A DNA stretch of 64,000 nt from contig NZ_CP044222.1 of NCBI RefSeq assembly GCF_008727795.1, positions 3,632,686 through 3,696,685 on the forward strand, read 5' to 3'. The notes under the pieces were generated by a model. The model saw only the letters and a list, made by a program, of their open reading frames with translations, was not told the origin of the DNA and searched no databases. Made by a program: the position numbers and the translations under genes. The DNA comes from Nitrincola iocasae (GTDB lineage Bacteria; Pseudomonadota; Gammaproteobacteria; Pseudomonadales; Balneatricaceae). Positions 1 through 64,000 of this stretch are shown piece after piece (within the stretch, counting starts at the first letter, position 1; each line of letters starts with the position of its first letter).

Positions 1-17
1 ATTATGGTGGAGATATT

Positions 18-1049
18 ATGTTTGCCTCTCCGGCAGATATATCGGAGCACCGTTTTGTTTCTAAAACATCAAAAACACTTTCGAGTCATGGGTTGGCCAA
101 TGCACGCAAAATTCCTGCACTCAGCATACTTTTTGTTTGTATTGGATCGACCATCGGAAAAGTAGCGCAAAACGCCAATTATTGCGCTACAAATCAACAA
201 ATTAACTCAATTGTTCCATTTAATGGCTATGTTAAAAACTTTATTTACTACGCGTTATATTTTTACTCTACCAAGATAGCAGCGCTCGCTGGAAAGCAAG
301 CAGTACCTATTATCAATAAGTCTTTGTTTTCTTCTTCATCAATTCTTGTTCCGTCCAAGAAGGAAGAGCAACAAAAAATCGCCGACTGCCTATCATCCCT
401 CGATGAGCTGCTCGCTGCGCAGTCAGACAAAATCGACGTCCTCAAAACCCATAAAAAGGGGCTGATGCAACAACTCTTCCCTCGCGAAGGCGAAACCATC
501 CCACGCCTACGTTTTCCCGAGTTTCGGGATACGGAGGAGTGGGAGGAGAAGCTTCTTGGAAATATGTTATCTATAGGCAACGGGCGAGATCATAAACACC
601 TTCCTGATGGTGATATTCCAGTCTATGGAACTGGTGGTTATATGCGCTCGGTCAATGACTATCTTTATGAAGGTGAAAGCGTATGTATCGGTCGTAAAGG
701 AACAATCGACAAGCCAGTATTTCTTGTAGGTAAATTCTGGACTGTTGATACACTATTCTATACGTATGCATTTAAAAAATGCCTTCCGCGATTTGTATAT
801 TCTATATTCCAAAATATTGATTGGAAAAAACACAACGAAGCGGGCGGTGTTCCAAGTCTGTCTAAAGCAAATATCGAAAAAATAAAAGTTGCGGTACCTG
901 GAATAAAAGAACAACAAAAAATCGCCGATTGCCTATCATCTCTAGATGCTCTGATTACCGCACAGACGGAAAAAATCGATGCTCTCAAAACCCACAAAAA
1001 AGGGCTGATGCAGCAGCTCTTTCCCTCTATGGATGAGGTTGAAGCGTGA
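18..1049 (+). CDS. hsdS: Type I restriction-modification specificity subunit HsdS. The reading frame is open to the window start, so the 5' end may be partial.
   Basis: Two copies of the conserved HsdS coiled-coil region (EQQKIADCLSSLDxL..Q..KID.LKTHKKGLMQQLFP) separated by a variable target-recognition domain. The 120-bp internal direct repeats typical of hsdS are present. Confidence 0.85.
   Translation: MFASPADISEHRFVSKTSKTLSSHGLANARKIPALSILFVCIGSTIGKVAQNANYCATNQQINSIVPFNGYVKNFIYYALYFYSTKIAALAGKQAVPIINKSLFSSSSILVPSKKEEQQKIADCLSSLDELLAAQSDKIDVLKTHKKGLMQQLFPREGETIPRLRFPEFRDTEEWEEKLLGNMLSIGNGRDHKHLPDGDIPVYGTGGYMRSVNDYLYEGESVCIGRKGTIDKPVFLVGKFWTVDTLFYTYAFKKCLPRFVYSIFQNIDWKKHNEAGGVPSLSKANIEKIKVAVPGIKEQQKIADCLSSLDALITAQTEKIDALKTHKKGLMQQLFPSMDEVEA
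363..1029 (+). repeat. Two direct repeats of about 120 bp inside hsdS (about 363-483 and 909-1029).
   Basis: They are near-identical by eye and encode the two conserved HsdS spacer regions. Such repeats are classical substrates for target-recognition-domain reassortment. Confidence 0.8.
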
Positions 1050-3274
1050 TCACTAAAATCAACCGACTGAACAACTTTGCCAATTATCGACAATTTCAAT
1101 GGGGAGCCAACACCAACTTTACCAAACGAAACCTCATTTACGGTTGGAACTATTCGGGAAAGACAACACTTTCAAGGCTATTTCAAGTTCTGGAAGATCC
1201 AGGCGAGCTATCTCAATGGCAGGGGTGCCAATTCGATGTTGAGCTTCAAGACGGTAGAAGATTGACGCAAAGCAATCTTGCCAACACCCCGCGCGTTAAA
1301 GTCTTCAACCGCGATTTCATCCAAAGTAATTTCCAGCAAGAGCACAAAGCGCCGGCTGTATTCATCGTGGGCGGAAACACCATCCACTTGCGCAATCGCA
1401 TTACTCGCCTGAACGAAAGTGAGGCAAAAACAACCACTATCAAAAAAAAGCGAAACGATACTTACCAGCAGCTCATAAGGGAGCTTGATTCGCTTGGAAC
1501 AACGCATGCCCGTGCTGTTGCCACACTGACCGGCGACAAAACATATAACCGCACCAAACTGAATGTCGAAATAAACCGGATCAAAGCAACACCCCACACT
1601 TTTATCCTGACAGAGGATTGCCTCCAAGCCAAGGTATCACTGCTGCGCAGTACACAAGATTGGAAAAGCATCAATCAGGTAGCAAGCTTGGCAATCAACC
1701 TAGAGGCTTTGCGTCAGGAGCTCTCTGTTGTGCTGGAAAAGACGGCCACTAATGAGGCTATAGCTAAACTAAAAGAGAATCGTGAACTGGAGTCCTGGAT
1801 TCGTGCGGGTCTGACGCACCACACGGATTCTGCAGAATGCGAGTTTTGTGGTTCAGCTATCACTGATGAGCGACTGTCGACCTTGCAAAGACACTTTTCC
1901 AAAGCATATGAAGATTTGACATCAGAAGTGGCATCCCAATTGGCAAGGATTGAAAATACAGAGTTCATTATCACACTCCCTGACGAACGTGATTTCATGC
2001 CTGACCTCAAAGCGCCGTTTGCTTTGCTCAAATCAAGAATTACAGATTGGATTACTTGGGCCAATACTGTCATCGCCGAATTCACAACACTTGCTAAACA
2101 CAAGCAGCTATCCCTTGAATCACAAATTAGTTGTGCTGTGGATACTGGTCGAGCCTCTGAGATTACTCAAATCATTTTGGACATTAACTCGCTTGTCAAA
2201 ACTCACAATCAAAAGTGCATGCAAATTGAAAAAGAAAAAGTTGCCGCCAAAGATGCTATCGAAAAGCATCAAGCGGCGAGTTTTTATCAAAACAATAATA
2301 TTTCAGACAGAGAGGTAGAGATCCAAAAGGTCAATGACAAGGTAACTAAGGCCCAAAATTTATTGATGCGTATCGCCGGTAAAAAGGCTGCAATCGAAGT
2401 GCAGATTCAGCAGCAGTCCATCGCTGCACAAAAAATTGATGAAACGGTTCAGTTTCTTTTACCCGACAATAACATTTCAGTTGCAGAAGTACAGGGTGGT
2501 TCCTTTGAGTTCCGACGTGGTAGCTCGCTAGCCAATAATCTTAGCGAAGGCGAAAAAACTGCGATAACCTTCGCTTACTTTCTCACTACTCTTGAAAACA
2601 ATGGCTCATCATTGAGTCAGACCATCGTCTTCATCGACGACCCTATCTCAAGCCTAGATTCAAATCATATCTACGCCATTTACGCGTTGATCACCAAGCG
2701 GCTGGACCCGTGCCTGCAAATTTTCGTAGCCACTCATAACAACGAGCTTTACACTCTACTTAAAGACCACTGGTTCGAAGCAAGGCAACAGTTTTCCAAT
2801 CGAGATAATGCCTGCACATATTACACACGACGATTCCTTGATAGCGCCAATCACAAATGGAACTCAACGCTGGAAGATACTCCTGATCTACTGCGGAAAT
2901 ACAAATCTGAATATCAGTTTATTTTTGAACAGCTACATAAATTTTCATCATCTCAGGCTCCCTCGCTTCATGAGGCATACACTGCTCCCAACTTGCTGCG
3001 CAAATTTCTTGAAGCCTACCTCGGTTTCAAAAAACCGTGTATATCACAGTGGTCCAGAAAATTGGATCTGTTGTTTGACTCTGATATTAATCGGACTGAA
3101 ATACAAAAATTCTCAGATGATGCATCACACCTGCAAGGCTTAAATCGTGCACTGCAACAGCCAGACTTCATTTCCAATGCACAGAACACCGTCAAGAAGG
3201 TCCTTAAAGCTCTAAAAGACAAAGACCCCCAGCATTACACATCCATGTGCACCGTTATTGGCGTTACACCTTGA
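1046..3274 (+). CDS. RloC-like ABC-type ATPase with an inserted coiled-coil/CxxC zinc hook. Candidate anticodon nuclease.
   Basis: Walker A GWNYSGKTTLSRLF near the N-terminus. Long coiled-coil region with CEFCGS (CxxC hook). Walker B/D-loop IFIDDPISSLDSNH at about aa 527, followed by a C-terminal domain of about 200 aa. GTG start overlaps the hsdS stop. The architecture matches the RloC/PrrC family, which is known to sit inside type I R-M loci. Confidence 0.6.
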   Translation: MITKINRLNNFANYRQFQWGANTNFTKRNLIYGWNYSGKTTLSRLFQVLEDPGELSQWQGCQFDVELQDGRRLTQSNLANTPRVKVFNRDFIQSNFQQEHKAPAVFIVGGNTIHLRNRITRLNESEAKTTTIKKKRNDTYQQLIRELDSLGTTHARAVATLTGDKTYNRTKLNVEINRIKATPHTFILTEDCLQAKVSLLRSTQDWKSINQVASLAINLEALRQELSVVLEKTATNEAIAKLKENRELESWIRAGLTHHTDSAECEFCGSAITDERLSTLQRHFSKAYEDLTSEVASQLARIENTEFIITLPDERDFMPDLKAPFALLKSRITDWITWANTVIAEFTTLAKHKQLSLESQISCAVDTGRASEITQIILDINSLVKTHNQKCMQIEKEKVAAKDAIEKHQAASFYQNNNISDREVEIQKVNDKVTKAQNLLMRIAGKKAAIEVQIQQQSIAAQKIDETVQFLLPDNNISVAEVQGGSFEFRRGSSLANNLSEGEKTAITFAYFLTTLENNGSSLSQTIVFIDDPISSLDSNHIYAIYALITKRLDPCLQIFVATHNNELYTLLKDHWFEARQQFSNRDNACTYYTRRFLDSANHKWNSTLEDTPDLLRKYKSEYQFIFEQLHKFSSSQAPSLHEAYTAPNLLRKFLEAYLGFKKPCISQWSRKLDLLFDSDINRTEIQKFSDDASHLQGLNRALQQPDFISNAQNTVKKVLKALKDKDPQHYTSMCTVIGVTP

Positions 3275-3447
3275 TTTTTATATTTAACAAATTAGGAATT
3301 GAGTAAAACCATGATCAGTCGAGATCAAGAGAAATTAGGCAATACCCTGTGGGATAGGGTGGATTGTCTTTCCAACATCAACGAATACAAGATCCCAATA
3401 ACAGAACTGATGCTACAACCGTTACCCAGTTCAGAAGCTGTGAACCT

Positions 3448-4452
3448 ATGAATGAGCTGATCCTCTACACCACCGAAGACGGCCAAAGCCAAATACAATT
3501 ACGGGCTGATAATGGCACTGTCTGGCTTACTCAGTTGGAAATGGCGGAATTATTTCTGACCTCTAAGCAGAACATTGCCAAGCACCTTAAAGCCATCTTT
3601 TCCGAGGAAGAGTTAATCCAGGATTCAGTTGTCAACCACTGGTTGACAACTGCCGCTGACGGCAAGAGCTACCGCGTTGCGCATTATAACCTCGATGCCA
3701 TTCTGGCCGTAGGTTATCGGGTACGTTCACCGCGTGGAGTGCAGTTCCGCCGCTGGGCCAGCACAGTACTTAGCGAGTTCCTGCGCAAAGGCTTTGTGAT
3801 GGATGATGATCGACTCAAGAATCCTGATGGCCGTCCGGATTACTTCGATGAAATGCTGTCACGCATCCGGGATATTCGTGCCTCGGAAAAACGTTTTTAC
3901 CAAAAAGTGCGTGAACTATTTGCCCTTAGTAGTGATTACGATAAAACAGATAAAAGTACCCAGCAGTTTTTTGCTACTGTACAGAACTTGTTGCTCTATG
4001 CTGTTACCCAGAAGACCGCAGCCGAATTAATTACTGAGCGCGCCAATCCTGATGACTCACATTTTGGCCTGTTGAGCTGGAAGGGATCGAAAGTGCGCAA
4101 ACAAGATATTCTGATTGCCAAGAATTACTTGAACGAAGATGAAATAGATACCCTTAACCGGTTAGTGGTGATCTTCCTGGAAACCGCCGAGCTGCGTGCC
4201 AAGAGTCGTATCGAAACTCGCATGGCTTTCTGGCAGGCACGTGTTGGCGACATTATTAGTCAAAATGGCTTTCCGTTACTGACAGATGCTGGAACAATCA
4301 GCCATACACAGATGGAGCTAACCACCAGCGAACTCTACTCTGACTTTGATCAACGCCGAAAAGCACAAGAAGCGATCGTCGCTGATCAAACAGATGAAAC
4401 TGCGTTAAAAGCGCTGGAAGACAAACTCAAACGCAGACCGGGAGATAAATGA
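3448..4452 (+). CDS. rhuM: RhuM-family virulence/defence-island protein.
   Basis: N-terminus MNELILYTTEDGQSQIQLRADNGTVWLTQLEMAELF is typical of the RhuM family. Start chosen at the internal ATG at 3448 rather than the ORF-track start at 3364. The stop overlaps the next gene as ATGA. Confidence 0.75.
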   Translation: MNELILYTTEDGQSQIQLRADNGTVWLTQLEMAELFLTSKQNIAKHLKAIFSEEELIQDSVVNHWLTTAADGKSYRVAHYNLDAILAVGYRVRSPRGVQFRRWASTVLSEFLRKGFVMDDDRLKNPDGRPDYFDEMLSRIRDIRASEKRFYQKVRELFALSSDYDKTDKSTQQFFATVQNLLLYAVTQKTAAELITERANPDDSHFGLLSWKGSKVRKQDILIAKNYLNEDEIDTLNRLVVIFLETAELRAKSRIETRMAFWQARVGDIISQNGFPLLTDAGTISHTQMELTTSELYSDFDQRRKAQEAIVADQTDETALKALEDKLKRRPGDK

Positions 4453-5567
4453 GTAGCCAAACCTTTGAATTTGTCAGCTTGGCAAGTGTTGCTGAACATC
4501 TACGTGAAAAGCTTGAGCAGAAGAAATATGTTCTATTGTTCGCTTACAACGGGACAGGCAAAACACGCTTGTCCATGGCTTTTAAGGATCAGTGCAAGCA
4601 AGGCGAGGAGGAGTCAGCAGCCCGCGATACCTTATACTTCAACGCATTTACTGAAGACCTGTTCAATTGGGATAACGATCTGGATGGCAATTCACACCGA
4701 TTGCTTCGCATGAATACCGATTCACGTTTTTTTAGTGGCCTTCAAGAGCTGGAAATGGAAAACCGAATCCGCCCACTGTTACGCCGCTATGCGGATTTTG
4801 ATTTCTTCATCGATTACGAAATGAATGTGGTGAACTTTGTTCGTGAAGTGCCCTCTGTAGAAGGTACTGAAATGGTTGAGCACATTAAAGTTTCACGCGG
4901 CGAGGAAAATATCTTTATCTGGTGCTTTTTTCTCGCTGTCGCTCAATTGGCTGTGGACGAGCAAGAAGCCTATGATTGGGTGAAGTATCTCTATATCGAC
5001 GATCCCATTTCATCGTTAGACGACAACAATGCCATTGCGGTTGCCAGTCATTTGGCCCAGTTGCTAAAGGGAAGCAATGAGAAGATTCGAACTGTCATTT
5101 CCTCCCATCACCACCTGTTCTTTAATGTGATGTGTAATGAGTTAGGCAAAGCCGAAAAATACTTCCTGAGCAAAGAAGCAAGTAGTTACCTTTTGACTAA
5201 TACCGGTGAAACACCGCGCTACCATCATATTGCTTTGCTAAAACAGCTGCACAAGGTTGCTGAGTCTGGCGAGATTTACACTTACCATTTCAACATACTC
5301 CGAAGTATTTTAGAGAAAACAGCCACTTTTCATGGCTTCAAACATTTTTCAGATTGCATCAAGCAGGATAACGATGACTCTGATGGCATACTTCACACAC
5401 GACTGGTGAATGTGTTAAGCCATGGCAATTATTCCCTTTATGAGCCGCAGCAGATGTTGTCTGAAAACAAGGAATACTTCCGTAAAATTCTGCGGGGCTT
5501 TATGAACAACTACCGCTTTAACCCGGAACTTTTTCCGGTATCTGATCAAGAGAATGCGAATACATGA
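4449..5567 (+). CDS. PrrC-like short ABC-type ATPase. Possible anticodon nuclease or RhuM-associated AAA ATPase.
   Basis: Walker A AYNGTGKTRLS at aa 33 and Walker B/D-loop YLYIDDPISSLDDNN at about aa 184. Length 372 aa, about the size of PrrC. ATGA overlaps with rhuM upstream and hsdM downstream indicate translational coupling. Confidence 0.5.
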   Translation: MSSQTFEFVSLASVAEHLREKLEQKKYVLLFAYNGTGKTRLSMAFKDQCKQGEEESAARDTLYFNAFTEDLFNWDNDLDGNSHRLLRMNTDSRFFSGLQELEMENRIRPLLRRYADFDFFIDYEMNVVNFVREVPSVEGTEMVEHIKVSRGEENIFIWCFFLAVAQLAVDEQEAYDWVKYLYIDDPISSLDDNNAIAVASHLAQLLKGSNEKIRTVISSHHHLFFNVMCNELGKAEKYFLSKEASSYLLTNTGETPRYHHIALLKQLHKVAESGEIYTYHFNILRSILEKTATFHGFKHFSDCIKQDNDDSDGILHTRLVNVLSHGNYSLYEPQQMLSENKEYFRKILRGFMNNYRFNPELFPVSDQENANT

Positions 5568-7174
5568 CCAAAGAACAGCTCAGCCAATTAGGCAAAACCC
5601 TCTGGGGTATTGCCGACGACCTGCGCGGTGCAATGAACGCCGACGATTTTCGCGACTACATGTTGTCGTTTCTGTTTTTGCGCTACCTGTCTGATAATTA
5701 CGAAACGGCTGCCAAAAAAGAACTAGGGTCTGATTACCCTAAGCTGGAAAAAGAAGACCGTCGTGCACCCTTGGTAGTTTGGTATCAAGAGAATGCTGAG
5801 GATGTTGTTGAATTTGAAAAACAGATGCGCCGTAAGATGCACTATGTCATCCACCCGGATTACTTATGGAGCAGTATTGCCGAGCAGGCTCGCACCCAAA
5901 ATGCTGAATTGCTGCAAACCCTGGTACGCGGTTTCAAGTACATTGAAAACGAGTCTTTTGCCAGTACATTTCAGGGGTTGTTCTCGGAAATCAATTTACA
6001 TTCTGAAAAGCTGGGCAGAAGTGCAACTGATCGCAATAAAAAACTCTGCACTATCATTAGCAAGATCGCGGAAGGCATAGCTAAGTTTTCAACAGACAGC
6101 GATATGCTAGGCGATGCTTATGAGTACCTGATTGGCCAGTTTGCTGCGGGCTCAGGCAAGAAGGCCGGAGAATTTTATACACCGCAAACCGTCTCTACCA
6201 TTCTGTCTCGCATTGTCACCCTGGATAGCCAAGACCCCTCCACGGGTAAAAAGAAAAAGCTAAACCGTGTGCTGGACTTCGCTTGTGGCTCTGGTTCCCT
6301 GCTGTTGAATGTACGTAAACAGATGGGACCGCATGGCATCGGCATGATCTATGGCCAGGAAAAGAACATCACCACCTATAACCTTGCCCGCATGAACATG
6401 CTGCTACACGGCATGAAGGATACTGAGTTTGAAATCCATCATGGTGACACACTGGAAAACGATTGGGACATTCTTAATGAGATGAACCCGGCCAAGAAAC
6501 TCCAATGCGATGCTGTCGTGGCGAATCCACCCTTCAGCTACCGTTGGGAACCCAACGAGGTAATGGCTGAAGACTTCCGCTTCAAAAGCCACGGTCTTGC
6601 ACCTAAGTCTGCAGCAGACTTCGCCTTTTTGCTGCACGGCTTCCACTTCCTGAGCGACGAAGGCACCATGGCGATCATCCTACCCCACGGCGTATTGTTC
6701 CGGGGTGGCTCAGAAGCGCGAATTCGTACCAAATTGCTTAAGGATGGGCACATCGACACAGTAATTGGCTTGCCTGCCAATTTGTTTTTCTCCACCGGAA
6801 TCCCAGTCTGCATTCTGGTACTAAAAAAATGCAAAAAGCCGGATGATGTGCTTTTTATTAATGCCAGTAGCGAAGATAATTTTGAGAAAGGCAAACGGCA
6901 GAATTATTTACGGAAGGAAGATATCGACAAAATCATAGATACCTACCAATACCGTAAAGAAGCAGAGCGCTATGCTCGTCGAGTTAGCATGGCGGAGATA
7001 GAGAGGAATGACTACAACCTTAATATCACCCGCTATGTCAGCACGGCCAAAACCGAACCAGACATAGATCTGACAGCTGTTTATTCACAACTGACTGACT
7101 TAGAAGAGCGTATTGCCAAGGCTGCCGAGACACACAACAAATATTTGAAAGAGCTTGGCTTGCCGCCAGTATAA
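5564..7174 (+). CDS. hsdM: Type I restriction-modification DNA methyltransferase subunit HsdM.
   Basis: HsdM_N domain (LWGIADDLRGAMNADDFRDYMLSFLFLRYLSD). SAM motif I DFACGSGSLLL. Catalytic NPPF motif VVANPPFSYRW. Confidence 0.9.
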   Translation: MTKEQLSQLGKTLWGIADDLRGAMNADDFRDYMLSFLFLRYLSDNYETAAKKELGSDYPKLEKEDRRAPLVVWYQENAEDVVEFEKQMRRKMHYVIHPDYLWSSIAEQARTQNAELLQTLVRGFKYIENESFASTFQGLFSEINLHSEKLGRSATDRNKKLCTIISKIAEGIAKFSTDSDMLGDAYEYLIGQFAAGSGKKAGEFYTPQTVSTILSRIVTLDSQDPSTGKKKKLNRVLDFACGSGSLLLNVRKQMGPHGIGMIYGQEKNITTYNLARMNMLLHGMKDTEFEIHHGDTLENDWDILNEMNPAKKLQCDAVVANPPFSYRWEPNEVMAEDFRFKSHGLAPKSAADFAFLLHGFHFLSDEGTMAIILPHGVLFRGGSEARIRTKLLKDGHIDTVIGLPANLFFSTGIPVCILVLKKCKKPDDVLFINASSEDNFEKGKRQNYLRKEDIDKIIDTYQYRKEAERYARRVSMAEIERNDYNLNITRYVSTAKTEPDIDLTAVYSQLTDLEERIAKAAETHNKYLKELGLPPV

Positions 7175-7387
7175 TCGCACCAACTTAATGCCCTCCCATT
7201 TCCGAAGCACCAATTTGGTGCTTCGACTGCACTCCAAACGAACGTCACTGCACAGTTTTCGATATTTGATGAATGGCACACTCCTTGCAAAATGTCTTTA
7301 AACAAAGGCATGCAATCCTGTCAAACTGACACTGATTGTTAAATGCGCTTCAGCCTCCAAGACAGGCACTAACAAGAGACACTGAGT

Positions 7388-7690
7388 ATGGAACTGTCAC
7401 CCCGCGAAAAAGATAAACTTTTACTGTTTACCGCTGCACTGGTTGCCGAACGCCGCAAGGAGCGTGGCGTAAAGCTCAACTACCCCGAGTCTGTTGCCTA
7501 TATCAGTGCCGCCATTATGGAAGGTGCACGGGATGGGCGTACTGTCGCTGAACTGATGGACTTCGGTCGTACCCTGCTAACCAGTGATGACGTTATGGAT
7601 GGCATTCCCGATATGCTGCCGGAAGTGCAGATCGAAGCGACATTTCCAGATGGCACCAAATTGGTAACTATTCACGACCCGATTGTTTAA
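7388..7690 (+). CDS. ureA: Urease gamma subunit.
   Basis: [34 protein letters not shown] is the canonical UreA sequence. Confidence 0.95.
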
Positions 7691-7701
7691 GGGAGCCCGA
7701 T

Positions 7702-8007
7702 ATGATTCCTGGAGAAATGAAAGTTGCTGAAGGCGATATTGAACTGAACGCAGGGCGTGAGACGCGACAGGTCAGCGTGGCGAACACCGGTGATCGACCG
7801 GTTCAAATTGGCTCGCACTATCACTTTTACGAAGCCAATAACGCCTTGGTATTTGATCGCGAAACCACACGGGGTTTTCGACTCAATATCGCCGCTGGCA
7901 CAGCGGTTCGTTTTGAGCCAGGACAGAGCCGTACCGTGGAACTGGTGGCTTATGCCGGTGAGCGACGGGTGTTCGGCTTTCAGGGCAAAATACAGGGCGA
8001 TCTATAA
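7702..8007 (+). CDS. ureB: Urease beta subunit.
   Basis: MIPGE...[17 protein letters not shown] is the canonical UreB sequence. Confidence 0.95.
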
Positions 8008-8025
8008 CCAAGTCAGGAGCAGCAC

Positions 8026-9729
<1,704 letters not shown>

Positions 9730-9758
9730 TCGCACCACAGCAACTCAACGGACAGAAC

Positions 9759-10235
9759 ATGATTCGACTCACTGAAAAACTGGACAGCCCGCAACCGACT
9801 GATGTCAGCCTGAGCCTGAGTATCGATCAGCGTATCCGCAGCCGCCTCAAGGTGCAGCTGGATGATGGCCGTGATGCCGGACTGTTTCTGCCACGCGGTC
9901 TGATTCTGCGAGGTGGAGACTGCTTACGTAGCGAATGTGGGCTCATAGTGCTAGTGAAAGCCTCACCAGAAACCGTTTCAACCGTGCGTTGTGACGACAC
10001 TTTACTGTTAACTCGCGTGAGCTATCACCTGGGTAACCGCCATGTCCCCCTGCAGATAGCACTTGGTTTTGTGCGCTACCAGCATGACCATGTGCTGGAT
10101 GCCATGGTCGAGGGCCTGGGCGTGAGTGTGATCTGCGAACAACAACCCTTTGAACCCGAAGCCGGTGCTTATAGCAGTGAGAGCGGTCACCATCATGGTC
10201 ACAGCCATGCTCATGACCACTCGCATACGCATTAA
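9759..10235 (+). CDS. ureE: Urease accessory protein UreE with a His-rich C-terminal tail.
   Basis: Position in the operon and the C-terminal HHHGHSHAHDHSHTH nickel-binding tail. Confidence 0.9.
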   Translation: MIRLTEKLDSPQPTDVSLSLSIDQRIRSRLKVQLDDGRDAGLFLPRGLILRGGDCLRSECGLIVLVKASPETVSTVRCDDTLLLTRVSYHLGNRHVPLQIALGFVRYQHDHVLDAMVEGLGVSVICEQQPFEPEAGAYSSESGHHHGHSHAHDHSHTH

Positions 10236-10258
10236 TCTGACTGATAAAGGAACGTCCC

Positions 10259-10816
10259 ATGAAAACCACCTACACCTTCGCTATCACGGCCGCTCTGATG
10301 CTGGTTTCGCCCATGCTGCTGGCGCATTCCGGTCAGGATCACAGCCACAGCAGCTTTATTTCCGGCCTGCTGCATCCGCTCACCGGTCTTGACCACCTGA
10401 CCATGCTGTTGGGGATAGGCGCATTGGGCGCCTGGCAGTCGGTAAAACAACGTACCCAGTTGTATACCGGCACTTTAGGCATCCTGTTTGCCGGTGCGAT
10501 GCTGGGACTGCTGACTGGGTTTGGCACCGGAATCGAAGTGATGATTGTAGCCTCCATGTTCCTGATTGCTGTTGCGCTGTTCTTTGCCGCCCGTGGCCTG
10601 CTGCCGATGATCGCTGCACTGGCGCTGGTAATGTTCCACGGTTGGGCCCATGGACTGGAAATGCCCGCAGGCGGTGTCTTTACCTTTATGCCTGGCATGC
10701 TGATCATGGCGGCGCTGATCCTGGCGGCAGGCTTCGCCCTGGGTAAGACCTTTCAGCCCAAGTGGCTGGGCGCTGGCAGTGGTGCAGCGGCATTGTTGAT
10801 TACTCTGCTGGGTTAA
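10259..10816 (+). CDS. ureJ: HupE/UreJ-family nickel transporter.
   Basis: Signal peptide followed by an HSGQDHSHS His-rich motif and multiple TM helices. Embedded in the ure operon. Confidence 0.85.
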   Translation: MKTTYTFAITAALMLVSPMLLAHSGQDHSHSSFISGLLHPLTGLDHLTMLLGIGALGAWQSVKQRTQLYTGTLGILFAGAMLGLLTGFGTGIEVMIVASMFLIAVALFFAARGLLPMIAALALVMFHGWAHGLEMPAGGVFTFMPGMLIMAALILAAGFALGKTFQPKWLGAGSGAAALLITLLG

Positions 10817-10820
10817 TATC

Positions 10821-11486
10821 ATGCTACCCAGCCTGCGCCTCTATCAGCTCATCAGCCCCTCTTTGCCTATCGGTGCATTCACCTATTCGCAAGGCCTGGA
10901 GTGGGCCATAGAGGCGGGCTGGGTCACAGATCAGCCAAGCCTGTATGCCTGGCTGGAAAGTGTACTCAAGCACAGTGTCGGCACCCTGGAGTTACCGGTA
11001 TTAATCCGGCTGCATCAGGGTTTTGCACAGGCCGATAGCCAGCAGATCGATTACTGGTGCCAGTACCTCTGTGCCAGCCGGGAAACAGCCGAACTGCGTG
11101 CGGAAGAGTCGCAGCGCGGTAAGGCGTTAGCGGTATTGCTACCGTCGCTGGGCATAGAAATTCCGCCATCCAGTATCGATGCCGTCAAGTCGACACAGCT
11201 GGCGGGTATGGCGCTGGCCGCACAGCATTGGCAGATTCCGCTGGATGAGCTCTGCAGTGGCTACTTATGGAGCTGGCTGGAAAACAGCGTAATGGCGGGA
11301 GTTAAACTGGTGCCATTGGGGCAAACCAGCGGCCAGCAACTACTGCTCAGCCTGTCTGAAACCCTGCCCGAATTACAACAGCAAGCGCTGGCTATTACCG
11401 ATGAGTCCATAGCCGGTTGCACCCCGGCACTGGCCATCGCCAGCGCCTGCCATGAAACACAATATACGCGTTTATTTCGCTCCTAA
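10821..11486 (+). CDS. ureF: Urease accessory protein UreF.
   Basis: N-terminus LRLYQLISPSLPIGAFTYSQGLEWAIE is typical of UreF. Operon position. Confidence 0.85.
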   Translation: MLPSLRLYQLISPSLPIGAFTYSQGLEWAIEAGWVTDQPSLYAWLESVLKHSVGTLELPVLIRLHQGFAQADSQQIDYWCQYLCASRETAELRAEESQRGKALAVLLPSLGIEIPPSSIDAVKSTQLAGMALAAQHWQIPLDELCSGYLWSWLENSVMAGVKLVPLGQTSGQQLLLSLSETLPELQQQALAITDESIAGCTPALAIASACHETQYTRLFRS

Positions 11487-11506
11487 TCTGTTAACAGGAC
11501 CACATC

Positions 11507-12127
11507 ATGAGTGACTACAAATCTCCTTTACGCATCGGTGTCGGTGGCCCGGTAGGTTCCGGTAAAACCGCACTGTTAGAAGTACTGTGCAAGGCAATCC
11601 GCGACCAATACAGCATCGCTGTGGTGACCAATGATATCTATACCCAGGAAGATGCCAAGATTCTGACCCGTGCCGAAGCACTGCCCGCGGATCGCATCGT
11701 CGGGGTTGAAACCGGCGGCTGCCCACATACCGCGATTCGTGAAGATGCCTCGATGAATCTCGCGGCCGTTGAAGAGCTCGCCAGACTGCATAAAGATCTG
11801 GATGTGGTGTTTGTCGAAAGTGGCGGTGATAACCTCAGCGCTACCTTCAGTCCGGAACTGGCCGACCTGACCATCTATGTCATCGATGTCGCCGAGGGTG
11901 AAAAAATTCCGCGCAAAGGTGGCCCCGGCATCACTAAATCCGACCTGCTGGTGATCAACAAGATCGACCTGGCACCCTATGTCGGCGCCAGTCTCGAAGT
12001 GATGGAAGCCGATACCCAACGCATGCGTCCAAACCGCCCTTATGTGTTCACCAACCTCAAGGAAGGCATCGGTCTGGATGTGATTATCGATTTTGTGATC
12101 AAACAGGGCATGCTGGATGCGGCCTGA
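11507..12127 (+). CDS. ureG: Urease accessory GTPase UreG.
   Basis: P-loop [13 protein letters not shown] and an NKIDL GTPase motif. Confidence 0.95.
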
Positions 12128-12142
12128 TAAGGATATGCCTGT

Positions 12143-13000
12143 ATGACCGACCTGAGCCAGCCCAGTATAGAACCGGATACCCAGGATGGCTGGCGCGCAC
12201 GCATTGCACTGGCCTACAGTCCTCGTCGTGAGCGTACCCGGCTGATCCACTGCCAGCGCATCGGGCCGTTATCTGTGCAGCGGGCGTTCTATCCGGAAGG
12301 CCCGGTTTGTCACAGCTATCTGCTGCACCCACCCGGTGGGGTTGTCGGGGGTGACCGGCTGGAAGTGGCGGTGCATGTACAGCCCGAAGCCCATACGCTG
12401 ATCACCACCCCCGGTGCGACCAAGTTTTATCGCTCCGGAGGACGTCTGGCACAGTATCGCCAGCATTTTCAGGTCGCCGAACAGGCCGCACTTGAATGGC
12501 TGCCCCAGGAGAATATCTTTTTTCCGGACAGCCGACTGGCAATGCAGACGCACATTGAGCTGCACAGCGAGTCACGCTTTATCGGCTGGGAGATGCAATG
12601 CCTGGGACGTCCGGTGATCAACGAATGCTTTGATCGAGGGCAGATACGCTCATCGCTAAAGCTCAGTATCGATGCAAAGCCACTGCTGATTGAGCACTTC
12701 AACTCTGAGGCTGACCAGTTGCAGCAGGCGTCAGCAGGCCTCAGAGGCTACCCCATGCAAGCCACCCTGCTGATCCATCCCGCTGATGACGCTCTACTGG
12801 AGCAGGTCAGGGCGGTATTTACCCAATCAGCCGATGCCACTATTCTGGCCGGTGCCACCCGACTCGACAGCCTGATCGTGGTGCGTCTGCTGGGCCATCA
12901 AACCGAACCGTTATTAAAGCAGATGATAGCTATCTGGCAGGCGGTACGACCCAACGTTATGGGCCGTCCGGCTTGTCTGCCACGGATCTGGGCAACCTGA
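12143..13000 (+). CDS. ureD: Urease accessory protein UreD/UreH.
   Basis: Operon position and UreD-like length and composition. Confidence 0.8.
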   Translation: MTDLSQPSIEPDTQDGWRARIALAYSPRRERTRLIHCQRIGPLSVQRAFYPEGPVCHSYLLHPPGGVVGGDRLEVAVHVQPEAHTLITTPGATKFYRSGGRLAQYRQHFQVAEQAALEWLPQENIFFPDSRLAMQTHIELHSESRFIGWEMQCLGRPVINECFDRGQIRSSLKLSIDAKPLLIEHFNSEADQLQQASAGLRGYPMQATLLIHPADDALLEQVRAVFTQSADATILAGATRLDSLIVVRLLGHQTEPLLKQMIAIWQAVRPNVMGRPACLPRIWAT

Positions 13001-13231
13001 GTTATCTATCTGGCCCATAACAAAACACCTCCTCGAACACCCGCAGCCCCCCCTACCTGATACGCATCTTGTTGTGATTCATTACCCGGTACCAAACTCA
13101 CTTCATATTGTATTCAGGTGCGATATTTTACAAAAAAAGGGGTTTATTTTAGAATCGATAACCGGAGTGAAGTTAAAAGCCTCTGCAAGGATGTATAGCA
13201 GAGTGAATCATCAAGGAATAAGGAAATAAAG

Positions 13232-14011
13232 ATGCCCAGTCTGTTAGATCTCGCAAAAGCATGTGAAGCCAGTTATCAAAATATCCCGGAACTTGAAGGA
13301 TGGACAAGACTTCAGCGTTACGGCCCCCGAACCAGTGGTTTTTTTGGCGTACTTTTCAGGCGACAATTAGACAATGGTATTTTTGAGAATATTTTAGCCT
13401 ACCGTGGTACAGATGGCCTTCTGGATGGCGATATGGCCAGCAATCGTGACATTCTCCGCGGGCGCATGGTCAGGCAGTTCCCCGATGCATTTGCTGCACT
13501 ACGCGATGCGCTGGAAAGAAGTGAAGGTCATGTGCTTTATATCACTGGCCACTCCTTAGGGGGTGGTTTGGCTGCCCTGTGTTCTGTGGATAAATGGCGT
13601 CGAGGCAGGCGCGATTTGCCAACAGTCACGTTTAATGCCCCCGGCGTCACGCGAAGTGCGCGCCATTTGTGGGGCAAAGGCTCTGTGCGCTTTGCTCGAG
13701 ACCGTGTTATGAATGGGCTGGACACATATTACAATAGCCACCGAAAATCGCTGCATGTACAAACGGAAGGCGACCCAGTTGCCAATTTTGGTACACCGAC
13801 CATGCGGGAGTTATTAACTCTACCAAACCTGGCGTGTGAATCAAGAGCACGAGAAACGCTCCCCGAAACCCATCGTCATCGCTCAGAATTAGGCATGGTT
13901 CCCACACTGCAACTCAGAACCTATACAGCCCTGTGCGCGCATAGCATCCGTAACCTGGTGCAAGTCCTTGAACGTGATCCCATCTATCAGGAGCCTCTCG
14001 AATGGTCATAA
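13232..14011 (+). CDS. Class 3 lipase-like alpha/beta hydrolase (GHSLGG nucleophile elbow). Candidate toxin/effector.
   Basis: ITGHSLGGGLAAL serine nucleophile motif characteristic of lipase_3/DUF2974-type hydrolases. No signal peptide. The 3' end overlaps the downstream lipoprotein gene. Confidence 0.6.
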   Translation: MPSLLDLAKACEASYQNIPELEGWTRLQRYGPRTSGFFGVLFRRQLDNGIFENILAYRGTDGLLDGDMASNRDILRGRMVRQFPDAFAALRDALERSEGHVLYITGHSLGGGLAALCSVDKWRRGRRDLPTVTFNAPGVTRSARHLWGKGSVRFARDRVMNGLDTYYNSHRKSLHVQTEGDPVANFGTPTMRELLTLPNLACESRARETLPETHRHRSELGMVPTLQLRTYTALCAHSIRNLVQVLERDPIYQEPLEWS

Positions 14012-14727
14012 AATTTAAACGGCTATTGGTGCTGGGCAGCCTTACGCTTCTGCTCAGCGCCTGTCAGGAAGTCAGCACTGAACCTGGGGTTTCTGCAGGG
14101 GACTTAAGTGCCGCCTGTAAGGAGTTTAATGATGGCCTGGTGTATAACACTGAGTTTGCTCGGGTGTTTTCATTAGAGCCAGATGATGCGGTTGAGCTGG
14201 ACTCTGGCCTGATGGCCGTGAGAGTGTATTGGACGGAGATGATTAACTTTCCCGACTCTCCCAAAATGCAGATGCAGCTCTATTTAGAACCGAGCGTGAA
14301 CCTGCAATTTCCCAAAGATGAAGGCACCCATAATGGTATAGAAGCGCTGATACGCAGTGGTTTTCGATACTTTTCACATCGCCCTTATGCTTATCCTGAT
14401 AATAACGATGAATTCAATTTTCGCTATGTGATTCAGGATGGTGATGAGCTGATGTCAGCCTATCTCTATCGCTACCGTACTAATCTGACCAGTACAGGCA
14501 TTCAAGCCATTGAGCTAGGCACAACATTTCGAAGGAACCCGGTGGTGTATTTGTATATTGGTGAAGAGCCAGTTGATCGAAGACGAGACTCACTATTAGC
14601 GAATGACTTGTCTCAGGGAAAGCGGCATAACCCTGATGAGTTTTTAAAGCTGCGTATCCCGTCTGAATTGCAGTCAGTCATGCAATCTCCTTATCGCCCT
14701 TGTCAGGGAACGACTGCGCAGCGATGA
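14002..14727 (+). CDS. Lipoprotein, copy 1 of a tandem paralogue pair. Candidate immunity protein.
   Basis: Lipobox LLLSAC after a hydrophobic leader. Nearly identical over most of its length to the next ORF. Confidence 0.6.
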   Translation: MVIKFKRLLVLGSLTLLLSACQEVSTEPGVSAGDLSAACKEFNDGLVYNTEFARVFSLEPDDAVELDSGLMAVRVYWTEMINFPDSPKMQMQLYLEPSVNLQFPKDEGTHNGIEALIRSGFRYFSHRPYAYPDNNDEFNFRYVIQDGDELMSAYLYRYRTNLTSTGIQAIELGTTFRRNPVVYLYIGEEPVDRRRDSLLANDLSQGKRHNPDEFLKLRIPSELQSVMQSPYRPCQGTTAQR

Positions 14728-15490
14728 ACCTACTCAATTTAGCAAAGCCGTCTGTACGGCTTTTAATCTTAAACTGTCTTACCCTCCTGCTCAGTGCCTG
14801 CCAGGAGGCAAGTACTGAGCCTGATCTTGCCGTTGCTACTACCGACCACAATGCAGCAGTAAGCACAACGACCTGCCAGGAATTTAACGACGGCCTGATA
14901 TATAACGCTGAATTTGCTCGGGTGTTTTCATTAGAGCCAGATGATGCGGTTGAGTTAGACCCTGGTTTGATGGCCGTGAGAGTGTATTGGACGGAGATGA
15001 TTAACTTTCCCGACTCTCCCAAAATGCAGATGCAGCTCTATTTAGAACCGAGCGTGAACCTGCAATTTCCCAAAGATGAAGGCACACATAATGGTATAGA
15101 AGCGCTGGTACGCAGTGGCTTTCGATATTTTTCTCACAGGTCGCCAGGGTATGACCGAAGTAACGATGAATTCAATTTTCGTTATGTGATTCAAGATGGT
15201 GATGAGTTGATGTCTGCCTATCTTTACCGCTATCGCACCAATCTCACAAGTTCAGGCATTCAAGCCATTGAGTTAGGTACAACGTTTCGAAGGAACCCGG
15301 TGGTGTATTTGTATATTGGTGAAGAGCCTCCACCTGATAATAGGCAAAACTTAGGTGCCCTTCAGCACGGTTTGGCGGCTGGGCAATCACATGATCCTGC
15401 TCGCTATCTCAAGCTGCATATTCCATCAGAATTGCAGCCCGCTATGCAGTCTCCTTACCGCCCTTGCCAGGGAACAACTGCGCAGCGATG
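14050..15490 (+). repeat. Tandem duplication with a period of about 759 bp covering the two lipoprotein genes.
   Basis: Long near-identical stretches, for example GCTCGGGTGTTTTCATTAGAGCCAGATGATGCGGTTGAG at 14157 and 14916. The ends are divergent. Confidence 0.85.
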
Positions 15491-15491
15491 A
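14724..15491 (+). CDS. Lipoprotein, copy 2 of the tandem paralogue pair.
   Basis: Start chosen at MNLLNL (ATGA overlap with copy 1). Lipobox LLLSAC. Shares long identical nucleotide stretches with copy 1 at a period of about 759 bp. Confidence 0.6.
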   Translation: MNLLNLAKPSVRLLILNCLTLLLSACQEASTEPDLAVATTDHNAAVSTTTCQEFNDGLIYNAEFARVFSLEPDDAVELDPGLMAVRVYWTEMINFPDSPKMQMQLYLEPSVNLQFPKDEGTHNGIEALVRSGFRYFSHRSPGYDRSNDEFNFRYVIQDGDELMSAYLYRYRTNLTSSGIQAIELGTTFRRNPVVYLYIGEEPPPDNRQNLGALQHGLAAGQSHDPARYLKLHIPSELQPAMQSPYRPCQGTTAQR

Positions 15492-15560
15492 GTTCACTCA
15501 ATTTAGCAGAGCCGTCTGAGCATCTTAAACACCGACTCGATAGCACAGAAATGCGTTGCC
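15484..15560 (+). pseudogene. Truncated third-copy junction remnant of the lipoprotein tandem array.
   Basis: Reproduces the copy-1/copy-2 junction (TTAQR-stop overlapping an ATG plus an LNLA.PS leader). It then diverges into sequence antisense to the EamA gene. Confidence 0.35.
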
Positions 15561-15586
15561 AGCCAACCGCAAGCATATTCATGTCT

Positions 15587-16504
15587 TCATACCGAGGCTT
15601 TTATATCAGACGGCTTTACAGCGCGGTGCCACAGGGTCGTTTTTATAAACATCACCGCATTGCCGATCAAAATCATGACCAGACCGGCCAAGGCTGGGAG
15701 GGTCCAGACATATCCTTCATAGAAGGTTGAAATACCGAGTGCGACCAACGGAAACAGCAAGGTGGCGTAGGCGGCGGGTCCAGCCCCTATCCGCCCTATC
15801 AGAGCAAAGTAGGCACCGAAGCCAATAACCGAACCGAAAATCGCCAGATAAAACAATGCGCCCAGATAGCTCATACGGGTATCCAGCACGAAGGGCGTAC
15901 CGCTGACCAACACAATACACAACAGCGTCAGGGCTCCATAACTCATGGCGTAGGCATTGGTGGATAGCAGATCCAGGCCTTTTCGCTGGTGACGCAAACT
16001 GATCATATTGCCCAGCGAAAAACCATAGGTACCCAGCAAGGCGCATCCCATGCCGAAAAACACCTCCAGGTCCAGTTGCTCACCACTGAGATCTGGCCAG
16101 AACAACAGCAGCATACCTGACAGGCCCAGGCCATTGGCCAGATAGATACGCGGGGTAATCGTTACCCGGAAGAACAACGCACTGTTGACCGCGTTAAACA
16201 GTACCGCCATGGAAAACACCACCGAGATTAGGCCCGAGGTGATGTACTGAGTGGCGGTGTAGAACAACAAAAAATTGAAGCAAAAGACACACATACCTTG
16301 CAGCAGGCAAAACAGGTGATCCCTGGTGCCAATGCGTCGCAGCCTCCCTGATAGCACCAGACAGATTAGCAATGTCGCACCAGCCAGGGCAAAACGGTAG
16401 AAAACCGACAAGGCCACAGGAACCTCGCCCAGTTGAAAGGCAATGGCAATCCAGGTAGTGCCCCAAATCAGTACAGTGGTGATATAGAGTATGGCATTCA
16501 TCAA
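15587..16504 (-). CDS. EamA/DMT-family transporter.
   Basis: Ten predicted TM helices and a duplicated EamA-like architecture. Confidence 0.8.
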   Translation of the reverse strand: MMNAILYITTVLIWGTTWIAIAFQLGEVPVALSVFYRFALAGATLLICLVLSGRLRRIGTRDHLFCLLQGMCVFCFNFLLFYTATQYITSGLISVVFSMAVLFNAVNSALFFRVTITPRIYLANGLGLSGMLLLFWPDLSGEQLDLEVFFGMGCALLGTYGFSLGNMISLRHQRKGLDLLSTNAYAMSYGALTLLCIVLVSGTPFVLDTRMSYLGALFYLAIFGSVIGFGAYFALIGRIGAGPAAYATLLFPLVALGISTFYEGYVWTLPALAGLVMILIGNAVMFIKTTLWHRAVKPSDIKASV

Positions 16505-16689
16505 GGCTCTCCGAGCGCTAAGCTAGCGGGTTCATGCATTCATTTTGCCCAGATAACGACTAAACTGCTTGTAGATTAGCGGTTAACACTTGCACATTCT
16601 TGCGCTTTTTTATCACGGCAGCGTCTGCACAGCTTGGCAAGCACCGCATTGCTGCTTACTATCCATAGAGATACCTATCAGGAGTCGGC

Positions 16690-17604
16690 ATGTCATCCCA
16701 TTACCAAGTCGTTGAACAAATGCTTATGCATAAAGCAGACCTCAGGGCCACTGGCAGCCTGAGCAATGACATGGGGTTAGCTCGCTGGTACAACAGTCAT
16801 GACCTGATCGAACTGGACTGTCCTAGTCATCACACCCTGAGCCTCTACGTTGCCGAAGGGCTGGAGTGTTATCGACGCACCCAAAATGGCTGGAAGAATG
16901 GCGGAGCTCCGGGACGCTTCTGCCTGATGCCCAAAGGTTTGGAGAGTGCCTGGGATGTACGGGGACCGCTGGAGTTTGTGCATCTGTACTTTACCGATCA
17001 GCATCTACTCAGTCTGGCAGAGCAGATATGGGATAGATCACCCGCCAGTCTGCAGTTGAATGAGCAGTACTTTGCTGAAGATGCCAGCATTACCGCACTC
17101 TATCAGCAGTTCCTGCTTAGCCTTGACTGGCAAGAACGCAGTCACCAGTTAGCACTTAGCAGCGCCAGTAACCTGTTGCTGATACACCTGCTCCGGAGCT
17201 TTTCCCAGTGCCAATGGCACTTGCCACGTGTGACGGGCGGCCTGGCACCCAGCCTGCTGAAACGCATTCAGGAATATATCGAAACCTATCTGGATCAACC
17301 CCTGCTGTTGCGCGATCTGGCTGAGCAGGCCTGCCTGAGTGAATACCACTTTTCCAGAATGTTCAGCCAAAGCCTCGGCATTGCGCCCCATCAATATGTT
17401 TTACAGCGTCGCTTACGGCGTGCCGAACAGTTATTGCAGAATAGCCCGCTTTCGTTGACTGAGATAGCCCAGCAATGTGGTTTCAGTTCATCCAGCCACT
17501 TCTCAAACCGCTTTCGTCAATCAAGAGGTATGCCCCCTTCTCAGCTACGTCAGGCGACTGAGAATAACGATACAAAACTAGTTCCTGACCAGAGGCCTTT
17601 GTAA
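16690..17604 (+). CDS. AraC-family transcriptional regulator.
   Basis: C-terminal dual HTH (LTEIAQQCGFSSSSHFSNRFRQ). Confidence 0.85.
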   Translation: MSSHYQVVEQMLMHKADLRATGSLSNDMGLARWYNSHDLIELDCPSHHTLSLYVAEGLECYRRTQNGWKNGGAPGRFCLMPKGLESAWDVRGPLEFVHLYFTDQHLLSLAEQIWDRSPASLQLNEQYFAEDASITALYQQFLLSLDWQERSHQLALSSASNLLLIHLLRSFSQCQWHLPRVTGGLAPSLLKRIQEYIETYLDQPLLLRDLAEQACLSEYHFSRMFSQSLGIAPHQYVLQRRLRRAEQLLQNSPLSLTEIAQQCGFSSSSHFSNRFRQSRGMPPSQLRQATENNDTKLVPDQRPL

Positions 17605-17760
17605 TGAATTACATCCTTCAACATCAGCAGACGCTCAATAACACCATCTGGTGCGCATCTGAGTGTGATTAACTGCTCGGGCCAGGCTCTCTCCAAAATA
17701 AAGATACCCAGCGGGTCTTTGCGAATACCCTAGCTGGTAGAACCAGAGTTTCTCGCCATG
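17590..17760 (-). pseudogene. Decayed remnant of a cupin-domain XRE regulator paralogue.
   Basis: About 50 nt at 17646-17695 match 20107-20160 inside the cupin gene at roughly 85 percent identity. The minus-strand translation gives ..DGVIERLLMLKDVIHY.., echoing the C-terminus of the intact protein. There is no start codon and no intact frame. Confidence 0.3.
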
Positions 17761-18014
17761 AAAACGAAACACGTTGTTGTCTTCGGTATTCGGCACATCA
17801 GAGGCTAAGATAACCTGAATACTCTTTTTAGAGAGTTGCCAAAGATTTTGCTACAGGAATCAATCATCATTTGTATTGTTCAAATGTGCTCCAAAAAGCA
17901 CTGTAAGATAGAGTAGATGCGTAAAAAACCGCAAGCTATAAAAATTAATAGAAATGGAACTTCTTTGTCTGGGATGTTCTCAATAATTAAAAGAAACACA
18001 GGAGTTTGATAAGA

Positions 18015-19925
18015 GTGCACGAGACTATTACTCTATTAGCTGGGCCAATTCTAAGGCGCACGACACCATCAGAGGTGGTATTCTGGTGGGTCACAGATGC
18101 GCCAGCCGAGCCCAGCCTAAATCTTATTCCTCTGACACCTGATTCGAACACGGCAATAGCTGTTGACTGCACTCTAGCGCATCAACAAATGCAAGCCGGT
18201 GACTCCCTGTATATTCATTTATTGAAAGTCACGCCGGCTCGCGAATTACCAACTGACAAAGAAATTGAGTATGACTTGCGTCTGAATGGTTTAGGCTGGA
18301 ATCACTGGGCAGAAGATCTGGTTTATCCCGGCCATAAAAAACCATTCTTTGTGATAAAGCCAAAACTGAGCCATATCTTGCATGGTTCTTGTCGAAAACC
18401 CCACCATGACTCTGGTGATGGATTAGTGCGTGTAGACACTCTGTTAGCATCCACGCCCACCGAAGAATGGCCGAGTTTACTGATCATGAACGGTGATCAA
18501 ATCTATGCCGATGATGTTGCCGGACCCATGCTCTGGGCTATACATCATTTAATCCCACATTTGGGAATGCCTGATGAAACCTTACCTTGTGTAGACGTTA
18601 AACAAGCCTCACGTCTGCACAATGATACCCCTTGCTATTATTATCGAGAATCATTACTGCCAAATACCGAAGCCAGCCAAAAAATGTTATCGCAAGTTTT
18701 TGGCGGTGCTCGCAAGCCAGTTTTCACCTCTGCTTCTGCACATAACCACTTGATATCCATAGCAGAAGTTCTTGCGATGTATCTACTGGTGTGGTCGCCG
18801 GAAGGCTGGAAAAAACTAAATAATGACACACAAAAAGCACTTCCGAATGGCTTAAGTGCAACTGAAGAAGAGCAATTTCGTCGAGAACGGCGAGTGCTAG
18901 AGGGTTTTATTCGCTCTTTACCTCAGATTCGACGTGCCATGGCCCATCTGCCGGTCGCCATGATTTTCGATGATCATGATGTCACTGATGACTGGAATCT
19001 AACCGCTGAATGGGAACAGACCGCCTATGGCCATCCCTTCTCAGCGCGCATTATTGGTAATGCGCTTTTAGGTTATTTACTCTGTCAGGGCTGGGGCAAT
19101 GCCCCTGAGCACTTTTCTGATGAGTTAATGGATCGCGTACAACATGCCCTGGAAAAACCCGGATCAGAGCAGCATGACCATTTGTTACAGGAGTTATTAG
19201 CCTTTTCCCAATGGCATTACCTTTGGCCAACAAGCCCTACGCTATTGGTACTCGATACCCGCACCCATCGCTGGCGTTCGGAAGAGTCCCTGGCTAAACC
19301 GTCTGGCCTGATGGACTGGGAGGCCTTAACTGACTTGCAACAACAGCTGATGAACCTGGATGCCGTTGTACTGGTCTCTCCCGCACCGATTTTTGGCGTT
19401 AAGTTAATTGAGAATATTCAACGCGTATTCACCTGGTTTGGTAAACCCTTGCTGGTAGATGCAGAAAACTGGATGGCTCACCCAGGATCTGCCTCTACAT
19501 TATTGAATATGTTTCGTCATGCTAAAACACCCAAACATTTCATTATATTATCCGGCGATGTGCATTACTCGTTTGTCTATAAAGTGCAATTACGCGGGAT
19601 CAACAGCCGACCTGATGTCTGGCAAATCACCAGCAGTGGTATTAAAAACGAATTTCCCAAACGCCTGTTAGATGTGTTTGATCGCTTAAATCGCTGGCTA
19701 TACTCACCTAAATCACCACTAAACTGGTTCACTCGACGCCGTCGAATGCGCGTCATACCGCATAAACCAGATCATGCCGATAAGGGTGAAAGACTCCTGA
19801 ATGCGTCAGGCATAGGCTTGGTTTCGCTTAATGATGATGGCTCGCCGAAGGCTGTCACTCAACTGTGTGCAGACGGCCGCGATGTGTACTTTAAACTTTC
19901 GGAAAGTGATGCTCGCTGGGATTAA
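18015..19925 (+). CDS. PhoD-like metallophosphatase. No signal peptide seen, so probably cytoplasmic.
   Basis: The PhoD_N-like start (LAGPILRRTTPSEVVFWW) begins at the very N-terminus. Metallophosphatase motifs GDQIYADD and FDDHDVTDDWN are present. GTG start at 18015 is preferred over TTG at 18006 because of its spacing from a GGAG Shine-Dalgarno sequence. Confidence 0.6.
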   Translation: MHETITLLAGPILRRTTPSEVVFWWVTDAPAEPSLNLIPLTPDSNTAIAVDCTLAHQQMQAGDSLYIHLLKVTPARELPTDKEIEYDLRLNGLGWNHWAEDLVYPGHKKPFFVIKPKLSHILHGSCRKPHHDSGDGLVRVDTLLASTPTEEWPSLLIMNGDQIYADDVAGPMLWAIHHLIPHLGMPDETLPCVDVKQASRLHNDTPCYYYRESLLPNTEASQKMLSQVFGGARKPVFTSASAHNHLISIAEVLAMYLLVWSPEGWKKLNNDTQKALPNGLSATEEEQFRRERRVLEGFIRSLPQIRRAMAHLPVAMIFDDHDVTDDWNLTAEWEQTAYGHPFSARIIGNALLGYLLCQGWGNAPEHFSDELMDRVQHALEKPGSEQHDHLLQELLAFSQWHYLWPTSPTLLVLDTRTHRWRSEESLAKPSGLMDWEALTDLQQQLMNLDAVVLVSPAPIFGVKLIENIQRVFTWFGKPLLVDAENWMAHPGSASTLLNMFRHAKTPKHFIILSGDVHYSFVYKVQLRGINSRPDVWQITSSGIKNEFPKRLLDVFDRLNRWLYSPKSPLNWFTRRRRMRVIPHKPDHADKGERLLNASGIGLVSLNDDGSPKAVTQLCADGRDVYFKLSESDARWD

Positions 19926-19936
19926 TTCGACCCTCA

Positions 19937-20488
19937 TCACGCATAATGAATCACATCCTCAAACACCAGTAGACCCTGACCGGCATTGCGATAACCATGC
20001 GGTTGGTCGGCATCAAAACACACAGTTTCCCCCGCCTGGTAACACTGCCATTCACCCGCCAGCCACAACTCCAACTCACCTTCCAGCACCAGTAAACGCT
20101 CCGTAACCCCCGTCTGGTGTGCATCTGAGTGTGATTCACTGCCCGGTGCCAGTCGTAGCTCCACCCATTCAAAGTTAACACTGGGATCAAAGGCAAAGCG
20201 TACCGTCACCTCAATACCCGGATCAGATTCAAGCGCATGTAAATGCTCATTGTCAGCCAAGGCTAGCGGATTAAAAGATAACCCTCCGACCAGGCGGGTG
20301 AAAGAGATCTGAAAACCGGTTGCAACCTTCCACAGGGTGGCAATGGTCGGACTGGATTCACCGCGTTCTATCTGTCCCAGCATGGCCTTGCTGACACCCG
20401 TTTGTGCTGCCGCGTGATCCAGACTCCAGCCCAGTGACCGTCTCAATTCGCGCAGACGTTTACCTAATGCCACAGTTACCTTCTCCAT
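19937..20488 (-). CDS. XRE-family HTH regulator with a C-terminal cupin domain.
   Basis: N-terminal HTH_3 (LRELRRSLGWSLDHAAAQTGVSKAMLGQIERGESSPTIATLWKVA) and a C-terminal cupin fold. Start chosen at the internal MEKVT. Confidence 0.8.
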   Translation of the reverse strand: MEKVTVALGKRLRELRRSLGWSLDHAAAQTGVSKAMLGQIERGESSPTIATLWKVATGFQISFTRLVGGLSFNPLALADNEHLHALESDPGIEVTVRFAFDPSVNFEWVELRLAPGSESHSDAHQTGVTERLLVLEGELELWLAGEWQCYQAGETVCFDADQPHGYRNAGQGLLVFEDVIHYA

Positions 20489-20606
20489 CCACCCGCCTGC
20501 TATCAAGAATATGATTTGTGCACTATAACGCACAATGCTATGCTCGCCAAATAATGCGCTATAACGCACAAACAGAACGCATAACCAGAGCTATCAGGAT
20601 CAGACC

Positions 20607-21788
20607 ATGGCACTAATGAAAGACTTTTCGCTCTCGTCCATTACGGCAGGCTTTGTCGCCGTGCTGGTCGGTTACACCAGCTCGGCCGTGATCATCTTTC
20701 AAGCGGCGGCGGCTGCAGGGGCATCACAAGCAGAAGTAACCTCCTGGTTTTTTGCGCTGGGCATCGGGATGGGCCTGTCCACGCTGGGGTTATCGCTGTA
20801 TTACAAAACCCCGATCTTAACAGCCTGGTCTACGCCTGGCGCTGCACTGTTAGTGACCAGCCTACCTGGACTGTCGATGGCTGAAGCGACAGGTGCGTTT
20901 ATTTTTTGCGGTGCTTTAATCACACTTGCGGGTATTACTGGCTGGTTTGAACGTTTGATGAAGTTTTTACCCCAGGAATTGGCAACGGCGATGCTGGCAG
21001 GCGTTCTTTTACAGTTTGGATTAGCGGCCTTTAAGTCCGCCGAAACTCACCTGATCTTAGTGATCAGCATGTTTCTTGTGTATTTAATCAGCAAACGGTT
21101 GTTACCCCGCTATGCAATCTTAATCGTATTAACGGGTGCGGTGGCGATGGTGTCCTGGATGGGGGAATTTGATCTGGATACACTGGCTTTTCAGTTTGCC
21201 ATCCCTGTTTTTACCGCGCCGTCTTTTTCATTTGCCGCCCTCATCGGTGTCGGTATTCCATTGTTTATCGTTACCATGGCCTCTCAAAATATGCCCGGCA
21301 TCGCAGTGATTAAAGCCTCAGGTTATAACCCACCTTTATCTCCCATCATCACCTGGACAGGTATCACCACCCTGTTACTGGCTCCATTGGGTGCATTTGC
21401 CCTCAATTTAGCGGCGATTACGGCCGCTATTTGCATGAGTGAAGAAGCGCATCCTGATAAGCAGCGCCGTTACACCGCTGCCGTATCCGCCAGCATTTTC
21501 TATATTGTCAGTGGCCTGCTCGCAGCCTCAGTGGCGACCTTAATGTTCGCCTTTCCGCAAGCCTTAGTATTGACCTTGGCCGGACTGGCCTTGCTGTCAA
21601 CGATCGGAAACAGTCTGGCTGTCGCGTTAGGGAACACAGAGGGTCGAGAAGCAGCTTTAATCACGTTTCTGGCCACCGCATCGGGGATGACATTGTTTGG
21701 TATTGGCAGTGCTTTCTGGGGATTATTGGCAGGGATGTTGGCTTGGCATCTAATGCGCAAACCAACAGAGCAACAACCTTCTGTGTGA
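20607..21788 (+). CDS. benE: BenE-family benzoate membrane transport protein.
   Basis: BenE-like N-terminus and about 12 TM helices. Confidence 0.8.
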   Translation: MALMKDFSLSSITAGFVAVLVGYTSSAVIIFQAAAAAGASQAEVTSWFFALGIGMGLSTLGLSLYYKTPILTAWSTPGAALLVTSLPGLSMAEATGAFIFCGALITLAGITGWFERLMKFLPQELATAMLAGVLLQFGLAAFKSAETHLILVISMFLVYLISKRLLPRYAILIVLTGAVAMVSWMGEFDLDTLAFQFAIPVFTAPSFSFAALIGVGIPLFIVTMASQNMPGIAVIKASGYNPPLSPIITWTGITTLLLAPLGAFALNLAAITAAICMSEEAHPDKQRRYTAAVSASIFYIVSGLLAASVATLMFAFPQALVLTLAGLALLSTIGNSLAVALGNTEGREAALITFLATASGMTLFGIGSAFWGLLAGMLAWHLMRKPTEQQPSV

Positions 21789-21790
21789 TG

Positions 21791-22303
21791 CTACTTGGTT
21801 AGAAAGTAAGACATCAAATAGCCCCCCGTGAGGATCACAAGATAACTCATCTCTACTCGCCTGCGTTTGATGTCACTTTCTCGGGAGTGGGTAATATCGA
21901 GCACAGCCTGATGAAGCAGGAAGGTATAAAGCACAAAGTACAGAAAAGGGATGACATGTACCTGGATCGGATAATCGCTGATATCCCGGTCGAACAAGGA
22001 TAATAACCAACCCATTTGCGTGTAAATTCCCAGTAGCCCGAGTCCGGCATTGATGAACATCCATTTGACCTGATCACGGCCAAAGATGACCAGGTAGAAA
22101 ATGGTGTATACCAAAATCGCGATACCACCATGCATATACAGAAATACTATATCAGGGGAGTCTTCGGCATAGGCCAGAAAGAAACCTGAGCCGCCAAACA
22201 TAAGCATGTGAAACAGAAAAAATGGATAGACTATATACCAGGGAATTTCATCACCCTTCTGGTATAAGCGTCCATTGACGGTCATGTTAGTACGCAGTTT
22301 CAT
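21791..22303 (-). CDS. Small polytopic membrane protein of unknown function.
   Basis: Four or five hydrophobic helices. Positioned at the head of the allantoin-branch gene cluster. Confidence 0.45.
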   Translation of the reverse strand: MKLRTNMTVNGRLYQKGDEIPWYIVYPFFLFHMLMFGGSGFFLAYAEDSPDIVFLYMHGGIAILVYTIFYLVIFGRDQVKWMFINAGLGLLGIYTQMGWLLSLFDRDISDYPIQVHVIPFLYFVLYTFLLHQAVLDITHSRESDIKRRRVEMSYLVILTGGYLMSYFLTK

Positions 22304-22325
22304 GTTGTTATCTCTAGCTCGCGGC

Positions 22326-23252
22326 TTAAGGCGCGGGGTGTTCAGCTATCCAGTGACGGGCAATATCCTCTCGCCGGGTTATCCACACGTCGTCATGCTG
22401 CTGCACATAATCAAGAAAGCGCTGTAACGCCCGAAAGCGGCCGGGACGACCGATTAAACGACAGTGCAAACCCACTGACATCATTTTCGGTGCATCAGCG
22501 CCTTCGGCGTAGAGCACATCAAAACTGTCACGCAGGTAGGTGAAGAAATTATCGCCATCTGCAAAACCTGTGGGTGACGAAAAGCGCATATCGTTACAGT
22601 CCAGGGTATAAGGAATCACCAAGTGGGATTTACGCTCTCCTTTGGCCGTATCCACCTGAGTCCAGAAAGGTAAGTCATCACCATAATAGTCGGAGTCGTA
22701 GAGAAAACCACCCTGCTCCACCACCAGTCGCCGGGTATTGGGTGAGTCACGACCTGTGTACCAGCCCAGTGGTGGGTTCCCGGTCAACGTATTGAAGATC
22801 TGCATTGCTTCCTGAAGATGGGCACGTTCCTGGGCTTCTGGCATTTCCTGATAATGTATCCAACGCAAGCCATGACAGCAGATATCATGCCCCAGGCGCT
22901 GGAACTCATGACACAGATCAGGATGGCGTGCCAACGCCATAGCAACACCAAAAATAGTCATGGGGAGGTCACGGCGTTCAAATTCACGCAATATCCGCCA
23001 GACACCCGCCCGTGAGCCATATTCATAGATGGATTCCATACTCAGGTGGCGATCAGGGTAAGGTGATGCACCCGCAATCTCAGACAGGAAGGTTTCCGCA
23101 TGGGCATCGCCATGCAGCACTGACATTTCAGCGCCTTCCTCGTAATTAAGGACAAAATTCAAAGCCAACCTGGCCTTGCCCGGCCAGCGTGGATCAGGGG
23201 GATTGGCCCCGTAGCCAATCAGATCGCGGGGATACTCGGCGTTATTTTGCAT
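22326..23252 (-). CDS. puuE: PuuE-type allantoinase (polysaccharide deacetylase family).
   Basis: MQNNAEYPRDLIGYGANPPDPRWPGKARLALNFVLNYEEG is the PuuE signature. Start chosen at the internal ATG, giving 308 aa. Confidence 0.8.
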   Translation of the reverse strand: MQNNAEYPRDLIGYGANPPDPRWPGKARLALNFVLNYEEGAEMSVLHGDAHAETFLSEIAGASPYPDRHLSMESIYEYGSRAGVWRILREFERRDLPMTIFGVAMALARHPDLCHEFQRLGHDICCHGLRWIHYQEMPEAQERAHLQEAMQIFNTLTGNPPLGWYTGRDSPNTRRLVVEQGGFLYDSDYYGDDLPFWTQVDTAKGERKSHLVIPYTLDCNDMRFSSPTGFADGDNFFTYLRDSFDVLYAEGADAPKMMSVGLHCRLIGRPGRFRALQRFLDYVQQHDDVWITRREDIARHWIAEHPAP

Positions 23253-23271
23253 CGTTCTATCCTGTTCTGTT

Positions 23272-23787
23272 TCAGGGCTGGTCAACCCAGTGGAGCTGAT
23301 CAGCCGCAAAGGTATATTCGTCACAATTGGCGAGCTGACCACTGCGATCCACCACCAACAATTCATCGCCATCCACACAGACAATCAATGGATGGTGCCA
23401 GACGCCGGCCGCATAGTTGACACCCTGAGAGCCATCACTGATAAACAGGCGCATCTGCTGTGGATCAGGCTGTTTGCCCGGTGGTGCGACGACGATCAGA
23501 AAGGGATGCCCCTTGAGTGGAATAAACGCCTGCGAGCCATGTGGATGACGTTCCAGCATCTGAATCGTCAGAGGGAACTGATCCGCCAGGGGTTTGCGAA
23601 ACACACTGATAATGGCCCGACCATCTGCCGGACCCGTTTCGACCTGTGCCATTTGGTGATAGCGCTCGGTGCTACCGCCATTGATGAGGAAATGGCTGTG
23701 AACCTGGCGGTCAATTACCTGCCCAAAGGCGGCAAAATTCTCAGCCGTCAGCGCTGTAGGTTGCAGTTGCATTGACATCTTCAGCAC
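23272..23787 (-). CDS. allA: Ureidoglycolate lyase.
   Basis: AllA-like N-terminus ([14 protein letters not shown]) and a length of about 165 aa. Confidence 0.75.
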
Positions 23788-24785
23788 CTCGCAATGTGTC
23801 CTAACAGGCGTAATCGGCTGACACCGCCATCAGGGAAAATATTCAACCGCACATGGGTAATGGGCCCGAGATCCTGCAATTCTGCTGCAAAAACATGTTC
23901 CTGATGCATTTCCAGTTTTTGCGAGGGTAGCAGTTCCTTCCAATACAGACTTTGCGTCTCAATCTGGCTTTCAGTGCCGCCTTTAACATAGGCACCCTGA
24001 ATCGAGCAGCTATCCGGGTAGTTACCCTTGAAGTGCAATGTATCCACGATAATTTTTTCCACCACACCCGGATGCCCCAGTGACAGAATCACCCAGTCAT
24101 AGCCCGGCGTACGACGACGTGCGGTTTCCCAGCCATCGCCCATATTGATACCACGACCCGGATTGATCAGGTTACTGATACTGCCATAATGCTCATCAGA
24201 ACACGCCAGTGCCCGACCACCATTTAATACCGAGACTAAATCTAACTGTTCAGCTTCACTCACAGAAGACCAGTCACGGTAGGGAATACCATAAACACGC
24301 AAGCGTGCGATGCCACCATCGGGGTAGATATTAAAGCGCAGGTGCGTCCATGCCTGATCGTTAAGTGTGGTGGCATGCAAATGATGGCTATTACCCTGAA
24401 GATCAACAGACGCTAAAATCTGGGTCCAGCGTGTTTGTTCGTCCGGATCACCGCGCTCACAGAAACAAGCCTCTAAGGAGGCCGACGGTGGATAATTCCC
24501 GGTAAAGAAGGAGGTATCAATATCAACACCCTGAACATACCCCGGTACACCCAGGCGAATGACTGCATAGTCATAGCCTTCAAAACGCTTGCGCCGACTT
24601 TCCCAGCCATCCATCCATTTGCCATTGTCATCAAACACCCCATCTTTCCACACAGGTGGCTCGGGTTGCAGCATGCGGTTAACATCGGCAAACCAGTCAT
24701 CGGTGACAAAAACAGCCCGGGTGCCCAAACGGGCATCGGCGAGGTTAATACTGCGTTTATAAGGATTATCAGCGGCTTGCATCAT
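23781..24785 (-). CDS. alc: Allantoicase.
   Basis: Two tandem allantoicase repeats (WFADV..GWESRR and [10 protein letters not shown]). Confidence 0.85.
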
Positions 24786-24811
24786 CGTCTCTCATCATTA
24801 GTTACAAAATG

Positions 24812-25657
24812 TTACACATTAAGATTCAGGTCAAGTTCTTCGGTCTGCTCATACAGCTGATTGATCTGTTCAATCCGTGCACGCCCCCGATCCAACTGGT
24901 GGTGTAATAACAGGTTACTGATCAGGCTGACCAGGCTCATCGGCAAAGCATAACTATCAAACGCCGAGACACTGTCCAGGGGTAGCTCCAATAGCCAATT
25001 GGGTTTTAGCGTTGCCAGGCCACTGTCCTGCTCACACAGCAGCAATACCGGAATCTGCCGCTGTATCAGCGTACGCACCAGGGCTTTGAAGCCAGCCGGG
25101 CGCCGATGAAACGCCATCAACACCACCAGATCCTGTGGTGTCAGATCGGCCAGCTCTTCACCCAGCGTCTGCCCTGGCTGGGGCAGCAGTTGAACCGCTG
25201 AGCGAATCTGGATCAGTTGCTGGCGCAGGTGCAGAGCGACCGGATAACTGTTGCGAAAACCGATCACGGCGATACGCCCGGCATCAGCCAGATGTTCGGT
25301 GATATCGGCCAAGAGCGGCGACTGCGCCAGCCTCGTGACCCGTTGCAGATTTTGTAATTCACTGGCCAGATGGCGATCAATCAGACTCCCTCCAGCTTGC
25401 AGCTTAGGCCCGGGCATGGGCACGCCGGACTGACGTAAACGCCGCAATTCCTCTCGAGCCTCTTTGAAGCTGGCATAACCCAAACGGCGAAACAAACGGC
25501 TAATGGTCGCCTTGGAGGTATCACACTGACGGCTCAGCTCAACCGAATTATAGGTCGCCAGATCATCCAGATGGTCAACAATAAACCCCGCTACCCGCCG
25601 CTCACTGGGGGAGAGCTGATCATAGTTCTGGCGTATCGTCTCGGTAATCCGGCGCAT
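24812..25657 (-). CDS. RpiR/MurR-family transcriptional regulator (HTH plus SIS domain).
   Basis: N-terminal HTH_6 (LSPSERRVAGFIVDHLDDLATYNSVELSRQCDTSKATISRL) and a SIS-like C-terminal half. Confidence 0.8.
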   Translation of the reverse strand: MRRITETIRQNYDQLSPSERRVAGFIVDHLDDLATYNSVELSRQCDTSKATISRLFRRLGYASFKEAREELRRLRQSGVPMPGPKLQAGGSLIDRHLASELQNLQRVTRLAQSPLLADITEHLADAGRIAVIGFRNSYPVALHLRQQLIQIRSAVQLLPQPGQTLGEELADLTPQDLVVLMAFHRRPAGFKALVRTLIQRQIPVLLLCEQDSGLATLKPNWLLELPLDSVSAFDSYALPMSLVSLISNLLLHHQLDRGRARIEQINQLYEQTEELDLNLNV

Positions 25658-25669
25658 GCTGTTTCCTGG

Positions 25670-26398
25670 TTATAATACCGCGTTGATAAAGCTTTGCAGT
25701 TCCGGTGTAGAAGGCTGATCAAAAACAGCCTTGGCTGGCCCACTTTCCCAAACCTTACCCTGGTGCATAAACACCACCCGATCACCAACATCGCGGGCAA
25801 AATTCATTTCATGGGTAACCAGTACCAGGGTCATACCCTCTGCCGCCAGTTGTTCCAATACTCGCAGCACTTCGCCGACCAGTTCAGGATCCAGTGCCGA
25901 GGTAATCTCATCACAGAGCAGCACCTTGGGTGACATCGCCAGAGCGCGCGCTATCGCAACACGTTGCTGCTGCCCGCCGGATAAACAATCTGGATATTCG
26001 TCGATTTTTTCAGCCAGCCCCACTTTCGCCAGTTTATCCTCAGCCAGCGCACGCGCCTCCTGGGTGGATAGTTTCAACACCAGCTTGGGTGCCAGCATGA
26101 TGTTTTCGCCTACAGTCAGATGCGGGAACAGATTAAAGCTCTGGAACACCATGCCGACACTGCGTGCCAGCAGGCGCACCTGCTTTTCATCACTGCTGAC
26201 CTCCTTATTATCTACCGTGATGACGCCTTGTTGATAGGCTTCCAGTCCATTCATGCAACGTAACAGGGTACTTTTTCCCGAACCACTGCGGCCAATAATG
26301 GAGACCACCTCTCCGGCATCAATTTTCAGATCGATACCCTTGAGTACATGCAGGTCACCGTAATACTTATGTACCTGATCAATGTTAACCAGCGCCAT
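25670..26398 (-). CDS. Polar amino-acid-type ABC transporter ATP-binding protein.
   Basis: Walker A GRSGSGKST, ABC signature LSGGQQQR and Walker B LLCDE. Start chosen at MALVNID. Confidence 0.85.
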   Translation of the reverse strand: MALVNIDQVHKYYGDLHVLKGIDLKIDAGEVVSIIGRSGSGKSTLLRCMNGLEAYQQGVITVDNKEVSSDEKQVRLLARSVGMVFQSFNLFPHLTVGENIMLAPKLVLKLSTQEARALAEDKLAKVGLAEKIDEYPDCLSGGQQQRVAIARALAMSPKVLLCDEITSALDPELVGEVLRVLEQLAAEGMTLVLVTHEMNFARDVGDRVVFMHQGKVWESGPAKAVFDQPSTPELQSFINAVL

Positions 26399-27035
26399 TG
26401 AATTTTTTCTCCAAACGTTGACTCGCCAGGGACAGCGGATAACAGAGCGCAAAATAGATCAACGCAACCATGGCAAAAATTTTAAAGGGTTCAAAGGTGG
26501 CATTGTTCAGCATGGTACCGGCCTTGGTCAGCTCGACAAAACCGATAATAGAGGCCAAAGCAGTGCCTTTGACTACCTGTACGGAAAACCCGACCGTGGG
26601 CGCCAAGGCCACACGTACCGCTTGCGGCAGTATCACCCGGCTCAAGGTTTGCTTGAAATTCAACCCCAGGCAACGGGACGCTTCCCATTGACCACGAGGC
26701 AAGGTATCAATGCAGCCACGCCAGATCTCAGTCAAAAAGGCACTGGTGAAGAAGGTCAGCGCAAAGGCGGCCGCCGCCCAGGCTGAGATATCAAACCCCA
26801 GCAGTGAAAGACCAAAGAACACCAGAAACAGCTGCATCAGCAAGGGCGTTCCCTGAAACAGCTCGACATAGCACCGCACCAGCCACTGTAACGGTCGACG
26901 GCCACTCAAGCGCAAGGCTGTCAGCAACAGACCAACCAATGCTCCTCCGATAAAGGCCGTCAGTGACAACGCAATCGTCCACCGAGCTGCCAATAACAGA
27001 TTACGGAGCAAATCCCAGTTAGAAAATTCGATCAT
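26385..27035 (-). CDS. ABC transporter permease (HisM/GlnP type).
   Basis: Polytopic membrane protein with an EAA-like loop. Operon context. Confidence 0.8.
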   Translation of the reverse strand: MIEFSNWDLLRNLLLAARWTIALSLTAFIGGALVGLLLTALRLSGRRPLQWLVRCYVELFQGTPLLMQLFLVFFGLSLLGFDISAWAAAAFALTFFTSAFLTEIWRGCIDTLPRGQWEASRCLGLNFKQTLSRVILPQAVRVALAPTVGFSVQVVKGTALASIIGFVELTKAGTMLNNATFEPFKIFAMVALIYFALCYPLSLASQRLEKKFNGAG

Positions 27036-27697
27036 ACCGCAGCCCTCCGGTGACGAAACAAGCGCCGCCCCACCCACTCAAATAGTTGACGCATCAGGAT
27101 GGCAAACAGCAAATACATCCCGGCAACGACCAGGTAAGCCTCAAAGCTTCTGAAACTGCGTGACTGAATAAGATTCGCGGCGTAGGTCAGATCCATCACA
27201 GATATCTGCGACACCACCGCCGATCCCAACATCACGATGATGCACTGACTGGTCAGCGCAGGATAAATTTTCTCAAACGCCGGAATCAGTACCACGCGAA
27301 AAAACACCTGGCGAGGACTCAACCCCAGCACGCGAGCCGCTTCGACCTGAGCCTTGGGTGTTGCCGCTAAACCGGCACGGATAATCTCGGTACTATAGGC
27401 TCCGAGGTTGATCAACATGGCCAATAACCCCGCCTCCCAAGCGGTCAGCTTGATACCGAGTGCAGGTAAACCAAAAAAGATAAAAAACAACTGCACAATA
27501 AAGGGCGTGTTACGGATCAATTCCACATAGCTGCCAATCGCTCCGCGTAACAGTTTGCCACCGTAGTGACGGCCTGCCGCACAGGCCGTACCTATAGCCA
27601 CGCCTCCCAGCGTGGCATACAAGGTCAGCACCACGGTGACCCAAAGCCCCTGCAGAAGCAGGTTGCTATAGGGCAACAGGTCACTGAAATTCAGCAT
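27032..27697 (-). CDS. ABC transporter permease (HisQ/GlnP type).
   Basis: Polytopic membrane protein in tandem with the second permease. The ends overlap by 4 nt. Confidence 0.8.
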   Translation of the reverse strand: MLNFSDLLPYSNLLLQGLWVTVVLTLYATLGGVAIGTACAAGRHYGGKLLRGAIGSYVELIRNTPFIVQLFFIFFGLPALGIKLTAWEAGLLAMLINLGAYSTEIIRAGLAATPKAQVEAARVLGLSPRQVFFRVVLIPAFEKIYPALTSQCIIVMLGSAVVSQISVMDLTYAANLIQSRSFRSFEAYLVVAGMYLLFAILMRQLFEWVGRRLFRHRRAAV

Positions 27698-27707
27698 CAA
27701 TCCGTCC

Positions 27708-28511
27708 TCAAGAACCGAAGCCATCAGGCAAAGGCGCGCGCAACCAGGTTTCTGAAATACTATTCAAGGTGCCATCTTGCAATGCCTGGGCAATGATTTC
27801 ATTCACCCGTGCCTGCAGCTCAGCTTCACCTTTGTTCAGGCCGATATAACAAGGTGAGTCACGCAGCATGAACTTGGTCACTGGCGCTTGCTCAGGGCGA
27901 CGCTCGGCAATTTCTGCCGCTACCAGGTTGCCAGTGGCAATCAACTGAACCTGTCCGGAGAGATAGGCTGACAAAGTGGTATTGTTGTCTTCGAAACGCT
28001 GCAGTGTGGCATCAGCTGGCAGGACTTTTTCCAGCTCCATATCTTCTACCGCGCCGCGGGTGACCCCTACGACATGACCACTAAGATCTTCTGGCGCGGC
28101 TACAGCGATGTCCGGGTTACCAAAAACGCCCAGAAAGAAAGGCGCATAAGCATCGCTGAAATCTATGGCCCGTTCACGCTCTTCGTTTTTACCCAGGCTG
28201 GAGATCACCAGGTCGGCACGTCCAGTTTGCAGGTAAGGTATGCGGTTGGCACTGGTCACGGTAATCAATTCAACACTCACACCCAGCTGTTCACCGATGT
28301 AATTGGCCATATCGATATCATAGCCACGCGGCTGCATATCGGTACCAACAGAGCCGAAAGGTGGAAAATCCTGGGGTACCGCCACCCGAATCACACCACG
28401 TTCTTCAATCTCACTCAGCAGGTTTGCCTGGGCACTGATCGACAGGGTTACAGCCACCGCCGCCACACTGGCGAGCAGTCCGCGCTTAAATGTTTTAAAG
28501 GTTTTCTTCAT
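27708..28511 (-). CDS. ABC transporter periplasmic substrate-binding protein (family 3 solute-binding protein).
   Basis: Signal peptide followed by a type-3 solute-binding-protein fold. First gene of the transporter operon. Confidence 0.8.
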   Translation of the reverse strand: MKKTFKTFKRGLLASVAAVAVTLSISAQANLLSEIEERGVIRVAVPQDFPPFGSVGTDMQPRGYDIDMANYIGEQLGVSVELITVTSANRIPYLQTGRADLVISSLGKNEERERAIDFSDAYAPFFLGVFGNPDIAVAAPEDLSGHVVGVTRGAVEDMELEKVLPADATLQRFEDNNTTLSAYLSGQVQLIATGNLVAAEIAERRPEQAPVTKFMLRDSPCYIGLNKGEAELQARVNEIIAQALQDGTLNSISETWLRAPLPDGFGS

Positions 28512-28870
28512 CTAGCTATCCTCAGTCAGGTTGGTCGTTATTGCAACTTTTGATTCACACAAAATAGCTTCTGCAACAAAAGTGCCAAAACCAAACCGCA
28601 AAGAAAAAAGAGTGAAAATATGCTTAAGATCAACTAAATGAAAAAAACTTATGCCGGTATGACGAATATCTAGGCTAGTATTCTGAATTCAATCGGTGCA
28701 TCTACGCACTAAAATGTGGCAAAACACATCTACGAGGCCGGGGAACCCAAGGCTAACTCGCCCCACTATGGATTGGTACATGACTCTAAGAAATTTTTCA
28801 TCAAATAGAAATGAGAATCGAATAGCATCATGCCGACCACTTTTGCTATGATGCATTAACACGAAAAACC

Positions 28871-28905
28871 ATTACATGTAAGCTTGACATTTTACATGTA
28901 ATGAC
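28871..28905. promoter_or_regulatory. Pair of TTACATGTAA palindromes, 19 bp centre-to-centre, flanking a TTGACA -35 box. Candidate operator/promoter for the downstream PspA-flotillin array.
   Basis: Exact 10-bp palindromes at about 28874-28883 and 28893-28902 with TTGACA at about 28885-28890. They lie roughly 20-45 bp upstream of the ATG at 28920, in a very AT-rich divergent intergenic region. Confidence 0.35.
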
Positions 28906-28919
28906 TAAATATTATCACC

Positions 28920-29573
28920 ATGAAAAAACCAAAAACATCAGCCGACTACCAACGTGAGTATCGCAAACGTCTACGCGATCAAGGCCTAGTTAAAAAGGAG
29001 GTATGGATTCATCCGAACCACGCTAGGATTTTGTCTCAATACGAGCAGGTTTTTCGCAACCCTTTGATTACTAGCGGTAAAACATGCAATACCCAACTTA
29101 AGGAAATAGAGGTAAGTATGAACAAAAAGAACACATGGACTACACATTCTCTGTTTGAAGCCCTGCTTGAAACAGAAATGGTGTCGTCGAATCAAGCTAG
29201 TATAAAGCTGGAAGAGAGTACAAAAGCAACGATCCACATGGTATTGCATTCCATGGGAGATCTTCCTGTTTATGTTACCGTCGCCGGTGAACAGATTCTG
29301 GCTGAAAGTCTTTTATGGCCCCAGGATATGGTTAATGATGTCGTGGCCTTCAATGATGAAGTTCTCGTTACCCATAAAATTTTCCCCCTATCGACAATCA
29401 GTCTGGATACCTTACCGACAGGTGAGCGTTATTACACCATGTTCGGCGCGCTGAGTGCTTTTTCATCACTCTTCGATGTTGTTTTTGAAATTGAGTTATT
29501 AGCAGACAATGTCATCAAGGCAGCGGATGCCTATTCAAAATTCTTGCCTAGTCAAATGATGGTGGAGGTGTAG
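28920..29573 (+). CDS. Hypothetical protein with a basic N-terminal region. First gene of the PspA-associated array, possibly a YjfI/DUF2170-like PspA partner.
   Basis: Open frame immediately followed (1-nt gap) by the PspA-family gene. There is an internal ATG at 29118 with a strong GAGG Shine-Dalgarno sequence, so the true start is uncertain. Confidence 0.5.
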   Translation: MKKPKTSADYQREYRKRLRDQGLVKKEVWIHPNHARILSQYEQVFRNPLITSGKTCNTQLKEIEVSMNKKNTWTTHSLFEALLETEMVSSNQASIKLEESTKATIHMVLHSMGDLPVYVTVAGEQILAESLLWPQDMVNDVVAFNDEVLVTHKIFPLSTISLDTLPTGERYYTMFGALSAFSSLFDVVFEIELLADNVIKAADAYSKFLPSQMMVEV

Positions 29574-29574
29574 C

Positions 29575-30282
29575 ATGGCCGTATGGAGTAAGTTAATGAC
29601 AGCTTTGCGTGGCAATGCTAATGCGCTCGGTGAGTCCATAGTCGACAGCCAGGCAATGGTGATACTGGATGAAGAGATTCGCAATGCCGGGACAGAGCTT
29701 AATCAAGCCAAACTCGCTTTAGCAGAAATCATGGCCAAGCACCGTGTTGCAACTGATAAGCTAACGGTGCTTAAAGGCCAGGTTACAGAGTATGAAGACT
29801 ATGCACTTGCCGCACTGGAAAAAGGCAAAGAAGACTTAGCACAAGAAGTGGCCCTAAAAATTGCCAATATTGAAACTGAATTAGCGCAACAGCAAGAAAT
29901 CGTCGATCACTACGGTAAAAGTGTTGATCAACTGCGCACTGCTGTCCAATCTGCAGAAGGTAACTTAAAGCGCTTACGTCAACAAGCCGATACGGTGCTT
30001 GCTACTGAGTCGGTTCAACGCGCCCAAGCCGCCGTTGCCAGCCGCTATGCCGGCGGTCAAGCCAAGTTACAAACCGCTATGGATTCGCTGGAGCGAATTA
30101 AAATGAAACAAGCCGAAAATGCGGCCAGAATGGAATCTGCTCAGGAATTAGAAGCCGAAAGTCGAGGCGATGTGTTAACCGAAAAATTACGAGCAGCCGG
30201 TATTACGCCACAGGAAACAAGCGCTACCAATGTTCTAAATCGGTTAAAGGAAAAACAACAAACCAAGCAGAATAATGCTTAA
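29575..30282 (+). CDS. pspA: PspA/IM30-family protein (phage-shock protein A / Vipp1 / ESCRT-III superfamily).
   Basis: MAVWSKLMTALRGNANALGESIVDSQAMVILDEEIRNA is the PspA-family N-terminus. The 235-aa protein is entirely coiled coil. Confidence 0.85.
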   Translation: MAVWSKLMTALRGNANALGESIVDSQAMVILDEEIRNAGTELNQAKLALAEIMAKHRVATDKLTVLKGQVTEYEDYALAALEKGKEDLAQEVALKIANIETELAQQQEIVDHYGKSVDQLRTAVQSAEGNLKRLRQQADTVLATESVQRAQAAVASRYAGGQAKLQTAMDSLERIKMKQAENAARMESAQELEAESRGDVLTEKLRAAGITPQETSATNVLNRLKEKQQTKQNNA

Positions 30283-30321
30283 AATATAGATTAAGCGATC
30301 ATTCAATAGGAGTAATTAACA

Positions 30322-30963
30322 ATGGACGTTTTTATTTTAATTATTGCCAGCTATCCCGTGGCAGTTTTTACTTCTCTCCTATTGGTAGTTGTAATCTACT
30401 GGTTAATAGCAATTCTCGGATTAATTGATATTGACACTCTGGATCTCCCAGAGATCGATGCTGATGCAGAACTTGATAGCCTGGAAGGGTTAACAGGTGT
30501 TGCGGGCTTTCTTATAAAGCTTGGCTTTCAGGGAATTCCGGTGATGGTTATATTGAGTCTACTGACACTGGTAGCCTGGTGGACTTCCTATTTTTGTGTC
30601 TGGCTACTTCCTTTTGCTTTAAATGGCATTTGGAAATTGGTATTAGGCACTGCCATCTTAATCACTTCCTTTATTTTTGCGCTCTTGATCACTCGATTTT
30701 TAGTGATCCCTTTAAAGCCGCTATTTAGAAAAAACACAGCAAGAAGCAAGAGAAGTTTTTTAGGCCAAGCTGTTGTCATACGAAGCTCCCGCGTTGACGA
30801 GCATTTCGGACAAGCTGAGTTCAACGATGCTGGAGCCGGTTTGATCTTAAATATTCGTGCAAAAACACCCAATCAGCTCAAAAAAAATGATCGTGTCATA
30901 CTACTTGAATACCTTGAAAAAGATCATGTCTATCTGGTAATCCCCGAAAGGGACTTTTATTAA
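30322..30963 (+). CDS. yqiJ: YqiJ/NfeD-like inner-membrane protein (DUF1449-like). Flotillin partner.
   Basis: N-terminal TM helices plus a C-terminal soluble OB-like domain. Located directly upstream of the YqiK-like flotillin, as in the E. coli yqiJK pair. Confidence 0.6.
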   Translation: MDVFILIIASYPVAVFTSLLLVVVIYWLIAILGLIDIDTLDLPEIDADAELDSLEGLTGVAGFLIKLGFQGIPVMVILSLLTLVAWWTSYFCVWLLPFALNGIWKLVLGTAILITSFIFALLITRFLVIPLKPLFRKNTARSKRSFLGQAVVIRSSRVDEHFGQAEFNDAGAGLILNIRAKTPNQLKKNDRVILLEYLEKDHVYLVIPERDFY

Positions 30964-30980
30964 AAAATTGGAGAATTAGA

Positions 30981-33020
30981 ATGGATTTGTCACTCTTGAT
31001 GCCTTTACTAACAGGCGTTGCAATTTTTGTCATATTTATCCTTGGAGTGCTTGCTTTATTCAAGGCATTTTATGTCAAAGTACCTCAGGGTTGGGCGTTA
31101 ATTATTAATGATATGTCAAAAACACCCAAAGTGTACTTTACAGGCGGGATGGTATTACCTGTAATACATAAAAAAGAAGGTATGAAAATATCTTTAATAA
31201 CACTTGAGGTTGATCGACGGGGCAAAGAAGGTTTAATTTGTGCGGACAACATGAGGGCTGACATTAATGTTCATTTCTATCTTCGAGTGAATGAAACCGC
31301 CGAAGATGTTTTGAAGGTTGCTAAAGCAATTGGTGTTGATCGAGCATCTGATCGTCTAGCCGTTAACGAGCTCTTCTCAGCTAAATTTTCAGAAGCATTA
31401 AAAACTGTAGGTAAGCAAATAGATTTTGTTAAGCTATTTGAGGATCGCCAATTTTTCCGCGACAAAATTATCGAAACCATTGGTAATGACTTAAATGGTT
31501 ATGTGCTGGAAGATGTGGCAATTGATTATCTGGAACAAACTCCACGAGAAGCACTTGATGCAAACAATATCCTTGATTCCGAGGGTATTCGTAAGATTAC
31601 GGAGTTAACTGCCAGACAAAATGTTATTACTAATGAGTTAGAACGTAATAAACAATTAGCAATAACCAAAAAAGATGTTGAAACACGTGAAGCCATGCTG
31701 GCGTTAGAACGCCAACAAGCCGATGCCGAAGCACGACAAAAGCGCGAAATCGACACAATCAAAGCACGAGAAGCCGCTGAGACACAAAAAACAGTTGAGG
31801 AAGAACGACTAAGAGCTGAAACCGCTCGAATTGAAACTGACTTACGCTTGAGTATCCAGGAAGAAAACAAACAACGTGAAATCGAAGTTGCACAACAAAA
31901 TAGAGAACGCGCTATTGCCGTTGAAGAAGAAAAAGTAAAAAGAGCCAGAGAGCTAGAACAAGTCGCTCGTGAAAAAGAGGTGGCACTACAGCAAATTGAA
32001 AAAGAAAAAGCGTTAGAAATTGAGAAGAAAAACATTGCTGCTGTGGTACGAGAACGTGTCGCGGTTGAAAAAACCGTTGCCGAGGAAGAAGAGCTTACTA
32101 AAGCTGTGCGGGCAATTTCCGAGGCTGAACGTCTGAAAGATGTGACTATCTTACATGCGACAGCTCAAGCAGAAGAAGAATTGGTTAAACAAGTAAAATC
32201 GGCTGAAGCCGCTGAAATTACAGCGAAACATCGTGGCCAGGAAGTCAATATTTTGGCACAGGCTGAACTGGAATCAGCCAGCAAAACCGCAGAAGCCAAG
32301 AAAAAGCTCGCCGAAGGGATTGAGGCAGAAGAAGCAGCAAGCGGCTTAGCCATTGCCAAAGTCAAAATAGCGAATGCCCAGGCGATTGAAAAAGAGGGTG
32401 CGGCTGAAGCGCGTGTATTAGAACTAAAAGCACTTGCCGATGCGCAGGGTATGGAACAGCGAGGATTGGCTGAAGCACGCGTTAAAACAGCGAATGCCGA
32501 AGCAACGGAAAAACAGGGTCTGGTTGAGGTCCATGTGTTAGAAGAGCGTTTGACAGCAGAGGCTCAAGGCGAAGAACAATTAGGCATGGCACGTGCTAAA
32601 GCGAATAAAGAACAAGGTCTCGCCGAAGCGGCCGTCATTCGAGAACGCTTCAAAGCCGAAGCCGATGGTCTGGTTGAGAAGTTTACAGCGATGAACTCTA
32701 TGACCGAAAATTCTCGCGAGCATGAAGAGTTCCGCATGAAACTTGAAAAGGATTTCGAGCAAGCATTGGCCTCTATTGCGGCTAATAAAGACATCGCCGC
32801 CGATCAAGCCACAGTTCTCGCCTCCGCACTGGGTAATGCCAACATTGATATTGTCGGTGGCCAGGGTGATTATTTTGATACCTTTGCTAAATCATTATCC
32901 TTGGGTAAAGCAATCGAAGGCGTGGCTGGAAAAAGTCCTAACATTCAGGCCTTACTGAACAAGTTCTTATCCGGCCAGCTTCCAACTGGTAATGAAAGCA
33001 AAGAAAGAGCGGATAGTTGA
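30981..33020 (+). CDS. yqiK: Flotillin-family SPFH/band-7 protein (YqiK-like) with long EA-rich coiled-coil repeats.
   Basis: N-terminal TM plus an SPFH domain (KVPQGWALIINDMSKTPKVYFTGGMVLPVIHK..ISLITLEVD). This is followed by about 400 aa of ERQQADAEARQKRE/EA repeats typical of the flotillin domain. Confidence 0.85.
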   Translation: MDLSLLMPLLTGVAIFVIFILGVLALFKAFYVKVPQGWALIINDMSKTPKVYFTGGMVLPVIHKKEGMKISLITLEVDRRGKEGLICADNMRADINVHFYLRVNETAEDVLKVAKAIGVDRASDRLAVNELFSAKFSEALKTVGKQIDFVKLFEDRQFFRDKIIETIGNDLNGYVLEDVAIDYLEQTPREALDANNILDSEGIRKITELTARQNVITNELERNKQLAITKKDVETREAMLALERQQADAEARQKREIDTIKAREAAETQKTVEEERLRAETARIETDLRLSIQEENKQREIEVAQQNRERAIAVEEEKVKRARELEQVAREKEVALQQIEKEKALEIEKKNIAAVVRERVAVEKTVAEEEELTKAVRAISEAERLKDVTILHATAQAEEELVKQVKSAEAAEITAKHRGQEVNILAQAELESASKTAEAKKKLAEGIEAEEAASGLAIAKVKIANAQAIEKEGAAEARVLELKALADAQGMEQRGLAEARVKTANAEATEKQGLVEVHVLEERLTAEAQGEEQLGMARAKANKEQGLAEAAVIRERFKAEADGLVEKFTAMNSMTENSREHEEFRMKLEKDFEQALASIAANKDIAADQATVLASALGNANIDIVGGQGDYFDTFAKSLSLGKAIEGVAGKSPNIQALLNKFLSGQLPTGNESKERADS

Positions 33021-33099
33021 GGCGGCGTAAATAGCATCAATTTATTAAACAGCGCTTAGCTTAGGCTGAGCGCTGCTCATCTAGCAAACCATAAGGATA

Positions 33100-36000
33100 G
33101 TGAAGATGTCAGAATCCAGCCACTCTCAGGATTCCATTCAGAGTGAACTCGACCCATCTGCCGAGTCACCAAGCGTTACTGAAAATGCAGCGTATGATGT
33201 GATTCGAAGTCGATTGCTGACGCAGGGAGAGCAACTGCAATCACAAGTCGAGGCACTCAACCAAGCGCGCTTATCTGAGTTTGGCCAGATTGATTTAGCA
33301 GTGGCTCATCGATTTAGAGTCCGAACTGAGAACAATTGCATTGCCCGTGACATTGTTCAGGTGGGAGAGTATCTGCTATTTGGTTACAACGTCTTTATTG
33401 GATTAAAGAACACTACTGCCGTCAATGATGTGTTTGCTCTATATCGGCACAATGCCGAAGCTGATTCGTTTGAAATGGCAGAGGTGGCGCTAGAGGGCAC
33501 ATTTCTATCTGAAGTCGCTTTTGTAAACGACTTTACCGAGCTGTACACCTACTACAATAATGCGCGCCTGCTTCAATTACAGGTACGCAACAACCGCTTA
33601 TTAGCCTCTTTCCAGATAGGTGAACGCAGCAGCGATATACGCGTTTTTCGTTGGCAGATAAGTGCTGATGCTAAATCAGTCACCTACATAGACAATCGAG
33701 GTGAACGCGACATTAAGCTACCACCCTCACAGGATTTTGAGTGGACAATGCTAGGCCGCGAACACATGGTGAATGGTAAATACCCTCATTTTTCAGTTCT
33801 GGATCGTATTTTTGTTGATACCCTGGGCGGAGACCTGACGGTAAAAATTGAAAACAATACTGAAGCAGGGAAAGGGATATACTCTGAGCCAGTTGATGAA
33901 ACTAATCAATCGCTTAACGATATTGAGCTAGGGTATGCTTTGCTCGGCGACCTTATACTCCTACGTGTACTACCCTATCGCGAAACGCACGTCCGTTATT
34001 TTGTATTCAACAGCTTTAACCAGGAAGTCAAACGTATTGATGATATAGGCGAAGCCTGTATCCAACTACCTGAAAACCATGGCATCATTTTTCCTGGTGG
34101 CTGCTATTTAGTCCAGGGCGGCTTGCGCTACTTTAGCAATGACCAAAAAGGACTGGTTTTCCAACGATTTGTTCGCTCACCTAATGGTGAGGATGTGCTT
34201 TATGTATTTTACCAAGCGACTGATGGGGTCGTAGCTTTATACCCATACAATATGATTAATAAAGCCTTGAGCAACCCGATTATTAGTCATGGCTATGCTT
34301 TGGCGGATGATGGTCGTTTAATTGTCTTTACCGCCGAAGAAGAGCCGTCTCGCACTCATCCCATGCAGGTATGGCACACACCTTTTTTCTCTGAAAGCTA
34401 CGCCAGTCAGCAACCTACAAGCCAATCATTTTATGGTCGTATTGGTAATCCCGAGCTGGTACGTGGCATATCAGAAATCTACTCGACTATACGTTTAATC
34501 CTGCAACAAGATGCCAGCGCCCACCATTACAATTCATTGTCACAAGCCGCTGCACGTTTATTTGATCACTTTTACTGGTTATCCAGCCCTGAGTTGGAGC
34601 AGATCGCAGGCTTACTTAAAGAGGTCTCCTCTACAGCCGAGCTGGTGCTCGATGAGTATGAAAAAGTTAAAAGCATTCAGTCACATGCTGAAGCGGCCTT
34701 AGTAGAAGCCAAGCAACGGCAGCAACAATTACTGTCATCTTTGCGCCCTGACAACTGGCAAACTCCAGAACCTTTTGTGCAAGCCTTATCGGAGCTAAGA
34801 CAGCAACGCGGGCATCTGTTAACCATACGTGAGTTACGCTACATAGACGTCGCTCAGGTAGATGAAATGGAAGCGGAGGTCATACAGGCAGAAGTAGGAA
34901 TAACAAATGCTACTGCCAACTTCCTGCAGCAAGACACGGCACTGGAACCTTACTACGCACAAATCAAATTACTGACAGAAGCAGTTGATCAGGCCAACTC
35001 TAGCATCGAGTTACAACCCACACTCAATGAGCTGAAAGCTCTCTCAGAAAGCCTGGATCTGCTTTCAGAGTTAATTGCCGGGTTAAAAATTGATGATGCC
35101 AATCAACACACCCGCATCATTGACTCAATCAGTGAGATCTACGCACAAACCAACCAGATTAGAGCGCGTGCACGCAACCGAGCACAGAGTTTTGGCAGTG
35201 ATGAAGCGCGGGCGCAATTTGCAGCCCAGTTCAAACTGTTTAGCCAGTCGATTAACAATGCCCTCGCTTTGGCACAAACCCCGGATCAATGCGATGAGCA
35301 GCTGTCTCGACTGTTTGTTCAGTTAGAAGAACTTGAAGGACAGTTCTCGGAATACAATGAATTTTTAAATGACATTCTCACCAAGCGTGAGGAAATTCAA
35401 GAGAGCTTTGAAGCACACCGCCAACGTTTAACTGACTCACGAAACCAACGCGCTCAGTCAATTTTTGATGCGGGCAGCCGTATTTTGGTGAACCTGTCTC
35501 GACGCTCTTCACGGTTTAAACGTGCCGATGAGTTAAATACCTATTTTGCATCTGACCCCATGGTGCTTAAGCTGATAACCTTAGCTCAAGAGCTTCGCCA
35601 GCTGGATGACAGTGTTAAGGCTGACGACATTGAATCCCGGCTTAAAATGGCAAAAGAGCAAGCCATTAGAGCACTACGCGACCAGGTAGATCTATTTGAA
35701 GAGAATGGAACAGTCATCAAACTGGGTCCTCGCCATCGTTTCAGTATTAATACCCAAGAGCCCGAACTCACTCTAATTCCAAGAGGTGATGCGTTAGTTT
35801 TACACCTGACAGGTACTGACTATTACGAAACTATCGATGACCAGCGTTTAGTCAAAGCTAAACCCTATTGGCAGCAAGCACTGGAATCTGAAAATGAACA
35901 GGTTTATCGCGCAGAGTTTTTGGCTGATAGCATTCTGCACGCGGCACACAGCCAAACAGAAGGTTTGAGTTGGGCCGTCTTAGTGGAAGCAAGCACTCAA

Positions 36001-38055
36001 TTTGAAACCTTGCTGGCCAAGGTTCGAGAGTACAGCGGGTCCAGATACAGAGAAGGCTATGAACGAGGCATTCATGATCATGATGCGGCCCGTATTTTAC
36101 ATAAGCTCATCCCTGCCCGTGAAGCCGCGGGGGTGTTGTACTTACCCGCCGATGCACGTGCTATTACACTGTTGTTCTGGTGGCAAACTCAACATGAAAC
36201 CGCCCAGCTACGCTGGCCCCAATCAGCACGCTCTGCGGCGCAGTTGCGTCGCCTGTTTAACACCACTCAAGCCATTCAATTGCTGGAAACTGAAATAGCA
36301 CAACACTTAGGTGCCTATGTCGATGCGCAGCGCTTACCCCTGCAGCAGCAGGGTATCAGACAGGGTGCCGAGTTTCTGGTGGCGACATTAAGTCACCCTC
36401 ATATTGACTATGTGGTCTCTAAATATGCAGAGCAATTAACGAAACAACTTGAAGCCAGTGTAGATGATCAAAGCTGGCAAGGTTTTCAAGCCGCATTAGC
36501 AGAGCTAGACGGGGATATTGGTGATCAATGGGCTCTGGTTGAAGCCTGGCTAAGTGCGCTGGTTCAGTATAGCGGTGCTGACGAATTACGCCCCTACATA
36601 CCCGAAGCTGTTTTACTGATACTGAACCAAGACCGCGAACCCATAAAGGCTTTGCAGGTGGATCTCAGCTTCAGGGTTACTGAGCTGTTAGGTGAACATC
36701 CGCGTATTGCTGAGCAACAACTCCTAATGCGCCTTGATGATTTTAATGCGCGCTTAAGTACCTTTAGACAGCAATGGTTACCGGCTTATCAACAATACCT
36801 TCTCGATCGGGCTGAGGTCGTTCGTGAAGCACGTCAAACCATACGTGTCGATGAGTTTAAAGCACAACCGCTGAGTTCTTTCGTTCGCAATCGATTAATT
36901 AACGAAGTGTATCTACCCATTATCGGCGACAACCTCGCTAAGCAAATGGGTACCGTGGGAGATAGTGGCCGCACAGATTTGATGGGGCTATTGATGATGA
37001 TTTCACCACCCGGTTATGGCAAAACCACCCTAGTGGAGTATGTTGCTAATCGGCTTGGATTAATTTTCATGAAAATTAACTGCCCGTCTTTAGGGCATGA
37101 TGTGTTGTCTCTTGATCCCCAGCAAGCCCCAAATGCAACAGCAAAGCAGGAACTGCATAAGTTGAACTTAGCCTTAGAGATGGGCAACAATGTGATGCTG
37201 TATTTGGATGATATTCAGCATACTCATCCGGAATTTTTGCAGAAATTCATCTCACTCTGTGATGGCAGTCGGCGCATTGAAGGTGTCTGGAAGGGCCGCA
37301 CCAGAACCTATAATATGCGCGGTAAGAAGTTTTGTGTGGTCATGGCGGGTAACCCTTATACGGAATCGGGTGAAGTCTTTAAAATCCCGGATATGCTGGC
37401 TAACCGAGCGGATATTTATAACCTGGGTGATATCCTGGGTGGCCAGCAAAACGCGTTTGAACTGTCGTATATTGAAAACTGTCTGACCTCGAACCCAATA
37501 TTAGCGCCCTTGGCGACCCGAGAGTTAAGTGACTTTTACAAAATTGACGCCATGTCTCGTGGAGAACAAATTGCCAATGCGGAGCTTCAGCACAGCTATT
37601 CCAATGCCGAGCTCAATGAAATGATATCTGTGTTGCAGAAGTTACGCATAGCTCAAACGATCATTTTGAAAGTGAATCAACAATATATTGCCAGTGCTGC
37701 ACAAGCTGATGAATACCGAACTGAACCTCCATTCAGACTGCAGGGTTCTTATCGCAACATGAACAAACTGGCTGAGAAAGTTACGGCGGTAATGAACGAT
37801 GATGAGTTACAGCAAGCCATTGATGACCTCTACCAGGGTGAAGCCCAGCTACTAACCACCGGCGCAGAAGAAAACTTACTTAAGCTCGCTGAATTACGTG
37901 GTACTTTAACTGCAGCACAAGCTCAGCGATGGCAGCAGATAAAGCTGGACTTTGTTCGCAACAATGCCTTTGGCGGGGCGGATTCAGATACAGGCCAACA
38001 GGTTGTAGTGCAACTAGCTGACATAGCAAAAGCATTAAAGCAACCATCTCACTAG
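33100..38055 (+). CDS. 1651-aa multidomain protein: beta-rich N-terminal domain, long coiled-coil middle, and a C-terminal MoxR/dynein-type AAA+ ATPase. Function unknown.
   Basis: A single uninterrupted ORF. The AAA+ motifs cluster near 37.0-37.45 kb: Walker A SPPGYGKTT, Walker B MLYLDDIQH, sensor-1 VVMAGNPY and an Arg finger ANRADIYNL. Confidence 0.7.
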   Translation: MKMSESSHSQDSIQSELDPSAESPSVTENAAYDVIRSRLLTQGEQLQSQVEALNQARLSEFGQIDLAVAHRFRVRTENNCIARDIVQVGEYLLFGYNVFIGLKNTTAVNDVFALYRHNAEADSFEMAEVALEGTFLSEVAFVNDFTELYTYYNNARLLQLQVRNNRLLASFQIGERSSDIRVFRWQISADAKSVTYIDNRGERDIKLPPSQDFEWTMLGREHMVNGKYPHFSVLDRIFVDTLGGDLTVKIENNTEAGKGIYSEPVDETNQSLNDIELGYALLGDLILLRVLPYRETHVRYFVFNSFNQEVKRIDDIGEACIQLPENHGIIFPGGCYLVQGGLRYFSNDQKGLVFQRFVRSPNGEDVLYVFYQATDGVVALYPYNMINKALSNPIISHGYALADDGRLIVFTAEEEPSRTHPMQVWHTPFFSESYASQQPTSQSFYGRIGNPELVRGISEIYSTIRLILQQDASAHHYNSLSQAAARLFDHFYWLSSPELEQIAGLLKEVSSTAELVLDEYEKVKSIQSHAEAALVEAKQRQQQLLSSLRPDNWQTPEPFVQALSELRQQRGHLLTIRELRYIDVAQVDEMEAEVIQAEVGITNATANFLQQDTALEPYYAQIKLLTEAVDQANSSIELQPTLNELKALSESLDLLSELIAGLKIDDANQHTRIIDSISEIYAQTNQIRARARNRAQSFGSDEARAQFAAQFKLFSQSINNALALAQTPDQCDEQLSRLFVQLEELEGQFSEYNEFLNDILTKREEIQESFEAHRQRLTDSRNQRAQSIFDAGSRILVNLSRRSSRFKRADELNTYFASDPMVLKLITLAQELRQLDDSVKADDIESRLKMAKEQAIRALRDQVDLFEENGTVIKLGPRHRFSINTQEPELTLIPRGDALVLHLTGTDYYETIDDQRLVKAKPYWQQALESENEQVYRAEFLADSILHAAHSQTEGLSWAVLVEASTQFETLLAKVREYSGSRYREGYERGIHDHDAARILHKLIPAREAAGVLYLPADARAITLLFWWQTQHETAQLRWPQSARSAAQLRRLFNTTQAIQLLETEIAQHLGAYVDAQRLPLQQQGIRQGAEFLVATLSHPHIDYVVSKYAEQLTKQLEASVDDQSWQGFQAALAELDGDIGDQWALVEAWLSALVQYSGADELRPYIPEAVLLILNQDREPIKALQVDLSFRVTELLGEHPRIAEQQLLMRLDDFNARLSTFRQQWLPAYQQYLLDRAEVVREARQTIRVDEFKAQPLSSFVRNRLINEVYLPIIGDNLAKQMGTVGDSGRTDLMGLLMMISPPGYGKTTLVEYVANRLGLIFMKINCPSLGHDVLSLDPQQAPNATAKQELHKLNLALEMGNNVMLYLDDIQHTHPEFLQKFISLCDGSRRIEGVWKGRTRTYNMRGKKFCVVMAGNPYTESGEVFKIPDMLANRADIYNLGDILGGQQNAFELSYIENCLTSNPILAPLATRELSDFYKIDAMSRGEQIANAELQHSYSNAELNEMISVLQKLRIAQTIILKVNQQYIASAAQADEYRTEPPFRLQGSYRNMNKLAEKVTAVMNDDELQQAIDDLYQGEAQLLTTGAEENLLKLAELRGTLTAAQAQRWQQIKLDFVRNNAFGGADSDTGQQVVVQLADIAKALKQPSH

Positions 38056-38120
38056 AAGTTTATGCCTATCTATCTGTGATAATCAGCATTCAAACAGCGC
38101 CGTCAGGAGAGTAGAATGGC

Positions 38121-39425
38121 TTGGACTTCTTAAAGGAATTTAGAATGACACGTTATACAAGTACACTGCGTCATTGCCGTTCACTGTTGGTGGGTGTTAG
38201 TTTGTTACTGCCCCTTACCCTGCTCTCGGCCTGCGCTTCGACGCAATCAGAGTCTTCACCGATTATGGCATCTAACACCAGCCAGGGAATCCCACAGGCG
38301 GTAGAACAAATCAACCAGCGGGAAAGCTTTGACGCCTGGCTCGAGGCATTCCGTCGTGATGCAGCGACTCAAGGGATTAGTCCCCGGGCACTCTCGGCAC
38401 TGGATAATGTGCGCTATCTGGAACGCGTGATCGAGCTCGACCGTTACCAGCCTGAATTTGTTCGTCCCATTTGGGAATACCTGGATAGTGCCGTATCCCC
38501 CACCCGGGTCAGCAACGGTCGAGAGAAGTTGGCCGAGCATGGTCAAACGGCGATGCAAATGCAGCAACGTTATGGTGTGCCTGCTGAAATTATCGTCGCT
38601 ATCTGGGGTATTGAAAGTAATTATGGCGGCAACTTCGGCAGTTTTTCAGCACTCAGTTCGTTTGCAACCCTAGCCTACGACGGTCGGCGTAGTGACTTTG
38701 CCCGCGGAGAGTTGCTGGCCGCGCTGCGTATCATCGACAGTGGTGATATTGCTGCAGACGAGATGATTGGCTCCTGGGCAGGTGCCATGGGCCACACTCA
38801 GTTTATTCCTTCCAGTTTTGAAACCTATGCCCAGGATGGTGATGGTGATGGTCGTCGAGATATCTGGGGCAGTATTGCCGATGTGATGGCGTCGACGGCT
38901 AATTATCTGGCTCGATCCGGTTGGCAGACTGGACAGCCTTGGGGAGTAGAGGTCAAGTTACCATCAGGCTTTGACTATGCCCAAACCGAGCGTCTTAGCA
39001 GCGCCGAATGGGCCACTCAAGGGGTACAGGCTTTGAACGGCCCACTGCCGACCTTCGACAGTGCCGCCGTGATCGTCCCGGCAGGTGCTCAGGGGCCAGC
39101 GTTTATGGTCGGAGCCAATTTCCGCACTATCCTGCGCTATAACAACGCCACCAGTTATGCCTTGGCCGTAGCCACCTTGAGTGATGCGATTGCCGGGCGT
39201 GCAGGCATTCAACAACCCTGGCCGCGTGATCAGCTACCCTTAACCCGTGCCGATGTGCGTGAGCTTCAGCAAAGGCTGAATGCACTGGGTTATAGCGTCG
39301 GCGAGCCCGATGGGATTTTGGGGCCGAATACACGTAAGGGTTTGGGAGTCTTCCAACAGGACCAAGGGTTAGTGGCTGACGGCTTTGCTAACCAGGCGGT
39401 GTTGGAGTTGATCAGGCAGCGTTAA
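38121..39425 (+). CDS. mltB: Lytic murein transglycosylase (MltB family) with a C-terminal peptidoglycan-binding domain. Lipoprotein.
   Basis: Lipobox LLSACAS. SLT_2-like core. C-terminal PG_binding_1 repeat (LQQRLNALGYSVGEPDGILGPNTRKGL). Confidence 0.8.
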   Translation: MDFLKEFRMTRYTSTLRHCRSLLVGVSLLLPLTLLSACASTQSESSPIMASNTSQGIPQAVEQINQRESFDAWLEAFRRDAATQGISPRALSALDNVRYLERVIELDRYQPEFVRPIWEYLDSAVSPTRVSNGREKLAEHGQTAMQMQQRYGVPAEIIVAIWGIESNYGGNFGSFSALSSFATLAYDGRRSDFARGELLAALRIIDSGDIAADEMIGSWAGAMGHTQFIPSSFETYAQDGDGDGRRDIWGSIADVMASTANYLARSGWQTGQPWGVEVKLPSGFDYAQTERLSSAEWATQGVQALNGPLPTFDSAAVIVPAGAQGPAFMVGANFRTILRYNNATSYALAVATLSDAIAGRAGIQQPWPRDQLPLTRADVRELQQRLNALGYSVGEPDGILGPNTRKGLGVFQQDQGLVADGFANQAVLELIRQR

Positions 39426-39481
39426 TGGCTGCATTCGCAGTCAGCAAGTAATGGCGGGAGTCATGTATAGATGGGTACTAA

Positions 39482-40084
39482 TTAGAAGGTTTGTTCAGCC
39501 GAATCTTGGATCAACTCACCCCGTAACTGGCTGTTGGTCATCTCCAGAAACTGCTCAAGACACTCTGTTTCTCCAGTGACTTGAGCGGTGACTCTCTGTG
39601 CATACTGAACATCCAGATTTACACCATATTGATCTGCTAAATGCCTGACAAGCGATTCATGTTCATACTGAAAATGGATAACCGCTGTGGATTGAGGACG
39701 TACCTCAATCAACTCGGCAGTATTTAACGGATCACTGATCGCCTGACTGTAAGCTCTTACCAGGCCACCAGCGCCCAGCTTAATGCCACCAAAATAGCGC
39801 ACTACGGTTGCCAGCACATTATCCAGGCCTTTGTGCTGCAACACATTAAGCATGGGGCGCGCAGCCGTGCCGGATGGCTCACCATCATCGGACTGACGCA
39901 CTTGTCCGTTTACCAGCATGGCGTAGCAAACATGCCGCGCTTCCGGATGCTGCTGCCAAAGGGCCGCCACTTTAGCGAGGCCTTCTTCCTGGCTGTATAT
40001 ACTTTCGATGCGTCCGATAAAGCGTGATTTCTTAATTTCAAAATCACTTTCTACCGGATGTTCAAGGGTTTTACTGAATGACAT
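39482..40084 (-). CDS. yigZ: IMPACT/YigZ-family protein.
   Basis: UPF0029 motifs (KKSRFIG, RYFGGIKLGAGGLVRAY). Confidence 0.85.
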   Translation of the reverse strand: MSFSKTLEHPVESDFEIKKSRFIGRIESIYSQEEGLAKVAALWQQHPEARHVCYAMLVNGQVRQSDDGEPSGTAARPMLNVLQHKGLDNVLATVVRYFGGIKLGAGGLVRAYSQAISDPLNTAELIEVRPQSTAVIHFQYEHESLVRHLADQYGVNLDVQYAQRVTAQVTGETECLEQFLEMTNSQLRGELIQDSAEQTF

Positions 40085-40100
40085 CGTCCCATCATCCTGG

Positions 40101-41090
40101 TTACAGCACGCGCAACACCGGCTCTTGCAGGGCAGAAAGCTGTTCGCGCAGTTGTAGTATGTGTTCGCCCCAGTAACGTTCGGTGTTGAACCAGGGAAAG
40201 CTCAGTGGAAACGCCGGATCCTGCCAGCGACGCGCCAGCCAGGCACTGTAATGTAGCATACGCAGGGTTCGCAAAGGCTCGACCAGATGCAGTTCGCGCG
40301 GATCAAAATCGGCAAATTCCTGATAGCCAGATAATACCTCAGCTAGTTGCAACTCACGCAAATGACGCTCGTTTTCGCTCAGCAACATCCACAAGTCCTG
40401 CATCGCCGGTGCCATGCGTGCATCATCGAAATCGACAAAATGAGCCACATCATCACGCCACAACAGGTTGCCACCATGGCAGTCGCCGTGAACACGGATA
40501 TAGCTCAGATCATCGAACAGGGTAAAGGCAGTTTCGATTCTCAGCATCAGATCACGGGTCAGCGACAGGTAAGCTTCACGCAGAGAGGCTGGCATAAAAT
40601 CCCGAGCGATCAGCTCGATACTGTTATAGCCAAATGAAGCCAGATCCAGTACCGGACGCTCAATAAAAGGACGCGCCGCACCAACACGATGCATGCGCCC
40701 CAAGGTATGCCCTAACTGATACAAATGGTCCGGGTTATCCAGATCCGGTGCGCGTCCGCCACGGCGAGGAAAGAGTGCCAGTCGAAAGTCCTGATAGTGC
40801 AGCAGACTTTCACCCTGACTATTTTTCAGCGGCGTTACCACTGAAAGCTCCTGCTCTTCCAACTCATAGCAAAACTGATGCTCTTCCAGAATCTGTGTAT
40901 CCGACCAACGCCCTGGACGGTAAAATTTGGCAATCAGTGGTATTTCTTCTTCAATGCCCACCTGATACACGCGATTTTCATAACTGTTCAGTGCCAGGAT
41001 GCGTCCATCCGTGAGAAAGCCCTGCGCGTCGATGGCATCCAGAATAAAATCCGGGGTCAGGGTTTCGAATGGATGAGGGGATAAGCTCAC
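40101..41090 (-). CDS. srkA: Stress-response Ser/Thr kinase SrkA (YihE/RdoA family).
   Basis: YihE-like N-terminus (ALNSYENRVYQV), the HGDCHGGNLLWRD catalytic loop and a DFDD motif. Confidence 0.85.
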   Translation of the reverse strand: MSLSPHPFETLTPDFILDAIDAQGFLTDGRILALNSYENRVYQVGIEEEIPLIAKFYRPGRWSDTQILEEHQFCYELEEQELSVVTPLKNSQGESLLHYQDFRLALFPRRGGRAPDLDNPDHLYQLGHTLGRMHRVGAARPFIERPVLDLASFGYNSIELIARDFMPASLREAYLSLTRDLMLRIETAFTLFDDLSYIRVHGDCHGGNLLWRDDVAHFVDFDDARMAPAMQDLWMLLSENERHLRELQLAEVLSGYQEFADFDPRELHLVEPLRTLRMLHYSAWLARRWQDPAFPLSFPWFNTERYWGEHILQLREQLSALQEPVLRVL

Positions 41091-41331
41091 TGAAAACTCC
41101 GCATTAAGTCTAATAAACGCTCAGAGTAGCCTAAAGCCAGCGTAACTGACAGCGAGCAATATGCTCCAGTAGGGTATTTACGGAGGCATACTCAAGACTT
41201 CTGACGAGTTTGGCATAAGCGTTGAAGAGAAAACTATTGCATTATGTGATAAAAAACTCACTAATCTGTTACGAAATGCTAGCGCACCTATTAAAATCTA
41301 CAATCACTCACCCCTTGGTTAAGGATCATCC

Positions 41332-42546
41332 ATGAATTTGCCGACCACACAGTCAACGCAAGTCATCGTTGTAAGCAATTCTTCAGATAATCCCTTTGCT
41401 ATTGATGTCGCTTATGCCATGAATCAACGCGAAGACATTGCCGACCTGATCAGCATGAAGCAATTCATGAATACTGAGTTTTGCCCTCGATTTATTTCTG
41501 ACGAAGCGGATTTTGATCATATCGGTCGTACCCTCAAGGGGAAGAGTGTCATCATTGTCAGTACCGGGAGCCATATAAAAAGCCGGCAGGAATTGGCCAT
41601 GGCAAATTTAATTATCGCGAGGGCTGCGAAAGAAAATGGTGCGAAGCGGGTGATTTTGGTTGAGCCGGACTTGTTCTACAGTGCTCAGGACCGTGGCCCC
41701 TATCAGGATTCAGGTCAAACCCATCTTGAACGAGATATCCATGACATAAAGAAATTCGACGGCCAACCCTTTACGGCCAAACTTTACGCCCAGGTGCTGA
41801 AGCTTTCTGGTGTAGATACCGTCATGACCGTTCATAACCATTCCGAGTCAGTGCAAAAAATCTTTTCCGATGTGTTTGAAGGTGATTTTCATAACTTAAT
41901 CCCTTATCAGATCTATGCACATTATCTGTTAAATTCAAACATACTGACCTACGGCGATGACGGTGAAGGGCTGGTGCTTTGCGCGCCGGATAAAGGTGCG
42001 CGTGAATTCGTAAAAGAAATGTATAAATCCCTGGGCTTAAGCAAAGCAAAATTTATCATGCTCGACAAAGAGCGTACCGCTGAGCGAAAGGTGGAAATCA
42101 CCTTGCATAAAGAAAGCGAACACACCTTCGACGGCTTAGAGGGTTCCAGTATCATATTATTTGATGACATGGTGCGGACGGGATCTACAGTGGTGAAATC
42201 CTGCCAATTTCTACAGCAAATAAAGCCGCAACGCATGGTATTTGCTGTCACTCATTTTTATGCCAGTGACGAAGGGCGGGAACGTATGGCCCACCCAACT
42301 ATTGATGAAATTTTAACGCTGAATACATTACCAACAATTTTGAACCGTGATGAACAAGGGCGGTTACGTAAAAAAATGGTGGTTTTAAAAGTAGAAAAGT
42401 GGTTAGCGCAAGAGCTACTTACGCTTCTCAACTTACCCCAAGTTCAACAACAGGAAGCTAACCCCTATAAAATTGATATGTCATCTAAAAACCCTCGTTT
42501 TAAGCGCAAAATCTCGTTCAGTGAAGAGCTCTCTGAGTTGAAGTAA
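41332..42546 (+). CDS. Divergent ribose-phosphate pyrophosphokinase (Prs)-like protein with a C-terminal extension of about 90 aa.
   Basis: It aligns by eye to both PRTase-fold halves of Prs (..VEPDLFYSAQDR versus Prs ..YFGYARQDR; ILFDDMVRTGST versus LVDDMIDTGGT). It is 404 aa against about 315 aa for canonical Prs. Confidence 0.6.
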   Translation: MNLPTTQSTQVIVVSNSSDNPFAIDVAYAMNQREDIADLISMKQFMNTEFCPRFISDEADFDHIGRTLKGKSVIIVSTGSHIKSRQELAMANLIIARAAKENGAKRVILVEPDLFYSAQDRGPYQDSGQTHLERDIHDIKKFDGQPFTAKLYAQVLKLSGVDTVMTVHNHSESVQKIFSDVFEGDFHNLIPYQIYAHYLLNSNILTYGDDGEGLVLCAPDKGAREFVKEMYKSLGLSKAKFIMLDKERTAERKVEITLHKESEHTFDGLEGSSIILFDDMVRTGSTVVKSCQFLQQIKPQRMVFAVTHFYASDEGRERMAHPTIDEILTLNTLPTILNRDEQGRLRKKMVVLKVEKWLAQELLTLLNLPQVQQQEANPYKIDMSSKNPRFKRKISFSEELSELK

Positions 42547-42559
42547 AGGGCTATGCCCC

Positions 42560-43069
42560 TTACCCAAGCATTTTAGGGCGCTCTGCCAAAGGCGTAGAGA
42601 AGGTATGCTCCATATCCCAGGGAAACCGTATCCAGGTATCCTGGCTAACCTCAGTAATAAACGTATCCACCAGCGGCTTTCCGGCTGGCTTGGCATAAAG
42701 GGTGGCAAAGTGTGCTTTCGGCAACATCTCGCGAACATGACGCGCCGTTTTGCCAGTATCCACCAGGTCATCAATCAGAATCATTCCTTCACCATCACCA
42801 GCAACGCCCTTGAGCACCGTGAGATCACCCTGGGCGGCGGCGGTACCGTAAGTGTCACTTTTCTGATAGCTCACTACACAGATGGTATCAATCATGCGGA
42901 TATCCATCTCACGTGCCAATATTGCTGCGGGGACCAGGCCACCACGGGTAATCGCAATAATGCCGTTCCATTGGCCCTTATCCAAGAGTCGCCAGGCTAG
43001 TGCGCGGGCATTACGGTGCAGCTCTTCCCAGCCGACAGGAAAGTCCATCCGGTAGTGGTGTTCAGTCAT
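42560..43069 (-). CDS. gpt: Xanthine-guanine phosphoribosyltransferase.
   Basis: Near-collinear match to E. coli Gpt ([21 protein letters not shown]...[17 protein letters not shown]...DTWIRFPWD). Confidence 0.9.
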
Positions 43070-43332
43070 GGTGCATTCTCCGAGTCGCAATTGTGACGAC
43101 TTAGGTTAGAGGGATTGATCGATTTTGACAAAGACGATCAACAAATCAATTATTTATTATTTTATATTATACTTACAGCGCAGAAACCATTAAGTTGACC
43201 AATTGATCAATTTTTTGGCACAAGACTTGCCACCAAGTCTCGTGATAGTACCGTGACACTCTATTCAGACGTCAGCAACAGTTAACGTCTCTGAAATGAA
43301 TTATGCTGGCTAAACATGAAAAGGTAACCCTT

Positions 43333-44625
43333 ATGCTTGAACGTCTTTTCCAACTTGAAGCCCACAATACCTCGGTTCGAAACGAGATAATCGGTGGCAT
43401 AACCACTTTCCTGACCATGGCGTATATTATATTCGTCAACCCGGCGATGCTGGCGCAAGCCGGTATGGATCAGGGAGCCGTCTTTGTCGCCACCTGCCTT
43501 GCAGCCGCCATAGGTTGTTTAATTATGGGGCTTTATGCGAACTACCCGATCGCACTTGCACCAGGAATGGGCTTAAATGCCTTCTTCACCTACGGCGTTG
43601 TTCTCGGCATGGGGTATTCCTGGGAAGTCGCACTGGGGGCCATCTTCCTTTCGGGTGTGATATTCGTTTTTATCAGCATCTTCAAGATTCGCGAGTGGAT
43701 CATTAACTCCATTCCAGCCTCATTGAAACTCGGTATTGCAGCCGGCATCGGTTTGTTCCTGGCGATCATCGCCCTGAAAAATGCCGGTATTGTAGTTGAG
43801 CATCCGGCCACGCTGGTTACGCTCGGTGATCTGTCTACACCACCAGCCATCTATGGCCTTCTCGGCTTTTTTGTGATTGCAGCGCTGGCTTATCTGAGGG
43901 TAACCGGTGCAGTCATGATCGGTATTTTGAGCATCACGGTGCTTGCCATCATTTTAGGACACAATGAATTTGGCGGACTTGTCTCCATGCCGCCGTCCAT
44001 TGCACCAACTTTCTTAGCCATGGATATTGCCGGTGCTTTTGAAGTAGGCATGATCAGTGTGATTTTTGCTTTCCTGTTTGTCGATCTGTTTGATACAGCC
44101 GGTACACTCATCGGTGTCGGCGAGCGCGGCAAATTACTGGATGAAGACGGCAAACTACCCCGGATCAAAAAAGCCCTGCTGGCCGACTCTACAGCAACCG
44201 TTGTCGGCGCTTCACTGGGTACATCATCAACCACCAGCTACATCGAAAGCGCCGCCGGTGTTGCTGCGGGTGGGCGCACCGGCCTGACGGCCGTAGTGGT
44301 TGCGATACTGTTTCTGGTGAGTTTGTTTTTTGCACCTTTAGCTGGCTCCATTCCCGCTTACGCCACAGCGGGTGCACTGTTGTACGTGGCTGTATTGATG
44401 ACAGGCAGTCTATCCAAAGTCGACTGGGACGACGTGTCTGAAGCCGCCCCGGTACTGATTGCAGCCCTGACCATGCCACTGACCTTCTCCATTGCCCATG
44501 GTATAGCGCTGGCATTTATCAGCTACGCCGCCATCAAGCTCTTCTCTGGACAGGGTAAGCAGGTCAGCATTAGCGTCTATGCGCTGGCAGTCTTCTTTGT
44601 GGTTAAATTTATATTCTTTCCTTGA
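43333..44625 (+). CDS. AzgA/NCS2-family purine (guanine/hypoxanthine/adenine) permease.
   Basis: MLERLFQLEAHNTSVRNEIIGGITTFLTMAYIIFVNP matches the GhxP/AdeQ-type N-terminus. Confidence 0.85.
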   Translation: MLERLFQLEAHNTSVRNEIIGGITTFLTMAYIIFVNPAMLAQAGMDQGAVFVATCLAAAIGCLIMGLYANYPIALAPGMGLNAFFTYGVVLGMGYSWEVALGAIFLSGVIFVFISIFKIREWIINSIPASLKLGIAAGIGLFLAIIALKNAGIVVEHPATLVTLGDLSTPPAIYGLLGFFVIAALAYLRVTGAVMIGILSITVLAIILGHNEFGGLVSMPPSIAPTFLAMDIAGAFEVGMISVIFAFLFVDLFDTAGTLIGVGERGKLLDEDGKLPRIKKALLADSTATVVGASLGTSSTTSYIESAAGVAAGGRTGLTAVVVAILFLVSLFFAPLAGSIPAYATAGALLYVAVLMTGSLSKVDWDDVSEAAPVLIAALTMPLTFSIAHGIALAFISYAAIKLFSGQGKQVSISVYALAVFFVVKFIFFP

Positions 44626-44947
44626 GTCCCGCGGGCTGCAGTCTGGCAACGACTGACTGCAGCCCTGATGCTTCGCACTTTTTCTTAATCCACCTGAAAC
44701 ACCTAACGCTAGTATCCCCTACTGACTCGGTTTGTAGATTAACCTTGGATATTCCATAGCTGAAATAGCAAACTTGGCAAGCTTCCTGCATTTCTTGACT
44801 GTACAGTCAGGTTTTATTTGATCTATAGTTGATTAAAGCACTTGGACTTTTTCCTCGGTCGGGAAAGACTATTAGCATTTGATTCACACAAATCCATTGT
44901 TAGTCAGTTACTTAAGGCCAGAAAACACGCATTTAGGAAGCATTGAT

Positions 44948-46417
44948 ATGCAATTTATGCTGAATCAAACACACATCCAACTGGATGAGTGTGCACCAGA
45001 TACCACCCTGTTGGAGTATCTTCGCACCCATCTGGTGCAACGCGGCACCAAAGAAGGCTGCGCATCGGGTGATTGTGGCGCCTGTACGGTGGTATTGGCT
45101 GAATCAGGCGGAGACGGTTTGCGCTACCGCGCTATCAACAGTTGCATTACCTATCTGGGAGCTGTCGATGGCTGTCAGGTGATTACGGTTGAAGGGTTAA
45201 GTCATCAGTCTGGGCAGTTGCACCCGGTGCAACAGGCGATGGTGGATCAACATGCCTCACAGTGTGGCTTTTGTACGCCGGGATTTGTGATGTCGCTGTT
45301 CGCCCTCACACATCAGCCGCAAGAGCCACACGACACCACACCTACCGAGCGGATTCATCAGGCGCTCGGCGGCAACCTGTGCCGTTGCACCGGCTATCGA
45401 CCTATCATCGATGCCGCCAAAAGCTTATTGTCGGTCCCGCTGCCAGATGCTTTCAATGAACGGGAAGACCATGTACACCGCCAACTCAATGATTGGACTG
45501 CAATCAACGAGGACGGCTGCATAACACTCAAGGCGGGTGAAAGCCGTGTCTTTGCCAGTCCTCGTAGCAGTGAGGCGCTATTGAATTGTTTAGCACACTA
45601 TCCGCAAGCGCGACTGGTTGCGGGAGGCACCGATCTGGCACTGGAAAGCACACAGCAATTGCATAGTCTGCCCCAATTAATTTACACCGGCCGCGTGGCT
45701 GAAATGCGCCAGATCAGTGAACGGGAAGATGCATTGGTGATTGGTGCCGCCGTTACCTACAGCGAAGCCGAGCCGATACTGACACATGCCTTTCCGGCGT
45801 TAGCTGGCCTGCTGCATCGTCTGGGCTCTCTGCAGGTACGTAATCAGGGCACGCTGGGAGGCAATATTGCCAATGCCTCTCCGATCGGTGATATGCCACC
45901 GGTACTGCTGGCGCTGGATGCCCAATTACGTATCCGCGATGCCGAGGGTGTCATCGACATGCCGATCCGTGAATTTTTCACTGGTTATCGACAAACCCGC
46001 TTACCACCTGGAGGCTTTATTGAAGCGCTGATCCTACCTCGCCTTCAGCCTGACAGTTTTTTGCGTATCTACAAATTATCGAAACGTCTGGATGATGATA
46101 TCTCCGCAGTGTGCCTGGCCATGCATCTGCAACTGGATCAGGACCGTATTGTCAGCGCCCGACTGGGTTTGGGTGGTATGGCAGCCACACCGGCACGTGC
46201 GTATCAGGCAGAAGCCGCCTTGATTGGCCAGCCTTTCACCCCCGAAGGGATACGCGCGGCGCAAAGGGCGTTAGCTGCTGACTTTACCCCGCTCACTGAT
46301 GTGCGCGCCAGTGCCGAATACCGGTTACGTAGCGCCAGCAATTTATTGCTGCGGGCCGTCCTGGAATATCAGGGTCATTCATCTTTGGAGGTAAGTTATC
46401 ATGCGCACACTGGCTGA
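44948..46417 (+). CDS. xdhA: Xanthine dehydrogenase small subunit ([2Fe-2S] plus FAD-binding).
   Basis: Iron-sulfur motifs CASGDCGACTV and CGFCTPGF..CRCTGY, followed by an FAD-binding domain. Start placed at the ATG at 44948, which is preceded by AGGAAG. Confidence 0.85.
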   Translation: MQFMLNQTHIQLDECAPDTTLLEYLRTHLVQRGTKEGCASGDCGACTVVLAESGGDGLRYRAINSCITYLGAVDGCQVITVEGLSHQSGQLHPVQQAMVDQHASQCGFCTPGFVMSLFALTHQPQEPHDTTPTERIHQALGGNLCRCTGYRPIIDAAKSLLSVPLPDAFNEREDHVHRQLNDWTAINEDGCITLKAGESRVFASPRSSEALLNCLAHYPQARLVAGGTDLALESTQQLHSLPQLIYTGRVAEMRQISEREDALVIGAAVTYSEAEPILTHAFPALAGLLHRLGSLQVRNQGTLGGNIANASPIGDMPPVLLALDAQLRIRDAEGVIDMPIREFFTGYRQTRLPPGGFIEALILPRLQPDSFLRIYKLSKRLDDDISAVCLAMHLQLDQDRIVSARLGLGGMAATPARAYQAEAALIGQPFTPEGIRAAQRALAADFTPLTDVRASAEYRLRSASNLLLRAVLEYQGHSSLEVSYHAHTG

Positions 46418-48746
46418 AACCCCTCCAACAACACTGACTGAACAATCATTCGGCGGTGTAGGTACCACGGTACCCCATGACAGTGCCCGACAACATGTAA
46501 TGGGAACGGCACGCTATGTGGATGATATCGCTGAACCCCAGGGCACACTTTACGCAGCGGTTATCGGCAGTCGGATCGCCAAGGGGCGTATCCGTTCACT
46601 CGACCTGAAAGCGGTTGCTGCAGCCCCCGGAGTAGTTGCTCTGCTGACACTGGATGATGTACCCGGTCATACCGATATTGGCCCGGTATTCCCCGGCGAT
46701 CCCATTTTGACTCAGAGTGACATACGTTATGCTGGCCAGCCTATCGCACTGGTGGCTGCCATTAGTGAAAAAGCCGCCCGTCAGGCCGCACTGCTGGCTC
46801 AGATTGACTACGACGCCCAGACACCACAACTGGATGCTGAAACCGCGCTGGCTAACCAGCAGCTATTAAGGCCCAGCCACCGTATGCAACTGGGGGATTG
46901 TGCAACCGCCTTGCAGCAGGCCCCTATTCAACTGAGCGCCAAGATGCAGGTTGGAGGGCAAGAACATCTATACCTGGAAGGCCAGGTCAGCCTGGCGGTA
47001 CCGGGTGAAGATGGCGACATGCTCATTTACACCTCCAGCCAACACCCCAGTGAGGTACAAAAACTGGTGGCAGAGGTATTAAACCAACCTCTGCACAAGG
47101 TCACTGTGGATATGCGCCGCATGGGCGGTGGCTTTGGTGGCAAGGAAACCCAAGCGGCGCCTTGGGCCTGTCTCGCCGCACTGATGGCGGCTAAAACCGG
47201 ACAGGCCGTCAAGCTGCGTCTGCCGCGCAAAGACGATATGGTCATGACCGGTAAGCGTCATCCGTTTGTGAACCGATACCATATCGGCTGTGACGAGCAG
47301 GGTCGACTGCTGGCAGCCGATATAGAAGTGATCGGAAACGGGGGGCACTCTCCCGATCTGACTGACGCCATCGTCGATCGTGCCATGTTTCATGCCGATA
47401 ACGCCTACTTCCTGCCCAATGCCGATATTCGTGGCCACCGGGTCGCCACCGATACTGTCTCGCATACAGCATTTCGCGGTTTCGGTGGCCCGCAAGGCAT
47501 GCTGATTATTGAACGTGCCATGGATGATATTGCCCGGCACCTGGGTTGTGACCCACTGGATATCCGCAAGCGCAATCTCTACGCTGAGAAAAGGGATCTG
47601 ACCCCTTATCATCAGCAGGTGGAGTTTGCCACGCTGCAGCGGTTGGTGACGGAACTGGAACAAAGCAGTGATTACTGGGCGCGGCGCAAAGCGATTACCC
47701 AGTGGAATAACGGCAGCGCGATTCTCAAGCGTGGACTGGCACTGACGCCGGTGAAGTTTGGCATCTCCTTTACCCTGCAGCACCTGAATCAGGCGGGGGC
47801 TTTGCTACACATTTACACCGATGGCAGTATCCAGCTTAACCACGGTGGCACAGAAATGGGTCAGGGGCTACACACCAAGGTAGCCCAGGTGGTGGCCAGT
47901 ACGCTGGGGGTGGATCTGCAGCAGATACGCATTACTGCTACACGCACGGACAAAGTCCCCAACACCTCACCCACCGCCGCCTCCAGTGGTTCTGATCTGA
48001 ATGGCAAAGCCGCCGAACAGGCCGCTCTGACACTCAAGCAGCGACTGAGTGACTTTCTTGCCGAACAACAGGCTGTACCACTGTCGCAGATACGTTTTTC
48101 TGACAATCAGGTCTGGTGGGATGATCATCAGTCAGTGACTTTTGCTGAGCTGGTGCAACAGGCCTATCTGGCCAGAATCTCACTCTCGGCTACCGGCTAT
48201 TACCGTACCCCGAAAATCTGGTATGACCGGGAAAAAGCCCAAGGCCGTCCTTTCTTTTATTTCGCCACAGGTGCCGCCGTATCCGAAGTTATTATCGACA
48301 GCCTGACCGGCGAGTATCGGCTACTTCAGACTGACATTCTTCATGATGTCGGCAAGAGCCTGAACCCGGCTATCGATATTGGCCAGATTGAAGGTGGATT
48401 TATTCAGGGTATGGGCTGGTTGACCACCGAGGAGCTGGTCTGGAATGCAGAGGGGCAGTTACTGAGTAATTCACCTGCTACCTATAAAATTCCGGCGATC
48501 AGTGACACCCCGCCAATATTTAATGTCAGGCTGTTTGAGCAAGCCAATGCTGAAGCCACGATTTATCACTCCAAAGCGGTCGGTGAGCCACCACTTATGC
48601 TGGCAATCTCTGTCTGGTCAGCGCTGCGCGATGCCATTAGCAGTCTCAGTGATTACCGCATCAGTCCGGATCTGGATACCCCCGCCACACCGGAGCGGGT
48701 ACTGGCTGCCATTGAGGCATTAAAAAAACAACAGGAGGCTAGCTGA
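46401..48746 (+). CDS. xdhB: Xanthine dehydrogenase molybdopterin-binding large subunit.
   Basis: 781-aa aldehyde oxidase/xanthine dehydrogenase molybdopterin domain (GGGFGGKE, AFRGFGGPQG). Confidence 0.9.
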   Translation: MRTLAETPPTTLTEQSFGGVGTTVPHDSARQHVMGTARYVDDIAEPQGTLYAAVIGSRIAKGRIRSLDLKAVAAAPGVVALLTLDDVPGHTDIGPVFPGDPILTQSDIRYAGQPIALVAAISEKAARQAALLAQIDYDAQTPQLDAETALANQQLLRPSHRMQLGDCATALQQAPIQLSAKMQVGGQEHLYLEGQVSLAVPGEDGDMLIYTSSQHPSEVQKLVAEVLNQPLHKVTVDMRRMGGGFGGKETQAAPWACLAALMAAKTGQAVKLRLPRKDDMVMTGKRHPFVNRYHIGCDEQGRLLAADIEVIGNGGHSPDLTDAIVDRAMFHADNAYFLPNADIRGHRVATDTVSHTAFRGFGGPQGMLIIERAMDDIARHLGCDPLDIRKRNLYAEKRDLTPYHQQVEFATLQRLVTELEQSSDYWARRKAITQWNNGSAILKRGLALTPVKFGISFTLQHLNQAGALLHIYTDGSIQLNHGGTEMGQGLHTKVAQVVASTLGVDLQQIRITATRTDKVPNTSPTAASSGSDLNGKAAEQAALTLKQRLSDFLAEQQAVPLSQIRFSDNQVWWDDHQSVTFAELVQQAYLARISLSATGYYRTPKIWYDREKAQGRPFFYFATGAAVSEVIIDSLTGEYRLLQTDILHDVGKSLNPAIDIGQIEGGFIQGMGWLTTEELVWNAEGQLLSNSPATYKIPAISDTPPIFNVRLFEQANAEATIYHSKAVGEPPLMLAISVWSALRDAISSLSDYRISPDLDTPATPERVLAAIEALKKQQEAS

Positions 48747-49603
48747 TGATCCGTTGGAGCGATGCCCTGGCTGAATGTCAGCGCACTGGTCAATCCCATG
48801 TACTGGTCAGTGTCATCAGTACCGAAGGGTCCGTACCGCGCAACCCCGGCAGCAAAATGCTGGTGACTGAAGACACTTTGATAGACACCCTGGGCGGAGG
48901 CAATCTGGAGTGGCATGCCCTGGAATACGCGCGCCAACTCTTGTCTGAGGGAAAAAACGTTCAACGCCTGCAGAAATTTCCACTGGCGGCGGCGCTGGGA
49001 CAGTGTTGCGGCGGCCATGCCACGCTGCTGTTTGAGTGCTTTTGTCACGTCAGCCACTCGCTGTGGCTATTTGGTGCCGGTCATGTCGGACATGCCCTGA
49101 GCAAGATATTGCAAGACCTGCCGCTCAGGCTTAACTGGGTTGATAATCGTCCAGCGCAATTTCCAGTCGATTTAGCGGCTGATATTATCCAGCACCACCC
49201 AGAAGCGCCCACCGATGTGTTTAATCAGATGAGGCCCAACGACTCTCTGCTGATCATGACCCACTCGCATGATCTGGATTACCGCCTGTGTGAAGCGGCC
49301 TTAACACAACAGCATCAAGGGTTTATCGGTTTAATTGGCTCAGATACCAAAGCCGCTCGCTTTCGTCATCGCCTCAGGCATGCCGGGTTTAGCACCGATG
49401 AAGTTAACCGTATCGAGTGCCCGGTCGGGGTGACTGGCATAGGGGGAAAGCGCCCCATGGAAGTCGCGGTGTCCATTGCCGCACGTGTCATTCAGCACTA
49501 CCGCAGCCAATTACCCGATGAGAGCATCCATCAAGGTCTATCAAGAACAGAGCAGGCCGAACTGAACAGGCAATTACAAGAGACCCACCATGACACTGAA
49601 TGA
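48746..49603 (+). CDS. xdhC: Xanthine dehydrogenase accessory/maturation protein XdhC.
   Basis: Operon position and XdhC/CoxI-like sequence. Confidence 0.8.
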   Translation: MIRWSDALAECQRTGQSHVLVSVISTEGSVPRNPGSKMLVTEDTLIDTLGGGNLEWHALEYARQLLSEGKNVQRLQKFPLAAALGQCCGGHATLLFECFCHVSHSLWLFGAGHVGHALSKILQDLPLRLNWVDNRPAQFPVDLAADIIQHHPEAPTDVFNQMRPNDSLLIMTHSHDLDYRLCEAALTQQHQGFIGLIGSDTKAARFRHRLRHAGFSTDEVNRIECPVGVTGIGGKRPMEVAVSIAARVIQHYRSQLPDESIHQGLSRTEQAELNRQLQETHHDTE

Positions 49604-50096
49604 ACTCAATCAACTCGATCCGCAGGCGGCGGCTACCTGCTTCCGTCAATGCTGCGTCAGTGAGGCCTGGGTGCAGGGCATGCTTCAGGCGCGGCCTTTC
49701 AGCAGTGAAGCATCATTGTTTGCTGAGGCCTCGCGCATCTGGGCGGGACTCGAAAGAAATGATTATCTACAAGCCTTTGAAGGCCACCCGAAAATTGGCG
49801 ACGTCAGCTCTCTGCGAGCAAAATATGCCGACACCAAAGCGCTGGCTGCAGGCGAACAATCCTCTGTGGACAGTGCCAATGAAGCGACGATCAACGCACT
49901 GGCTGAAGGTAATCAGCAGTATGAAGCCCGCTTTGGCTATATTTTTATTGTCTGTGCTACAGGCAAGTCAGCTGAGGAAATGCTGGCACTACTGACAGAG
50001 CGATTACACAACGATACGGAAACAGAAATTCACCTGGCGGCTGCAGAGCAAAACAAAATCACTCAGATCCGCTTACAAAAATTACTTCAAAATTGA
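49590..50096 (+). CDS. uraD: OHCU decarboxylase.
   Basis: OHCU_decarbox-like N-terminus. Located between xdhC and uraH. Confidence 0.8.
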   Translation: MTLNELNQLDPQAAATCFRQCCVSEAWVQGMLQARPFSSEASLFAEASRIWAGLERNDYLQAFEGHPKIGDVSSLRAKYADTKALAAGEQSSVDSANEATINALAEGNQQYEARFGYIFIVCATGKSAEEMLALLTERLHNDTETEIHLAAAEQNKITQIRLQKLLQN

Positions 50097-50116
50097 TCTA
50101 GACAAGCAGGACAAGT

Positions 50117-50458
50117 ATGAGCCAAATAACAACCCATGTACTGGATACAGCCAAAGGCCACCCCGCCGCAGGCATTCCCATCAGCCTTTTTCATCTGGAC
50201 AAGGGCAACTGGATTGAAATCAGCCAGGGAGTCACTAACCAGGACGGTAGAATTGCCGACCTGCTGGCGGATGGCATCACTTTAGCCGCAGGCCGTTACC
50301 GTATGCGCTTTATGCTGGAGGGCTATTTCAGCTCACAGGATCAGCCCACCTTTTATCCCCAGGTCGATATAGAGTGTAACCTGAGTGGTGCTGGCGATCA
50401 TTACCACATTCCCCTGTTGATCAGCCCGTTTGGCTATACCACCTATCGAGGTTCCTGA
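50117..50458 (+). CDS. uraH: 5-hydroxyisourate hydrolase (transthyretin-like).
   Basis: 113 aa ending in the HIUase signature YRGS. Confidence 0.9.
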   Translation: MSQITTHVLDTAKGHPAAGIPISLFHLDKGNWIEISQGVTNQDGRIADLLADGITLAAGRYRMRFMLEGYFSSQDQPTFYPQVDIECNLSGAGDHYHIPLLISPFGYTTYRGS

Positions 50459-50461
50459 GAC

Positions 50462-51763
50462 ATGACCCTGCATGCCTTTCGTGGATCTGCTCTGCACTAT
50501 CTGGAAGATCCTCTTACCCATGCCGAACACGCCAGTGAGTTTATCGAAGATGCACTACTGCTGGTCGAGGATGGCAAAATCAAGGCGCTCGCGCCTTATG
50601 CTGAACTGCGCCACAAGCTGGAGCCTTCAGTCAAACTGGTGGACTACTCGGGCAAACTCCTCATGCCCGGTTTTATTGATCTGCATACTCATTATCCGCA
50701 AACGGAAATCATTGCATCCTATGGCAAACAACTGCTGGACTGGCTGAACAACTATACCTTTCCAACTGAAGCCAAATTTTCTGATGCCAGCTATGCAAAG
50801 TCCATCGCCGAGCTGTTTATTGATGAACTGCTGCGCAATGGAACAACCACCGCTATGGTCTTCGCGACCGTGCACAAGGCATCAGCCGATGCTTTTTTTG
50901 AAGCCGCCGCCGCTCAGAACCTGCGAATGATCGCAGGCAAGGTGTTGATGGACCGTAATGCGCCTGCTGATTTATGCGACACGGCAGAATCAGGCTATGT
51001 CGAGTCAGCTGAATTGATTGAAAAGTGGCATGGCAAGCAGCGCTTATCCTATGCCGTGACACCCCGTTTTGCCCCCACCAGTACGCCGGAACAGCTTCAT
51101 AGTGCAGGCCAGTTACTGCAAACCTACCCTGACGTTTATCTGCAAAGCCACCTGGCTGAAAACCATGATGAACTGGCCTGGGTTGCCCGGCTATTCCCCA
51201 AGGCGCGTGATTATCTGGATGCTTATGAACAAGCGGGCCTACTGGGATCTCGCTGTGTTTATGCGCATGGTATCCACCTGAGTGAATCCGCCTGTGAGCG
51301 CCTGGCCGAGTCGGCTACCGTACTGGCGCACTGCCCCACATCCAACCTGTTTCTGGGTTCCGGCTTATTTGATATGCAACGCATCAGTGATGCGGGCATC
51401 CGCTATGCCCTGGGGACAGATGTCGGCGGTGGTACCAGTTTTTCCATGTTCCGCACCCTCGCTGAGGCCTACAAGATTCAACAGCTGCAACAGCACTCTT
51501 TACACCCGCACCAGTCTTTGTATCTGGCCACTTTGGGTGGTGCCCGTGCCTTATCCCTGGATCATTTGATTGGCAACTTTCTGCCTGGAAAAGAAGCGGA
51601 TTTTATTGTTGTGGATCCCCAGGCAACACCTCTGCTCAGTTTCAGAACCGCTCAGTGCGACAGCCTGACCGAAATGCTGTTTGCCTTAACTACCCTCGGT
51701 GATGACCGATTAATTTATGCCACCTATATTCTTGGCAATCTTGCTTACCTTCAGGAGCGTTAA
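50462..51763 (+). CDS. guaD: Guanine deaminase.
   Basis: Amidohydrolase with PGFIDLHTHYPQ and a GuaD-like length. Confidence 0.85.
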   Translation: MTLHAFRGSALHYLEDPLTHAEHASEFIEDALLLVEDGKIKALAPYAELRHKLEPSVKLVDYSGKLLMPGFIDLHTHYPQTEIIASYGKQLLDWLNNYTFPTEAKFSDASYAKSIAELFIDELLRNGTTTAMVFATVHKASADAFFEAAAAQNLRMIAGKVLMDRNAPADLCDTAESGYVESAELIEKWHGKQRLSYAVTPRFAPTSTPEQLHSAGQLLQTYPDVYLQSHLAENHDELAWVARLFPKARDYLDAYEQAGLLGSRCVYAHGIHLSESACERLAESATVLAHCPTSNLFLGSGLFDMQRISDAGIRYALGTDVGGGTSFSMFRTLAEAYKIQQLQQHSLHPHQSLYLATLGGARALSLDHLIGNFLPGKEADFIVVDPQATPLLSFRTAQCDSLTEMLFALTTLGDDRLIYATYILGNLAYLQER

Positions 51764-51766
51764 TTC

Positions 51767-52957
51767 ATGGATCCCTATTTATATGACTGGTTAAATTTAG
51801 TCGTACGACTACTGCACGTCGTTACTGCGATTGCCTGGATAGGCGCGTCCTTTTACTTTATCTGGCTGGATAACTCACTGGAAGAACCACCACAATGGAA
51901 AAAGGACAAGGGTATTAAAGGGGACTTATGGTCAATCCATGGCGGTGGCATTTACGAAGTCGCCAAATACCAGCTCAGCCCGGAAAAAATGCCCAAGCAC
52001 CTGCACTGGTTCAAATGGGAAGCCTATTCCACCTGGATTACCGGTATGCTAATGCTAACGCTGATTTACTATGTTGGCGCCTCCAGTTACATGATTGATC
52101 CTTCCAAAGCTGATCTGGCTCCCTGGCAGGCCATCGGTTTGGGGCTGGGAAGCATCGTCATAGGGTTTCTGGTGTATGAACTTTTGTGTCGCACCCCGCT
52201 GGTGGATAAAGAGCTGCTATTGGGTGTTATTTTACTGGGTGTGATTGCGTTCCTCGCTTGGTTTTTAGGTCAGTTTATTGGTGACCGGGCGGCCTATATC
52301 CATATCGGTGCATTGATTGGCACCTGTATGGCCGCCAATGTATTCACCACCATCATCCCATCACAAAAGGCACTGTTGGGTGCTATTGAAAAAGGCGAAT
52401 CACCAGACCCTCTTTACGGCCTAAATGCCAAGCGTCGATCCACCCATAATAACTACGCCACCATCCCGGTGCTGTTTATTATGCTCAGTAATCACTCGCC
52501 AATGACCTATGGTCATGAACATAGCTGGGCTATTCTGACAGCCCTGATAGTGATCGGTGCCTGGGCCCGGCATTTCTTTAACCTGCGACACAAAGGCATC
52601 GTCAAACCCTCTATCCTGATCACCGCTGTGCTGGCCTTTATTGTGCTGATATTAATCGCACGTCCACAGCCCATCCAGCAACTGGAGGCAGGTGAACAGC
52701 CGCTCTCAGATAACCAAGCCTTTGCGATTGTGATGGAGCGCTGCGCAACCTGCCATAGCCGCAGCCCTACAGACGACATCTTCGCCGTAGCGCCAGCAGG
52801 CGTCTACCTGGAAAGTGAAGCTGACATTATGCGTCTATTGGATAGAATAGAAGCCAGAAGTATTCTGACACACGATATGCCTTTCTTGAATAAAACTGAG
52901 ATGACACTGAAAGAAAGAGCCTTATTGGCAGACTGGATAAAACGTACAAAAAGCTGA
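51767..52957 (+). CDS. puuD: Membrane-bound urate hydroxylase PuuD (cytochrome c-containing).
   Basis: Polytopic N-terminus plus a C-terminal CATCH heme c motif. Located in the urate-degradation cluster. Confidence 0.8.
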   Translation: MDPYLYDWLNLVVRLLHVVTAIAWIGASFYFIWLDNSLEEPPQWKKDKGIKGDLWSIHGGGIYEVAKYQLSPEKMPKHLHWFKWEAYSTWITGMLMLTLIYYVGASSYMIDPSKADLAPWQAIGLGLGSIVIGFLVYELLCRTPLVDKELLLGVILLGVIAFLAWFLGQFIGDRAAYIHIGALIGTCMAANVFTTIIPSQKALLGAIEKGESPDPLYGLNAKRRSTHNNYATIPVLFIMLSNHSPMTYGHEHSWAILTALIVIGAWARHFFNLRHKGIVKPSILITAVLAFIVLILIARPQPIQQLEAGEQPLSDNQAFAIVMERCATCHSRSPTDDIFAVAPAGVYLESEADIMRLLDRIEARSILTHDMPFLNKTEMTLKERALLADWIKRTKS

Positions 52958-52980
52958 ATACAAATAGGCATTGTGGCGTT

Positions 52981-53685
52981 TTATTTTAAAGCGCCACAGC
53001 CTTTCATAATAACATGAATCAAGGTTTCTGCAGCCGCCGCATAATCCTGCTCATCAGGTTCTTTTTTATTTAAAGCTGCAGCTATTTGCACAGAGAAATC
53101 GGAGTAATGCTGCGTAGTCGACCAAATCATAAACAATAAATGCTCGGGTGTTATTGCATCTATTTTGCCCTGTTCTATCCATTTTCTGAACACAGCAACA
53201 CGACCTGCAAACCACAGATGATAATTATCACTAAAATAGGCTTTCATATTATTTGCGCCACTGATTATTTCAGCTGCAAATATTCTTGAGGCCAAACTAT
53301 ACTCCCGGGCAAAGGCAATTTTTTGACGAATATACTCAGGCAAAACCTCAGAGGGATCGTCATCCTCAGTAAAATCACTCAGGCTTGCATCCCAGATATC
53401 AATAATATTACTCAAAACCGCAATATAAAGACCCATTTTATTTTTAAAATAGTAATGGATATTCGCCTTCGGCAAGCCCGCCCGTTGCGCAATGGCGCTC
53501 ATACTGGCACCGGCAAAGCCCCGTTCAGCGAACTCCACCTCAGCGGCACGGATAATCAGTGTTTCATTTTGCTTGCGGATTCTACCCACAGGTTTATCAT
53601 GCTGATGGGATTCAATATTGAATAGCAAAAGGCTGCTCTCCGGAAGGACTCGTGTGTCTTCTATAGGGCCAGCAGTATAATACAC
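52981..53685 (-). CDS. TetR-family transcriptional regulator. Candidate purine-catabolism regulator.
   Basis: HTH TLIIRAAEVEFAERGFAGASMSAIAQRAGLPKANIHYYFKNK. The ORF carries about 30 extra N-terminal residues, so the true start may be downstream at a non-ATG codon. Confidence 0.8.
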   Translation of the reverse strand: MYYTAGPIEDTRVLPESSLLLFNIESHQHDKPVGRIRKQNETLIIRAAEVEFAERGFAGASMSAIAQRAGLPKANIHYYFKNKMGLYIAVLSNIIDIWDASLSDFTEDDDPSEVLPEYIRQKIAFAREYSLASRIFAAEIISGANNMKAYFSDNYHLWFAGRVAVFRKWIEQGKIDAITPEHLLFMIWSTTQHYSDFSVQIAAALNKKEPDEQDYAAAAETLIHVIMKGCGALK

Positions 53686-53732
53686 CTGTCGCTAATATTG
53701 AACTTCGGTTCCGGGTGGATAAAACAGCGGCT

Positions 53733-55097
53733 TTACAATTGTCTGCTTACCAAACGTTCGGCCTGCTGCTGATGCGCTCTACGCAGTTGCTCTTCATCCT
53801 TATGTACCAACCGGCCCGCTTCAACCAGCCATTTGCCTGCCACCATCACTCGATCAGCCCGATGAGCACCACACAACAGCAGGGCTGCTAGCGGATCGTG
53901 ACTACCGGAAAATCTCAGCTCATCCAGGCGGAACAATGCCAGATCAGCCTGCATACCCACCTCCAGCACGCCCAAATCCTGACGCCCGAGCAAACTTGCT
54001 GACCCCTGAGTAACCCAGCGCAAAGCATCCAAATGAGACACCGCTTCGGCACCATATTTAAGGCGCTGCAGATACATTGCCTGTCGAGCTTCAGTGATCA
54101 GATTGGAGCTATCATTCGATGCCGAACCATCCACACCGAGACCTACCGGTGCCCCGGCTTGCTCCAGATCCAGCACCGGACAGATACCGGACGCCAGCAT
54201 CATATTTGAGGAAGGGCAATGACAAATACCGGTTCCGGCTGCGCCTAAACGCTGAATCTCGTCCTGATTGAAATGGATACCGTGAGCTAACCAGGTCTGT
54301 GCAGATAGCCATCCGACATGCTCAAGGTAATCCACCGTACGCATCCCAAAGCGCTTAAGGCAAAAGGCCTCTTCATCCAGTGTTTCGGCCAGGTGCGTGT
54401 GTAAGCGAACAGTATACTCTGTAGCCAATTTAGCTGACTCACTCATCAACTCGCTGGTTACCGAAAATGGGGAGCAAGGCGCAAGCGCAACCTGTCTCTT
54501 CGAGCCCACTGCAGGGTCATGAAAGCGTTTGATCAATCGCAGACTATCATCCAGAATTTGGCTTTCCTGTTGCACCACGCTTTGTGGTGGCAAACCTCCG
54601 TCTGCGGCGCCAAGACTCATGGAGCCACGCGTCAGCGTCACCCGCATACCAGTACTTTCGGCGGCATCCATCTGTATATCGATGGCCTGGGTTAATTGGT
54701 CAGGAAATACATAGTGATGATCAGCCGCGGCGGTACACCCGGATAACAGCAGTTCAGATAACGCCAGCTCCGTGGCACTGAACAGCATGTTTTCATCCAG
54801 CCCGGCCCAGATCGGATAAAGCGTCTGCAACCAGGGAAACAAGGGTTTATTCAATGCCGCAGGCAGTGCACGTGTCAGTGTCTGATAAAAGTGGTGATGG
54901 GTGTTAATCAAGCCAGGTAACACCACGTGCTGACTGGCATCAAACACTTCATCACAGGGAGTGCTTGGCACCGCCCCCTTAGCCAAGACCTCCCGGATCA
55001 CTCCCTGATCCGTATTGATCACCAGCCCACCAGCACTGTCTGCAGCCGTGTTGGTATGCGTTGCCAGTGGCTGTTTAATCCATATACGCCTGGTCAT
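53733..55097 (-). CDS. Amidohydrolase-family deaminase (8-oxoguanine/isoxanthopterin deaminase-like).
   Basis: Metal-binding HxH motif (LINTHHHFYQ) and a 454-aa SsnA/8-oxoguanine-deaminase-like layout. Confidence 0.7.
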   Translation of the reverse strand: MTRRIWIKQPLATHTNTAADSAGGLVINTDQGVIREVLAKGAVPSTPCDEVFDASQHVVLPGLINTHHHFYQTLTRALPAALNKPLFPWLQTLYPIWAGLDENMLFSATELALSELLLSGCTAAADHHYVFPDQLTQAIDIQMDAAESTGMRVTLTRGSMSLGAADGGLPPQSVVQQESQILDDSLRLIKRFHDPAVGSKRQVALAPCSPFSVTSELMSESAKLATEYTVRLHTHLAETLDEEAFCLKRFGMRTVDYLEHVGWLSAQTWLAHGIHFNQDEIQRLGAAGTGICHCPSSNMMLASGICPVLDLEQAGAPVGLGVDGSASNDSSNLITEARQAMYLQRLKYGAEAVSHLDALRWVTQGSASLLGRQDLGVLEVGMQADLALFRLDELRFSGSHDPLAALLLCGAHRADRVMVAGKWLVEAGRLVHKDEEQLRRAHQQQAERLVSRQL

Positions 55098-56479
55098 TCA
55101 GCTACTCTGCCTTGCAAGGATGACTGCTCCAGTTCCAACTGCTCTTCAGCAGCGGGGGTTTCTTCCGGCAAAATCAAACTCAAAATTATGGCTGTCAAAC
55201 CACCCGAAGTAACGGCTGATCCGAAAATGTTGCGTACCAGATCAGGCATCTCGGCCAACAAGTCCGGCGTCATGGAAACACCCAGACCTATCCCGAATGA
55301 GGCTGCCATAATCAATAGATTACGGCGATCCAGGGTTTCGTTTGCCAGGATTTTTACACCAGCCGCCGCCACGGTACCAAACATTACCAGGGTTGCTCCA
55401 CCCAACACCGGCTTGGGAATCTGCTGTAGTACGGCACCAATGATGGGGAAAAGCCCTAGAATCATCAGAATCACGGCAACATAGTAACCAATATAACGAC
55501 TGGCAACGCCGGTCAACTGGATCACACCATTATTCTGACTGAAGGTTGTATTGGGAAAAGTATGAAACACTGAAGCAATCATTGAGTTGATGCCATCAGC
55601 CAACACCCCACCACGAATACGTTTTATATATTCATCGCCCTTAATCGGCTGCTTGGAGATAATGCAGTTGGCGGTAATATCGCCACTGGTCTCAATAGCA
55701 GTTACCAGATAGATTAATGCCACGGGGAAGAAAGCACTGAAATCAAATGCAAAACCGTACTGAAACGGTATAGGGATAGTCAACAGACTTACACTGGACA
55801 GGTGATCAAAGCTGATCTGTCCCATGACGGCGGCAATCACATACCCGGCCACCAGCCCCAGCACAATGGAAGACAATCTCACCCAGGGATTGGCTGAGCG
55901 GTTCAGCAGAATAATGGTAATGAGAACAAAACCACCCAGTGACAGATTTGCAACGCTACCGAAGTCCGGAGCGTTAACACCTCCGGCAAGATCCGTCATA
56001 CCCACACGTATCAGACTGATACCGATAATGGTAATGACAATACCGGTAACCAGGGGTGTCAGTATGCGTTTGAGCTTGTGCAATATCTGACTAATGAAGA
56101 TTTCAATAAATGCACCAAAAAAACACACGCCGGTAATCAGTGCCAGAATCTCTTCTGGCCCACCACCCTTACCCTTGGCGATAAACCCAGCGGCTAGTAT
56201 GGCACTCAAAAACGCAAAACTGGTGCCCTGAACACAAATCATCCCGGCACCTATCCCCCAGGCACGCCGTGCCTGGATAAAGGTACCAACGCCCGAGACA
56301 AATAATGCCATGCTGATCAGGTAAGGCAGGTACTCACCCAGACCCAACACCCCGCCTATGATTAATGTGGGTGTGATAATACCAACAAAGCTGGCAAGCA
56401 CATGCTGTATGGCCGCAAAAGTTGACGCTTTAAACCCAGGCCTTGAGTCAAGCGGATAAAGTAGATCATTTTTCATCAT
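55094..56479 (-). CDS. NCS2-family xanthine/uric acid permease.
   Basis: Xanthine/uracil permease family motifs. The ORF track extends to 56506 (GTG). ATG starts at about 56479 or 56476 are preferred. Confidence 0.85.
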   Translation of the reverse strand: MMKNDLLYPLDSRPGFKASTFAAIQHVLASFVGIITPTLIIGGVLGLGEYLPYLISMALFVSGVGTFIQARRAWGIGAGMICVQGTSFAFLSAILAAGFIAKGKGGGPEEILALITGVCFFGAFIEIFISQILHKLKRILTPLVTGIVITIIGISLIRVGMTDLAGGVNAPDFGSVANLSLGGFVLITIILLNRSANPWVRLSSIVLGLVAGYVIAAVMGQISFDHLSSVSLLTIPIPFQYGFAFDFSAFFPVALIYLVTAIETSGDITANCIISKQPIKGDEYIKRIRGGVLADGINSMIASVFHTFPNTTFSQNNGVIQLTGVASRYIGYYVAVILMILGLFPIIGAVLQQIPKPVLGGATLVMFGTVAAAGVKILANETLDRRNLLIMAASFGIGLGVSMTPDLLAEMPDLVRNIFGSAVTSGGLTAIILSLILPEETPAAEEQLELEQSSLQGRVAE

Positions 56480-56848
56480 CAGTATCCTATAGGTTGAAAG
56501 TGCCACTGAGCATTAAGTGTTCAGGCATCTGTATCCGTGACAGGTATGCTCACCAAAAAGCTGACTGCACAGTCAGGTTTTAAAAGCAGAAATCATGCCA
56601 AACTATAAATAGTTTCAACAAATAAAATAAAAACCTTAATCTTCGAAGTGCGAAAGTGAGCGAAAAAAAACATAACCAATTGAAAAATAATATAATATAT
56701 TAAATACCATTGATTATTACACAGAAGTAAAGAGATACACTGTTATACAGAAGAGCACGCCTCCTTTAGCACCATAATGGGGATAATTTACGTTAAGTGC
56801 GTGCAAATAAGGCACCGGGCTGATTGAATTAACCCAGTGCCCAGTCAG

Positions 56849-57631
56849 TTATATGGCCGCACTATTACTGCCACGATTAGCCCAACGGGTAAAACGCTTT
56901 TCCATCCAGGCAAAGATTTCGTACATCACTACACCCATGACACCGATCACGATCAGTCCGGCAAACACCAACGCCATATCCATGGATGAACTGGCCGCCA
57001 TCATCAAATAACCGATACCCATATTGGATGCGACTGTTTCAGAGATAACCGAACCGACAAATGCCAGGGTAATGGCTACCTTCAATGACGCAAAAAAATA
57101 TGGCAACGCTCTTGGTAGGCCCACCTTACGCAGAATATCGAGTTTAGATGCTCCCAAAGAACGCATCACATCCTCAAGCTCCGGCTCCAGTGTTGCCAAG
57201 CCTGTAGCCACATTCACCAGTATCGGAAAAAAGGAGATCAGAAAGGCTGTCAGTATAGCCGGGACCGTGCCAATACCAAACCAAACGACTAATACAGGCA
57301 CAAAGGCCACTTTTGGAATGCTGTTAAACCCGACTAACAGTGGATAGAGCGCTTTATAAACAATCGGATAAGTTCCCACAGCAACGCCCATAACCACCCC
57401 GACCAAAACGGCAATAGCAAACCCCACCAGTGTCGTGAAAAAGGTCTGCCAGGCATGCATCATGATCGGTTCCCAGCGAGCCACGCCCGCATCCCATACA
57501 GCCGTAGGTGCTGGAAACAGGTACTCAGGTACATTAAAGCCTACACAGATAATTTCCCACAGCAACAGCAGGACCAGTATCAGCATCCAGCTGGCATTCC
57601 TGATCATAAACTTGCGACGATTAAATGCCAT
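56849..57631 (-). CDS. ABC transporter permease (NitT/TauT family).
   Basis: Six TM helices and a BPD_transp_1 layout. Confidence 0.8.
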   Translation of the reverse strand: MAFNRRKFMIRNASWMLILVLLLLWEIICVGFNVPEYLFPAPTAVWDAGVARWEPIMMHAWQTFFTTLVGFAIAVLVGVVMGVAVGTYPIVYKALYPLLVGFNSIPKVAFVPVLVVWFGIGTVPAILTAFLISFFPILVNVATGLATLEPELEDVMRSLGASKLDILRKVGLPRALPYFFASLKVAITLAFVGSVISETVASNMGIGYLMMAASSSMDMALVFAGLIVIGVMGVVMYEIFAWMEKRFTRWANRGSNSAAI

Positions 57632-57645
57632 ACAGGCCTCCATTA

Positions 57646-58425
57646 TCAGGTCTTACGTATTGAGCCTATATGATCACGCAACACATGTACCTGAGAAGCA
57701 AAGTTCTCGGTATAGGTATCTTCTAAAGAGCGAGGGCGCGGCAGATCAACTTCACGTCTGGCCAGAATCTGACCGGGCCCTTTACTCATGACATAGACGG
57801 TATCCGCTAAAAATACCGCTTCACGCAGATCATGTGTCACCAGAACGACGGTAAAGGGCTGCTCTTGCCAAAGCGACTGCAGCATGCACCAGAGCTCTTC
57901 CCGGGTAAAAGCATCCAGTGCGCCAAAAGGCTCATCAAGCATCAGCAGTTCCGGCTTGTGAATCAACGCACGGCAGATGGAGGCACGCTGCTGCATACCA
58001 CCCGAAAGCTCCCAGGGATATTTATCTTCCCAGCCCTTCAAGCCGACCCGCTCCAAAAGTGCGCGCGCCATCTCTTCAAAGGTCTTACGTTGGCGGCGTA
58101 ACTGTGAACGGTAGGGCTGCACAATTTCCAGTGGCAACATAACGTTCTGCAGGGTTGTCCGCCAAGGCAAAAGATTAGATGCCTGAAACGCCATACCAAT
58201 ACACTTTTGCGGCCCGTCAACCTGACGCCCATTCAGATAGACATATCCGGACGTCGGCTCAGAGAGTCCTGAAACCAGTTTCATCAGAGTTGATTTACCG
58301 CAACCCGAAGGCCCAACAACCGCAATAAACTCATTCTTTTTTACTGATAATGAAACATCCTGGATGGCCAGCGGTCCACCCTCATCATAGGCCAGACTAA
58401 CCTTTTCACAGGTTACAAACTCCAT
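57646..58425 (-). CDS. ABC transporter ATP-binding protein (NitT/TauT family).
   Basis: Walker A GPSGCGKST, ABC signature LSGGMQQR and Walker B LLMLDE. Confidence 0.85.
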   Translation of the reverse strand: MEFVTCEKVSLAYDEGGPLAIQDVSLSVKKNEFIAVVGPSGCGKSTLMKLVSGLSEPTSGYVYLNGRQVDGPQKCIGMAFQASNLLPWRTTLQNVMLPLEIVQPYRSQLRRQRKTFEEMARALLERVGLKGWEDKYPWELSGGMQQRASICRALIHKPELLMLDEPFGALDAFTREELWCMLQSLWQEQPFTVVLVTHDLREAVFLADTVYVMSKGPGQILARREVDLPRPRSLEDTYTENFASQVHVLRDHIGSIRKT

Positions 58426-58486
58426 AGAGCATCCTCAAGAAACCACGACAGGACTTGCCCAACCTCAGGCCAGGCAAGCTAGTTAA

Positions 58487-59536
58487 TCAGCGGGGAATTG
58501 AACGACTACTGCGCTCTGGAAGTAGCGAAGCATTAAATAACTCAGCCGCATCTGGCGTGGATTCCAGTCCAAACGAGCTCACAGCTTCGGCAATGGATTG
58601 CTCCAGACGATCAAAAGTGACCGCTCCCAGACCTTCAGCCAGGGTTTCTTCGGTAATCACCTGTGCATCAAGGGCCAGCTTCAGACGGCGTAACTCAAGT
58701 GCTTCGTCGACCAGTCCATCCCGGCTGGAAACATACTTTACCGCCGCCTCCGGATCCTGAATCGTTTCAATCAGTGCCTTATTGAAGGCTCGGGTGAACC
58801 CGGCGACAGCTTCCGGGTTGTCAGCCAGCAATGCCTCACTGGCAATAATCGCGTTGCCGTAAAGCGAAACACCAAACTCGGAATAGGGCATTACGGTAAT
58901 CTGATCCAGAGCCACACCTCGGGCTTCAAGATTCAACAAACTGGTAAAATAGAATCCGGTTATGCCATCCACTTGTCGACGTGCCAGCAGCGTCTCACGT
59001 ATCGCCGGATCTACACTCTGCCAAGAGACTGCATCAACAGCCAAGCCATTGTGTGCAGCAAATGCAGGCCAAGCCTTGCGACCCGCATCAAAGACCGGCG
59101 CCGCCAGGGTTTTACCGGCCAGATCAGCGGGTGTATCTATACCGGATTCTTTCAGGGTAAATACCGCTGCCGGTGTATGGTTATAAAGCATATACACCGC
59201 TTGAATGCCAGAATCCGGGTTATCCGCGCTGTATTCTACCAAGGCATTAAAGTCTGCCAGAGCCATATCATAGGCCCCAGTAGCCACGCGCGTGACAGCA
59301 CCAGATGAACCATTACCTGAATCGATGGTGACACTGAGACCTTCTTCAGCGAAATAACCCTTATCCAGCGCCATCAGAAAAGGTGCCGAAGGACCTTCGA
59401 AGCGCCAATCCAGAGTAAAGTTGATGGGTGTAGACGCGTGTGTATTAGTCGCCATCAAAGGCTGCAGACTCAGGCAAGCCGCCACCGCGCAAAAGGTTGC
59501 AAACTTTTTCAGCGTGAAAGGTTTACCAGCACTCAT
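58487..59536 (-). CDS. ABC transporter substrate-binding protein (NMT1/THI5-like, SsuA/TauA family).
   Basis: Signal peptide and a NitT/TauT-type substrate-binding-protein fold. First gene of a three-gene transporter operon. Confidence 0.75.
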   Translation of the reverse strand: MSAGKPFTLKKFATFCAVAACLSLQPLMATNTHASTPINFTLDWRFEGPSAPFLMALDKGYFAEEGLSVTIDSGNGSSGAVTRVATGAYDMALADFNALVEYSADNPDSGIQAVYMLYNHTPAAVFTLKESGIDTPADLAGKTLAAPVFDAGRKAWPAFAAHNGLAVDAVSWQSVDPAIRETLLARRQVDGITGFYFTSLLNLEARGVALDQITVMPYSEFGVSLYGNAIIASEALLADNPEAVAGFTRAFNKALIETIQDPEAAVKYVSSRDGLVDEALELRRLKLALDAQVITEETLAEGLGAVTFDRLEQSIAEAVSSFGLESTPDAAELFNASLLPERSSRSIPR

Positions 59537-59772
59537 TAGAATCACCTTTTAATCTGAAGTGACCAGATATCTGGTCACTTAGGTCAATTTAGTAGTTAAC
59601 AGGTGGTCAGCAGCAATGCGGCTCTCACATGCAATACTAAAAACTGACCAGTTAGTCAGAATATAGCAATCCTTATGCCAGCTTTTTAGGTGCTAACGAC
59701 CTATCAATGACCATTTTACTGCACCGAAATAAAGCATAACAGATAGTGACTACCTCAAAAGGTGCGCCCGGC

Positions 59773-61020
59773 TCACGGACTGTAAAGACAGACACCCTGT
59801 TTACCCAGCTGCTTTGCCTGGTACATAGCTTCATCAGCAGCCTTGACCAGATAATGGGCTTCATGCGCATCTTCAGGGCAACGAGAGATGCCAATACTGG
59901 CACTGATATGGACTGTTCCCTGGGGCAGGCTAATCGGTAACTGCAATGCTTGTTGGATTTTCTCAGCGATGCCAACCGCTTTGGCTTCATCATCGCAATA
60001 ACCTGCAATCACCGCAAATTCATCGCCGGACAAACGTGCGACTGTATCAGACTGACGTACCGCGGTCTGAATTCTTTTGGCGACCTCTACTAGCACCTGA
60101 TCGCCTGCGGCATGGCCCAAGGTGTCATTAACCGGTTTGAAGGCATCCAGATCTATATACATCAATGCAAAAGGGGTTTTATACCGTTCAGCCGCTGTTA
60201 GCGCCTGATTCAGGCGATCGTAGAAGAGCGTTCTGTTCGGTAAGCCGGTCAAACCATCATGGGTAGCCTGATAAGCCAACGCTTCCTGGGCTTTTTTACG
60301 CGCAGTAATATCTTCAAACACCATGACATAACCGGTGGTATAGCCATCGGAGGTATACACAGCATGCGCTCGCATGGCCAATATGCGATCTATGTAACCA
60401 GACATACGACAACAGAGTTCATCGGCACAAGCACCCTCGTCTTGCAACTCTTGCAACAGCACATCCCAACTACGCACAGCTTGGAACTCACAGGGGAGAC
60501 TGTGGGGTGTTTGCCCTACTGGCATGGACGCTTGCATACCGGTCAGACGTAGAAAAGCCGGGTTATACTGGCGGATCAAAAACTGCCGATCGAGCATCAT
60601 GATGCCAGTATCGGTAATATTGAACACTGCTTCAGACAACCTGGCTGTCTGGTCACGTTCATGGCGGACAATCGCGTAACGCAGTGCTTTTCTCAATGCC
60701 TGGCCATCGGTGCCTTTAATCAGATAGTCTTGTGCACCTGACCTCAGCGCTGCCTGTATCCAACGAGTATCATCCGTACCGGTCAGAACAACAATAGGGA
60801 TGTCCATGCTTTTCTCACGTAAACGCATGAGTGTCACCAGGCCTTCACTATCCGGCAGATTTAGATCCAGCAGAATCACATCTGGAAGGTTCTGCCCCTG
60901 CTCCAGTGAAACGATTGCCTCGGAGAGACTACCAACAACATCCAATGAAAAAGCATCAACATTTTTTTCCTGCAAATACAGACGTATCAGTGCGACATCG
61001 CCAGGCTCATCTTCTACCAT
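59773..61020 (-). CDS. Response regulator with REC, PAS and GGDEF domains. The signature motif is degenerate, SGDEF.
   Basis: REC domain begins at MVEDEPGDVALIRLYL. GGDEF-domain motif RLSGDEFAVIA. An alternative start at 61164 would overlap the kinase gene by 100 nt. Confidence 0.75.
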   Translation of the reverse strand: MVEDEPGDVALIRLYLQEKNVDAFSLDVVGSLSEAIVSLEQGQNLPDVILLDLNLPDSEGLVTLMRLREKSMDIPIVVLTGTDDTRWIQAALRSGAQDYLIKGTDGQALRKALRYAIVRHERDQTARLSEAVFNITDTGIMMLDRQFLIRQYNPAFLRLTGMQASMPVGQTPHSLPCEFQAVRSWDVLLQELQDEGACADELCCRMSGYIDRILAMRAHAVYTSDGYTTGYVMVFEDITARKKAQEALAYQATHDGLTGLPNRTLFYDRLNQALTAAERYKTPFALMYIDLDAFKPVNDTLGHAAGDQVLVEVAKRIQTAVRQSDTVARLSGDEFAVIAGYCDDEAKAVGIAEKIQQALQLPISLPQGTVHISASIGISRCPEDAHEAHYLVKAADEAMYQAKQLGKQGVCLYSP

Positions 61021-61063
61021 CAGGACATTATGACCCGAACTTGGCCGTGGTATAGATTCAGTT

Positions 61064-63217
61064 TTACGCAATGTGTGACTCCTCTGCAGGTGTCCAGGGC
61101 AAGCTAAACCGGATACAGGTACCTTTTCCAAGACCTTCCGAGCTCGCATGTATTTCACCACCATGACGCTGCACTATTTTTCGACAAACCGATAGGCCAA
61201 TTCCTTCACCCACAAAACTTGATCGAGGGTTCAAACGCCGAAACACCTTAAAGATACAGCCCACCTGCTCAGGCTCGATACCTATCCCCTGATCACAGAT
61301 CGTCGCTTCCCAAACACGCTCTAGACAGCGTCCCTTTATCGCAATAACAGGCGGCTGCCCTTGTGCATGGAACTTGATCGCATTGGCGATCAGATTCTGA
61401 AACAACCTGACTCCTTCATTGCGACTCATCCAGATACTCGGCCAATCGCCCTCTACACTGATAGAGGCGTCGTGTTTACGTACTTCGGGCCCCAGATAGA
61501 CCAGAGCCTCATCCAGTAAAGTTCTCAATGCGCACCAGTGGGCAGGCTCCCCTCCTCGCCCAACACGAGAATATTCCAGCAATGACTGCAGCATGTCATC
61601 TAGACGCTGACCTCCTTCTGTCACATAGCCCAGGTATTCACGAATCTCGTCCGAGCAATCGACGCCCAGTTTTTTATCAATAATTTGAGAAAAGCTGGTA
61701 ATCATTCGAAGCGGTTGACGTAAATCGTGCGAGGCAATGTAAGCAAATTGTTCCAGCTCTTCGTTGGAGGTTTGTAAAGCATCGGCCTGACGACGAATCG
61801 CTTCTTCATGCTGCTTTTGTGCAGTAATATCATGTACTGAACCTATTAGACGTGCTGGTTGACCTGCGTCATCGAGTTCCACTCGGGCACGTTCATGTAC
61901 CCAACGCACACTGCCATCAGGCCTGATGATACGGTGCTGAATATCATGCACACCCAATTTTTCTGCCGCCTTTGTACTAGCCATAACCGCATCGCGATCT
62001 TCAGGGTGAACGGCGGCACTAAAGGACTCAACACTGGGTTCAAATATTTGCGGATTCTGCCCAAATATTTCAAAAATAATATCTGACCACCAGAGTGAAC
62101 CGGTCTGAAGGTCGGCTTCCCAGTACCCAAGATGCGCCAACTGCTGTACTTCCTCCAAGCGCAGATGGTGAAGTCTGTCCTGTTCAACCACATACTGATC
62201 AAGACGTCGCTGGCGCTGCACCATCCAGCCGCAGAATAATAAACTCAATAGCACCAGTAGTGCCGTGGCAATAAACTTATAGGTCTCACTGCGTTGAAAA
62301 CGTGCAATATCAACCAGTGTTGGGTCCAGATCTTCGGTTACAACTACCAGCAAAGACCAATCGTTCAAGCGTTGATATGCCGTCTGACGCCATTTACCAT
62401 CGATAGGGGCGGCTCCTCTATAGGAGTAATTATCAGGAGGGTTACCTTGCCACTGCATTACCGGTGCAACCATCAAACCAGGCTGCAAATCAATCAAGGG
62501 CATACGATAGATCAGCCCACCCTCCAAAGTTAACAACGCTGTCGTCAATCCGGGCTGCTGGGTAATACGCCCTAACCCTTCAGCTAATTGATAGACATCA
62601 ATTGCGGCAACAATAACCCCCTCAAACTCGCCTTGAGGACTAAACACCGGACGACTTAAGGCAATAAATAAGGCACTAGGCTCCAAACGGGACATAGTGG
62701 GTGCCGAAAGATAGACTTGATCGATCTGTTGCTGCTGATGAATGCGAAAATAATCACGATCTGCAACCGAGAGGGAGGACTGTTCAAAGGTCCAGACTTG
62801 CATCTGGCCGTGCTTATCAAGCAGAAAAAAATCCAATAGCTCTGGTGTTTCCAACTGCTTAGACAACATGTATGTCCGCAGATCTACTTCAGCCTGATTA
62901 TTACTTTGCAGCAGACGCCGAAAAGTCAGTAGACTGCGATCAATTTCCTGCAAACGGGCATTGACCAATTCGCGTTGCGTCAAGGATATCGCTTTCACCG
63001 ACTGCTCGGCCCGATCCAGTTGACGTAACTCATAAGATTCAGAGGCCGAGTGATGGAACAAATATAACGACAGGAGTATCAACACCCCCAATAACAACAG
63101 CATCAGATTGACAGCGGTCGATTTTGGCAAAACTTGTGGGGTTTTGGGCATGCGCACAGAAACTTCTGAGTGGCTTGATGTGGGTTTAATAATACGCGTT
63201 AAGCGAAATGACCACAA
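61064..63217 (-). CDS. Sensor histidine kinase with a periplasmic sensor domain between two TM helices, a PAS domain, HisKA and HATPase_c.
   Basis: H-box FAYIASHDLRQPLR, N-box NLIANAIKFH and G-boxes DQGIGIE and GIGLSV. There are two TM helices flanking a roughly 270-aa periplasmic domain. Confidence 0.85.
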   Translation of the reverse strand: MWSFRLTRIIKPTSSHSEVSVRMPKTPQVLPKSTAVNLMLLLLGVLILLSLYLFHHSASESYELRQLDRAEQSVKAISLTQRELVNARLQEIDRSLLTFRRLLQSNNQAEVDLRTYMLSKQLETPELLDFFLLDKHGQMQVWTFEQSSLSVADRDYFRIHQQQQIDQVYLSAPTMSRLEPSALFIALSRPVFSPQGEFEGVIVAAIDVYQLAEGLGRITQQPGLTTALLTLEGGLIYRMPLIDLQPGLMVAPVMQWQGNPPDNYSYRGAAPIDGKWRQTAYQRLNDWSLLVVVTEDLDPTLVDIARFQRSETYKFIATALLVLLSLLFCGWMVQRQRRLDQYVVEQDRLHHLRLEEVQQLAHLGYWEADLQTGSLWWSDIIFEIFGQNPQIFEPSVESFSAAVHPEDRDAVMASTKAAEKLGVHDIQHRIIRPDGSVRWVHERARVELDDAGQPARLIGSVHDITAQKQHEEAIRRQADALQTSNEELEQFAYIASHDLRQPLRMITSFSQIIDKKLGVDCSDEIREYLGYVTEGGQRLDDMLQSLLEYSRVGRGGEPAHWCALRTLLDEALVYLGPEVRKHDASISVEGDWPSIWMSRNEGVRLFQNLIANAIKFHAQGQPPVIAIKGRCLERVWEATICDQGIGIEPEQVGCIFKVFRRLNPRSSFVGEGIGLSVCRKIVQRHGGEIHASSEGLGKGTCIRFSLPWTPAEESHIA

Positions 63218-63296
63218 ACGCTGCTGATTAAACTTTCCGCTATGTTATGCTGTCTGTGTATATGAATTTATCTGCATTTAAACTAAGGATGATGGA

Positions 63297-63977
63297 ATGG
63301 AAACTTCCGTGAAAGTCTGGGACTGGAGTTTACGCGTTTTTCATTGGAGCTTGCCAGTTTTACTGTTTCTGTTGTGGTTCTCTGCCACCCAAAGCGAAAA
63401 TTTTGATGCCATAGAACATCATATGCTGTTGGCTCAGATTCTTTTAGGGCTGATGATTTATCGTATTATCTGGGGGTTTATCGGCACACCGGCTGCACGC
63501 TTCAGCCGTTTTATCACTGGCCCTCGCAGTTGGAGGGGCTACGCCATGTCCATTATTCGTCGTCAACCGCTAGCCTATATGGGGCATAACCCTTTAGGAG
63601 GCCTGATGGTCTTGGTGTTACTGGGTGCTCTGAGTTTTCAGTTACTGACTGGCTTATTTACTGATGATGACATACTCTTTTCAGGCCCCCTGGCCAGCAC
63701 AGCATCTCAGGACACCGTAAGCTGGATGAGTAGCTGGCATCGGCGATTTTTTGACTGGATTCTGATTCTGATCGGGGTGCATTTGCTGGCCATCGTCTTT
63801 TACAAGCTGTTAGGCGAAGGTCTGGTAAAAGCCATGTTTACGGGTCGCAAACCGCTGCATGATTCCGCACCAGATCTTCACAAGTTACTTCCCGTACCCA
63901 CGACTTTTCCCTGGATCCGCTTTTGCATCGCCGTGGCTATCACTGCCGCTTGTGTCGGGATACTTTTTTATCGTTAA
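63297..63977 (+). CDS. Cytochrome b561 / Ni-Fe-hydrogenase b-type cytochrome-like membrane protein.
   Basis: Four TM helices carrying the conserved His residues of the PF01292 family. Confidence 0.7.
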   Translation: METSVKVWDWSLRVFHWSLPVLLFLLWFSATQSENFDAIEHHMLLAQILLGLMIYRIIWGFIGTPAARFSRFITGPRSWRGYAMSIIRRQPLAYMGHNPLGGLMVLVLLGALSFQLLTGLFTDDDILFSGPLASTASQDTVSWMSSWHRRFFDWILILIGVHLLAIVFYKLLGEGLVKAMFTGRKPLHDSAPDLHKLLPVPTTFPWIRFCIAVAITAACVGILFYR

Positions 63978-64000
63978 CTTGCCACGTAAGGTTCAGCCTG

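Follow-up and report, generated by a model that had tools for sequence, protein, structure and literature searches.

A class-3 lipase gene and two tandem lipoprotein genes in Nitrincola iocasae form a compact cassette that looks like an effector/immunity module

The genome of Nitrincola iocasae carries a compact, horizontally acquired cassette that consists of the gene for a class-3 lipase followed by two copies of a lipoprotein gene. The best-supported explanation, which rests on comparative evidence, is that this is a self-promoted effector/immunity cassette for antagonism between bacteria, and we put the probability of this reading at roughly two in three. The cassette lies in a stretch of 64,000 nucleotides that we refer to as the window, and it looks like an ordinary bacterial warfare module made from an uncatalogued protein pair. 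The original prediction had proposed a lipase effector with lipoprotein immunity genes, in the style of the Tle/Tli pairs of type VI secretion systems (T6SS). Conservation of the pair, adjacency to tssA-tssB, fusions of the lipase domain to carrier proteins, variable chromosomal sites, and lipase pseudogenes all support that proposal.

The lipase gene (13232-14011, + strand) encodes a putative toxin of 259 amino acids that was assigned by its Pfam Lipase_3 match, conserved motifs, and modelled fold. As originally described, the protein contains the GHSLGG nucleophile elbow and has no signal peptide. The elbow lies within TGHSLGGGLA, and the N-terminus is hydrophilic. The gene for the first lipoprotein (copy 1; 14002-14727, + strand; 241 amino acids; a putative periplasmic immunity protein) starts with MVIKFKRLLVLGSLTLLLSAC and overlaps the lipase gene by exactly 10 nt (ATGGTCATAA), the length predicted. 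AGGAG is located 8 nt upstream of its start, and the gene is translationally coupled to the lipase gene through the overlap. The gene for the second lipoprotein (copy 2; 14724-15491, + strand; 255 amino acids; a second putative immunity paralogue) starts with MNLLNLAKPSVRLLILNCLTLLLSAC, and its ATG at 14724 shares ATGA with the stop codon of copy 1. Both copies have the lipobox LLSAC, bearing out the claim of two lipobox paralogues. On a public contig identical to the window, the gene caller yields the same three genes (the 259-amino-acid lipase and both lipoproteins).

The two lipoproteins are 79% identical and are connected by three families of direct repeats (D1-D3). The repeats measure 265 nt (93% identity), 168 nt (91%), and 129 nt (80%), are spaced 758-764 nt apart, and go far beyond chance. 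The repeats and their period were as predicted. The copies did not prove to be a plain recent duplicate: dS in the core segments is 0.24-0.58, and three segments (the signal/linker, about residues 125-140, and about residues 190-215) are synonymously saturated. The copies are therefore mosaics, and the three segments of copy 2 differ in ancestry from copy 1. A truncated third copy had also been proposed and is present, reduced to about 40 nt of the 5' end (15488 to approximately 15530, + strand) and of the copy 2 type. Its peptide reads MSSLNLAEPSEHL, compared with MNLLNLAKPSVRL at the N-terminus of copy 2. The remnant is visible in the junction alignment, and repeat D3 pairs 14626-14754 with 15390-15518 at 80% identity. 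An 88-amino-acid ORF listed at the remnant is not a gene; it is antisense and runs into the EamA gene.

The cassette appears to bring its own promoter. A predicted sigma-70-type promoter (13127-13155, + strand; TTTACA-17 nt-TAGAAT; 10 of 12 matches in the scan) precedes the lipase gene, and its hexamers and spacing are kept upstream of the lipase at four Nitrincola chromosomal sites (the window, L001, L003, and L007). The promoter is where similarity between the loci starts and marks the approximate left border of the cassette, as the third-copy remnant marks the approximate right border. No terminal repeats or target-site duplications were found in a search at these borders. The GC content of the cassette is 0.45-0.53, compared with 0.55-0.59 for the adjoining ure genes. 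A hairpin (CTCTGC-N11-GCAGAG; 13181-13203, + strand) in the 5' leader lies just upstream of the Shine-Dalgarno region of the lipase gene (about 13213-13224; AAGGAATAAGGA). This hairpin is kept in all six aligned Nitrincola cassettes, with a two-sided change to CCGC...GCGG in L002. We considered the leader as an RNA element and rejected the idea: an Rfam search with the conserved leader gave no match, and the stability of the fold was that of shuffled sequence (z = 0.1).

The lipase corresponds to a toxin domain alone, with no recognizable delivery or adaptor domain. Its assignment by HMM, which had been proposed as a check, gave a match to Pfam Lipase_3 (PF01764) above the gathering cutoff (34.3 bits versus 22; E = 2.6e-8). 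PF26363 ('Phospholipase-like') is the precomputed family of the lipase on the public contig and of its homologues; it was absent from our own hmmscan of the lipase. The predicted catalytic triad is Ser108 (TGHSLGG), Asp181, and His237 (LCAHS). An alignment of lipase homologues shows no variation in YRGTD, TGHSLGG with Ser108, VTFNAPG, or Asp181; His237 occurs in 18 of the 19 sequences that extend far enough, as well as in the carrier-fused domains. The AF2 model (pLDDT 81.8) has an alpha/beta-hydrolase fold like that of solved class-3 lipases, and its top Foldseek matches in the PDB were feruloyl esterase A and fungal class-3 lipases (E = 1.5e-8, TM about 0.45). The N-terminus is modelled confidently (pLDDT about 95) as a helix of this fold. 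The protein would act as a phospholipase and would be toxic. A cysteine pair, C202/C235, was considered as a sign of a periplasmic disulfide and was dropped; it is conserved only in the clade of Nitrincola, Rheinheimera, L009, and L012, and neither the T6SS-linked clade nor the fusion proteins have it.

The lipoproteins represent a previously undescribed family that most likely guards the cell against the partner lipase. With 52 clusters in a set of 1.84 billion proteins, the family is rare, and our searches found no relative in Pfam or the PDB. The core is predicted to be beta-rich, and the fold comparison matched no known immunity fold. The hallmark motif of the family is VYxxxFAxRF, and about two thirds of its members have a lipobox. 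All three genes of the cassette are under purifying selection, with dN/dS of 0.06-0.11 for the lipase relative to orthologous cassettes and, for the lipoproteins, 0.19 overall and 0.015-0.12 in the core.

Within Nitrincola, we examined the cassette in six contexts and found it at a different chromosomal site each time; one metagenome-assembled genome holds two cassettes. Each lipase or lipase remnant is followed by one or two lipoproteins; variation in the copy number of the lipoprotein had been suggested as a check. Both the copy number of the cassette and its chromosomal site are variable. The neighboring genes are often toxin-antitoxin (TA), restriction-modification, or toxin genes, including TacA/TacT in L001, RES-Xre and SNF2-PLD in L005, hsdR in L009, and, in the window, hsdM about 6 kb upstream of the cassette. 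In L003 and L005 the lipase genes have internal deletions and frameshifts that remove catalytic residues, and the downstream lipoprotein genes are intact, which supports their being retained orphan immunity genes. A lipoprotein without a toxin partner had been named as evidence against the original prediction. Such a lipoprotein does technically occur at these two loci, where the partner is a decayed lipase pseudogene, and because the decayed lipase sits beside an intact lipoprotein, the orphan loci support rather than refute the effector/immunity reading.

The pair is also conserved outside Nitrincola. Many distant lineages have it, usually with overlapping genes and with lipases of 28-37% identity, and the homologous protein that follows these lipases nearly always bears a lipobox. 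In metagenome loci, the lipase is followed by a homologous protein (BLASTP 1e-11 and 1e-8). An HMM search found the pair in Rheinheimera, Chromatiales, Woeseiaceae, Thioalkalispiraceae (again with two tandem lipoprotein copies), and Rhodocyclaceae, and a further 19 metagenome cassettes contain it. The genes overlap by 1-10 nt in eight of the 12 pairs examined, six of them by exactly 10 nt. Co-evolution of the two proteins was dropped as evidence, since co-divergence outside Nitrincola is weak: a mirror-tree comparison of all pairs gave a Pearson coefficient of 0.85 that was driven by the Nitrincola pairs, and after removal of redundancy the Pearson coefficient was 0.39 and the Spearman coefficient 0.13 (not significant).

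Relatives of the lipase are linked to secretion systems in two ways. In four Woeseiaceae-like contigs (L020, L107, L109, and L113) the gene order is lipase, lipoprotein, tssA, tssB, with the last two identified by matches to ImpA_N (1.6e-30) and VipA (2.8e-57) and by tblastn. In another contig (L136), a PAAR gene is near a lipase that stands alone. Adjacency to T6SS genes was seen in a single clade only, whose lipases share about 30% identity with that of Nitrincola; outside Nitrincola, the nearest relatives are orphans too. The second link is through fusions. VgrG (L036, L023, L033, and L093) and Rhs proteins (L088 and L029) have a homologous domain as their C-terminus, a TpsA protein (L034) contains one, and further examples are PAAR+DUF6531 (L065), XVIPCD (L069), and RTX (L058 and L053) proteins. 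These domains are more distant relatives of the lipase. Over its full length of 259 amino acids, the lipase can be aligned with the C-terminal domains of the VgrG, Rhs, and TPS fusions. Fusion to so many kinds of carrier is the signature of a polymorphic toxin domain. The carrier-fused domains have a small ORF immediately downstream, often with a lipobox, and by HMM search none of the carrier-fused relatives examined was followed by a member of the Nitrincola lipoprotein family. In the case of a giant lipase-containing protein of 3312 amino acids, a member of that family is encoded immediately upstream. Small Mbeg1-like lipases (P0023 and others) are found beside T1SS genes, in a different and more distant arrangement.

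The effector/immunity reading suggests the following mechanism. The 259-amino-acid protein would represent a polymorphic-toxin lipase domain in free-standing form. It would be synthesized in the cytoplasm, would have no signal peptide, and would be taken up as a cargo effector by a contact-dependent export machine, for which a T6SS is the likeliest candidate. It would be delivered to the periplasm of neighboring Gram-negative cells and would hydrolyze their membrane phospholipids. The two coupled lipoproteins would be exported by the Sec and Lol pathways, anchored in the periplasm, and there bind lipase arriving from sister cells and neutralize it. Having a second, mosaic paralogue probably broadens protection to variant lipases.

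The pair could be an effector and its immunity protein and still leave the cell by another route, through lysis, vesicles, or another contact-dependent system, or the cassette could be a spare module that recombines onto a carrier. The earlier statement that the window has no secretion apparatus held for the parts checked: tblastn with TssA, TssB, and VgrG found no T6SS gene in the 64 kb, Pfam found no export gene among most large ORFs outside 57646-63977, and no T6SS or other export gene is listed among the genes called at about 3.2-24 kb. A literature search for T6SS in Nitrincola found nothing relevant. Moreover, the lipase is a toxin domain only, and its family rides on T1SS (RTX), T4SS (XVIPCD), T5SS (TPS), and T6SS carriers; with carriers of four secretion types, the family is therefore not bound to one machine. 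Against this stands the conservation across genera of the promoter, the Shine-Dalgarno sequence, and the ATG, which indicates that a free protein is expressed and that the gene is therefore no silent spare for recombination. In addition, the small free-standing form is directly linked only to T6SS clusters and a PAAR gene. We consider a route other than a T6SS unlikely. We are slightly more doubtful of a related possibility: if Nitrincola has no T6SS, the pair might be a free-standing lipase/lipoprotein module without a dedicated secretion machine, with either an unrecognised exit route or a compartment-split addiction or suicide system. In the compartment-split form, the lipoprotein precursor may activate or restrain the lipase, by analogy with the action of Tli on Tle in Enterobacter cloacae. 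Were the free-standing reading true, the spread of the cassette over chromosomal sites without a mobility gene would reflect selfish maintenance and not use as a weapon.

An intracellular addiction or abortive-infection module, in which a membrane-disrupting suicide lipase is restrained or activated by the cytosolic lipoprotein precursor, draws support from E. cloacae, where the cytosolic form of the lipoprotein Tli is required to activate Tle (bioRxiv 10.1101/2023.03.28.534661), and the cassettes do adjoin TA pairs and restriction-modification genes (L001, L005, L009, and hsdM in the window). Variable islands gather accessory genes of all kinds, and the neighborhood is therefore weak evidence. 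The usual presence of a lipobox means that the partner is normally exported away from the cytoplasmic lipase, and the carrier fusions and the tssA-tssB adjacency indicate exported toxins. A known anti-phage defense system was rejected, because none of the three proteins matched the PADLOC defense models (E up to 0.01). We regard such a module as highly improbable, and we give just as little credence to a housekeeping or physiological lipase that has its own partner in the periplasm (for example a foldase, an anchor, or a regulator) and serves envelope lipid remodelling or nutrient acquisition. The tight translational coupling suggests joint synthesis, all three genes are under purifying selection, and the fold of the lipoprotein is uninformative, as might be the case for a physiological pair. 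However, a lipase without a signal peptide would stay apart from a partner in the periplasm of the cell that makes it, no Pfam family, Lif-type or other, matches the lipoprotein, and the cassette is absent from conserved operons, with a locus that differs between genomes and several copies. It is the lipase that decays and the supposed partner that is kept, where a chaperone model would lead one to expect the reverse, and the homologous domains are the toxin tips of VgrG and Rhs proteins. A lipase-specific periplasmic partner, which the original prediction had offered as an alternative, is disfavored relative to the effector/immunity reading.

Tle1-Tle5 are reportedly families of T6SS phospholipases with periplasmic Tli immunity proteins, described by Russell and colleagues in 2013. 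They include Tle1 of EAEC, with the outer-membrane lipoprotein Tli1, and TseL/TsiV1 of Vibrio cholerae, which is Tle2; PldB of Pseudomonas aeruginosa has three tandem immunity genes. Like these, the Nitrincola cassette encodes a GxSxG lipase without a signal peptide next to genes for periplasm-targeted proteins, frequently as tandem paralogues, and its lipase would likewise act from the periplasmic side. The Tle1-Tle5 effectors are larger (more than 400 amino acids) and have vgrG, hcp, or adaptor genes as neighbors. The domains of Tle1, Tle3, Tle4, and Tle5 are DUF2235, DUF3274, PGAP1-like, and dual-HKD PLD, and Tle2 is a Lipase_3-like family. At E up to 1, Pfam gave only Lipase_3, Mbeg1-like, and generic hydrolase matches and no Tle1, Tle3, Tle4, or Tle5 domain. 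Judged by these domains, the lipase appears not to be a member of any of the named families so compared.

One of the closest described parallels is Tle-Tli of E. cloacae (the 'Tle6' group, PDB 7UBZ/9CYS), which is homologous to Serratia marcescens Slp. Both lipases are alpha/beta-hydrolases that have a nucleophile elbow and lack a signal peptide, and both genes are followed immediately by a lipoprotein gene. In E. cloacae the product is a periplasmic immunity protein (PMC11470151), and here it is putatively so. Lipase domains related to this Tle are also fused to VgrG, PAAR, Rhs, and CdiA. A profile of the Nitrincola family found 7ubz_B as its best PDB match (E = 2.8e-7), over only about 85 residues around the nucleophile and barely better than fungal lipases (2.5e-6). 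The single lipase sequence gave no match in the PDB, and 7UBZ was not among the top 50 Foldseek matches of the model. The N-terminal domain that links Tle to VgrG has no counterpart in the Nitrincola protein, where the lipase domain begins with residue 1. The two systems also differ in the acidic residue of the triad, a Glu in Tle and an Asp in Nitrincola. Tli is an all-helical ankyrin-repeat protein, a type of immunity protein described as invariable for Tle6 (PMC11470151), whereas the Nitrincola partner is predicted to be beta-rich and has no ankyrin or other Pfam match.

Other systems share some of these features. As in polymorphic toxin systems with VgrG, Rhs, CdiA/TpsA, X-Tfe/XVIPCD, or RTX carriers, Nitrincola has orphan modules and retained putative immunity genes; unlike the carrier-less 3' fragments of such systems, the lipase gene in the window is complete and self-promoted, and its free-standing product is conserved across genera. 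TslA of Staphylococcus aureus is a T7SS lipase toxin with tandem DUF576 lipoprotein immunity genes, and the pairing of a lipase toxin with tandemly amplified, membrane-anchored lipoproteins is similar, although the roles in Nitrincola are putative. TslA belongs to a Gram-positive T7SS and its lipoproteins are an unrelated family. The Nitrincola lipase has a weak, domain-level match (26.9 bits versus a cutoff of 230) to the NCBIfam 'SA1320 family', which we do not equate with TslA. The Lif operons of Pseudomonas and Burkholderia encode lipases with Sec signals and a helical foldase anchored in the inner membrane. They have the same two-gene layout of a lipase followed by an envelope-anchored partner; the Nitrincola lipase differs from theirs in having no signal peptide, and its partner is a lipoprotein, predicted to be beta-rich, with no Pfam match.

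The cassette leaves the general picture of effector/immunity biology unchanged. If confirmed, it would add a further group of lipase effectors and a wholly new family of immunity proteins (about 50 sequence clusters), and the list of interbacterial weapons with which environmental genomes are annotated would grow. It is also a compact natural system in which to ask how a toxin domain without a delivery tag is loaded for export, why immunity genes outlast toxins, and how two-gene cassettes change chromosomal site without a mobility gene.

The lipase cassette consists of three genes on the forward strand, all in the same direction. The first (13232-14011) encodes a lipase of 259 amino acids with a TGHSLGGGLA motif and a hydrophilic N-terminus. 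The second (14002-14727), lipoprotein copy 1 of 241 amino acids, begins with an ATG located 10 nt within the lipase gene and preceded by AGGAG 8 nt upstream, and the N-terminus of its product is the lipoprotein signal MVIKFKRLLVLGSLTLLLSAC. The third (14724-15491) encodes a paralogue of 255 amino acids, lipoprotein copy 2, and its start and the stop of copy 1 have an ATGA in common. The signal peptide of copy 2 differs from that of copy 1; the lipobox at its end is identical. A second ATGA follows the stop of copy 2, and the next ~40 nt (MSSLNLAEPSEHL) resemble the 5' end of a copy-2-type gene. This similarity to a third copy stops ~60 nt short of a convergent EamA transporter gene (15587-16504, reverse strand). 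There are direct repeats of 265 nt (93% identity), 168 nt (91%) and 129 nt (80%), with a spacing of 758-764 nt. Because the genes, overlaps, repeats and ~40-nt remnant could all be seen in the sequence, the original prediction was accurate in describing these ORFs, a 10-nt overlap, lipobox-bearing paralogues, direct repeats and a truncated third copy. A public metagenome contig of 583 kb has the identical arrangement, and the same three genes were called on it.

The cassette is mobile within the genus. Its GC content is 0.45-0.53, compared to 0.55-0.59 in the urease accessory genes immediately upstream (ureE, ureJ, ureF, ureG, ureD). Similarity between Nitrincola loci starts at a sigma-70-type promoter that was rated a good match (TTTACA-17-TAGAAT, 13127-13155), extends across a conserved leader containing a short hairpin, and is lost immediately after the last lipoprotein stop. 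The hairpin (CTCTGC-N11-GCAGAG, 13181-13203) was kept in all six aligned Nitrincola cassettes, with a two-sided change in one (L002). It had no Rfam match and its stability was not unusual; possible roles are those of a palindrome bound by a protein or of an element controlling translation. The chromosomal context was different in each of six Nitrincola loci examined, with no integrase or transposase accompanying the cassette at any of them. The cassette lies between ureD and eamA in the window, between two TacA/TacT pairs in N. tibetensis, between AraC and beta-lactamase-fold genes in MINF-07-Sa-05 (where a second lipoprotein gene is upstream of the lipase), between selO and a DUF599 gene in N. 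lacisaponensis 4CA, and, in a single N. lacisaponensis MAG, both between dxs and ribA and between SNF2-PLD helicase and DUF2064 genes. The N. tibetensis cassette is preceded, close to a gene for a TacT acetyltransferase, by a lipoprotein gene fragment of ~39 codons that is 64% identical to copy 2 (8811-8927 of locus L001), which points to a larger array in the past or to a rearrangement.

The hydrolase belongs to Pfam Lipase_3 (34.3 bits, above the curated cutoff of 22), an assignment proposed as a check of the original prediction, and its entry in a public collection also lists PF26363 ('Phospholipase-like'). YRGTD, TGHSLGG (with Ser108), VTFNAPG and Asp181 are invariant in the family alignment, and His237, the histidine of LCxHS, is kept in all sequences but one. 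AlphaFold predicts the structure with confidence (pLDDT 81.8), and in a Foldseek search the model was similar to feruloyl esterase A and fungal class-3 lipases (E = 1.5e-8, TM ~0.45). Residues 4-13 form a well-modelled helix that belongs to the fold, which leaves no space for a delivery domain or a signal peptide. Comparison with two other Nitrincola cassettes gave a dN/dS of 0.06-0.11 for the lipase, indicating purifying selection. Directly before the catalytic histidine, residues 196-234 are a hypervariable segment modelled with low confidence.

The two lipoprotein copies are 79% identical, and their divergence is patchy. The core is nearly identical (dN/dS 0.015-0.12, dS 0.24-0.58), and synonymous sites are saturated in the signal/linker, at about residues 125-140 and at about residues 190-215. 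The last of these stretches, roughly 25 residues, occurs in about three allelic forms that are common to several Nitrincola species. The patchy divergence and the cross-species allelic forms indicate that, as judged from the alignments, the copies are recombinational mosaics and that both have been kept functional. This lipoprotein stretch and residues 196-234 of the lipase may be the two sides of an interface; no simple correlation between their variants was seen. When 1.84 billion representative proteins were searched exhaustively with HMMER, no more than 52 relatives of the lipoprotein emerged at E values up to 1e-3. A lipobox-like motif is present in approximately two-thirds of these, and in about half a simple pattern, VYxxxFAxRF, closely follows the linker.

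Close homologues of both proteins were found only in Nitrincola, and the pairing extends much further. Lipases with 28-37% identity have a homologous partner gene directly downstream, usually with a lipobox and usually overlapping or abutting the lipase gene. We found this arrangement at three metagenome loci (pairwise BLASTP of the partner, 1e-11 and 1e-8), in Rheinheimera pacifica, in a Chromatiales symbiont, and in Woeseiaceae, Thioalkalispiraceae and Rhodocyclaceae MAGs; the Thioalkalispiraceae locus likewise has two tandem lipoprotein copies. There were 19 such cassettes in JGI metagenomes, with few exceptions, mostly at contig ends. Among 12 pairs examined, eight have genes that overlap by 1-10 nt, and in six of these eight the overlap is exactly 10 nt. 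Divergence is faster in the lipoproteins (mean identity 27%) than in the lipases (40%).

Several distant loci had additional features. A 193-kb metagenome contig (L117) carries two cassettes in opposite orientation ~8 kb apart (762-2461 and 10001-11389). In another locus (L134, 3005-14193), a lipoprotein homologue (371-406 amino acids) is directly upstream of a 3312-amino-acid protein that contains the lipase domain. A distant cassette (L012, 5298-6932) lies in a small toxin/immunity island, ~2.5 kb away from a gene for a bacterial RNase A-like toxin, which is accompanied by a CdiI_2 immunity gene and an IS66 fragment.

Relatives of the lipase are linked to secretion systems and carrier proteins. 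In four contigs from one clade (L020, L107, L109 and L113), the gene order is lipase, partner, tssA, tssB, as called by Pfam (ImpA_N, 1.6e-30; VipA, 2.8e-57) and tblastn. A small lipase at another locus (L136) has a PAAR gene ~1.5 kb downstream. Distant relatives with 30-40% identity, retrieved with the N-terminal half of the lipase, include domains fused to carriers, and these align over their whole length with the 259-amino-acid protein. The domain is a C-terminal extension of VgrG in Terasakiispira, Byssovorax and Chondromyces (twice), and is at the C-terminus of Rhs proteins in Muribaculaceae and Pirellulaceae and of a TpsA-type protein in Erythrobacter. It is also present in a PAAR+DUF6531 protein in Thiothrix, in a protein with XVIPCD, a T4SS effector signal, in Luteibacter, and attached to RTX proteins. 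Based on these architectures, the spread over T1, T4, T5 and T6 carriers points to a polymorphic toxin domain. Unrelated lipoproteins outside the cassette family (L036, 10597-11322; L029, 10205-10996) follow the Terasakiispira VgrG-lipase and the Pirellulaceae Rhs-lipase.

For the lipase family profile, the top PDB sequence hit was 7UBZ (E = 2.8e-7), a T6SS lipase effector of E. cloacae. This effector has a periplasmic lipoprotein, Tli, as its immunity protein, and the authors who described it proposed a 'Tle6' group (PMC11470151; bioRxiv 10.1101/2023.03.28.534661). The Nitrincola cassette would work like a Tle/Tli pair; membership of a named Tle family could not be demonstrated for it. It lacks both the ankyrin immunity protein and the N-terminal domain of Tle6, and its sequence link to that group is weak. 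Pfam found no Tle1, Tle3, Tle4 or Tle5 domain in the lipase. The lipase domain is already catalogued (Lipase_3, PF26363) and the lipoprotein family is not. The myxobacterial VgrG-lipases (L023 and L033) are followed by cytoplasmic-looking proteins of ~220 amino acids with N-termini resembling ankyrin repeats, and would fit Tle6-type pairs.

Among the other genes in the window are those for the catabolism of urea and purines and for transporters, along with a type I restriction-modification cluster and a PspA/DUF3686 cluster. As the original prediction held, no secretion apparatus was visible: no T6SS, CDI or T4SS gene was found among the ORFs examined, all of them upstream of the last 6 kb. 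The restriction-modification-like cluster (18-7174; AAA_13 ATPases, RhuM and HsdM methylase, according to the gene table of the identical public contig) is directly upstream of the urease operon, placing the lipase cassette ~6 kb from a defence-type island. The co-directional cluster at 28920-38055 comprises genes for DUF2170 (28920-29573), PspA/IM30 (29575-30282), proteins of 213 and 679 amino acids with no Pfam match, and a 1651-amino-acid protein with DUF3686, DUF7902 and an AAA ATPase (33100-38055); an SLT_2 lytic transglycosylase gene is next. PADLOC had no match for the two large proteins tested from this cluster.

We favor, with a probability of about 0.7, an interbacterial effector/immunity cassette. 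The analysis shows the anatomy of the cassette, the motifs and fold of the lipase, the conserved pairing, the linkage of relatives to T6SS genes and carriers, the mobility, the pattern of decay and the selection. We infer lipase activity, toxicity, lipoprotein immunity and an export route in this organism as follows. The lipase would be a free-standing polymorphic toxin exported by a contact-dependent machine, with a T6SS as the leading candidate, and would attack the phospholipids of target cells from the periplasm. Incoming lipase would be neutralized by the two periplasmic lipoproteins, and the mosaic second copy would probably broaden specificity. It is unlikely, and the least improbable of the alternatives, that the same module leaves the cell by another export route; relatives include both tssA/tssB neighbours and carriers of other types, and the literature searched yielded nothing on a T6SS in Nitrincola.

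A lipase with a physiological role and a partner dedicated to it seems quite improbable. The loci with a decayed lipase bear on the choice between this and the effector/immunity model. At two Nitrincola loci, a dead lipase is accompanied by intact downstream lipoproteins: the N. lacisaponensis 4CA lipase is frameshifted and lacks residues ~127-202, including Asp181, and one of the two MAG copies (L005) is frameshifted and lacks residues ~186-244, including His237. An effector/immunity model predicts that immunity is retained as the toxin decays, and a chaperone model predicts the opposite. An addiction or abortive-infection module is just as improbable; the N. tibetensis cassette does lie between TacA/TacT pairs, and PADLOC had no match for any of the three cassette proteins. 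As an effector/immunity pair, the cassette would be useful rather than surprising to a specialist; it would be otherwise if Nitrincola were without any matching export system.

Follow-up and report, generated by a model that had tools for sequence, protein, structure and literature searches.

Gene content of the locus

The window, by which we mean the whole 64,000-nt stretch of Nitrincola iocasae DNA that was analysed (NZ_CP044222.1:3632686-3696685), carries five consecutive ORFs, all on the + strand (Table 1). The intergenic gaps as annotated are of 1, 39, 17 and 79 nt. These coordinates, given in an initial annotation of the region, were borne out except for the last gap: bacE more likely starts at ATG 33106, with an AAGGA Shine-Dalgarno sequence ahead, and the database protein with 100% identity has 1649 aa; therefore, the bacD-bacE gap is probably of 85 nt. 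The lower GC content of the array was also verified (0.39-0.48 versus 0.51-0.56 in the flanks). Regarding its surroundings, the purine-catabolism genes described as flanks (an allantoicase and a PuuE-like gene) do exist, but the adjoining gene is a divergent ABC transporter. Likewise, the lytic transglycosylase is present downstream, but it could not be retained as a member of the system, being a neighbour in 0 out of 80 loci elsewhere. Terminator-like sites were absent from all intergenic gaps of the array, and those found on the + strand lay within ORFs. The RNA hairpin of the bacD-bacE gap may determine how much of the giant is made in proportion to the products of the upstream genes.

Table 1. 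Features of the N. iocasae locus, in nucleotide positions of the window.
Feature	Position	Strand	Description
Allantoicase and PuuE-like gene	22326-24785		Farther out upstream
Amino-acid-type ABC transporter, divergent	25670-28511		Immediate upstream neighbour of the array
Distal putative operator	28872-28881	.	Perfect palindrome TTACATGTAA, directly 5′ of the -35 box
-35 hexamer of predicted sigma-70 promoter	28884-28889	+	TTGACA; top promoter-like site in 28400-39700, 10/12 matches
Proximal putative operator	28892-28901	.	Second TTACATGTAA, inside the promoter spacer
-10 region	28906-28915	+	AT-rich, TAAATATTAT; ends few nt 5′ of the ATG
bacA orthologue	28920-29573	+	217 aa; basic N-terminal domain aa 1-46 (nt 28920-29057); CesT/Tir-like DUF2170 aa 72-209
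bacB orthologue	29575-30282	+	235 aa; PspA/IM30 family (ESCRT-III-like), YjfJ type
bacC orthologue	30322-30963	+	213 aa; short NfeD/YqiJ-like; several TM helices at the N-terminus, small soluble domain at the C-terminus (sequence read directly)
bacD orthologue	30981-33020	+	679 aa; TM + SPFH + long coiled-coil, YqiK-type flotillin family (PaFlo3)
RNA hairpin, bacD-bacE gap	33050-33075	+	-20.9 kcal/mol, z = -3.7 versus shuffles; no T-run after it
bacE orthologue, giant ATPase	33100-38055 (probable start 33106)	+	1651 aa as annotated; DUF3686 + DUF7902 + AAA+ (Pfam)
bacE, DUF3686	33235-34575	+	aa 46-492
bacE, DUF7902	34939-35187	+	aa 614-696
bacE, AAA+ core	36985-37374	+	aa ~1296-1425
MltB-type lytic transglycosylase	38121-39425		Downstream of the array

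Pfam upheld the DUF2170, PspA_IM30 and C-terminal AAA domain calls. BacA matched DUF2170 with an E-value of 6e-44 and was 100% identical to a YjfI-family protein of N. iocasae, while its C-terminal domain was 29% identical to E. coli YjfI. Its score against the NCBIfam BacA equivalog model (267 bits) fell under the Pseudomonas-specific cut-off of 300. P. aeruginosa BacA (PDB 8q8o) was matched at 7.5e-40 by sequence and with a TM of 0.94-0.96 by fold. BacB matched PspA_IM30 at 4.5e-46 (157.7 bits versus a gathering score of 33.9) and shared 57% identity with BacB of P. paraeruginosa and 33% with YjfJ of E. coli; its assignment as a PspA equivalog was ruled out by TIGR02977 (27 bits versus a cut-off of 243). 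The NfeD-flotillin pair proposed for genes 3 and 4 held up. Pfam yielded nothing usable for BacC and BacD, even at E<=10, and the two were instead compared one to one with YqiJ and YqiK of E. coli by BLASTP. The match of BacD to YqiK was clear (4e-33, 27% identity over 449 aa, SPFH region included), while that of BacC to YqiJ was collinear but weak (E 0.006).

BacE, 58% identical to the P. paraeruginosa protein, has at least 4560 homologues, most of them named 'DNA repair ATPase', and the family delimited by its N-terminal 700 aa (E<=1e-30) comprises 264 clusters, predominantly of 1600-1900 aa. The Walker A (SPPGYGKTT) and Walker B (LYLDDIQH) motifs were invariant, and Walker B was DD, not DE, in all family members, because of which BacE may be a slow switch rather than a motor. 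When a model of the C-terminal 472 aa (pLDDT 70, moderate confidence) was compared with the PDB using Foldseek, the AAA+ fold was confirmed but no clade was singled out: the fold is generic, with E about 1e-5 and TM about 0.2 alike for MCM, RuvB, NorQ, FtsH, Rix7, Lon and Vps4. A MoxR-like assignment, based on a motif impression, was not confirmed by Foldseek. Sequence and profile searches against the PDB gave matches that covered the Walker A stretch alone, and Pfam detected neither a MIT domain nor a nuclease, helicase or DNA-binding domain.

Identity with the bac operon and conservation of the module

On sequence evidence, the five genes at 28920-38055 are the N. iocasae orthologue of P. 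aeruginosa bacABCDE. The five proteins and BacA-E of P. paraeruginosa are collinear, with 48-69% identity, and the order DUF2170, PspA-like, short NfeD, flotillin and giant DUF3686-AAA+ is that of P. aeruginosa bacABCDEF, with which the locus also shares the BacA fold of 8q8o and the paired palindromes around a TTGA-type -35 box. It differs in its host, Nitrincola being a marine or alkaliphilic Oceanospirillales genus, in its genomic context and in the lack of bacF, which encodes a PLD-like protein: no BacF-like sequence was found in the window (best tblastn E 0.31). Since only 21 out of 80 related loci have this PLD/HKD hydrolase partner, BacF is an optional member. The initial annotation regarded the combination as undescribed, which does not hold, because it corresponds to bacABCDE(F) of P. 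aeruginosa (PMC2587700, PMC10948618) and, in the passages of Ravi et al. 2024 (mSystems, PMC11237479), to a 'CesT/Tir-PspA + band-7/flotillin + YqiJ/YuaF + novel AAA+' neighbourhood with exactly these five components. As a new system the finding fails: the operon has already been named, linked to phenotypes and described by comparative genomics, and one crystal structure is available.

The bac genes of P. aeruginosa form the 'biofilm-associated cluster' (PA3732-PA3727 / PA14_16140-16200), in which RT-PCR across every junction from bacA to bacF revealed one transcript (PMC10948618); this co-transcription applies to P. aeruginosa, the N. iocasae array being known from its sequence. The operon has been linked to biofilm, rhamnolipid, virulence and swarming phenotypes (PMC2587700, PMC10948618). 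Specifically, osmotic shock induces PA3731, and a mutant in this gene shows biofilm and virulence defects (PMC2587700), while deletion of paFlo3 (bacD, PA14_16180) lowered biofilm by only about 20% in a study that terms PA14_16160 a short NfeD (PMC13086221). The bacA::Tn mutant presented a 6-13-fold increase in BacB-F (PMC10948618), a derepression that may be due to polarity of the transposon or to read-out from it. Literature searches for the giant ATPase (DUF3686, PA3728, PA14_16190) found no dedicated study. The membrane-stress or membrane-remodelling role proposed initially agrees with the inference drawn in this literature.

That the five genes constitute one conserved module was confirmed by their neighbourhoods. 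The module, its gene order unchanged, is found on chromosomes of Pseudomonadales, Xanthomonadales and Comamonadaceae, and it lies in differing genomic contexts in N. iocasae and N. nitratireducens. The giant lay 3′ of NfeD-like and flotillin genes in 68 out of 68 related loci whose upstream DNA was long enough; tblastn placed BacC and BacD homologues at the syntenic position in every one, and the gene 5′ of the giant was 50-71% identical to BacD. The expected association with PspA was found in just 45 of the 68, which also carried the DUF2170-PspA pair, leaving 23 with a giant and no PspA. The ATPase is therefore tied to flotillin and not to PspA. Two distant relatives of the giant (27-28% identity, N-terminal region) had a flotillin gene immediately upstream and neither a DUF2170 nor a PspA gene; their NfeD-like match reached significance in one case and stayed below the threshold in the other. 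These counts (68/68, 45/68 and, for BacF, 21/80) agree with passages of Ravi et al. 2024 (PMC11237479), which note that shorter operons, lacking the CesT-PspA pair, are the more widespread and that a PLD/HKD hydrolase occurs in some.

Parts of the module also recur in other systems. In E. coli, yqiJK (NfeD-like and flotillin) resembles genes 3-4 and yjfIJ (DUF2170 and a PspA paralogue) genes 1-2, but the two pairs are unlinked, the giant ATPase is absent, YjfI is a short form lacking the N-terminal domain and yjfIJ belongs to a polyamine-linked operon; E. coli genomes gave no megablast match to the 10-kb region. The canonical Psp system (pspF-pspABCDE) shares a PspA-family effector and feedback via a PspA-binding regulator, the latter established for PspA-PspF and proposed for bac. 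In contrast, the bac locus has a giant AAA+ partner and a predicted sigma-70 promoter plus repressor instead of sigma-54 plus activator. No PspF, PspB or PspC was found in the operon or its flanks, and the locus is not a canonical Psp regulon, which would have a PspA equivalog, a sigma-54 promoter and PspF/PspBC partners. In B. subtilis, pspA-ydjGHI encodes the SPFH protein YdjI, which recruits PspA to the membrane.

The upstream palindromes and the N-terminal domain of BacA

The paired palindrome previously noted upstream of the array was confirmed as two exact copies of TTACATGTAA, which bracket the -35 box just 5′ of the bacA start codon and conform to the consensus T(T/C)ACATGT(A/G)A. The palindrome was present at the same relative position upstream of 41 out of 41 long-form bacA homologues, 36 of them with two copies, and in 23 of these 36 the first base of the proximal site was at -27/-28 relative to the start codon. 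In contrast, none of the five clear short-form bacA loci had it. The closest relatives (N. nitratireducens and three metagenome loci, L081-L083) carried short-form BacA, and the palindromes of the window were not found there. Throughout 1.9 Mb, 81 of 152 palindrome sites fell in the 4.9 kb of sequence lying upstream of bacA homologues. Alignment of 43 upstream regions showed that TTGAca was kept at -36..-31, with a TAAnnT consensus at -13..-8 and no Shine-Dalgarno sequence ahead of bacA. Since the -10 region ends few nt before the ATG, the bac mRNA is predicted to be probably leaderless. The half-site base tracked one residue (Y with TT, 84%; H with TC, 62%), a correlation confounded by phylogeny.

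The N-terminal domain of BacA is a conserved, basic stretch of ~45 residues, with 18 invariant positions in 116 sequences. It is missing from the 8q8o crystal structure; both the P. aeruginosa annotations and the crystal construct correspond to a short BacA, whose annotated start lies ~60 codons inside a conserved long ORF. Among 31 N-terminal domains, 24 matched positions 5-23 of the MazE-like PF11455 (formerly DUF3018), although weakly (best E 0.0011, all <22 bits). No Pfam model scored above threshold, and profile searches against the PDB gave chance-level matches only, with no solved structure, so that its predicted DNA binding derives from co-occurrence alone. Because paired palindromes occur wherever this domain is present, BacA is probably the autorepressor of the operon, acting via the two upstream palindromes. 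The domain and its putative operators are new here, being absent from the bac-operon literature consulted; the passages of Ravi et al. 2024 do not describe the domain, operators or promoter. The operator pair together with the N-terminal domain offers a simple, testable account of operon control, and suggests that work on P. aeruginosa BacA used a protein without its probable DNA-binding domain.

Working model and alternative explanations

The explanation that we consider very probable as a whole is that the locus is a bacABCDE orthologue, a PspA-family membrane-stress module, that works and is regulated along the following lines. BacC (short NfeD-like), BacD (YqiK-type flotillin) and BacE (DUF3686/AAA+ giant) form the core triad, ahead of which BacA (CesT-like) and BacB (PspA/ESCRT-III-like) are a two-gene add-on. 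BacC and BacD would assemble an SPFH scaffold at the inner membrane, and where the membrane is damaged or curved this scaffold would recruit or organise polymers of BacB, as YdjI, which is needed to place PspA at the membrane in B. subtilis (cited in passages of PMC11188069), does for PspA. BacE would spend ATP to assemble, remodel or dismantle this flotillin-centred assembly. As for regulation, dimers of long-form BacA would bind the two TTACATGTAA operators via the basic N-terminal domain, the pair bracketing the -35 box and filling the spacer of a sigma-70 promoter, from which transcription would begin at or beside the ATG. A BacA-BacB interaction has been predicted by AlphaFold2 with a probability of 0.981 (PMC13092808); if the CesT-like domain binds BacB, free or membrane-bound BacB could therefore set the repression level. 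We lean towards long-form BacA being such a two-part autorepressor, with a distantly MazE-like N-terminal DNA-binding domain that reads two operators occluding the sigma-70 promoter of a leaderless mRNA and a CesT-like domain that senses BacB. If this is true, the operon would be controlled by a partner-switch based on a repressor, an analogue of PspA-PspF made from unrelated parts, and the published BacA structure and the P. aeruginosa sigma-54 model would rest on a truncated gene annotation.

The P. aeruginosa authors favour a sigma-54 promoter instead. A sigma-54-dependent operon, like E. coli psp, in which the palindromes bind a factor other than BacA, would fit the putative RpoN site upstream of the short-annotated pa3732 (Mace 2008, Wallart 2024) and the perfect TGGCAC-N5-TTGC at 28573-28587 in the intergenic region of the window. 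However, in P. aeruginosa the site was searched for 5′ of a start codon located ~60 codons within the long ORF, and the site in the window is on the minus strand, facing the divergent ABC-transporter gene; a sigma-54 promoter was rejected for this window because its sole consensus site points the opposite way. Moreover, the + strand had no consensus site in 28512-28920 at <=1 mismatch, no PspF-like activator adjoins the operon and a sigma-70 -35/-10 pair with fixed geometry is kept in 43 loci, which makes sigma-54 dependence improbable. The proposal made initially, an undescribed machine in which the giant AAA+ recycles PspA polymers in a Vps4-like manner, is somewhat less doubtful, although still unlikely. 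PspA/IM30 proteins are established ESCRT-III homologues (restated in PMC11188069), the PspA and AAA+ genes share one operon here as in the 45 loci, and passages of Ravi et al. (PMC11237479) propose ATP-dependent remodelling for PspA-AAA+ pairings. Nevertheless, the system was already described, and the giant occurs without PspA in the 23 loci and both distant relatives, but never without a flotillin gene, its constant partner. The missing MIT domain, the DD in Walker B and a generic fold that gives Vps4 no edge over MCM, RuvB, NorQ, FtsH or Lon further weaken the proposal, and the fold comparison did not demonstrate that BacE belongs to the Vps4 or classical clade.

The alternative put forward initially, an envelope-associated defence machine, is very improbable when taken as a system for anti-phage defence or conflict on a mobile island. 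Its GC content below that of the flanks, the differing contexts in the two Nitrincola species, the phospholipase D/HKD partner in some loci and the giant ATPases typical of defence loci would be in line with it. In contrast, no known defence family matched any of the five proteins in PADLOC, which returned only two coiled-coil noise matches for the PspA-like protein (E about 0.004-0.01), a PHROGs scan gave nothing relevant, and the flanking ORFs scanned included no integrase or other mobility gene. The same gene order is, besides, widespread on chromosomes, and what has been published for the operon is osmotic induction together with biofilm and swarming phenotypes rather than resistance to phage. 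It is hardly credible that BacE is a DNA-repair ATPase with incidental membrane-gene neighbours. The name given by NCBI and UniRef and the Pfam description of DUF3686 agree with that function, but no nuclease, helicase or DNA-binding domain accompanies it, its PDB matches are limited to Walker A and searches found no paper on DUF3686 or PA3728. The membrane-protein genes, moreover, are linked to the giant in all 68 loci, and this strict ATPase-flotillin linkage says where to seek the substrate of BacE.

Identity of the five-gene array

The five genes in the window are the already described bac operon, since the papers on that operon and Ravi et al. cover the same gene set. Gene 1 scored 267 bits with the NCBI model "biofilm formation regulator BacA" (Pseudomonas) and was matched to crystallised BacA (8q8o) at 7.5e-40. 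Its AlphaFold model superposed on 8q8o with a TM of 0.94-0.96, followed by YbjN/AmyR and type III secretion chaperones. In P. paraeruginosa, we found the identical five-gene set and order (48-69% identity to the window proteins), with a PLD-like protein encoded as sixth gene after the giant, the AAA+ protein BacE. The P. aeruginosa genes PA3729-PA3732 were named the "biofilm-associated cluster" by Mace et al. 2008 (PMC2587700), who reported osmotic induction of the PspA-like PA3731 and a requirement for it in biofilm, swarming, rhamnolipid production and virulence. Wallart et al. 2024 (PMC10948618) widened the cluster to bacABCDEF, obtained an RT-PCR product across each intergenic junction, solved the BacA structure and found BacB-F 6-13-fold up in a bacA transposon mutant. 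A 2026 study (PMC13086221) described PA14_16160 as a short NfeD and PA14_16180 as the SPFH protein PaFlo3. Ravi et al. 2024 (PMC11237479) report exactly this combination, sometimes including a PLD hydrolase, and present versions without the first two genes as more widely distributed. Thus, the initial annotation was partly right in its interpretation, but its claim of an undescribed system does not hold. The P. aeruginosa operon differs in having bacF, which was not found in the window. The ATPase linkage centred on flotillin and the operator model for BacA keep their value.

Features of the bac array and its promoter region in the window
Feature	Position	Strand	Basis
Gene 1 (bacA orthologue)	28920-29573	+	DUF2170 (Pfam)
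Gene 2 (bacB orthologue)	29575-30282	+	PspA_IM30 (Pfam)
Gene 3 (bacC orthologue)	30322-30963	+	NfeD-like by locus comparison
Gene 4 (bacD orthologue)	30981-33020	+	Flotillin by locus comparison
Gene 5 (giant, bacE orthologue)	33100-38055	+	DUF3686, DUF7902, C-terminal AAA domain (Pfam)
MltB-type lytic transglycosylase	Directly after giant		Profile match
Palindrome TTACATGTAA, 10 nt, copy 1 (distal)	28872-28881		Exact match
Palindrome TTACATGTAA, 10 nt, copy 2 (proximal)	28892-28901		Exact match
-35 box TTGACA	28884-28889	+	Best promoter-like site of the region searched

The five same-strand ORFs, low GC, paired palindromes and downstream lytic transglycosylase noted initially were all confirmed, and the description of the array required two corrections only. 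For the giant, ATG 33106 is the probable start; it is preceded by an AAGGA ribosome-binding site and agrees with a 1649-aa database protein 100% identical to the giant. The nearest upstream flank is a divergent amino-acid-type ABC transporter, with allantoicase and a PuuE-like gene farther out. Gaps within the array measured 1, 39, 17 and 79 nt, and GC was 0.39-0.48 inside vs 0.51-0.56 on either side. Genes 3 and 4 had zero Pfam matches, a YjfI-family protein of Nitrincola iocasae matched gene 1 at 100% identity, and for the giant the best named relative came from N. nitratireducens (79% identity). ATG 38146, with the Shine-Dalgarno sequence AAAGGAA, is a more probable start of the transglycosylase itself than TTG 38121. 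Independent transcription of the transglycosylase would fit with a promoter-like site, TTCAAA-17-TAGAAT, in the 90 nt that separate it from the giant (window 38089-38146).

Gene neighbourhood and ATPase domain of the giant

The giant has at least 4560 homologues. With one genome per species scanned, relatives of the giant turned up at 80 loci, spread over Gamma-, Beta- and Zetaproteobacteria, Longimicrobium and Ca. Adiutrix. Upstream DNA of 4.5 kb or more was available for 68 loci; in every one of these, NfeD-like and flotillin genes preceded the giant on the same strand, and 45 of the 68 additionally carried DUF2170 and PspA. Therefore, the proposed association of the giant with yqiJ- and yqiK-like genes was borne out, while that with PspA applied only in part. 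A BacF-like gene was present in 21 of the 80 loci and the transglycosylase in none. Two distant giants (27-28% identity over the N-terminal region) also had a flotillin gene directly upstream (4e-58 and 2.5e-133), and both loci were devoid of DUF2170 and PspA. The constant unit is hence NfeD-like protein, flotillin and giant ATPase, with the DUF2170-PspA pair as an add-on. At E<=1e-30, the N-terminal 700 aa of the giant delimited a family comprising 264 clusters, whose full-length members mostly measure 1600-1900 aa. At one distant locus (L086; N-terminal region 27% identical), the DUF2170-PspA pair was not upstream of the giant and a TelA-family gene (PF05816; 13001-14221) followed it; TelA is a candidate for an alternative helical partner in membrane stress.

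A literature search found no study of DUF3686 or PA3728, and among solved structures no relative of the giant appeared, matches being limited to the Walker A stretch. This motif (SPPGYGKTT) was invariant in the alignment. In Walker B, LYLDDIQH (window 37207-37212, giant aa 1370-1371), DD replaces the usual DE in 59 out of 59 aligned members, a substitution that could make ATP hydrolysis slow or switch-like. The giant had been proposed as a Vps4-like motor for PspA and flotillin. Pfam and the fold match upheld the AAA+ domain, but not the Vps4-like specificity: the predicted structure of residues 1180-1651 (pLDDT 70) matched MCM, RuvB, NorQ, FtsH, Rix7, Lon, Vps4 and spastin about equally (E ~1e-5, TM ~0.2), and Pfam found no MIT domain. 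As modelled, the giant is an AAA+ protein with no specific tie to Vps4. Our search turned up no support for its database name, "DNA repair ATPase".

The BacA N-terminal domain and the proposed bac operators

The basic N-terminal segment KxSAxYQRxxRxRLRxQGLVKKEVWIxP was strongly conserved between window and Pseudomonas BacA, and the domain showed 18 invariant positions in 116 homologues. Published BacA work does not include it because the annotation (PAO1, PA14) takes an internal Met as the start, for a 16-kDa protein of ~139-146 aa, and the protein that was crystallised comprises 139 residues (PMC2587700, PMC10948618). In P. paraeruginosa, the conserved ORF (locus L018, 5674-6294) encodes 206 aa including this domain, and the NCBIfam BacA model, with 206 positions, spans the long form. 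AlphaFold predicted a helix at 7-20, an extended stretch at 21-31 and a helix at 32-46 for the monomer. Among 31 members, 24 matched the MazE-like antitoxin model PF11455, every one below threshold. The loci closest to the window operon (L081 5700-6060, L082 and L083; N. nitratireducens and relatives) encode a short BacA of 147 aa with a normal Shine-Dalgarno sequence, and a 29-codon ORF with a strong one lies upstream of their bacA. At locus L014 (~5790-5920), the domain (MQKKSSAHYQREYRNRLREQGFVKKEVWILPEN...) is encoded 5' of the called bacA start, apparently in a different frame, which could reflect a frameshift, a sequencing error or a pseudogene in the MAG.

The palindrome of the window, as T(T/C)ACATGT(A/G)A, recurred no more than 100 nt from the start in all 41 long-form loci, with two copies in 36 of them; none was found in the five clear short-form loci (the N. 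nitratireducens-type L081-L083, L054 and L078). In 1.9 Mb of locus DNA, 81 out of 152 such sites fell in the 4.9 kb located upstream of bacA homologues. When 43 upstream regions were aligned on the start codon, their layout was fixed: TTGAca occupied -36..-31, with the distal palindrome directly upstream, the proximal palindrome -27..-18, within the 17-nt spacer, and TAAnnT -13..-8; a Shine-Dalgarno sequence was absent from this layout. Judged from sequence, the arrangement is that of a sigma-70 promoter which a dimeric repressor would block at two operators, with a transcript predicted to begin at or next to the AUG. The residue preceding the second arginine tracked the outer half-site base, a correlation confounded by phylogeny: Y went with TT in 84%, H with TC in 62%, and F was mixed. 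In Comamonadaceae (L068, L075, L077, L079, L051), the operator copies are 13 bp apart (e.g. ATTACATGTAcaCATCACATGTAATG) vs 20-24 bp, implying a different repressor geometry in that lineage.

The operator and N-terminal-domain evidence and the derepression in the bacA mutant are explained most simply if BacA is an autorepressor modulated by BacB. BacA-BacB binding has been reported as unpublished data (PMC10948618) and predicted with a probability of 0.981 (PMC13092808). The proposed BacA regulation through operators and N-terminal domain appears to be the new part. The window had no counterpart of the sigma-54 promoter suggested for P. aeruginosa: the sole intergenic consensus, a perfect TGGCACTTTTGTTGC (28573-28587, minus strand), points away from the bac genes and to the ABC transporter (25670-28511), 62 nt upstream of its divergent solute-binding-protein gene (start 28511).

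Proposed mechanism and mobility

Our analysis establishes orthology, gene linkage and the operator/N-terminal-domain association; co-transcription, osmotic induction, mutant phenotypes, the BacA fold and bacA::Tn derepression come from published P. aeruginosa work (PMC2587700, PMC10948618). We propose that BacC and BacD would build an SPFH scaffold that places BacB, as YdjI positions PspA in B. subtilis (cited in PMC11188069). BacE would act on this flotillin-centred assembly with ATP. BacA would repress through the palindromes, and the bac mRNA would be leaderless.

Low GC and different flanking genes in N. iocasae and N. nitratireducens suggest that the module moved horizontally. In L081-L083 its neighbours on either side are an adenine glycosylase and a Peptidase_M78 gene, unlike in the window. 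A defence role had been raised as an alternative; none of the known defence-system models matched the five proteins.

The flotillin-giant gap contains a hairpin with an 11-bp stem (window 33050-33075; -20.9 kcal/mol, z -3.7) without a T-run after it. The role of this bacD-bacE hairpin may be in processing, stability or attenuation, and it would reduce expression of the giant.

Follow-up and report, generated by a model that had tools for sequence, protein, structure and literature searches.

The six genes of the Pseudomonas aeruginosa 'biofilm-associated cluster', bacA to bacF (bacABCDEF), are co-transcribed, and all of their products increase 6- to 13-fold in a bacA mutant (PMC10948618). The operon responds to membrane and biofilm conditions (PMC2587700, PMC10948618), and PA3728-PA3732 are induced together by phage infection (PMC12041424). 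Ravi et al. 2024 described an operon type that includes 'a novel AAA+ ATPase' and proposed for it an ESCRT-like, ATP-dependent remodelling of a membrane-bound polymer (PMC11237479). A Vps4-like ATPase for bacterial PspA is not known and appears to be absent from bacteria according to a 2025 review (PMC7619361). In related membrane systems, unfolded proteins are held and stabilised in membrane microdomains by FloA-NfeD (PMC11222466), and SPFH cages enclose AAA+ proteases, as is the case for HflK/C with FtsH (PMC13220708). In our literature search we came across no experimental work on BacE or its homologues.

Here we describe a corresponding operon in a stretch of 64,000 nucleotides of Nitrincola iocasae DNA, in the following called the window. 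The last gene of the operon encodes a giant ATPase, which would act as an ATP-driven remodeller of a cytoplasmic flotillin-NfeD assembly with or without PspA. We assign this reading a probability of roughly 0.55.

The operon in the window

The operon consists of five genes on the same strand, which encode a BacA-like chaperone, PspA, a short NfeD/YqiJ-like protein, a flotillin and, in last position, the giant ATPase. All features are listed in Table 1. Based on synteny, the giant is the probable counterpart of BacE (PA3728 / PA14_16190). The P. aeruginosa bac operon shows the same upstream order on one strand, BacA-like, PspA (bacB), short NfeD (bacC) and flotillin (bacD/PaFlo3), and the same order of DUF3686, DUF7902 and a C-terminal AAA+ domain within the giant. 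Compared to a P. paraeruginosa locus (L019), identities amount to 57% for PspA, 40% for NfeD, 69% for the flotillin, whose counterpart there is that of PaFlo3 (PMC13086221), and 58% for the giant (57-58%), whereby the equation of the L019 gene with PA3728 is based on synteny and the published six-gene description rather than on direct sequence comparison.

The two loci differ downstream of the giant, where L019 carries a PLDc_2 gene in the place of bacF whereas the window has a gene for an MltB-like lytic transglycosylase (Pfam). The latter was rejected as a part of the system, as it recurs in 0 of the 80 related loci described below. They also differ in the promoter. A sigma-54 promoter is located upstream of bacA in P. 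aeruginosa, whereas no sigma-54 site is found on the operon strand of the window; the sole intergenic consensus (28572-28587) is on the minus strand and faces an ABC-transporter operon. The sigma-70-like candidate promoter is overlapped by the palindrome TTACATGTAA, present in two copies 20 bp apart, all of these being consensus matches only.

Table 1. Features of the giant ATPase gene and its operon, with positions in the window.
Feature	Position	Strand	Remarks
Candidate operon promoter	28872..28913	+	sigma-70-like TTGACA-18-AATATT at 28884-28913; consensus match only
DUF2170 / YjfI / BacA-like gene (CesT/Tir-type chaperone fold)	28920..29573	+	Pfam DUF2170 E=6e-44; PMC10948618, PMC11237479
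PspA/IM30 (ESCRT-III superfamily) gene, BacB counterpart	29575..30282	+	Pfam PspA_IM30 E=4.5e-46
Short NfeD/YqiJ-like membrane protein gene	30322..30963	+	213 aa; homologues at same position; synteny
Flotillin/SPFH partner gene	30981..33020	+	679 aa; N-terminal TM helix, SPFH-like region, Glu/Ala-rich coiled coil
Giant ATPase gene	33106..38055	+	1,649 aa + stop; mechanical ORF start GTG 33100
Pfam DUF3686	33235..34575	+	aa 44-490; beta-rich core aa 65-424, ~28 strands, pLDDT ~80-90
Helical-bundle region, spectrin-repeat-like	34393..35685	+	aa 430-860; contains DUF7902
Pfam DUF7902 (PF25472)	34939-35187	+	aa 612-694, E=6e-25
Motif LG(P)RHxFxxNTQ	35719..35760	+	aa 872-885; linker, pLDDT below 50; columns invariant/near-invariant, kept across phyla
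Middle globular domain	35767..36855	+	aa 888-1250; mainly helical, small sheets, pLDDT above 90
AAA+ alpha/beta domain	36868..37455	+	aa 1255-1450
Walker A, SPPGYGKTT	37003..37029	+	aa 1300-1308
Walker B, LYLDDIQH	37198..37221	+	aa 1365-1372
Predicted pre-sensor-1 beta-hairpin, RRIEGVWKGRTRTYNMR	37270..37320	+	aa 1389-1405; AF2 model
Sensor 1, VVMAGNPY	37336..37359	+	aa 1411-1418, N1416
Arginine-finger segment, ANRADIYNL	37399..37425	+	aa 1432-1440, R1434; assigned by analogy
Helical lid + C-terminal region	37456..38052	+	aa 1451-1649; carries invariant LQGSYRNM
LQGSYRNM	37738-37761	+	aa 1545-1552; invariant; R1550 = candidate sensor-2 arginine

The BacA-like protein reaches 267 bits against the NCBIfam BacA equivalog and thus stays under the 300-bit cut-off, hence it is regarded as a homologue and not as a certified equivalog. 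Pfam gives nothing for the flotillin and the NfeD-like protein even at E=10, and a PDB sequence search with the flotillin had no useful match. Since Pfam is silent on both, their identities are taken from homologues. The flotillin shows 41% identity to a Band_7-positive protein and 50% to the Streptomyces neighbour of the giant; the proposal of a first-pass annotation that the giant is encoded directly after a flotillin is borne out by this homology. In each of 69 related loci, the gene in the equivalent position encodes a protein 28-46% identical to the NfeD-like protein. The P. aeruginosa gene in this position, PA14_16160, is referred to as 'short NfeD' (PMC13086221), and the Hymenobacter counterpart carries a DUF1449 annotation. 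By reading, the N-terminal two thirds of the protein are hydrophobic with about three membrane segments, followed by a soluble C-terminal domain.

Domain layout and AAA+ module of the giant

The large open reading frame at 33100..38055 on the plus strand is confirmed. Starting from GTG 33100 it comprises 1,651 aa. ATG 33106, preceded by an AAGGA ribosome-binding site, is the likelier start, and the resulting 1,649-aa form is identical to a database protein (P0001) in both length and sequence.

Judged by its sequence, the giant is a cytoplasmic protein of the DUF3686-DUF7902-AAA+ family, which bears the NCBI label 'DNA repair ATPase'. Both the family and the operon type are already catalogued or described (PMC11237479), and the giant is a further member. 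As claimed before, no TM helix was found (top 19-residue Kyte-Doolittle mean of 1.32). NCBIfam has no model for the giant. The N-terminal domain had been called unidentifiable but can be named as Pfam DUF3686 (PF12458, E=3e-191, 636 bits vs a cut-off of 25, model positions 2-448 of 448), a DUF without known function. It is beta-rich as proposed, but not notably rich in Gly, Tyr or Asn. Residues 450-1250 had been interpreted as one coiled coil serving as lever or spacer. Instead, helical bundles (aa 430-860) are followed by a compact, helix-rich domain with small sheets (aa 890-1250). For the two domains modelled with confidence, aa 65-424 and aa 890-1250, solved structures seemingly offer no clear relative. 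The middle region was also considered as a degenerate second AAA+ domain, which was rejected with all hhalign probabilities below 1%. Domain order and spacing are the same in five distant or long members according to Pfam.

Profile searches, on which the first-pass annotation had made its reading depend, thus lead to a catalogued family with no known function. We found no support for the label 'DNA repair ATPase' carried by many of its named records. The label itself (Pfam DUF3686 description, NCBI and UniRef names) is inherited and is the one point in favour of a role in DNA repair. Pfam gives no match to a DNA-binding, nuclease or SMC/Rad50/ABC-type domain, 'DUF3686' was not found in the searchable literature, the conserved neighbours are all membrane proteins and the P. 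aeruginosa operon tracks membrane and biofilm conditions (PMC2587700, PMC10948618). Such a role is therefore hardly credible.

All nucleotide-binding motifs of the giant fall inside 150 residues near the C-terminus. An SMC/Rad50/RecN-type ATPase was rejected due to this clustering and the absence of an SMC_N or ABC hit. Walker A, Walker B, sensor 1 and the conserved Arg are located where they had been claimed (aa 1300, 1365, 1411 and 1432). Together with the candidate sensor 2 they are invariant in homologues from six phyla, so that degeneracy, the other outcome on which the earlier reading depended, is not seen. Conservation within the giant is highest in the AAA+ module, at 92-95% column consensus. 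R1434 is presumably the arginine finger, by analogy with the LPxAxxDRF motif of MoxR/AAA_5.

The sole AAA model in Pfam spanning the complete P-loop domain is AAA_5 (dynein-related; 25.3 bits vs a cut-off of 22, positions 2-127 of 139). PF00004 covers the N-terminal half only (model positions 2-71 of 131). A structure search returns AAA+ fold matches for the module, and no classic-clade protein (Vps4, FtsH, p97 type) is among its 50 best Foldseek hits. This absence and the partial coverage by PF00004 suggest that the module does not belong to the classic clade. PDB sequence searches using the whole protein or a profile of the AAA module led to P-loop-level matches only (Rix7, p97, Rpt3, RuvB), the profile match being limited to the alpha0-to-beta2 stretch.

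The AF2 model predicts two strands (aa 1390-1403) ahead of the sensor-1 strand at moderate pLDDT of 60-80, which is a prediction and not a solved structure. In the homologue alignment, R1389, R1390, G1393, W1395, T1401, Y1402 and R1405 of this hairpin are conserved. The invariant residues 1326-1345 between beta2 and helix 2 are modelled as a loop rather than a hairpin. Confidence for the AAA+ core is moderate (pLDDT 44-87, P-loop below 50).

With the MoxR/AAA_5 group (CbbQ, NorQ, RavA as well as the midasin and dynein rings) the module shares the succession of Walker B, short helix, beta-hairpin and sensor 1, the 'NP' right behind the sensor-1 Asn, an LxxR-motif arginine past sensor 1 and the candidate sensor-2 Arg. 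In contrast to this group, the giant has a single AAA+ module after ~1,250 residues of other domains, and its model shows no clear helix-2 beta-hairpin insert. MoxR-type ATPases are normally partnered by a VWA/MIDAS-domain protein encoded nearby. No VWA domain was detected in the operon genes of the window or among the recurrent neighbours of related loci. Hence the assignment to a MoxR/dynein-type ATPase made in the first-pass annotation stands in part. The full coverage by AAA_5 and the pre-sensor-1 hairpin speak for it, while AAA_3, MoxR's own model, gives no match in Pfam, the VWA partner is missing and the alpha0-to-Walker A stretch resembles classic-clade Rix7 and p97 in sequence. We place the module, weakly, nearest to the MoxR/midasin (AAA_5) type. 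The term 'orphan' chosen for it is appropriate. Among 1.84 billion representatives, just 901 match the module at E<=1e-3, almost always at the same position (~aa 1200-1650) of equally long proteins.

Family spread and gene neighbourhood

The size of the giant had been considered extreme, but among proteins of its kind neither its length nor its occurrence is exceptional. More than 5,450 clusters of comparable full-length sequences from at least six phyla belong to the family, and each of the 120 clusters listed covers at least 98% of the query. Among the matches listed, identity is 79% to a Nitrincola nitratireducens protein and 56-58% to many Gammaproteobacteria; whole-length alignment to Streptomyces, Deinococcus and Hymenobacter proteins gives 42-49%. 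Most homologues have a length of ~1,750-1,800 aa including a C-terminal extension of ~100 aa, which the giant of the window lacks.

The survey of the neighbourhood covers 80 loci, those most closely related to the query, and four distant loci chosen by hand. In 69 related loci the available sequence extends 4.6 kb or more upstream of the giant. The pair of NfeD-like and flotillin genes lies directly 5' of the giant in all 69, whereas BacA and PspA are found upstream in 45 of them. Hence the flotillin rather than PspA is the constant partner. Neither BacA nor PspA is present upstream in 23 of the 69 loci, e.g. in Stenotrophomonas, Xenorhabdus and Glaciecola. The NfeD-flotillin-giant triad also occurs in Streptomyces, Deinococcus and a metagenome lineage (L082), with BacA and PspA missing from the Streptomyces and Deinococcus loci, while the Hymenobacter locus has all five genes.

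These counts bear on the idea that the giant is a bacterial counterpart of Vps4, which disassembles a polymer of PspA (ESCRT-III superfamily) as its main substrate with the flotillin as a mere membrane platform. The shared operon with PspA and its BacA-like partner, here and in the 45 loci, agrees with this idea, as do the proposal of Ravi et al. (PMC11237479) and the fact that bacterial PspA has no known Vps4-like ATPase (PMC7619361). However, both upstream genes are missing in the 23 loci and in Streptomyces and Deinococcus, even if PspA may be encoded elsewhere in those genomes. Moreover, no MIT-like domain was found in the giant and its AAA+ module is seemingly not of the Vps4 clade. We thus regard PspA as an improbable main substrate.

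Downstream of the giant, the add-ons in related loci are all membrane-related (rhomboid, PLD-like, TelA). A rhomboid gene follows in 16 loci, with its start mostly overlapping the stop codon of the giant or within a few bases of it. This arrangement would suit a motor for membrane-protein quality control that extracts or unfolds damaged membrane proteins from the flotillin-NfeD microdomain, together with the rhomboid protease where encoded, comparable to p97 with Derlin and Erlin or FtsH with YqgP. It would differ from the remodeller proposed above in the substrate alone, clients instead of the scaffold. The stabilisation of unfolded proteins by FloA-NfeD (PMC11222466) and the AAA+ proteases inside SPFH cages elsewhere (PMC13220708) point in the same direction, and both the post-beta2 loop and the pre-sensor-1 hairpin, pore-lining in related ATPases, are invariant. 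On the other hand, an aromatic pore-loop motif is missing from the post-beta2 loop, the giant lacks a protease domain, a client protein is not known and the rhomboid is limited to a minority of loci and absent from the window. Quality control is hence a rather unlikely main function.

The giant gene does not occur in any of 50,697 phage records, and of 72,556 plasmid records only 13 contain it, most of these being chromids or megaplasmids, so that an origin from mobile elements was rejected. Gene order is constant across phyla at 40-58% identity, which fits vertical inheritance of a housekeeping stress module. Both observations stand against an anti-phage or abortive-infection module with the giant NTPase as infection sensor and the PLD-like protein of some operons as effector. 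Large NTPases are common in defence systems, and a PLD-family (HKD) gene is located 3' of the giant in ~20 loci; these points were counted in favour of such a module, as was the induction of PA3728-PA3732 upon phage infection. Yet the latter is classic envelope-stress (Psp) behaviour, and the window has no PLD gene. PADLOC, run on six proteins, returned no meaningful match, with no hit for the giant, the BacA-like protein, the NfeD-like protein and the flotillin and coiled-coil-level noise only for PspA. A defence function thus appears highly improbable.

Putative mechanism and comparison with known systems

The preferred reading, a remodeller of the flotillin-NfeD assembly, may work as follows. 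The C-terminal AAA+ module would assemble as a ring and hydrolyse ATP. The N-terminal beta-rich domain, the helical-bundle rods and the middle domain would dock this ring onto the flotillin-NfeD assembly, which is expected to face the cytoplasm because of the positive-inside rule. ATP hydrolysis might then open, disassemble or turn over the flotillin scaffold, or free held clients, during envelope stress. PspA and BacA, where present, would contribute membrane sealing and regulation. The gene neighbourhood is compatible with the scaffold, PspA or client proteins as substrate. A more specific version is tentative: the missing motor of bacterial membrane-scaffold systems could possibly be a ring ATPase of this family, by which flotillin (SPFH) cages and, where they occur, PspA/ESCRT-III polymers are opened or dismantled. 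The term 'mechanochemical remodelling enzyme' used in the first-pass annotation would agree with the operon context and the published prediction (PMC11237479).

In our estimate for the remodeller we counted against it that these operons have no VWA partner, that the AAA+ core is only moderately well modelled and that deletion of the P. aeruginosa flotillin PaFlo3 reduces biofilm by only ~20% (PMC13086221).

The family of the giant is a concrete candidate for taking apart or resetting bacterial flotillin scaffolds and PspA polymers, because its architecture is fixed in six phyla or more, its catalytic motifs are invariant, its NfeD-flotillin neighbours are constant and it is co-regulated with PspA in P. 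aeruginosa. The partner to focus on is flotillin-NfeD and not PspA. The instance in the window adds little alone, being a further member of a catalogued family without the usual C-terminal tail and without a PLD gene.

If the more specific, tentative version is true, the giant would be a bacterial functional counterpart of Vps4 or p97. As with Vps4 and ESCRT-III of archaea and eukaryotes, the gene of an AAA+ ATPase adjoins that of an ESCRT-III-superfamily protein (PspA). In contrast to Vps4, the giant is seemingly of another AAA+ clade, has no MIT domain and is four times larger, and PspA is dispensable for its gene partnership (45 of 69 loci). A second likeness exists to FtsH with HflK/C and to the mitochondrial m-AAA protease with prohibitin, which also combine an SPFH scaffold with an AAA+ machine at the membrane. 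Unlike these, the giant has neither a protease domain nor a TM helix, its predicted site of action is the cytoplasmic face and its partner is a flotillin-type SPFH protein together with a short NfeD.

Domain architecture and family of the giant ATPase

The longest open reading frame of the region is present as given in the first-pass annotation and counts 1,651 aa from a GTG. The ATG two codons downstream, at 33106, is preceded by an AAGGA ribosome-binding site and yields the 1,649-aa version, which matches database protein P0001 residue for residue over its whole length (100% identity, 100% coverage). The giant is a soluble protein. The highest 19-residue Kyte-Doolittle mean is only 1.32, in agreement with the claimed absence of a TM helix.

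The N-terminal domain, previously described as unidentifiable and Gly/Tyr/Asn-rich, is Pfam DUF3686 over the full model length (E=3e-191), though a domain of unknown function, and its composition is not notably rich in these residues. It is followed by DUF7902 (E=6e-25), likewise of unknown function. Profile comparison among the putative blades revealed no repeats, which leaves the 'beta-propeller' of Ravi et al. (PMC11237479) neither confirmed nor excluded. What had been read as a coiled-coil third falls apart into two things in the AlphaFold2 models, helices of 15-50 residues packed as bundles and a compact, very confidently predicted domain (pLDDT >90). From Gammaproteobacteria to Actinomycetota and Bacteroidota, homologues keep the motif LG(P)RHxFxxNTQ, which lies in a linker of low AlphaFold2 confidence (pLDDT <50). 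Conservation in such a linker is typical of partner-binding motifs, for which it is a candidate. Two large domains have no clear structural relatives, which is part of the family's interest.

All four AAA+ motifs named earlier are found, and alignment shows that they are not degenerate but kept across six phyla. Identical or nearly so are ISPPGYGKTT, DD[IV]QH, RRIEGV..G...T[YF]..RG[KR], MAGNPYTE[ST]G, PDMLANRAD and LQGSYRNM; with 92-95% column consensus, no other part of the giant is as conserved as the AAA+ region. Among 1.84 billion representative proteins the module matches only 901 at E<=1e-3 (388 at E<=1e-30). Almost every match falls at residues ~1200-1650 of proteins of 1,600-1,900 aa; shorter matches look like gene fragments. 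At the sequence level the module is isolated.

Its clade assignment is mixed. The proposed MoxR/dynein type finds support in Pfam AAA_5 (dynein-related), whose match spans the entire P-loop domain of each member tested, and in the pre-sensor-1 hairpin of the AlphaFold2 model, where a beta-hairpin separates helix 3 from the sensor-1 strand. PF00004 reaches only the first half of the domain in most members. Between Walker B and the Arg finger, the sequence follows the AAA_5/MoxR pattern. Foldseek with the module gave nothing at E<1e-3; weak matches were RuvB, NorQ, CbbQ, ClpX, HslU, ClpA and MCM, and none of the top 50 belonged to the classic clade. On the other side, the sequence profile matches PDB chains solely over alpha0, Walker A and beta2, best in classic-clade Rix7 (E=3e-5), p97 and Rpt3, and also in RuvB. 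The giant has no AAA_3 match, its AAA+ model no helix-2 hairpin, and no VWA partner gene was found. Of the globular parts of the model, the AAA+ core has the lowest confidence (P-loop pLDDT <50). We conclude that the module is active-looking and belongs to the pre-sensor-1-hairpin group, nearest to MoxR/midasin, but cannot be shown to belong to any named family.

The giant belongs to a large family of fixed architecture. A word-indexed search retrieved >5,450 homologous clusters at E<=1e-10; the best 120 all measure 1,640-1,880 aa and align over 98% or more of the query length. The same three Pfam regions, and no others, occur in five members that are distant or unusually long. A protein of Nitrincola nitratireducens is the closest named relative among the matches listed (79% identity), so that the window probably derives from a Nitrincola-like representative of the Oceanospirillales. 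The family extends to Actinomycetota (Streptomyces, Micromonospora, Nonomuraea), Deinococcota, Bacteroidota (Hymenobacter), Gemmatimonadota (Longimicrobium), Desulfobacterota (Candidatus Adiutrix) and Zetaproteobacteria. PDB sequence searches gave no solved structure related beyond the P-loop, and NCBIfam and PADLOC contained no model for the giant. A function in anti-phage defence, against which the missing PADLOC match, the lack of phage records and the few plasmid records speak, is very improbable. Members are labelled 'DNA repair ATPase', 'AAA family ATPase' or 'MoxR-like ATPase' across sources. That the giant is literally a DNA repair ATPase is hardly credible: the name is inherited, nothing else favours it, and our literature search found no paper mentioning DUF3686. 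Nor did it find experimental work on any family member.

The bac-like operon and its surroundings

The flotillin placed directly before the giant is borne out. The 679-aa protein, like its 213-aa neighbour, was not recognised by Pfam search, and it shares 41% identity with a Band_7-bearing neighbour of a distant giant and 69% with the counterpart of PA14_16180/PaFlo3 in P. paraeruginosa. PaFlo3 is a published SPFH protein with a 'short NfeD', PA14_16160, upstream (PMC13086221). Gene order is the same as in the P. aeruginosa bac operon, which Wallart et al. extended to six co-transcribed genes, bacA to bacF (PMC10948618). At the P. paraeruginosa locus (L019) a giant sits at the bacE position, followed by a PLDc_2 gene at that of bacF. 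Because of this synteny and 57-58% identity to the L019 protein, the window giant is assigned as bacE. The Pseudomonas counterpart PA3728 is listed as 'ATPase' (PMC8190622), phage infection induces PA3728-PA3732 together (PMC12041424), and a bacA mutant shows 6- to 13-fold higher levels of all bac operon products (PMC10948618).

Features of the window and of the giant protein
Feature	Position	Strand	Remark
5_ureB_sRNA (RF02514)	8179-8461	-	120.7 bits, full length
SBP_bac_3 / BPD_transp_1 / ABC_tran operon	28511 down to 25670		divergent amino-acid transporter
Sigma-54 consensus TGGCACTTTTGTTGCA	28572-28587	-	TGGCAC-N5-TTGCA, intergenic
Decamer TTACATGTAA, two copies	28872-28881, 28892-28901		20 bp apart
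Sigma-70-like promoter	28884-28913
DUF2170/YjfI/BacA-like gene	28920-29573	+
PspA/IM30 gene	29575-30282	+
NfeD-like gene	30322-30963	+	213-aa membrane protein, soluble C-terminal domain
Flotillin gene	30981-33020	+	679 aa; one N-terminal TM helix, SPFH-like region, long Glu/Ala-rich coiled coil
Stem CAGCGCTTAGC-TTAG-GCTGAGCGCTG	33050-33075		11 bp, 4-nt loop, one G-U pair
Longest ORF (GTG)	33100-38055	+	1,651 aa
Giant, DUF3686	aa 44-490
Giant, helical bundles	aa 430-860
Giant, DUF7902	aa 612-694
Giant, LG(P)RHxFxxNTQ	aa 872-885 (35719-35760)
Giant, compact domain	aa 890-1250
Giant, Walker A	aa 1300		SPPGYGKTT
Giant, Walker B	aa 1365		LYLDDIQH
Giant, sensor 1	aa 1411		VVMAGNPY
Giant, conserved Arg	aa 1432		ANRADIYNL
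MltB-type lytic murein transglycosylase gene	38121-39425	+	C-terminal PG_binding_1; follows giant

The P. aeruginosa operon is reported as sigma-54 dependent; on the strand of the window operon no sigma-54 site was found. One perfect consensus (TGGCACTTTTGTTGCA) points to the divergent transporter operon. Only one good sigma-70-like promoter lies before the bacA-like gene. The palindromic decamer TTACATGTAA occurs in two exact copies that bracket its -35 hexamer and overlap the promoter. Such a pair resembles the operator of a dimeric regulator, which suggests repressor control of the operon. The stem in the 85-nt flotillin-giant gap has no T-run behind it, and the gap folded as a whole does not reach significance (z = -1.3); the stem may lower or stabilise giant expression relative to flotillin. 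G+C drops to 0.41-0.47 across the operon (28000-34000), as compared to 0.53 in the flanks (24-28 kb and 38-40 kb).

At the end of the giant (38053), the window protein and its Nitrincola-like relatives fall ~100 residues short of most homologues, which possess a conserved C-terminal tail (consensus ...PxVEVxNQPVPG...SIFPLVRSMDKK...). This extension is also absent from some Enterobacterales and Gilliamella proteins.

Elsewhere in the window, the RF02514 match indicates that a urease gene (ureB) lies on the strand opposite a putative antisense RNA.

Constant and optional gene partners

We compared the 80 closest of at least 591 loci found by a scan of species-representative genomes, searching their ORFs with the window proteins. 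Sixty-nine of these loci extend 4.6 kb or more upstream of the giant, and in every one of them NfeD-like and flotillin genes immediately precede it, with a median flotillin-giant gap of 118 nt. The BacA-PspA pair occurs in 45 of the 69, and both genes are missing upstream in 23, e.g. in Stenotrophomonas, Xenorhabdus and Glaciecola. Distant loci read 165 aa, 681 aa, giant (Streptomyces), 276 aa, 690 aa (Band_7), giant (metagenome lineage L082), 198 aa, 652 aa, giant (Deinococcus) and 'chaperone Tir', PspA/IM30, DUF1449 (YqiJ family), 722 aa, giant (Hymenobacter). Between window and Streptomyces the flotillins share 50% identity (E=1e-180), the giants ~45%. NfeD-flotillin-giant is therefore an invariant unit and PspA-BacA a frequent add-on: NfeD-flotillin is the obligate gene partner, PspA-BacA an optional one. 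A PspA-specific, Vps4-like role of the giant is weakened by the 23 loci lacking both genes, and we consider it improbable.

Downstream genes are variable, yet all membrane-related. A rhomboid protease gene follows in 16 loci, mostly overlapping or within a few bases of the stop codon. In L002, L003, L007, L016, L020, L024, L056, L066 and L078 a 185-aa rhomboid gene starts 3 nt before the giant stop, an arrangement suggestive of translational coupling. A PLD-like gene follows in ~20 loci, and TelA (toxic anion resistance) lies 0.3-0.8 kb downstream in 13 Xanthomonadales loci (including L036, L037, L039, L045, L046, L061 and L064). Most TelA loci without BacA-PspA encode a ~230-250-aa Ala/Gln-rich protein between giant and TelA. 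PLD, rhomboid and TelA are all absent downstream of the window operon. Its MltB-like gene was discarded as part of the system, as none of the 80 loci has one beside the giant.

A putative motor for flotillin-NfeD assemblies

The family is in Pfam, the operon context has been described computationally and the Pseudomonas member is named. The first-pass finding stays within published knowledge; the giant is thus a further member of a catalogued, functionally uncharacterised family, at a locus ordinary for it.

Lys residues follow the single TM helix of the flotillin; in the NfeD-like protein, a Lys/Arg-rich stretch comes after the last TM segment. By the positive-inside rule, the soluble parts of both should face the cytoplasm, like the giant. 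On membranes, SPFH proteins build cages or clamps; elsewhere such cages pair with AAA+ machines, as HflK/C with FtsH (PMC13220708). FloA-NfeD keep hold of unfolded proteins without ATP (PMC11222466). Based on this topology and these precedents, we propose that the giant would assemble as a ring via its AAA+ module, dock with its N-terminal and middle domains onto the flotillin-NfeD assembly and use ATP to open, dismantle or unload it under envelope stress. PspA, where present, would contribute membrane sealing. We give this general mechanism a probability of roughly 0.55, and a much lower one to any specific substrate. That the giant instead extracts client proteins seems rather unlikely. The family is of real interest as a candidate for the motor that drives flotillin and PspA systems in bacteria. 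The set of SPFH protein, rhomboid and AAA+ ATPase recalls eukaryotic Erlin/Derlin/p97 and bacterial YqgP/FtsH quality control.

What the first reader, a model, noticed from the sequence alone, without database searches (positions are those of the whole stretch)
44794..44817. Shared 21-nt palindromic motif cTGACTG(T/C)ACAGTCAGGTTTTA upstream of xdhA
Seen in sequence: TGACTGTACAGTCA (a perfect 14-bp palindrome, about 44796-44809) followed by GGTTTTA lies about 140 bp upstream of the xdhA start. A near-identical copy is found upstream of the NCS2 xanthine/urate permease (next finding). Inference: this is the operator of a purine-catabolism regulator, plausibly the TetR-family protein encoded at 52981-53685. 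TetR operators are typically short palindromes of this size. A weaker relative (GTCACTGCACAGT at about 7247-7259) sits upstream of ureA, hinting at co-regulation of urease with the purine pathway.
Basis: partly seen in the sequence, partly recalled or inferred. Interest (0 to 1): 0.55.

Follow-up and report, generated by a model that had tools for sequence, protein, structure and literature searches.

The report
RutR-type repressor operator for purine genes
The palindrome upstream of the xanthine dehydrogenase genes is real and is one of four binding sites for a locally encoded repressor related to E. coli RutR, each beside a nitrogen-type (sigma-54) promoter; it is a solid but ordinary example of a regulon already predicted in related bacteria.

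Summary
TGACTGTACAGTCA (44796-44809) and TGACTGCACAGTCA (56562-56575), each followed by GGTTTTA, lie upstream of xdhA and of the xanthine permease operon.

They belong to a 24-bp palindrome, AAAcCTGACyrnnyrGTCAGgTTT. The window holds two more copies: 59645 (upstream of an NMT1-type ABC transporter) and 43196 (between gpt and an NCS2 permease).

A matrix built only from other genomes, and one built only from experimentally mapped E. coli RutR sites, both pick out these four sites. All four are intergenic.

The TetR gene (52981-53628) is a RutR/YcdC-family paralog, 38% identical to E. coli RutR. It is the last gene of the permease operon, so it probably regulates itself.

In Nitrincola each operator abuts or overlaps a conserved sigma-54 promoter. 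This is the same logic as E. coli rutA.

Orthologous sites in about 80 genomes precede purine genes only.

The proposed ureA site is not supported; that region holds NtrC-type boxes and a sigma-54 promoter. Terminator and riboswitch readings are weak.

RegPrecise-based work already predicted RutR regulons containing xdhABC, guaD, pbuT, COG3748 and gpt. This is therefore a new member of a known kind. The effector is untested; an invariant Leu78-to-Asp pocket change hints at a purine.

The parts
44791..44814 (.). Operator 1 (xdhA): TTTCTTGACTGTACAGTCAGGTTT. The 14-bp core is 44796-44809 and the RutR-type 16-mer is 44795-44810.
   Evidence: Searches confirm the sequence. Family matrix score 17.8. 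Rank 3 with the E. coli RutR matrix. Conserved as an island in three Nitrincola species (A2).
44775..44789 (+). Sigma-54 type -24/-12 promoter TGGCAAGCTTCCTGC for the xdhA operon. The GC element lies 6 nt before the operator core, so the inferred start site falls inside the operator.
   Evidence: Pattern search. Conserved in N. schmidtii and N. tibetensis. The start site is inferred from standard sigma-54 geometry.
56557..56580 (.). Operator 2 (xanthine permease / 8-oxoguanine deaminase / TetR operon): AAAGCTGACTGCACAGTCAGGTTT. The core is 56562-56575.
   Evidence: Family matrix score 24.9. Rank 8 with the E. coli matrix. Conserved in Nitrincola sp. A-D6 (A4).
56586..56600 (-). Sigma-54 type promoter TGGCATGATTTCTGC (minus strand), 10 nt upstream of the operator 2 core.
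   Evidence: Invariant in Nitrincola sp. A-D6. No sigma-70-like promoter was found in this intergenic region.
59640..59663 (.). Operator 3 (ABC transporter operon): AAAACTGACCAGTTAGTCAGAATA. The core is 59645-59658, about 106 nt upstream of the substrate-binding protein gene.
   Evidence: score 25.8, best in the window. Rank 1 with the E. coli RutR matrix. Conserved in two other Nitrincola species (A3).
59666..59680 (-). Sigma-54 type promoter TGGCATAAGGATTGC (minus strand), 7 nt upstream of the operator 3 core.
43191..43214 (.). Operator 4, between divergent gpt and the NCS2 permease gene: TAAGTTGACCAATTGATCAATTTT. It contains the near-canonical RutR box TTGACCAATTGATCAA at 43195-43210.
   Evidence: Family matrix score 20.2. 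Rank 2 with the E. coli RutR matrix. Orthologous sites precede gpt in Marinobacterium (L007, L014).
43216..43232 (.). Palindromic sigma-54 type element. TGGCACAAGACTTGC (plus strand, 43216-43230) points toward the permease. TGGCAAGTCTTGTGC (minus strand, 43232-43218) points toward gpt. It abuts operator 4.
   Evidence: Which direction is functional is not resolved.
52981..53628 (-). Candidate repressor: a 215-aa TetR-family protein of the RutR/YcdC subfamily (TetR_N + TetR_C_3). It is the last gene of the permease operon.
   Evidence: 100% identical to a Nitrincola iocasae protein (P0001). Pfam domains. 38% identity to E. coli RutR structures 3LOC/4JYK. No promoter or terminator signal in the 104-nt gap before it.
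53733..56479 (-). Target operon: xanthine permease (55094-56479) and 8-oxoguanine deaminase (53733-55097), upstream of the TetR gene.
   Evidence: NCBIfam TIGR03173 and NF006055, both above cut-off.
44929..52957 (+). Target genes xdhA, xdhB, xdhC, OHCU decarboxylase (uraD), guanine deaminase and a PuuD-type urate oxidase (PF06181/COG3748).
   Evidence: Whether the 365-nt gap before guaD holds a separate promoter is not resolved; no operator was found there.
56849..59545 (-). Target operon: ABC transporter made of an NMT1/THI5-like binding protein, an ATPase and a permease (NitT/TauT type).
   Evidence: It resembles the 'ppuABCD' transporter listed in predicted RutR regulons.
42560..44625 (.). 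Divergent targets: xanthine phosphoribosyltransferase gpt (42560-43090, minus strand) and an NCS2-family permease (43303-44625, plus strand).

Best explanation
The palindrome is one of four operators in this Nitrincola iocasae region for a RutR-family TetR repressor encoded at 52981-53628.

A repressor dimer binds the 24-bp palindrome AAAcCTGACyrnnyrGTCAGgTTT. At xdhA, at the permease operon and at the ABC transporter operon, the operator starts 6-10 nt after the -12 element of a sigma-54 promoter. It therefore covers the start site and blocks sigma-54 RNA polymerase. At the gpt/permease divergent region it abuts the -24 element.

The repressor gene is the last gene of the permease operon, so it regulates itself.

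A nucleobase effector is expected to release the repressor. Because the regulon is purely purine and the pocket carries Asp in place of RutR Leu78, a purine such as xanthine, urate, hypoxanthine or guanine is more likely than uracil. Purine uptake, salvage and oxidation to urate would then be expressed only when nitrogen-type sigma-54 activation and purine availability coincide.

Shown: the sequence, its statistics, its conservation, the family of the protein and the similarity to the RutR box.

Inferred: actual binding, repression, the start sites, the activator and the effector.
For: - Motif statistics.
- An independent matrix from 16 experimentally verified E. coli RutR sites (PMC2475637) ranks the four sites 1, 2, 3 and 8 in 64 kb; 8 hits reach the threshold against 1.4 expected.
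- The protein has TetR_N + YcdC-like C-terminal domains and its best structural relatives are RutR entries (E = 3e-39).
- DNA-contacting Lys, Tyr and Lys residues of RutR (PMC2952853) are conserved.
- In 80 loci carrying orthologs (51-87% identity), 72 of 89 matrix hits are intergenic although only 18% of the DNA is. They precede the xanthine permease-tetR unit, xdhA, 8-oxoguanine deaminase, gpt, PuuE allantoinase, ureidoglycolate lyase, adenosine deaminase and BMP-type ABC transporters.
- Phylogenetic footprints within Nitrincola.
- Sigma-54 elements lie next to 9 of 9 Nitrincola operators, against a background of 0.035 per window.
- Precedent: E. coli rutA-G is transcribed from a sigma-54/NtrC promoter and repressed by RutR (PMC4325133).
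- RegPrecise-based reconstructions list xdhABC, guaD, pbuT, COG3748, ppuABCD and gpt in RutR regulons (PMC5343134 supplement).
Against: - No binding or expression data exist for this protein, and I found no experimental paper on this paralog.
- The loci were selected by presence of the TetR gene, so absence of the motif where the gene is absent was not tested.
- The rest of the N. iocasae genome could not be scanned. A second RutR paralog with a near-identical box could be the true binder of some sites, especially the canonical-looking site 4.
- The protein scores below the NCBIfam RutR equivalog cut-offs (169.6 against 368 bits).
- Three sites also meet a minimal terminator pattern.
- No clear activator (NtrC-type) boxes were found upstream of the purine promoters.
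Confidence: 0.8

Rival explanations
1. The sites are operators, but for a different regulator. This could be a second RutR-type protein (a true pyrimidine RutR/PydR) encoded elsewhere in the genome, or another local regulator such as the RpiR-family protein at 24812-25657. On this reading the local TetR is not the binder, or not the only one.
For: - The box is almost the same as the E. coli RutR box. Site 4 (TTGACCAATTGATCAA) is closer to the E. coli consensus than to sites 1 and 2.
- RegPrecise lists 'rutR2' paralogs in some genomes.
- Pseudomonas is reported to have a separate PydR (PMC4325133).
Against: - The motif travels with orthologs of this particular TetR, including directly upstream of tetR or of xanP-tetR in many genera. 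That is the classic self-regulated arrangement.
- All predicted targets are purine genes; none are pyrimidine genes.
- RpiR, AraC and cupin-HTH regulators do not use RutR-type boxes (general knowledge).
Confidence: 0.1
2. The palindrome plus T-run is a weak, partly bidirectional intrinsic terminator or attenuator hairpin. It would act at the RNA level, insulating the purine operons from read-through of the co-directional upstream genes.
For: - The simple terminator scan flags sites 1, 2 and 3 in the direction of transcription.
- Each lies between co-directional genes.
- The hairpins fold at -6.9 to -11.3 kcal/mol.
Against: - The stems are only 5-7 bp. Z-scores against shuffles are modest (-0.9 to -3.2). 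A much stronger hairpin (-21 to -24 kcal/mol) already follows the upstream permease gene at 44633-44665.
- The T-run is mirrored by an A-run, as expected for a DNA palindrome.
- Site 4 and the conserved Pseudomonas xanP sites (CTGAGCAAnTGGACAG, in more than 15 species) cannot form the hairpin, yet they keep the sequence.
- Conservation is at the level of sequence (TG/CA near-invariant), with non-concordant half-sites.
- The predicted sigma-54 start sites lie inside the palindrome, so the operon's own mRNA would lack the left arm.
- There are no Rfam matches.
Confidence: 0.06
3. It is a chance or repeat-derived similarity, such as a small dispersed repeat, with no regulatory role.
For: Sites 1 and 2 share 20 of 21 positions including the flank. 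That is more than an operator strictly needs and could suggest recent copying.
Against: - Matrices built without any window sequence recover the sites.
- Orthologous positions in other species keep the motif while the surrounding DNA diverges.
- All four sites are intergenic and next to purine genes.
Confidence: 0.02

Closest known systems
E. coli RutR (YcdC) and its RUT box TTGACCAnnTGGTCAA
   Same: - Same protein subfamily (TetR_N + PF08362). RutR structures are the best PDB matches.
- Same 16-bp palindrome architecture, with the critical A4/T13 positions (PMC2475637). An E. coli-derived matrix finds the window sites.
- The footprint extends into A/T flanks (PMC2952853).
- Pairing with a sigma-54/NtrC promoter, as at rutA (PMC4325133).
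- Negative autoregulation.
- E. coli RutR also touches purine degradation (the gcl-hyi-glxR...allB operon).
   Different: - Only 38% identity, and below the NCBIfam RutR cut-offs.
- The recognition helix has Ala and His where RutR has Thr and Leu, and the pocket has Asp where RutR has the specificity residue Leu78. All of these are invariant or nearly so in 80 orthologs.
- The preferred outer base is C rather than T (CTGAC).
- Targets are purine uptake, salvage and oxidation genes, with no rut, pyd or car genes nearby.
- The operators overlap the start site instead of lying upstream of the promoter.
RegPrecise-type predicted 'RutR' regulons in Proteobacteria (Leyn et al. 2016, PMC5343134)
   Same: The predicted members include xdhA/B/C (22 genomes, 5 taxonomic groups), guaD, pbuT xanthine/uracil permease, COG3748, ppuABCD ABC transporter, gpt, COG0726 (PuuE-like), allA and allC. 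This is essentially the gene set seen here and in the related loci.
   Different: - Those are computational predictions, labelled pyrimidine catabolism with uracil implied.
- Nitrincola was not shown to be among the genomes.
- They do not separate a purine-only paralog, and they do not describe the sigma-54 pairing.
XdhR of Streptomyces coelicolor and Agrobacterium fabrum
   Same: A repressor of xdhABC encoded next to its target (PMC6627660). That it belongs to the TetR family is from my own knowledge.
   Different: - Its effectors are (p)ppGpp, GTP and c-di-GMP; hypoxanthine is not a ligand (PMC6627660).
- It is divergently transcribed from xdhABC.
- No homology test was made here.
- It serves GTP homeostasis rather than nitrogen scavenging.
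NMT1-motif xanthine/urate riboswitch (from my own knowledge of the literature)
   Same: It controls the same kinds of genes (NMT1-type transporters, xanthine dehydrogenase) in Proteobacteria in response to xanthine or urate.
   Different: It is an RNA element. Rfam found nothing in any of the leaders here.

Membership tests
RutR/YcdC subfamily of TetR regulators (the protein) | N-terminal TetR HTH plus YcdC-like C-terminal domain (PF08362) | tested here: met
   PF00440 scores 52.8 bits and PF08362 scores 168.5 bits. The same pair is found in all 120 listed homologs.
RutR/YcdC subfamily of TetR regulators (the protein) | Scores above the curated RutR equivalog cut-off (orthology in NCBI's sense) | tested here: not met
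   TIGR03613 scores 169.6 bits against a cut-off of 368. NF011584 scores 152.6 against 230. The protein is a paralog, not a RutR equivalog.
RutR/YcdC subfamily of TetR regulators (the protein) | Uracil-binding residues L74, W77, L78, K101, W167, Q171, Q179 (PMC4325133) | tested here: inconclusive
   W77, K101, W167, Q171 and Q179 are identical. L74 is Ile or Leu. L78, the uracil-versus-thymine specificity residue, is Asp in all 80 orthologs. The nucleobase-binding frame is kept and specificity is probably changed.
RutR/YcdC subfamily of TetR regulators (the protein) | Genomic association with rut or pyd pyrimidine catabolic genes | tested here: not met
   The neighbours and predicted targets are purine genes only, in the window and in related loci.
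RUT-box operator (the DNA site) | 16-bp palindrome TTGACCAnnTGGTCAA with A at position 4 and T at position 13 | tested here: met
   All four sites keep A4 and T13. The matrix from E. coli ChIP sites ranks them 1, 2, 3 and 8 of about 64,000 positions.
RUT-box operator (the DNA site) | Bound by the cognate regulator and released by its effector | not testable with these tools
   This needs EMSA or footprinting with the purified protein.
RUT-box operator (the DNA site) | Conserved at orthologous regulatory positions across species carrying the regulator | tested here: met
   Alignments A2-A4. 72 of 89 hits are intergenic across 80 loci.
Sigma-54 dependent promoter | TGGCAC-N5-TTGC type -24/-12 element with GG and GC exactly 10 bases apart, upstream of a gene and conserved | tested here: met
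   One search gives 14 hits against 5.7 expected; four of them lie next to the operators. The elements are conserved in Nitrincola. Dependence on RpoN and on an activator was not testable.
Rho-independent terminator | Stable GC-rich hairpin followed by a U-tract, with structure rather than sequence conserved | tested here: not met
   The hairpins fold at -6.9 to -11.3 kcal/mol with stems of 5-7 bp. Orthologous Pseudomonas sites keep the sequence but cannot pair.
Known RNA families (riboswitches, including purine/xanthine classes) | Covariance-model match in the leader | tested here: not met
   There is no hit at gathering threshold. Only noise appears at E up to 5 in 43000-45000 and 56400-59900.

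The most novel reading that the evidence does not exclude
The regulator defines an experimentally uncharacterised, purine-dedicated branch of the RutR family.

In this branch an invariant Leu78-to-Asp change reshapes the uracil pocket. Leu78 is the residue that abuts C5 of uracil in RutR. The Asp could accept the imidazole ring of a 2,6-dioxopurine, making the protein a xanthine or urate sensor.

In Nitrincola this sensor sits directly on the start sites of sigma-54 promoters. The arrangement forms an AND gate between nitrogen limitation and purine availability.

Databases currently fold this branch into 'RutR, pyrimidine catabolism'.
Probability: 0.45. Interest if true: 0.45.

Novelty: new member of a known kind. 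Interest (0 to 1): 0.3.

Why it matters
The finding gives a coherent wiring diagram for purine scavenging in a marine and soda-lake gammaproteobacterium. Four operators, five transcription units and one self-regulated repressor are layered on sigma-54 promoters.

It also flags that many proteins annotated or predicted as 'RutR, pyrimidine regulator' in Oceanospirillaceae and Pseudomonas are probably purine regulators with a distinct pocket signature (Asp at RutR position 78).

This is useful for annotation. It could also supply a compact xanthine- or urate-responsive repressor/operator pair for biosensors.

It does not change any general concept, because RutR boxes, TetR autoregulation and sigma-54 control of nitrogen-source catabolism are all established.

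Tried and rejected
1. **ureA-upstream 'weak relative' (7245-7258).** It scores -18.6 with the family matrix. The region instead contains two NtrC-type boxes (GCACCAACTTAATGC at 7177 and the perfect GCACCAATTTGGTGC at 7207) and a sigma-54 promoter TGGCACACTCCTTGC at 7274-7288. Rejected as an operator.

2. **One-mismatch copies inside genes.** These are 24560 in the allantoicase gene and 46435 at the start of xdhB. Their family matrix scores are -14.5 and -3.0. I do not count them, although E. coli RutR is known to bind many intragenic sites (PMC2475637).

3. **41341 CCGACCACACAGTCAA at the start of a Prs-like gene.** It ranks 4th with the E. coli matrix but lacks the near-invariant T of cTGAC. 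Left open.

4. **Terminator or attenuator reading.** The hairpins are weak and are not conserved as structure.

5. **Riboswitch or other known RNA.** Rfam gave nothing.

6. **Sigma-70 promoter TGTACA-18-TATAGT overlapping site 1.** The -35 part is not conserved in the other Nitrincola species, although TATAGT is. I do not rely on it.

7. **NtrC boxes upstream of the purine sigma-54 promoters.** The strict pattern found none. The activator remains unknown.

8. **Literature searches for an experimentally studied xdh- or xanP-linked RutR paralog.** Nothing was found. Several hits were false matches to words beginning with 'tetr'.

Full report
**Observation.**

The window reads cTTGACTGTACAGTCAGGTTTTA at 44794-44816 and gCTGACTGCACAGTCAGGTTTTA at 56560-56582. 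The 14-mers are a perfect and a near-perfect palindrome. The pattern TGACTGNACAGTCA with up to two mismatches gives 8 strand-hits against 1.5 expected, and none of 100 shuffles reaches that number. The other hits, at 24560 and 46435, are inside genes.

**Gene context.**

The region encodes the following genes:
- gpt (42560-43090, minus strand)
- an NCS2 permease (43303-44625)
- xdhA, xdhB, xdhC, OHCU decarboxylase, guanine deaminase and a PuuD-type urate oxidase (44929-52957)
- on the minus strand, xanthine permease (55094-56479), 8-oxoguanine deaminase (53733-55097) and a TetR-family gene (52981-53628)
- an ABC transporter with an NMT1-type binding protein (56849-59545, minus strand)

The TetR protein is 100% identical to a Nitrincola iocasae protein. 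Site 2 lies upstream of the operon that ends with the TetR gene. No promoter or terminator signal separates that gene from the deaminase gene. Autoregulation is therefore likely, though inferred.

**What the protein is.**

It has a TetR HTH and the YcdC-like C-terminal domain PF08362. Its only strong matches among solved structures are E. coli RutR entries (3LOC, 4JYK, 4X1E, 6Z1B; E about 3e-39), at 38% identity. It scores below NCBIfam's RutR equivalog cut-offs (169.6 against 368 bits). It is therefore a RutR paralog, not RutR itself.

**What the motif is.**

The E. coli RutR box is TTGACCAnnTGGTCAA, with positions 4 and 13 the most critical (PMC2475637). RutR protects about 26-28 nt and also contacts flanking T residues (PMC2952853). 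Site 1 read as a 16-mer is TTGACTGTACAGTCAG, which has the same architecture.

I fetched 80 loci carrying orthologs of the TetR gene (51-87% identity; Nitrincola, Marinobacterium, Oceanobacter, Pseudomonas, Stutzerimonas and others). I mapped purine genes in them.

- The core TGAC-N6-GTCA occurs 24 times in the 18% of this DNA that is non-coding, against 16 times in the remaining coding DNA.
- The sites share A-rich left and T-rich right flanks, giving a 24-bp palindrome AAAcCTGACyrnnyrGTCAGgTTT.

A matrix built from 50 distinct intergenic sites, none from the window, gives four outstanding hits in the window: 59645 (25.8), 56562 (24.9), 43196 (20.2) and 44796 (17.8). The next best is 11.0, inside a gene. 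Random sequences average 0.55 hits at or above 12. All four hits are intergenic, although only 8% of the window is.

As a fully independent test, I built a matrix from the 16 high-affinity E. coli RutR ChIP sites alone. It ranks these positions 1, 2, 3 and 8 in the window.

**Regulon.**

In the window the four operators serve these units:
- the xdhA operon
- the permease / deaminase / TetR operon
- the ABC transporter operon
- the divergent gpt and NCS2-permease pair

In other genera the same motif precedes the following:
- xanP-tetR, in more than 20 Pseudomonas species
- BMP-type ABC transporters
- 8-oxoguanine deaminase
- gpt
- PuuE allantoinase
- ureidoglycolate lyase
- adenosine deaminase

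No pyrimidine genes appeared. Tandem sites 38-44 bp apart occur in three genomes. That spacing fits protein binding.

**Promoters.**

Alignments of the three upstream regions among Nitrincola species show conserved islands. Each contains the operator and, just before it, a sigma-54 type element:
- TGGCAAGCTTCCTGC at 44775-44789
- TGGCATGATTTCTGC at 56600-56586, minus strand
- TGGCATAAGGATTGC at 59680-59666, minus strand

The GC of the -12 element lies 6, 10 and 7 nt before the TGAC core. With standard sigma-54 geometry the start site then falls inside the operator.

Site 4 abuts a palindromic element, TGGCACAAGACTTGC / TGGCAAGTCTTGTGC at 43216-43232, which could fire either way.

The pairing holds for 9 of 9 Nitrincola operators against a background of 0.035 per window. 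It does not hold for the Pseudomonas sites. No sigma-70-like promoter was found upstream of the permease or ABC operons.

E. coli rutA-G is likewise transcribed from a sigma-54/NtrC promoter and repressed by RutR (PMC4325133). The logic therefore has a direct precedent. The activator here is unknown, because strict NtrC boxes were found only upstream of ureA.

**The ureA claim.**

The sequence at 7245-7258 scores -18.6 and breaks both near-invariant dinucleotides. It lies between NtrC-type boxes (7177-7191; a perfect GCACCAATTTGGTGC at 7207-7221) and a sigma-54 promoter at 7274-7288. Urease looks NtrC/sigma-54 controlled, as predicted for Oceanospirillales (PMC5343134). It does not look TetR controlled.

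**Rivals.**

*Terminator or attenuator.* The simple scan flags sites 1-3, but several points argue against this reading.
- The hairpins are weak, at -6.9 to -11.3 kcal/mol. A much stronger hairpin of -21 to -24 kcal/mol already follows the upstream permease gene at 44633-44665.
- The flanks are symmetric.
- Half-sites vary non-concordantly.
- The conserved Pseudomonas xanP site CTGAGCAAnTGGACAG cannot pair.

*Known RNA.* Rfam finds no known RNA in the leaders.

*A different binder.* A second RutR-type paralog elsewhere in the genome cannot be excluded, because the genome could not be scanned.

**Effector (inference).**

Of the RutR residues that hold uracil (PMC4325133), W77, K101, W167, Q171 and Q179 are identical here. 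L74 is Ile or Leu. L78, which excludes thymine by abutting C5, is Asp in all 80 orthologs.

The pyrimidine ring of xanthine or urate presents the same hydrogen-bonding face as uracil, and the imidazole ring would project toward position 78. Together with a purine-only regulon, this suggests a purine effector. This is untested.

The recognition helix also carries invariant His and near-invariant Ala where RutR has Leu and Thr.

**Comparison with what is known.**

RegPrecise-based reconstruction of 'RutR' regulons in 68 proteobacterial genomes already lists these members (PMC5343134 supplement):
- xdhA/B/C (22 genomes, 5 taxonomic groups)
- guaD
- pbuT
- COG3748
- ppuABCD
- gpt
- COG0726
- allA and allC

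The finding is thus a new instance of a predicted, known kind of regulon. The added points are the sigma-54 coupling in Nitrincola and the purine-only, Asp78 signature of this paralog.

I found no experimental study of this branch.

XdhR of Streptomyces is a functional analogue with different effectors (PMC6627660).

**Verdict.**

- Novelty is low to moderate.

Noticed in passing
window 7177-7288: Two NtrC-type boxes (GCACCAACTTAATGC at 7177-7191 and a perfect GCACCAATTTGGTGC at 7207-7221) precede a sigma-54 promoter TGGCACACTCCTTGC at 7274-7288, upstream of ureA. Urease appears to be under classical nitrogen control.
   Followed up: partly
window 44811-44831: The block TTTATTTGATCTATAGTTG immediately downstream of the xdhA operator is conserved in three Nitrincola species. 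It would lie at about +10 to +30 of the predicted sigma-54 transcript. Its function is unknown.
   Followed up: no
window 44633-44665: A strong hairpin, GGGCTGCAGTC...GACTGCAGCCC (-21 to -24 kcal/mol), lies right after the NCS2 permease stop codon. It is probably the real terminator of that gene.
   Followed up: partly
window 21791-28587: A minus-strand cluster holds an amino-acid-type ABC transporter, an RpiR-family regulator, allantoicase and a PuuE-like deacetylase. It sits behind a sigma-54-like element, TGGCACTTTTGTTGC (28587-28573). This lower part of the purine pathway has no TetR operator and may use the RpiR protein.
   Followed up: no
window 8179-8461 (minus strand): There is an Rfam match to 5_ureB_sRNA (120.7 bits) antisense within the urease alpha-subunit gene. 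It most likely reflects conservation of the coding sequence rather than a real small RNA.
   Followed up: no
window 1-7174: A type I restriction-modification locus has a RhuM-family gene and two AAA_13 ATPase genes inserted between the specificity (HsdS) and methylase (HsdM) genes.
   Followed up: no
window 41341-41356: CCGACCACACAGTCAA overlaps the start of a Prs-like (ribose-phosphate diphosphokinase family) gene. It ranks 4th with the E. coli RutR matrix but fails the family matrix. It could be a weak site.
   Followed up: partly
L047, L041, L059 and about 20 other Pseudomonas loci, roughly 50-75 nt upstream of xanP: A conserved asymmetric variant of the operator, AAcCTGAGCAAnTGGACAGCTTT, has half-sites that deviate from the consensus at different positions. 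A second variant, CCTGACTCAATGGCCAGG, lies upstream of a BMP-type ABC transporter operon downstream of tetR.
   Followed up: partly
window 59773-63217 (minus strand): A PAS histidine kinase and a response regulator with a GGDEF domain lie directly upstream of the ABC-transporter operator. No link to the purine regulon was examined.
   Followed up: no
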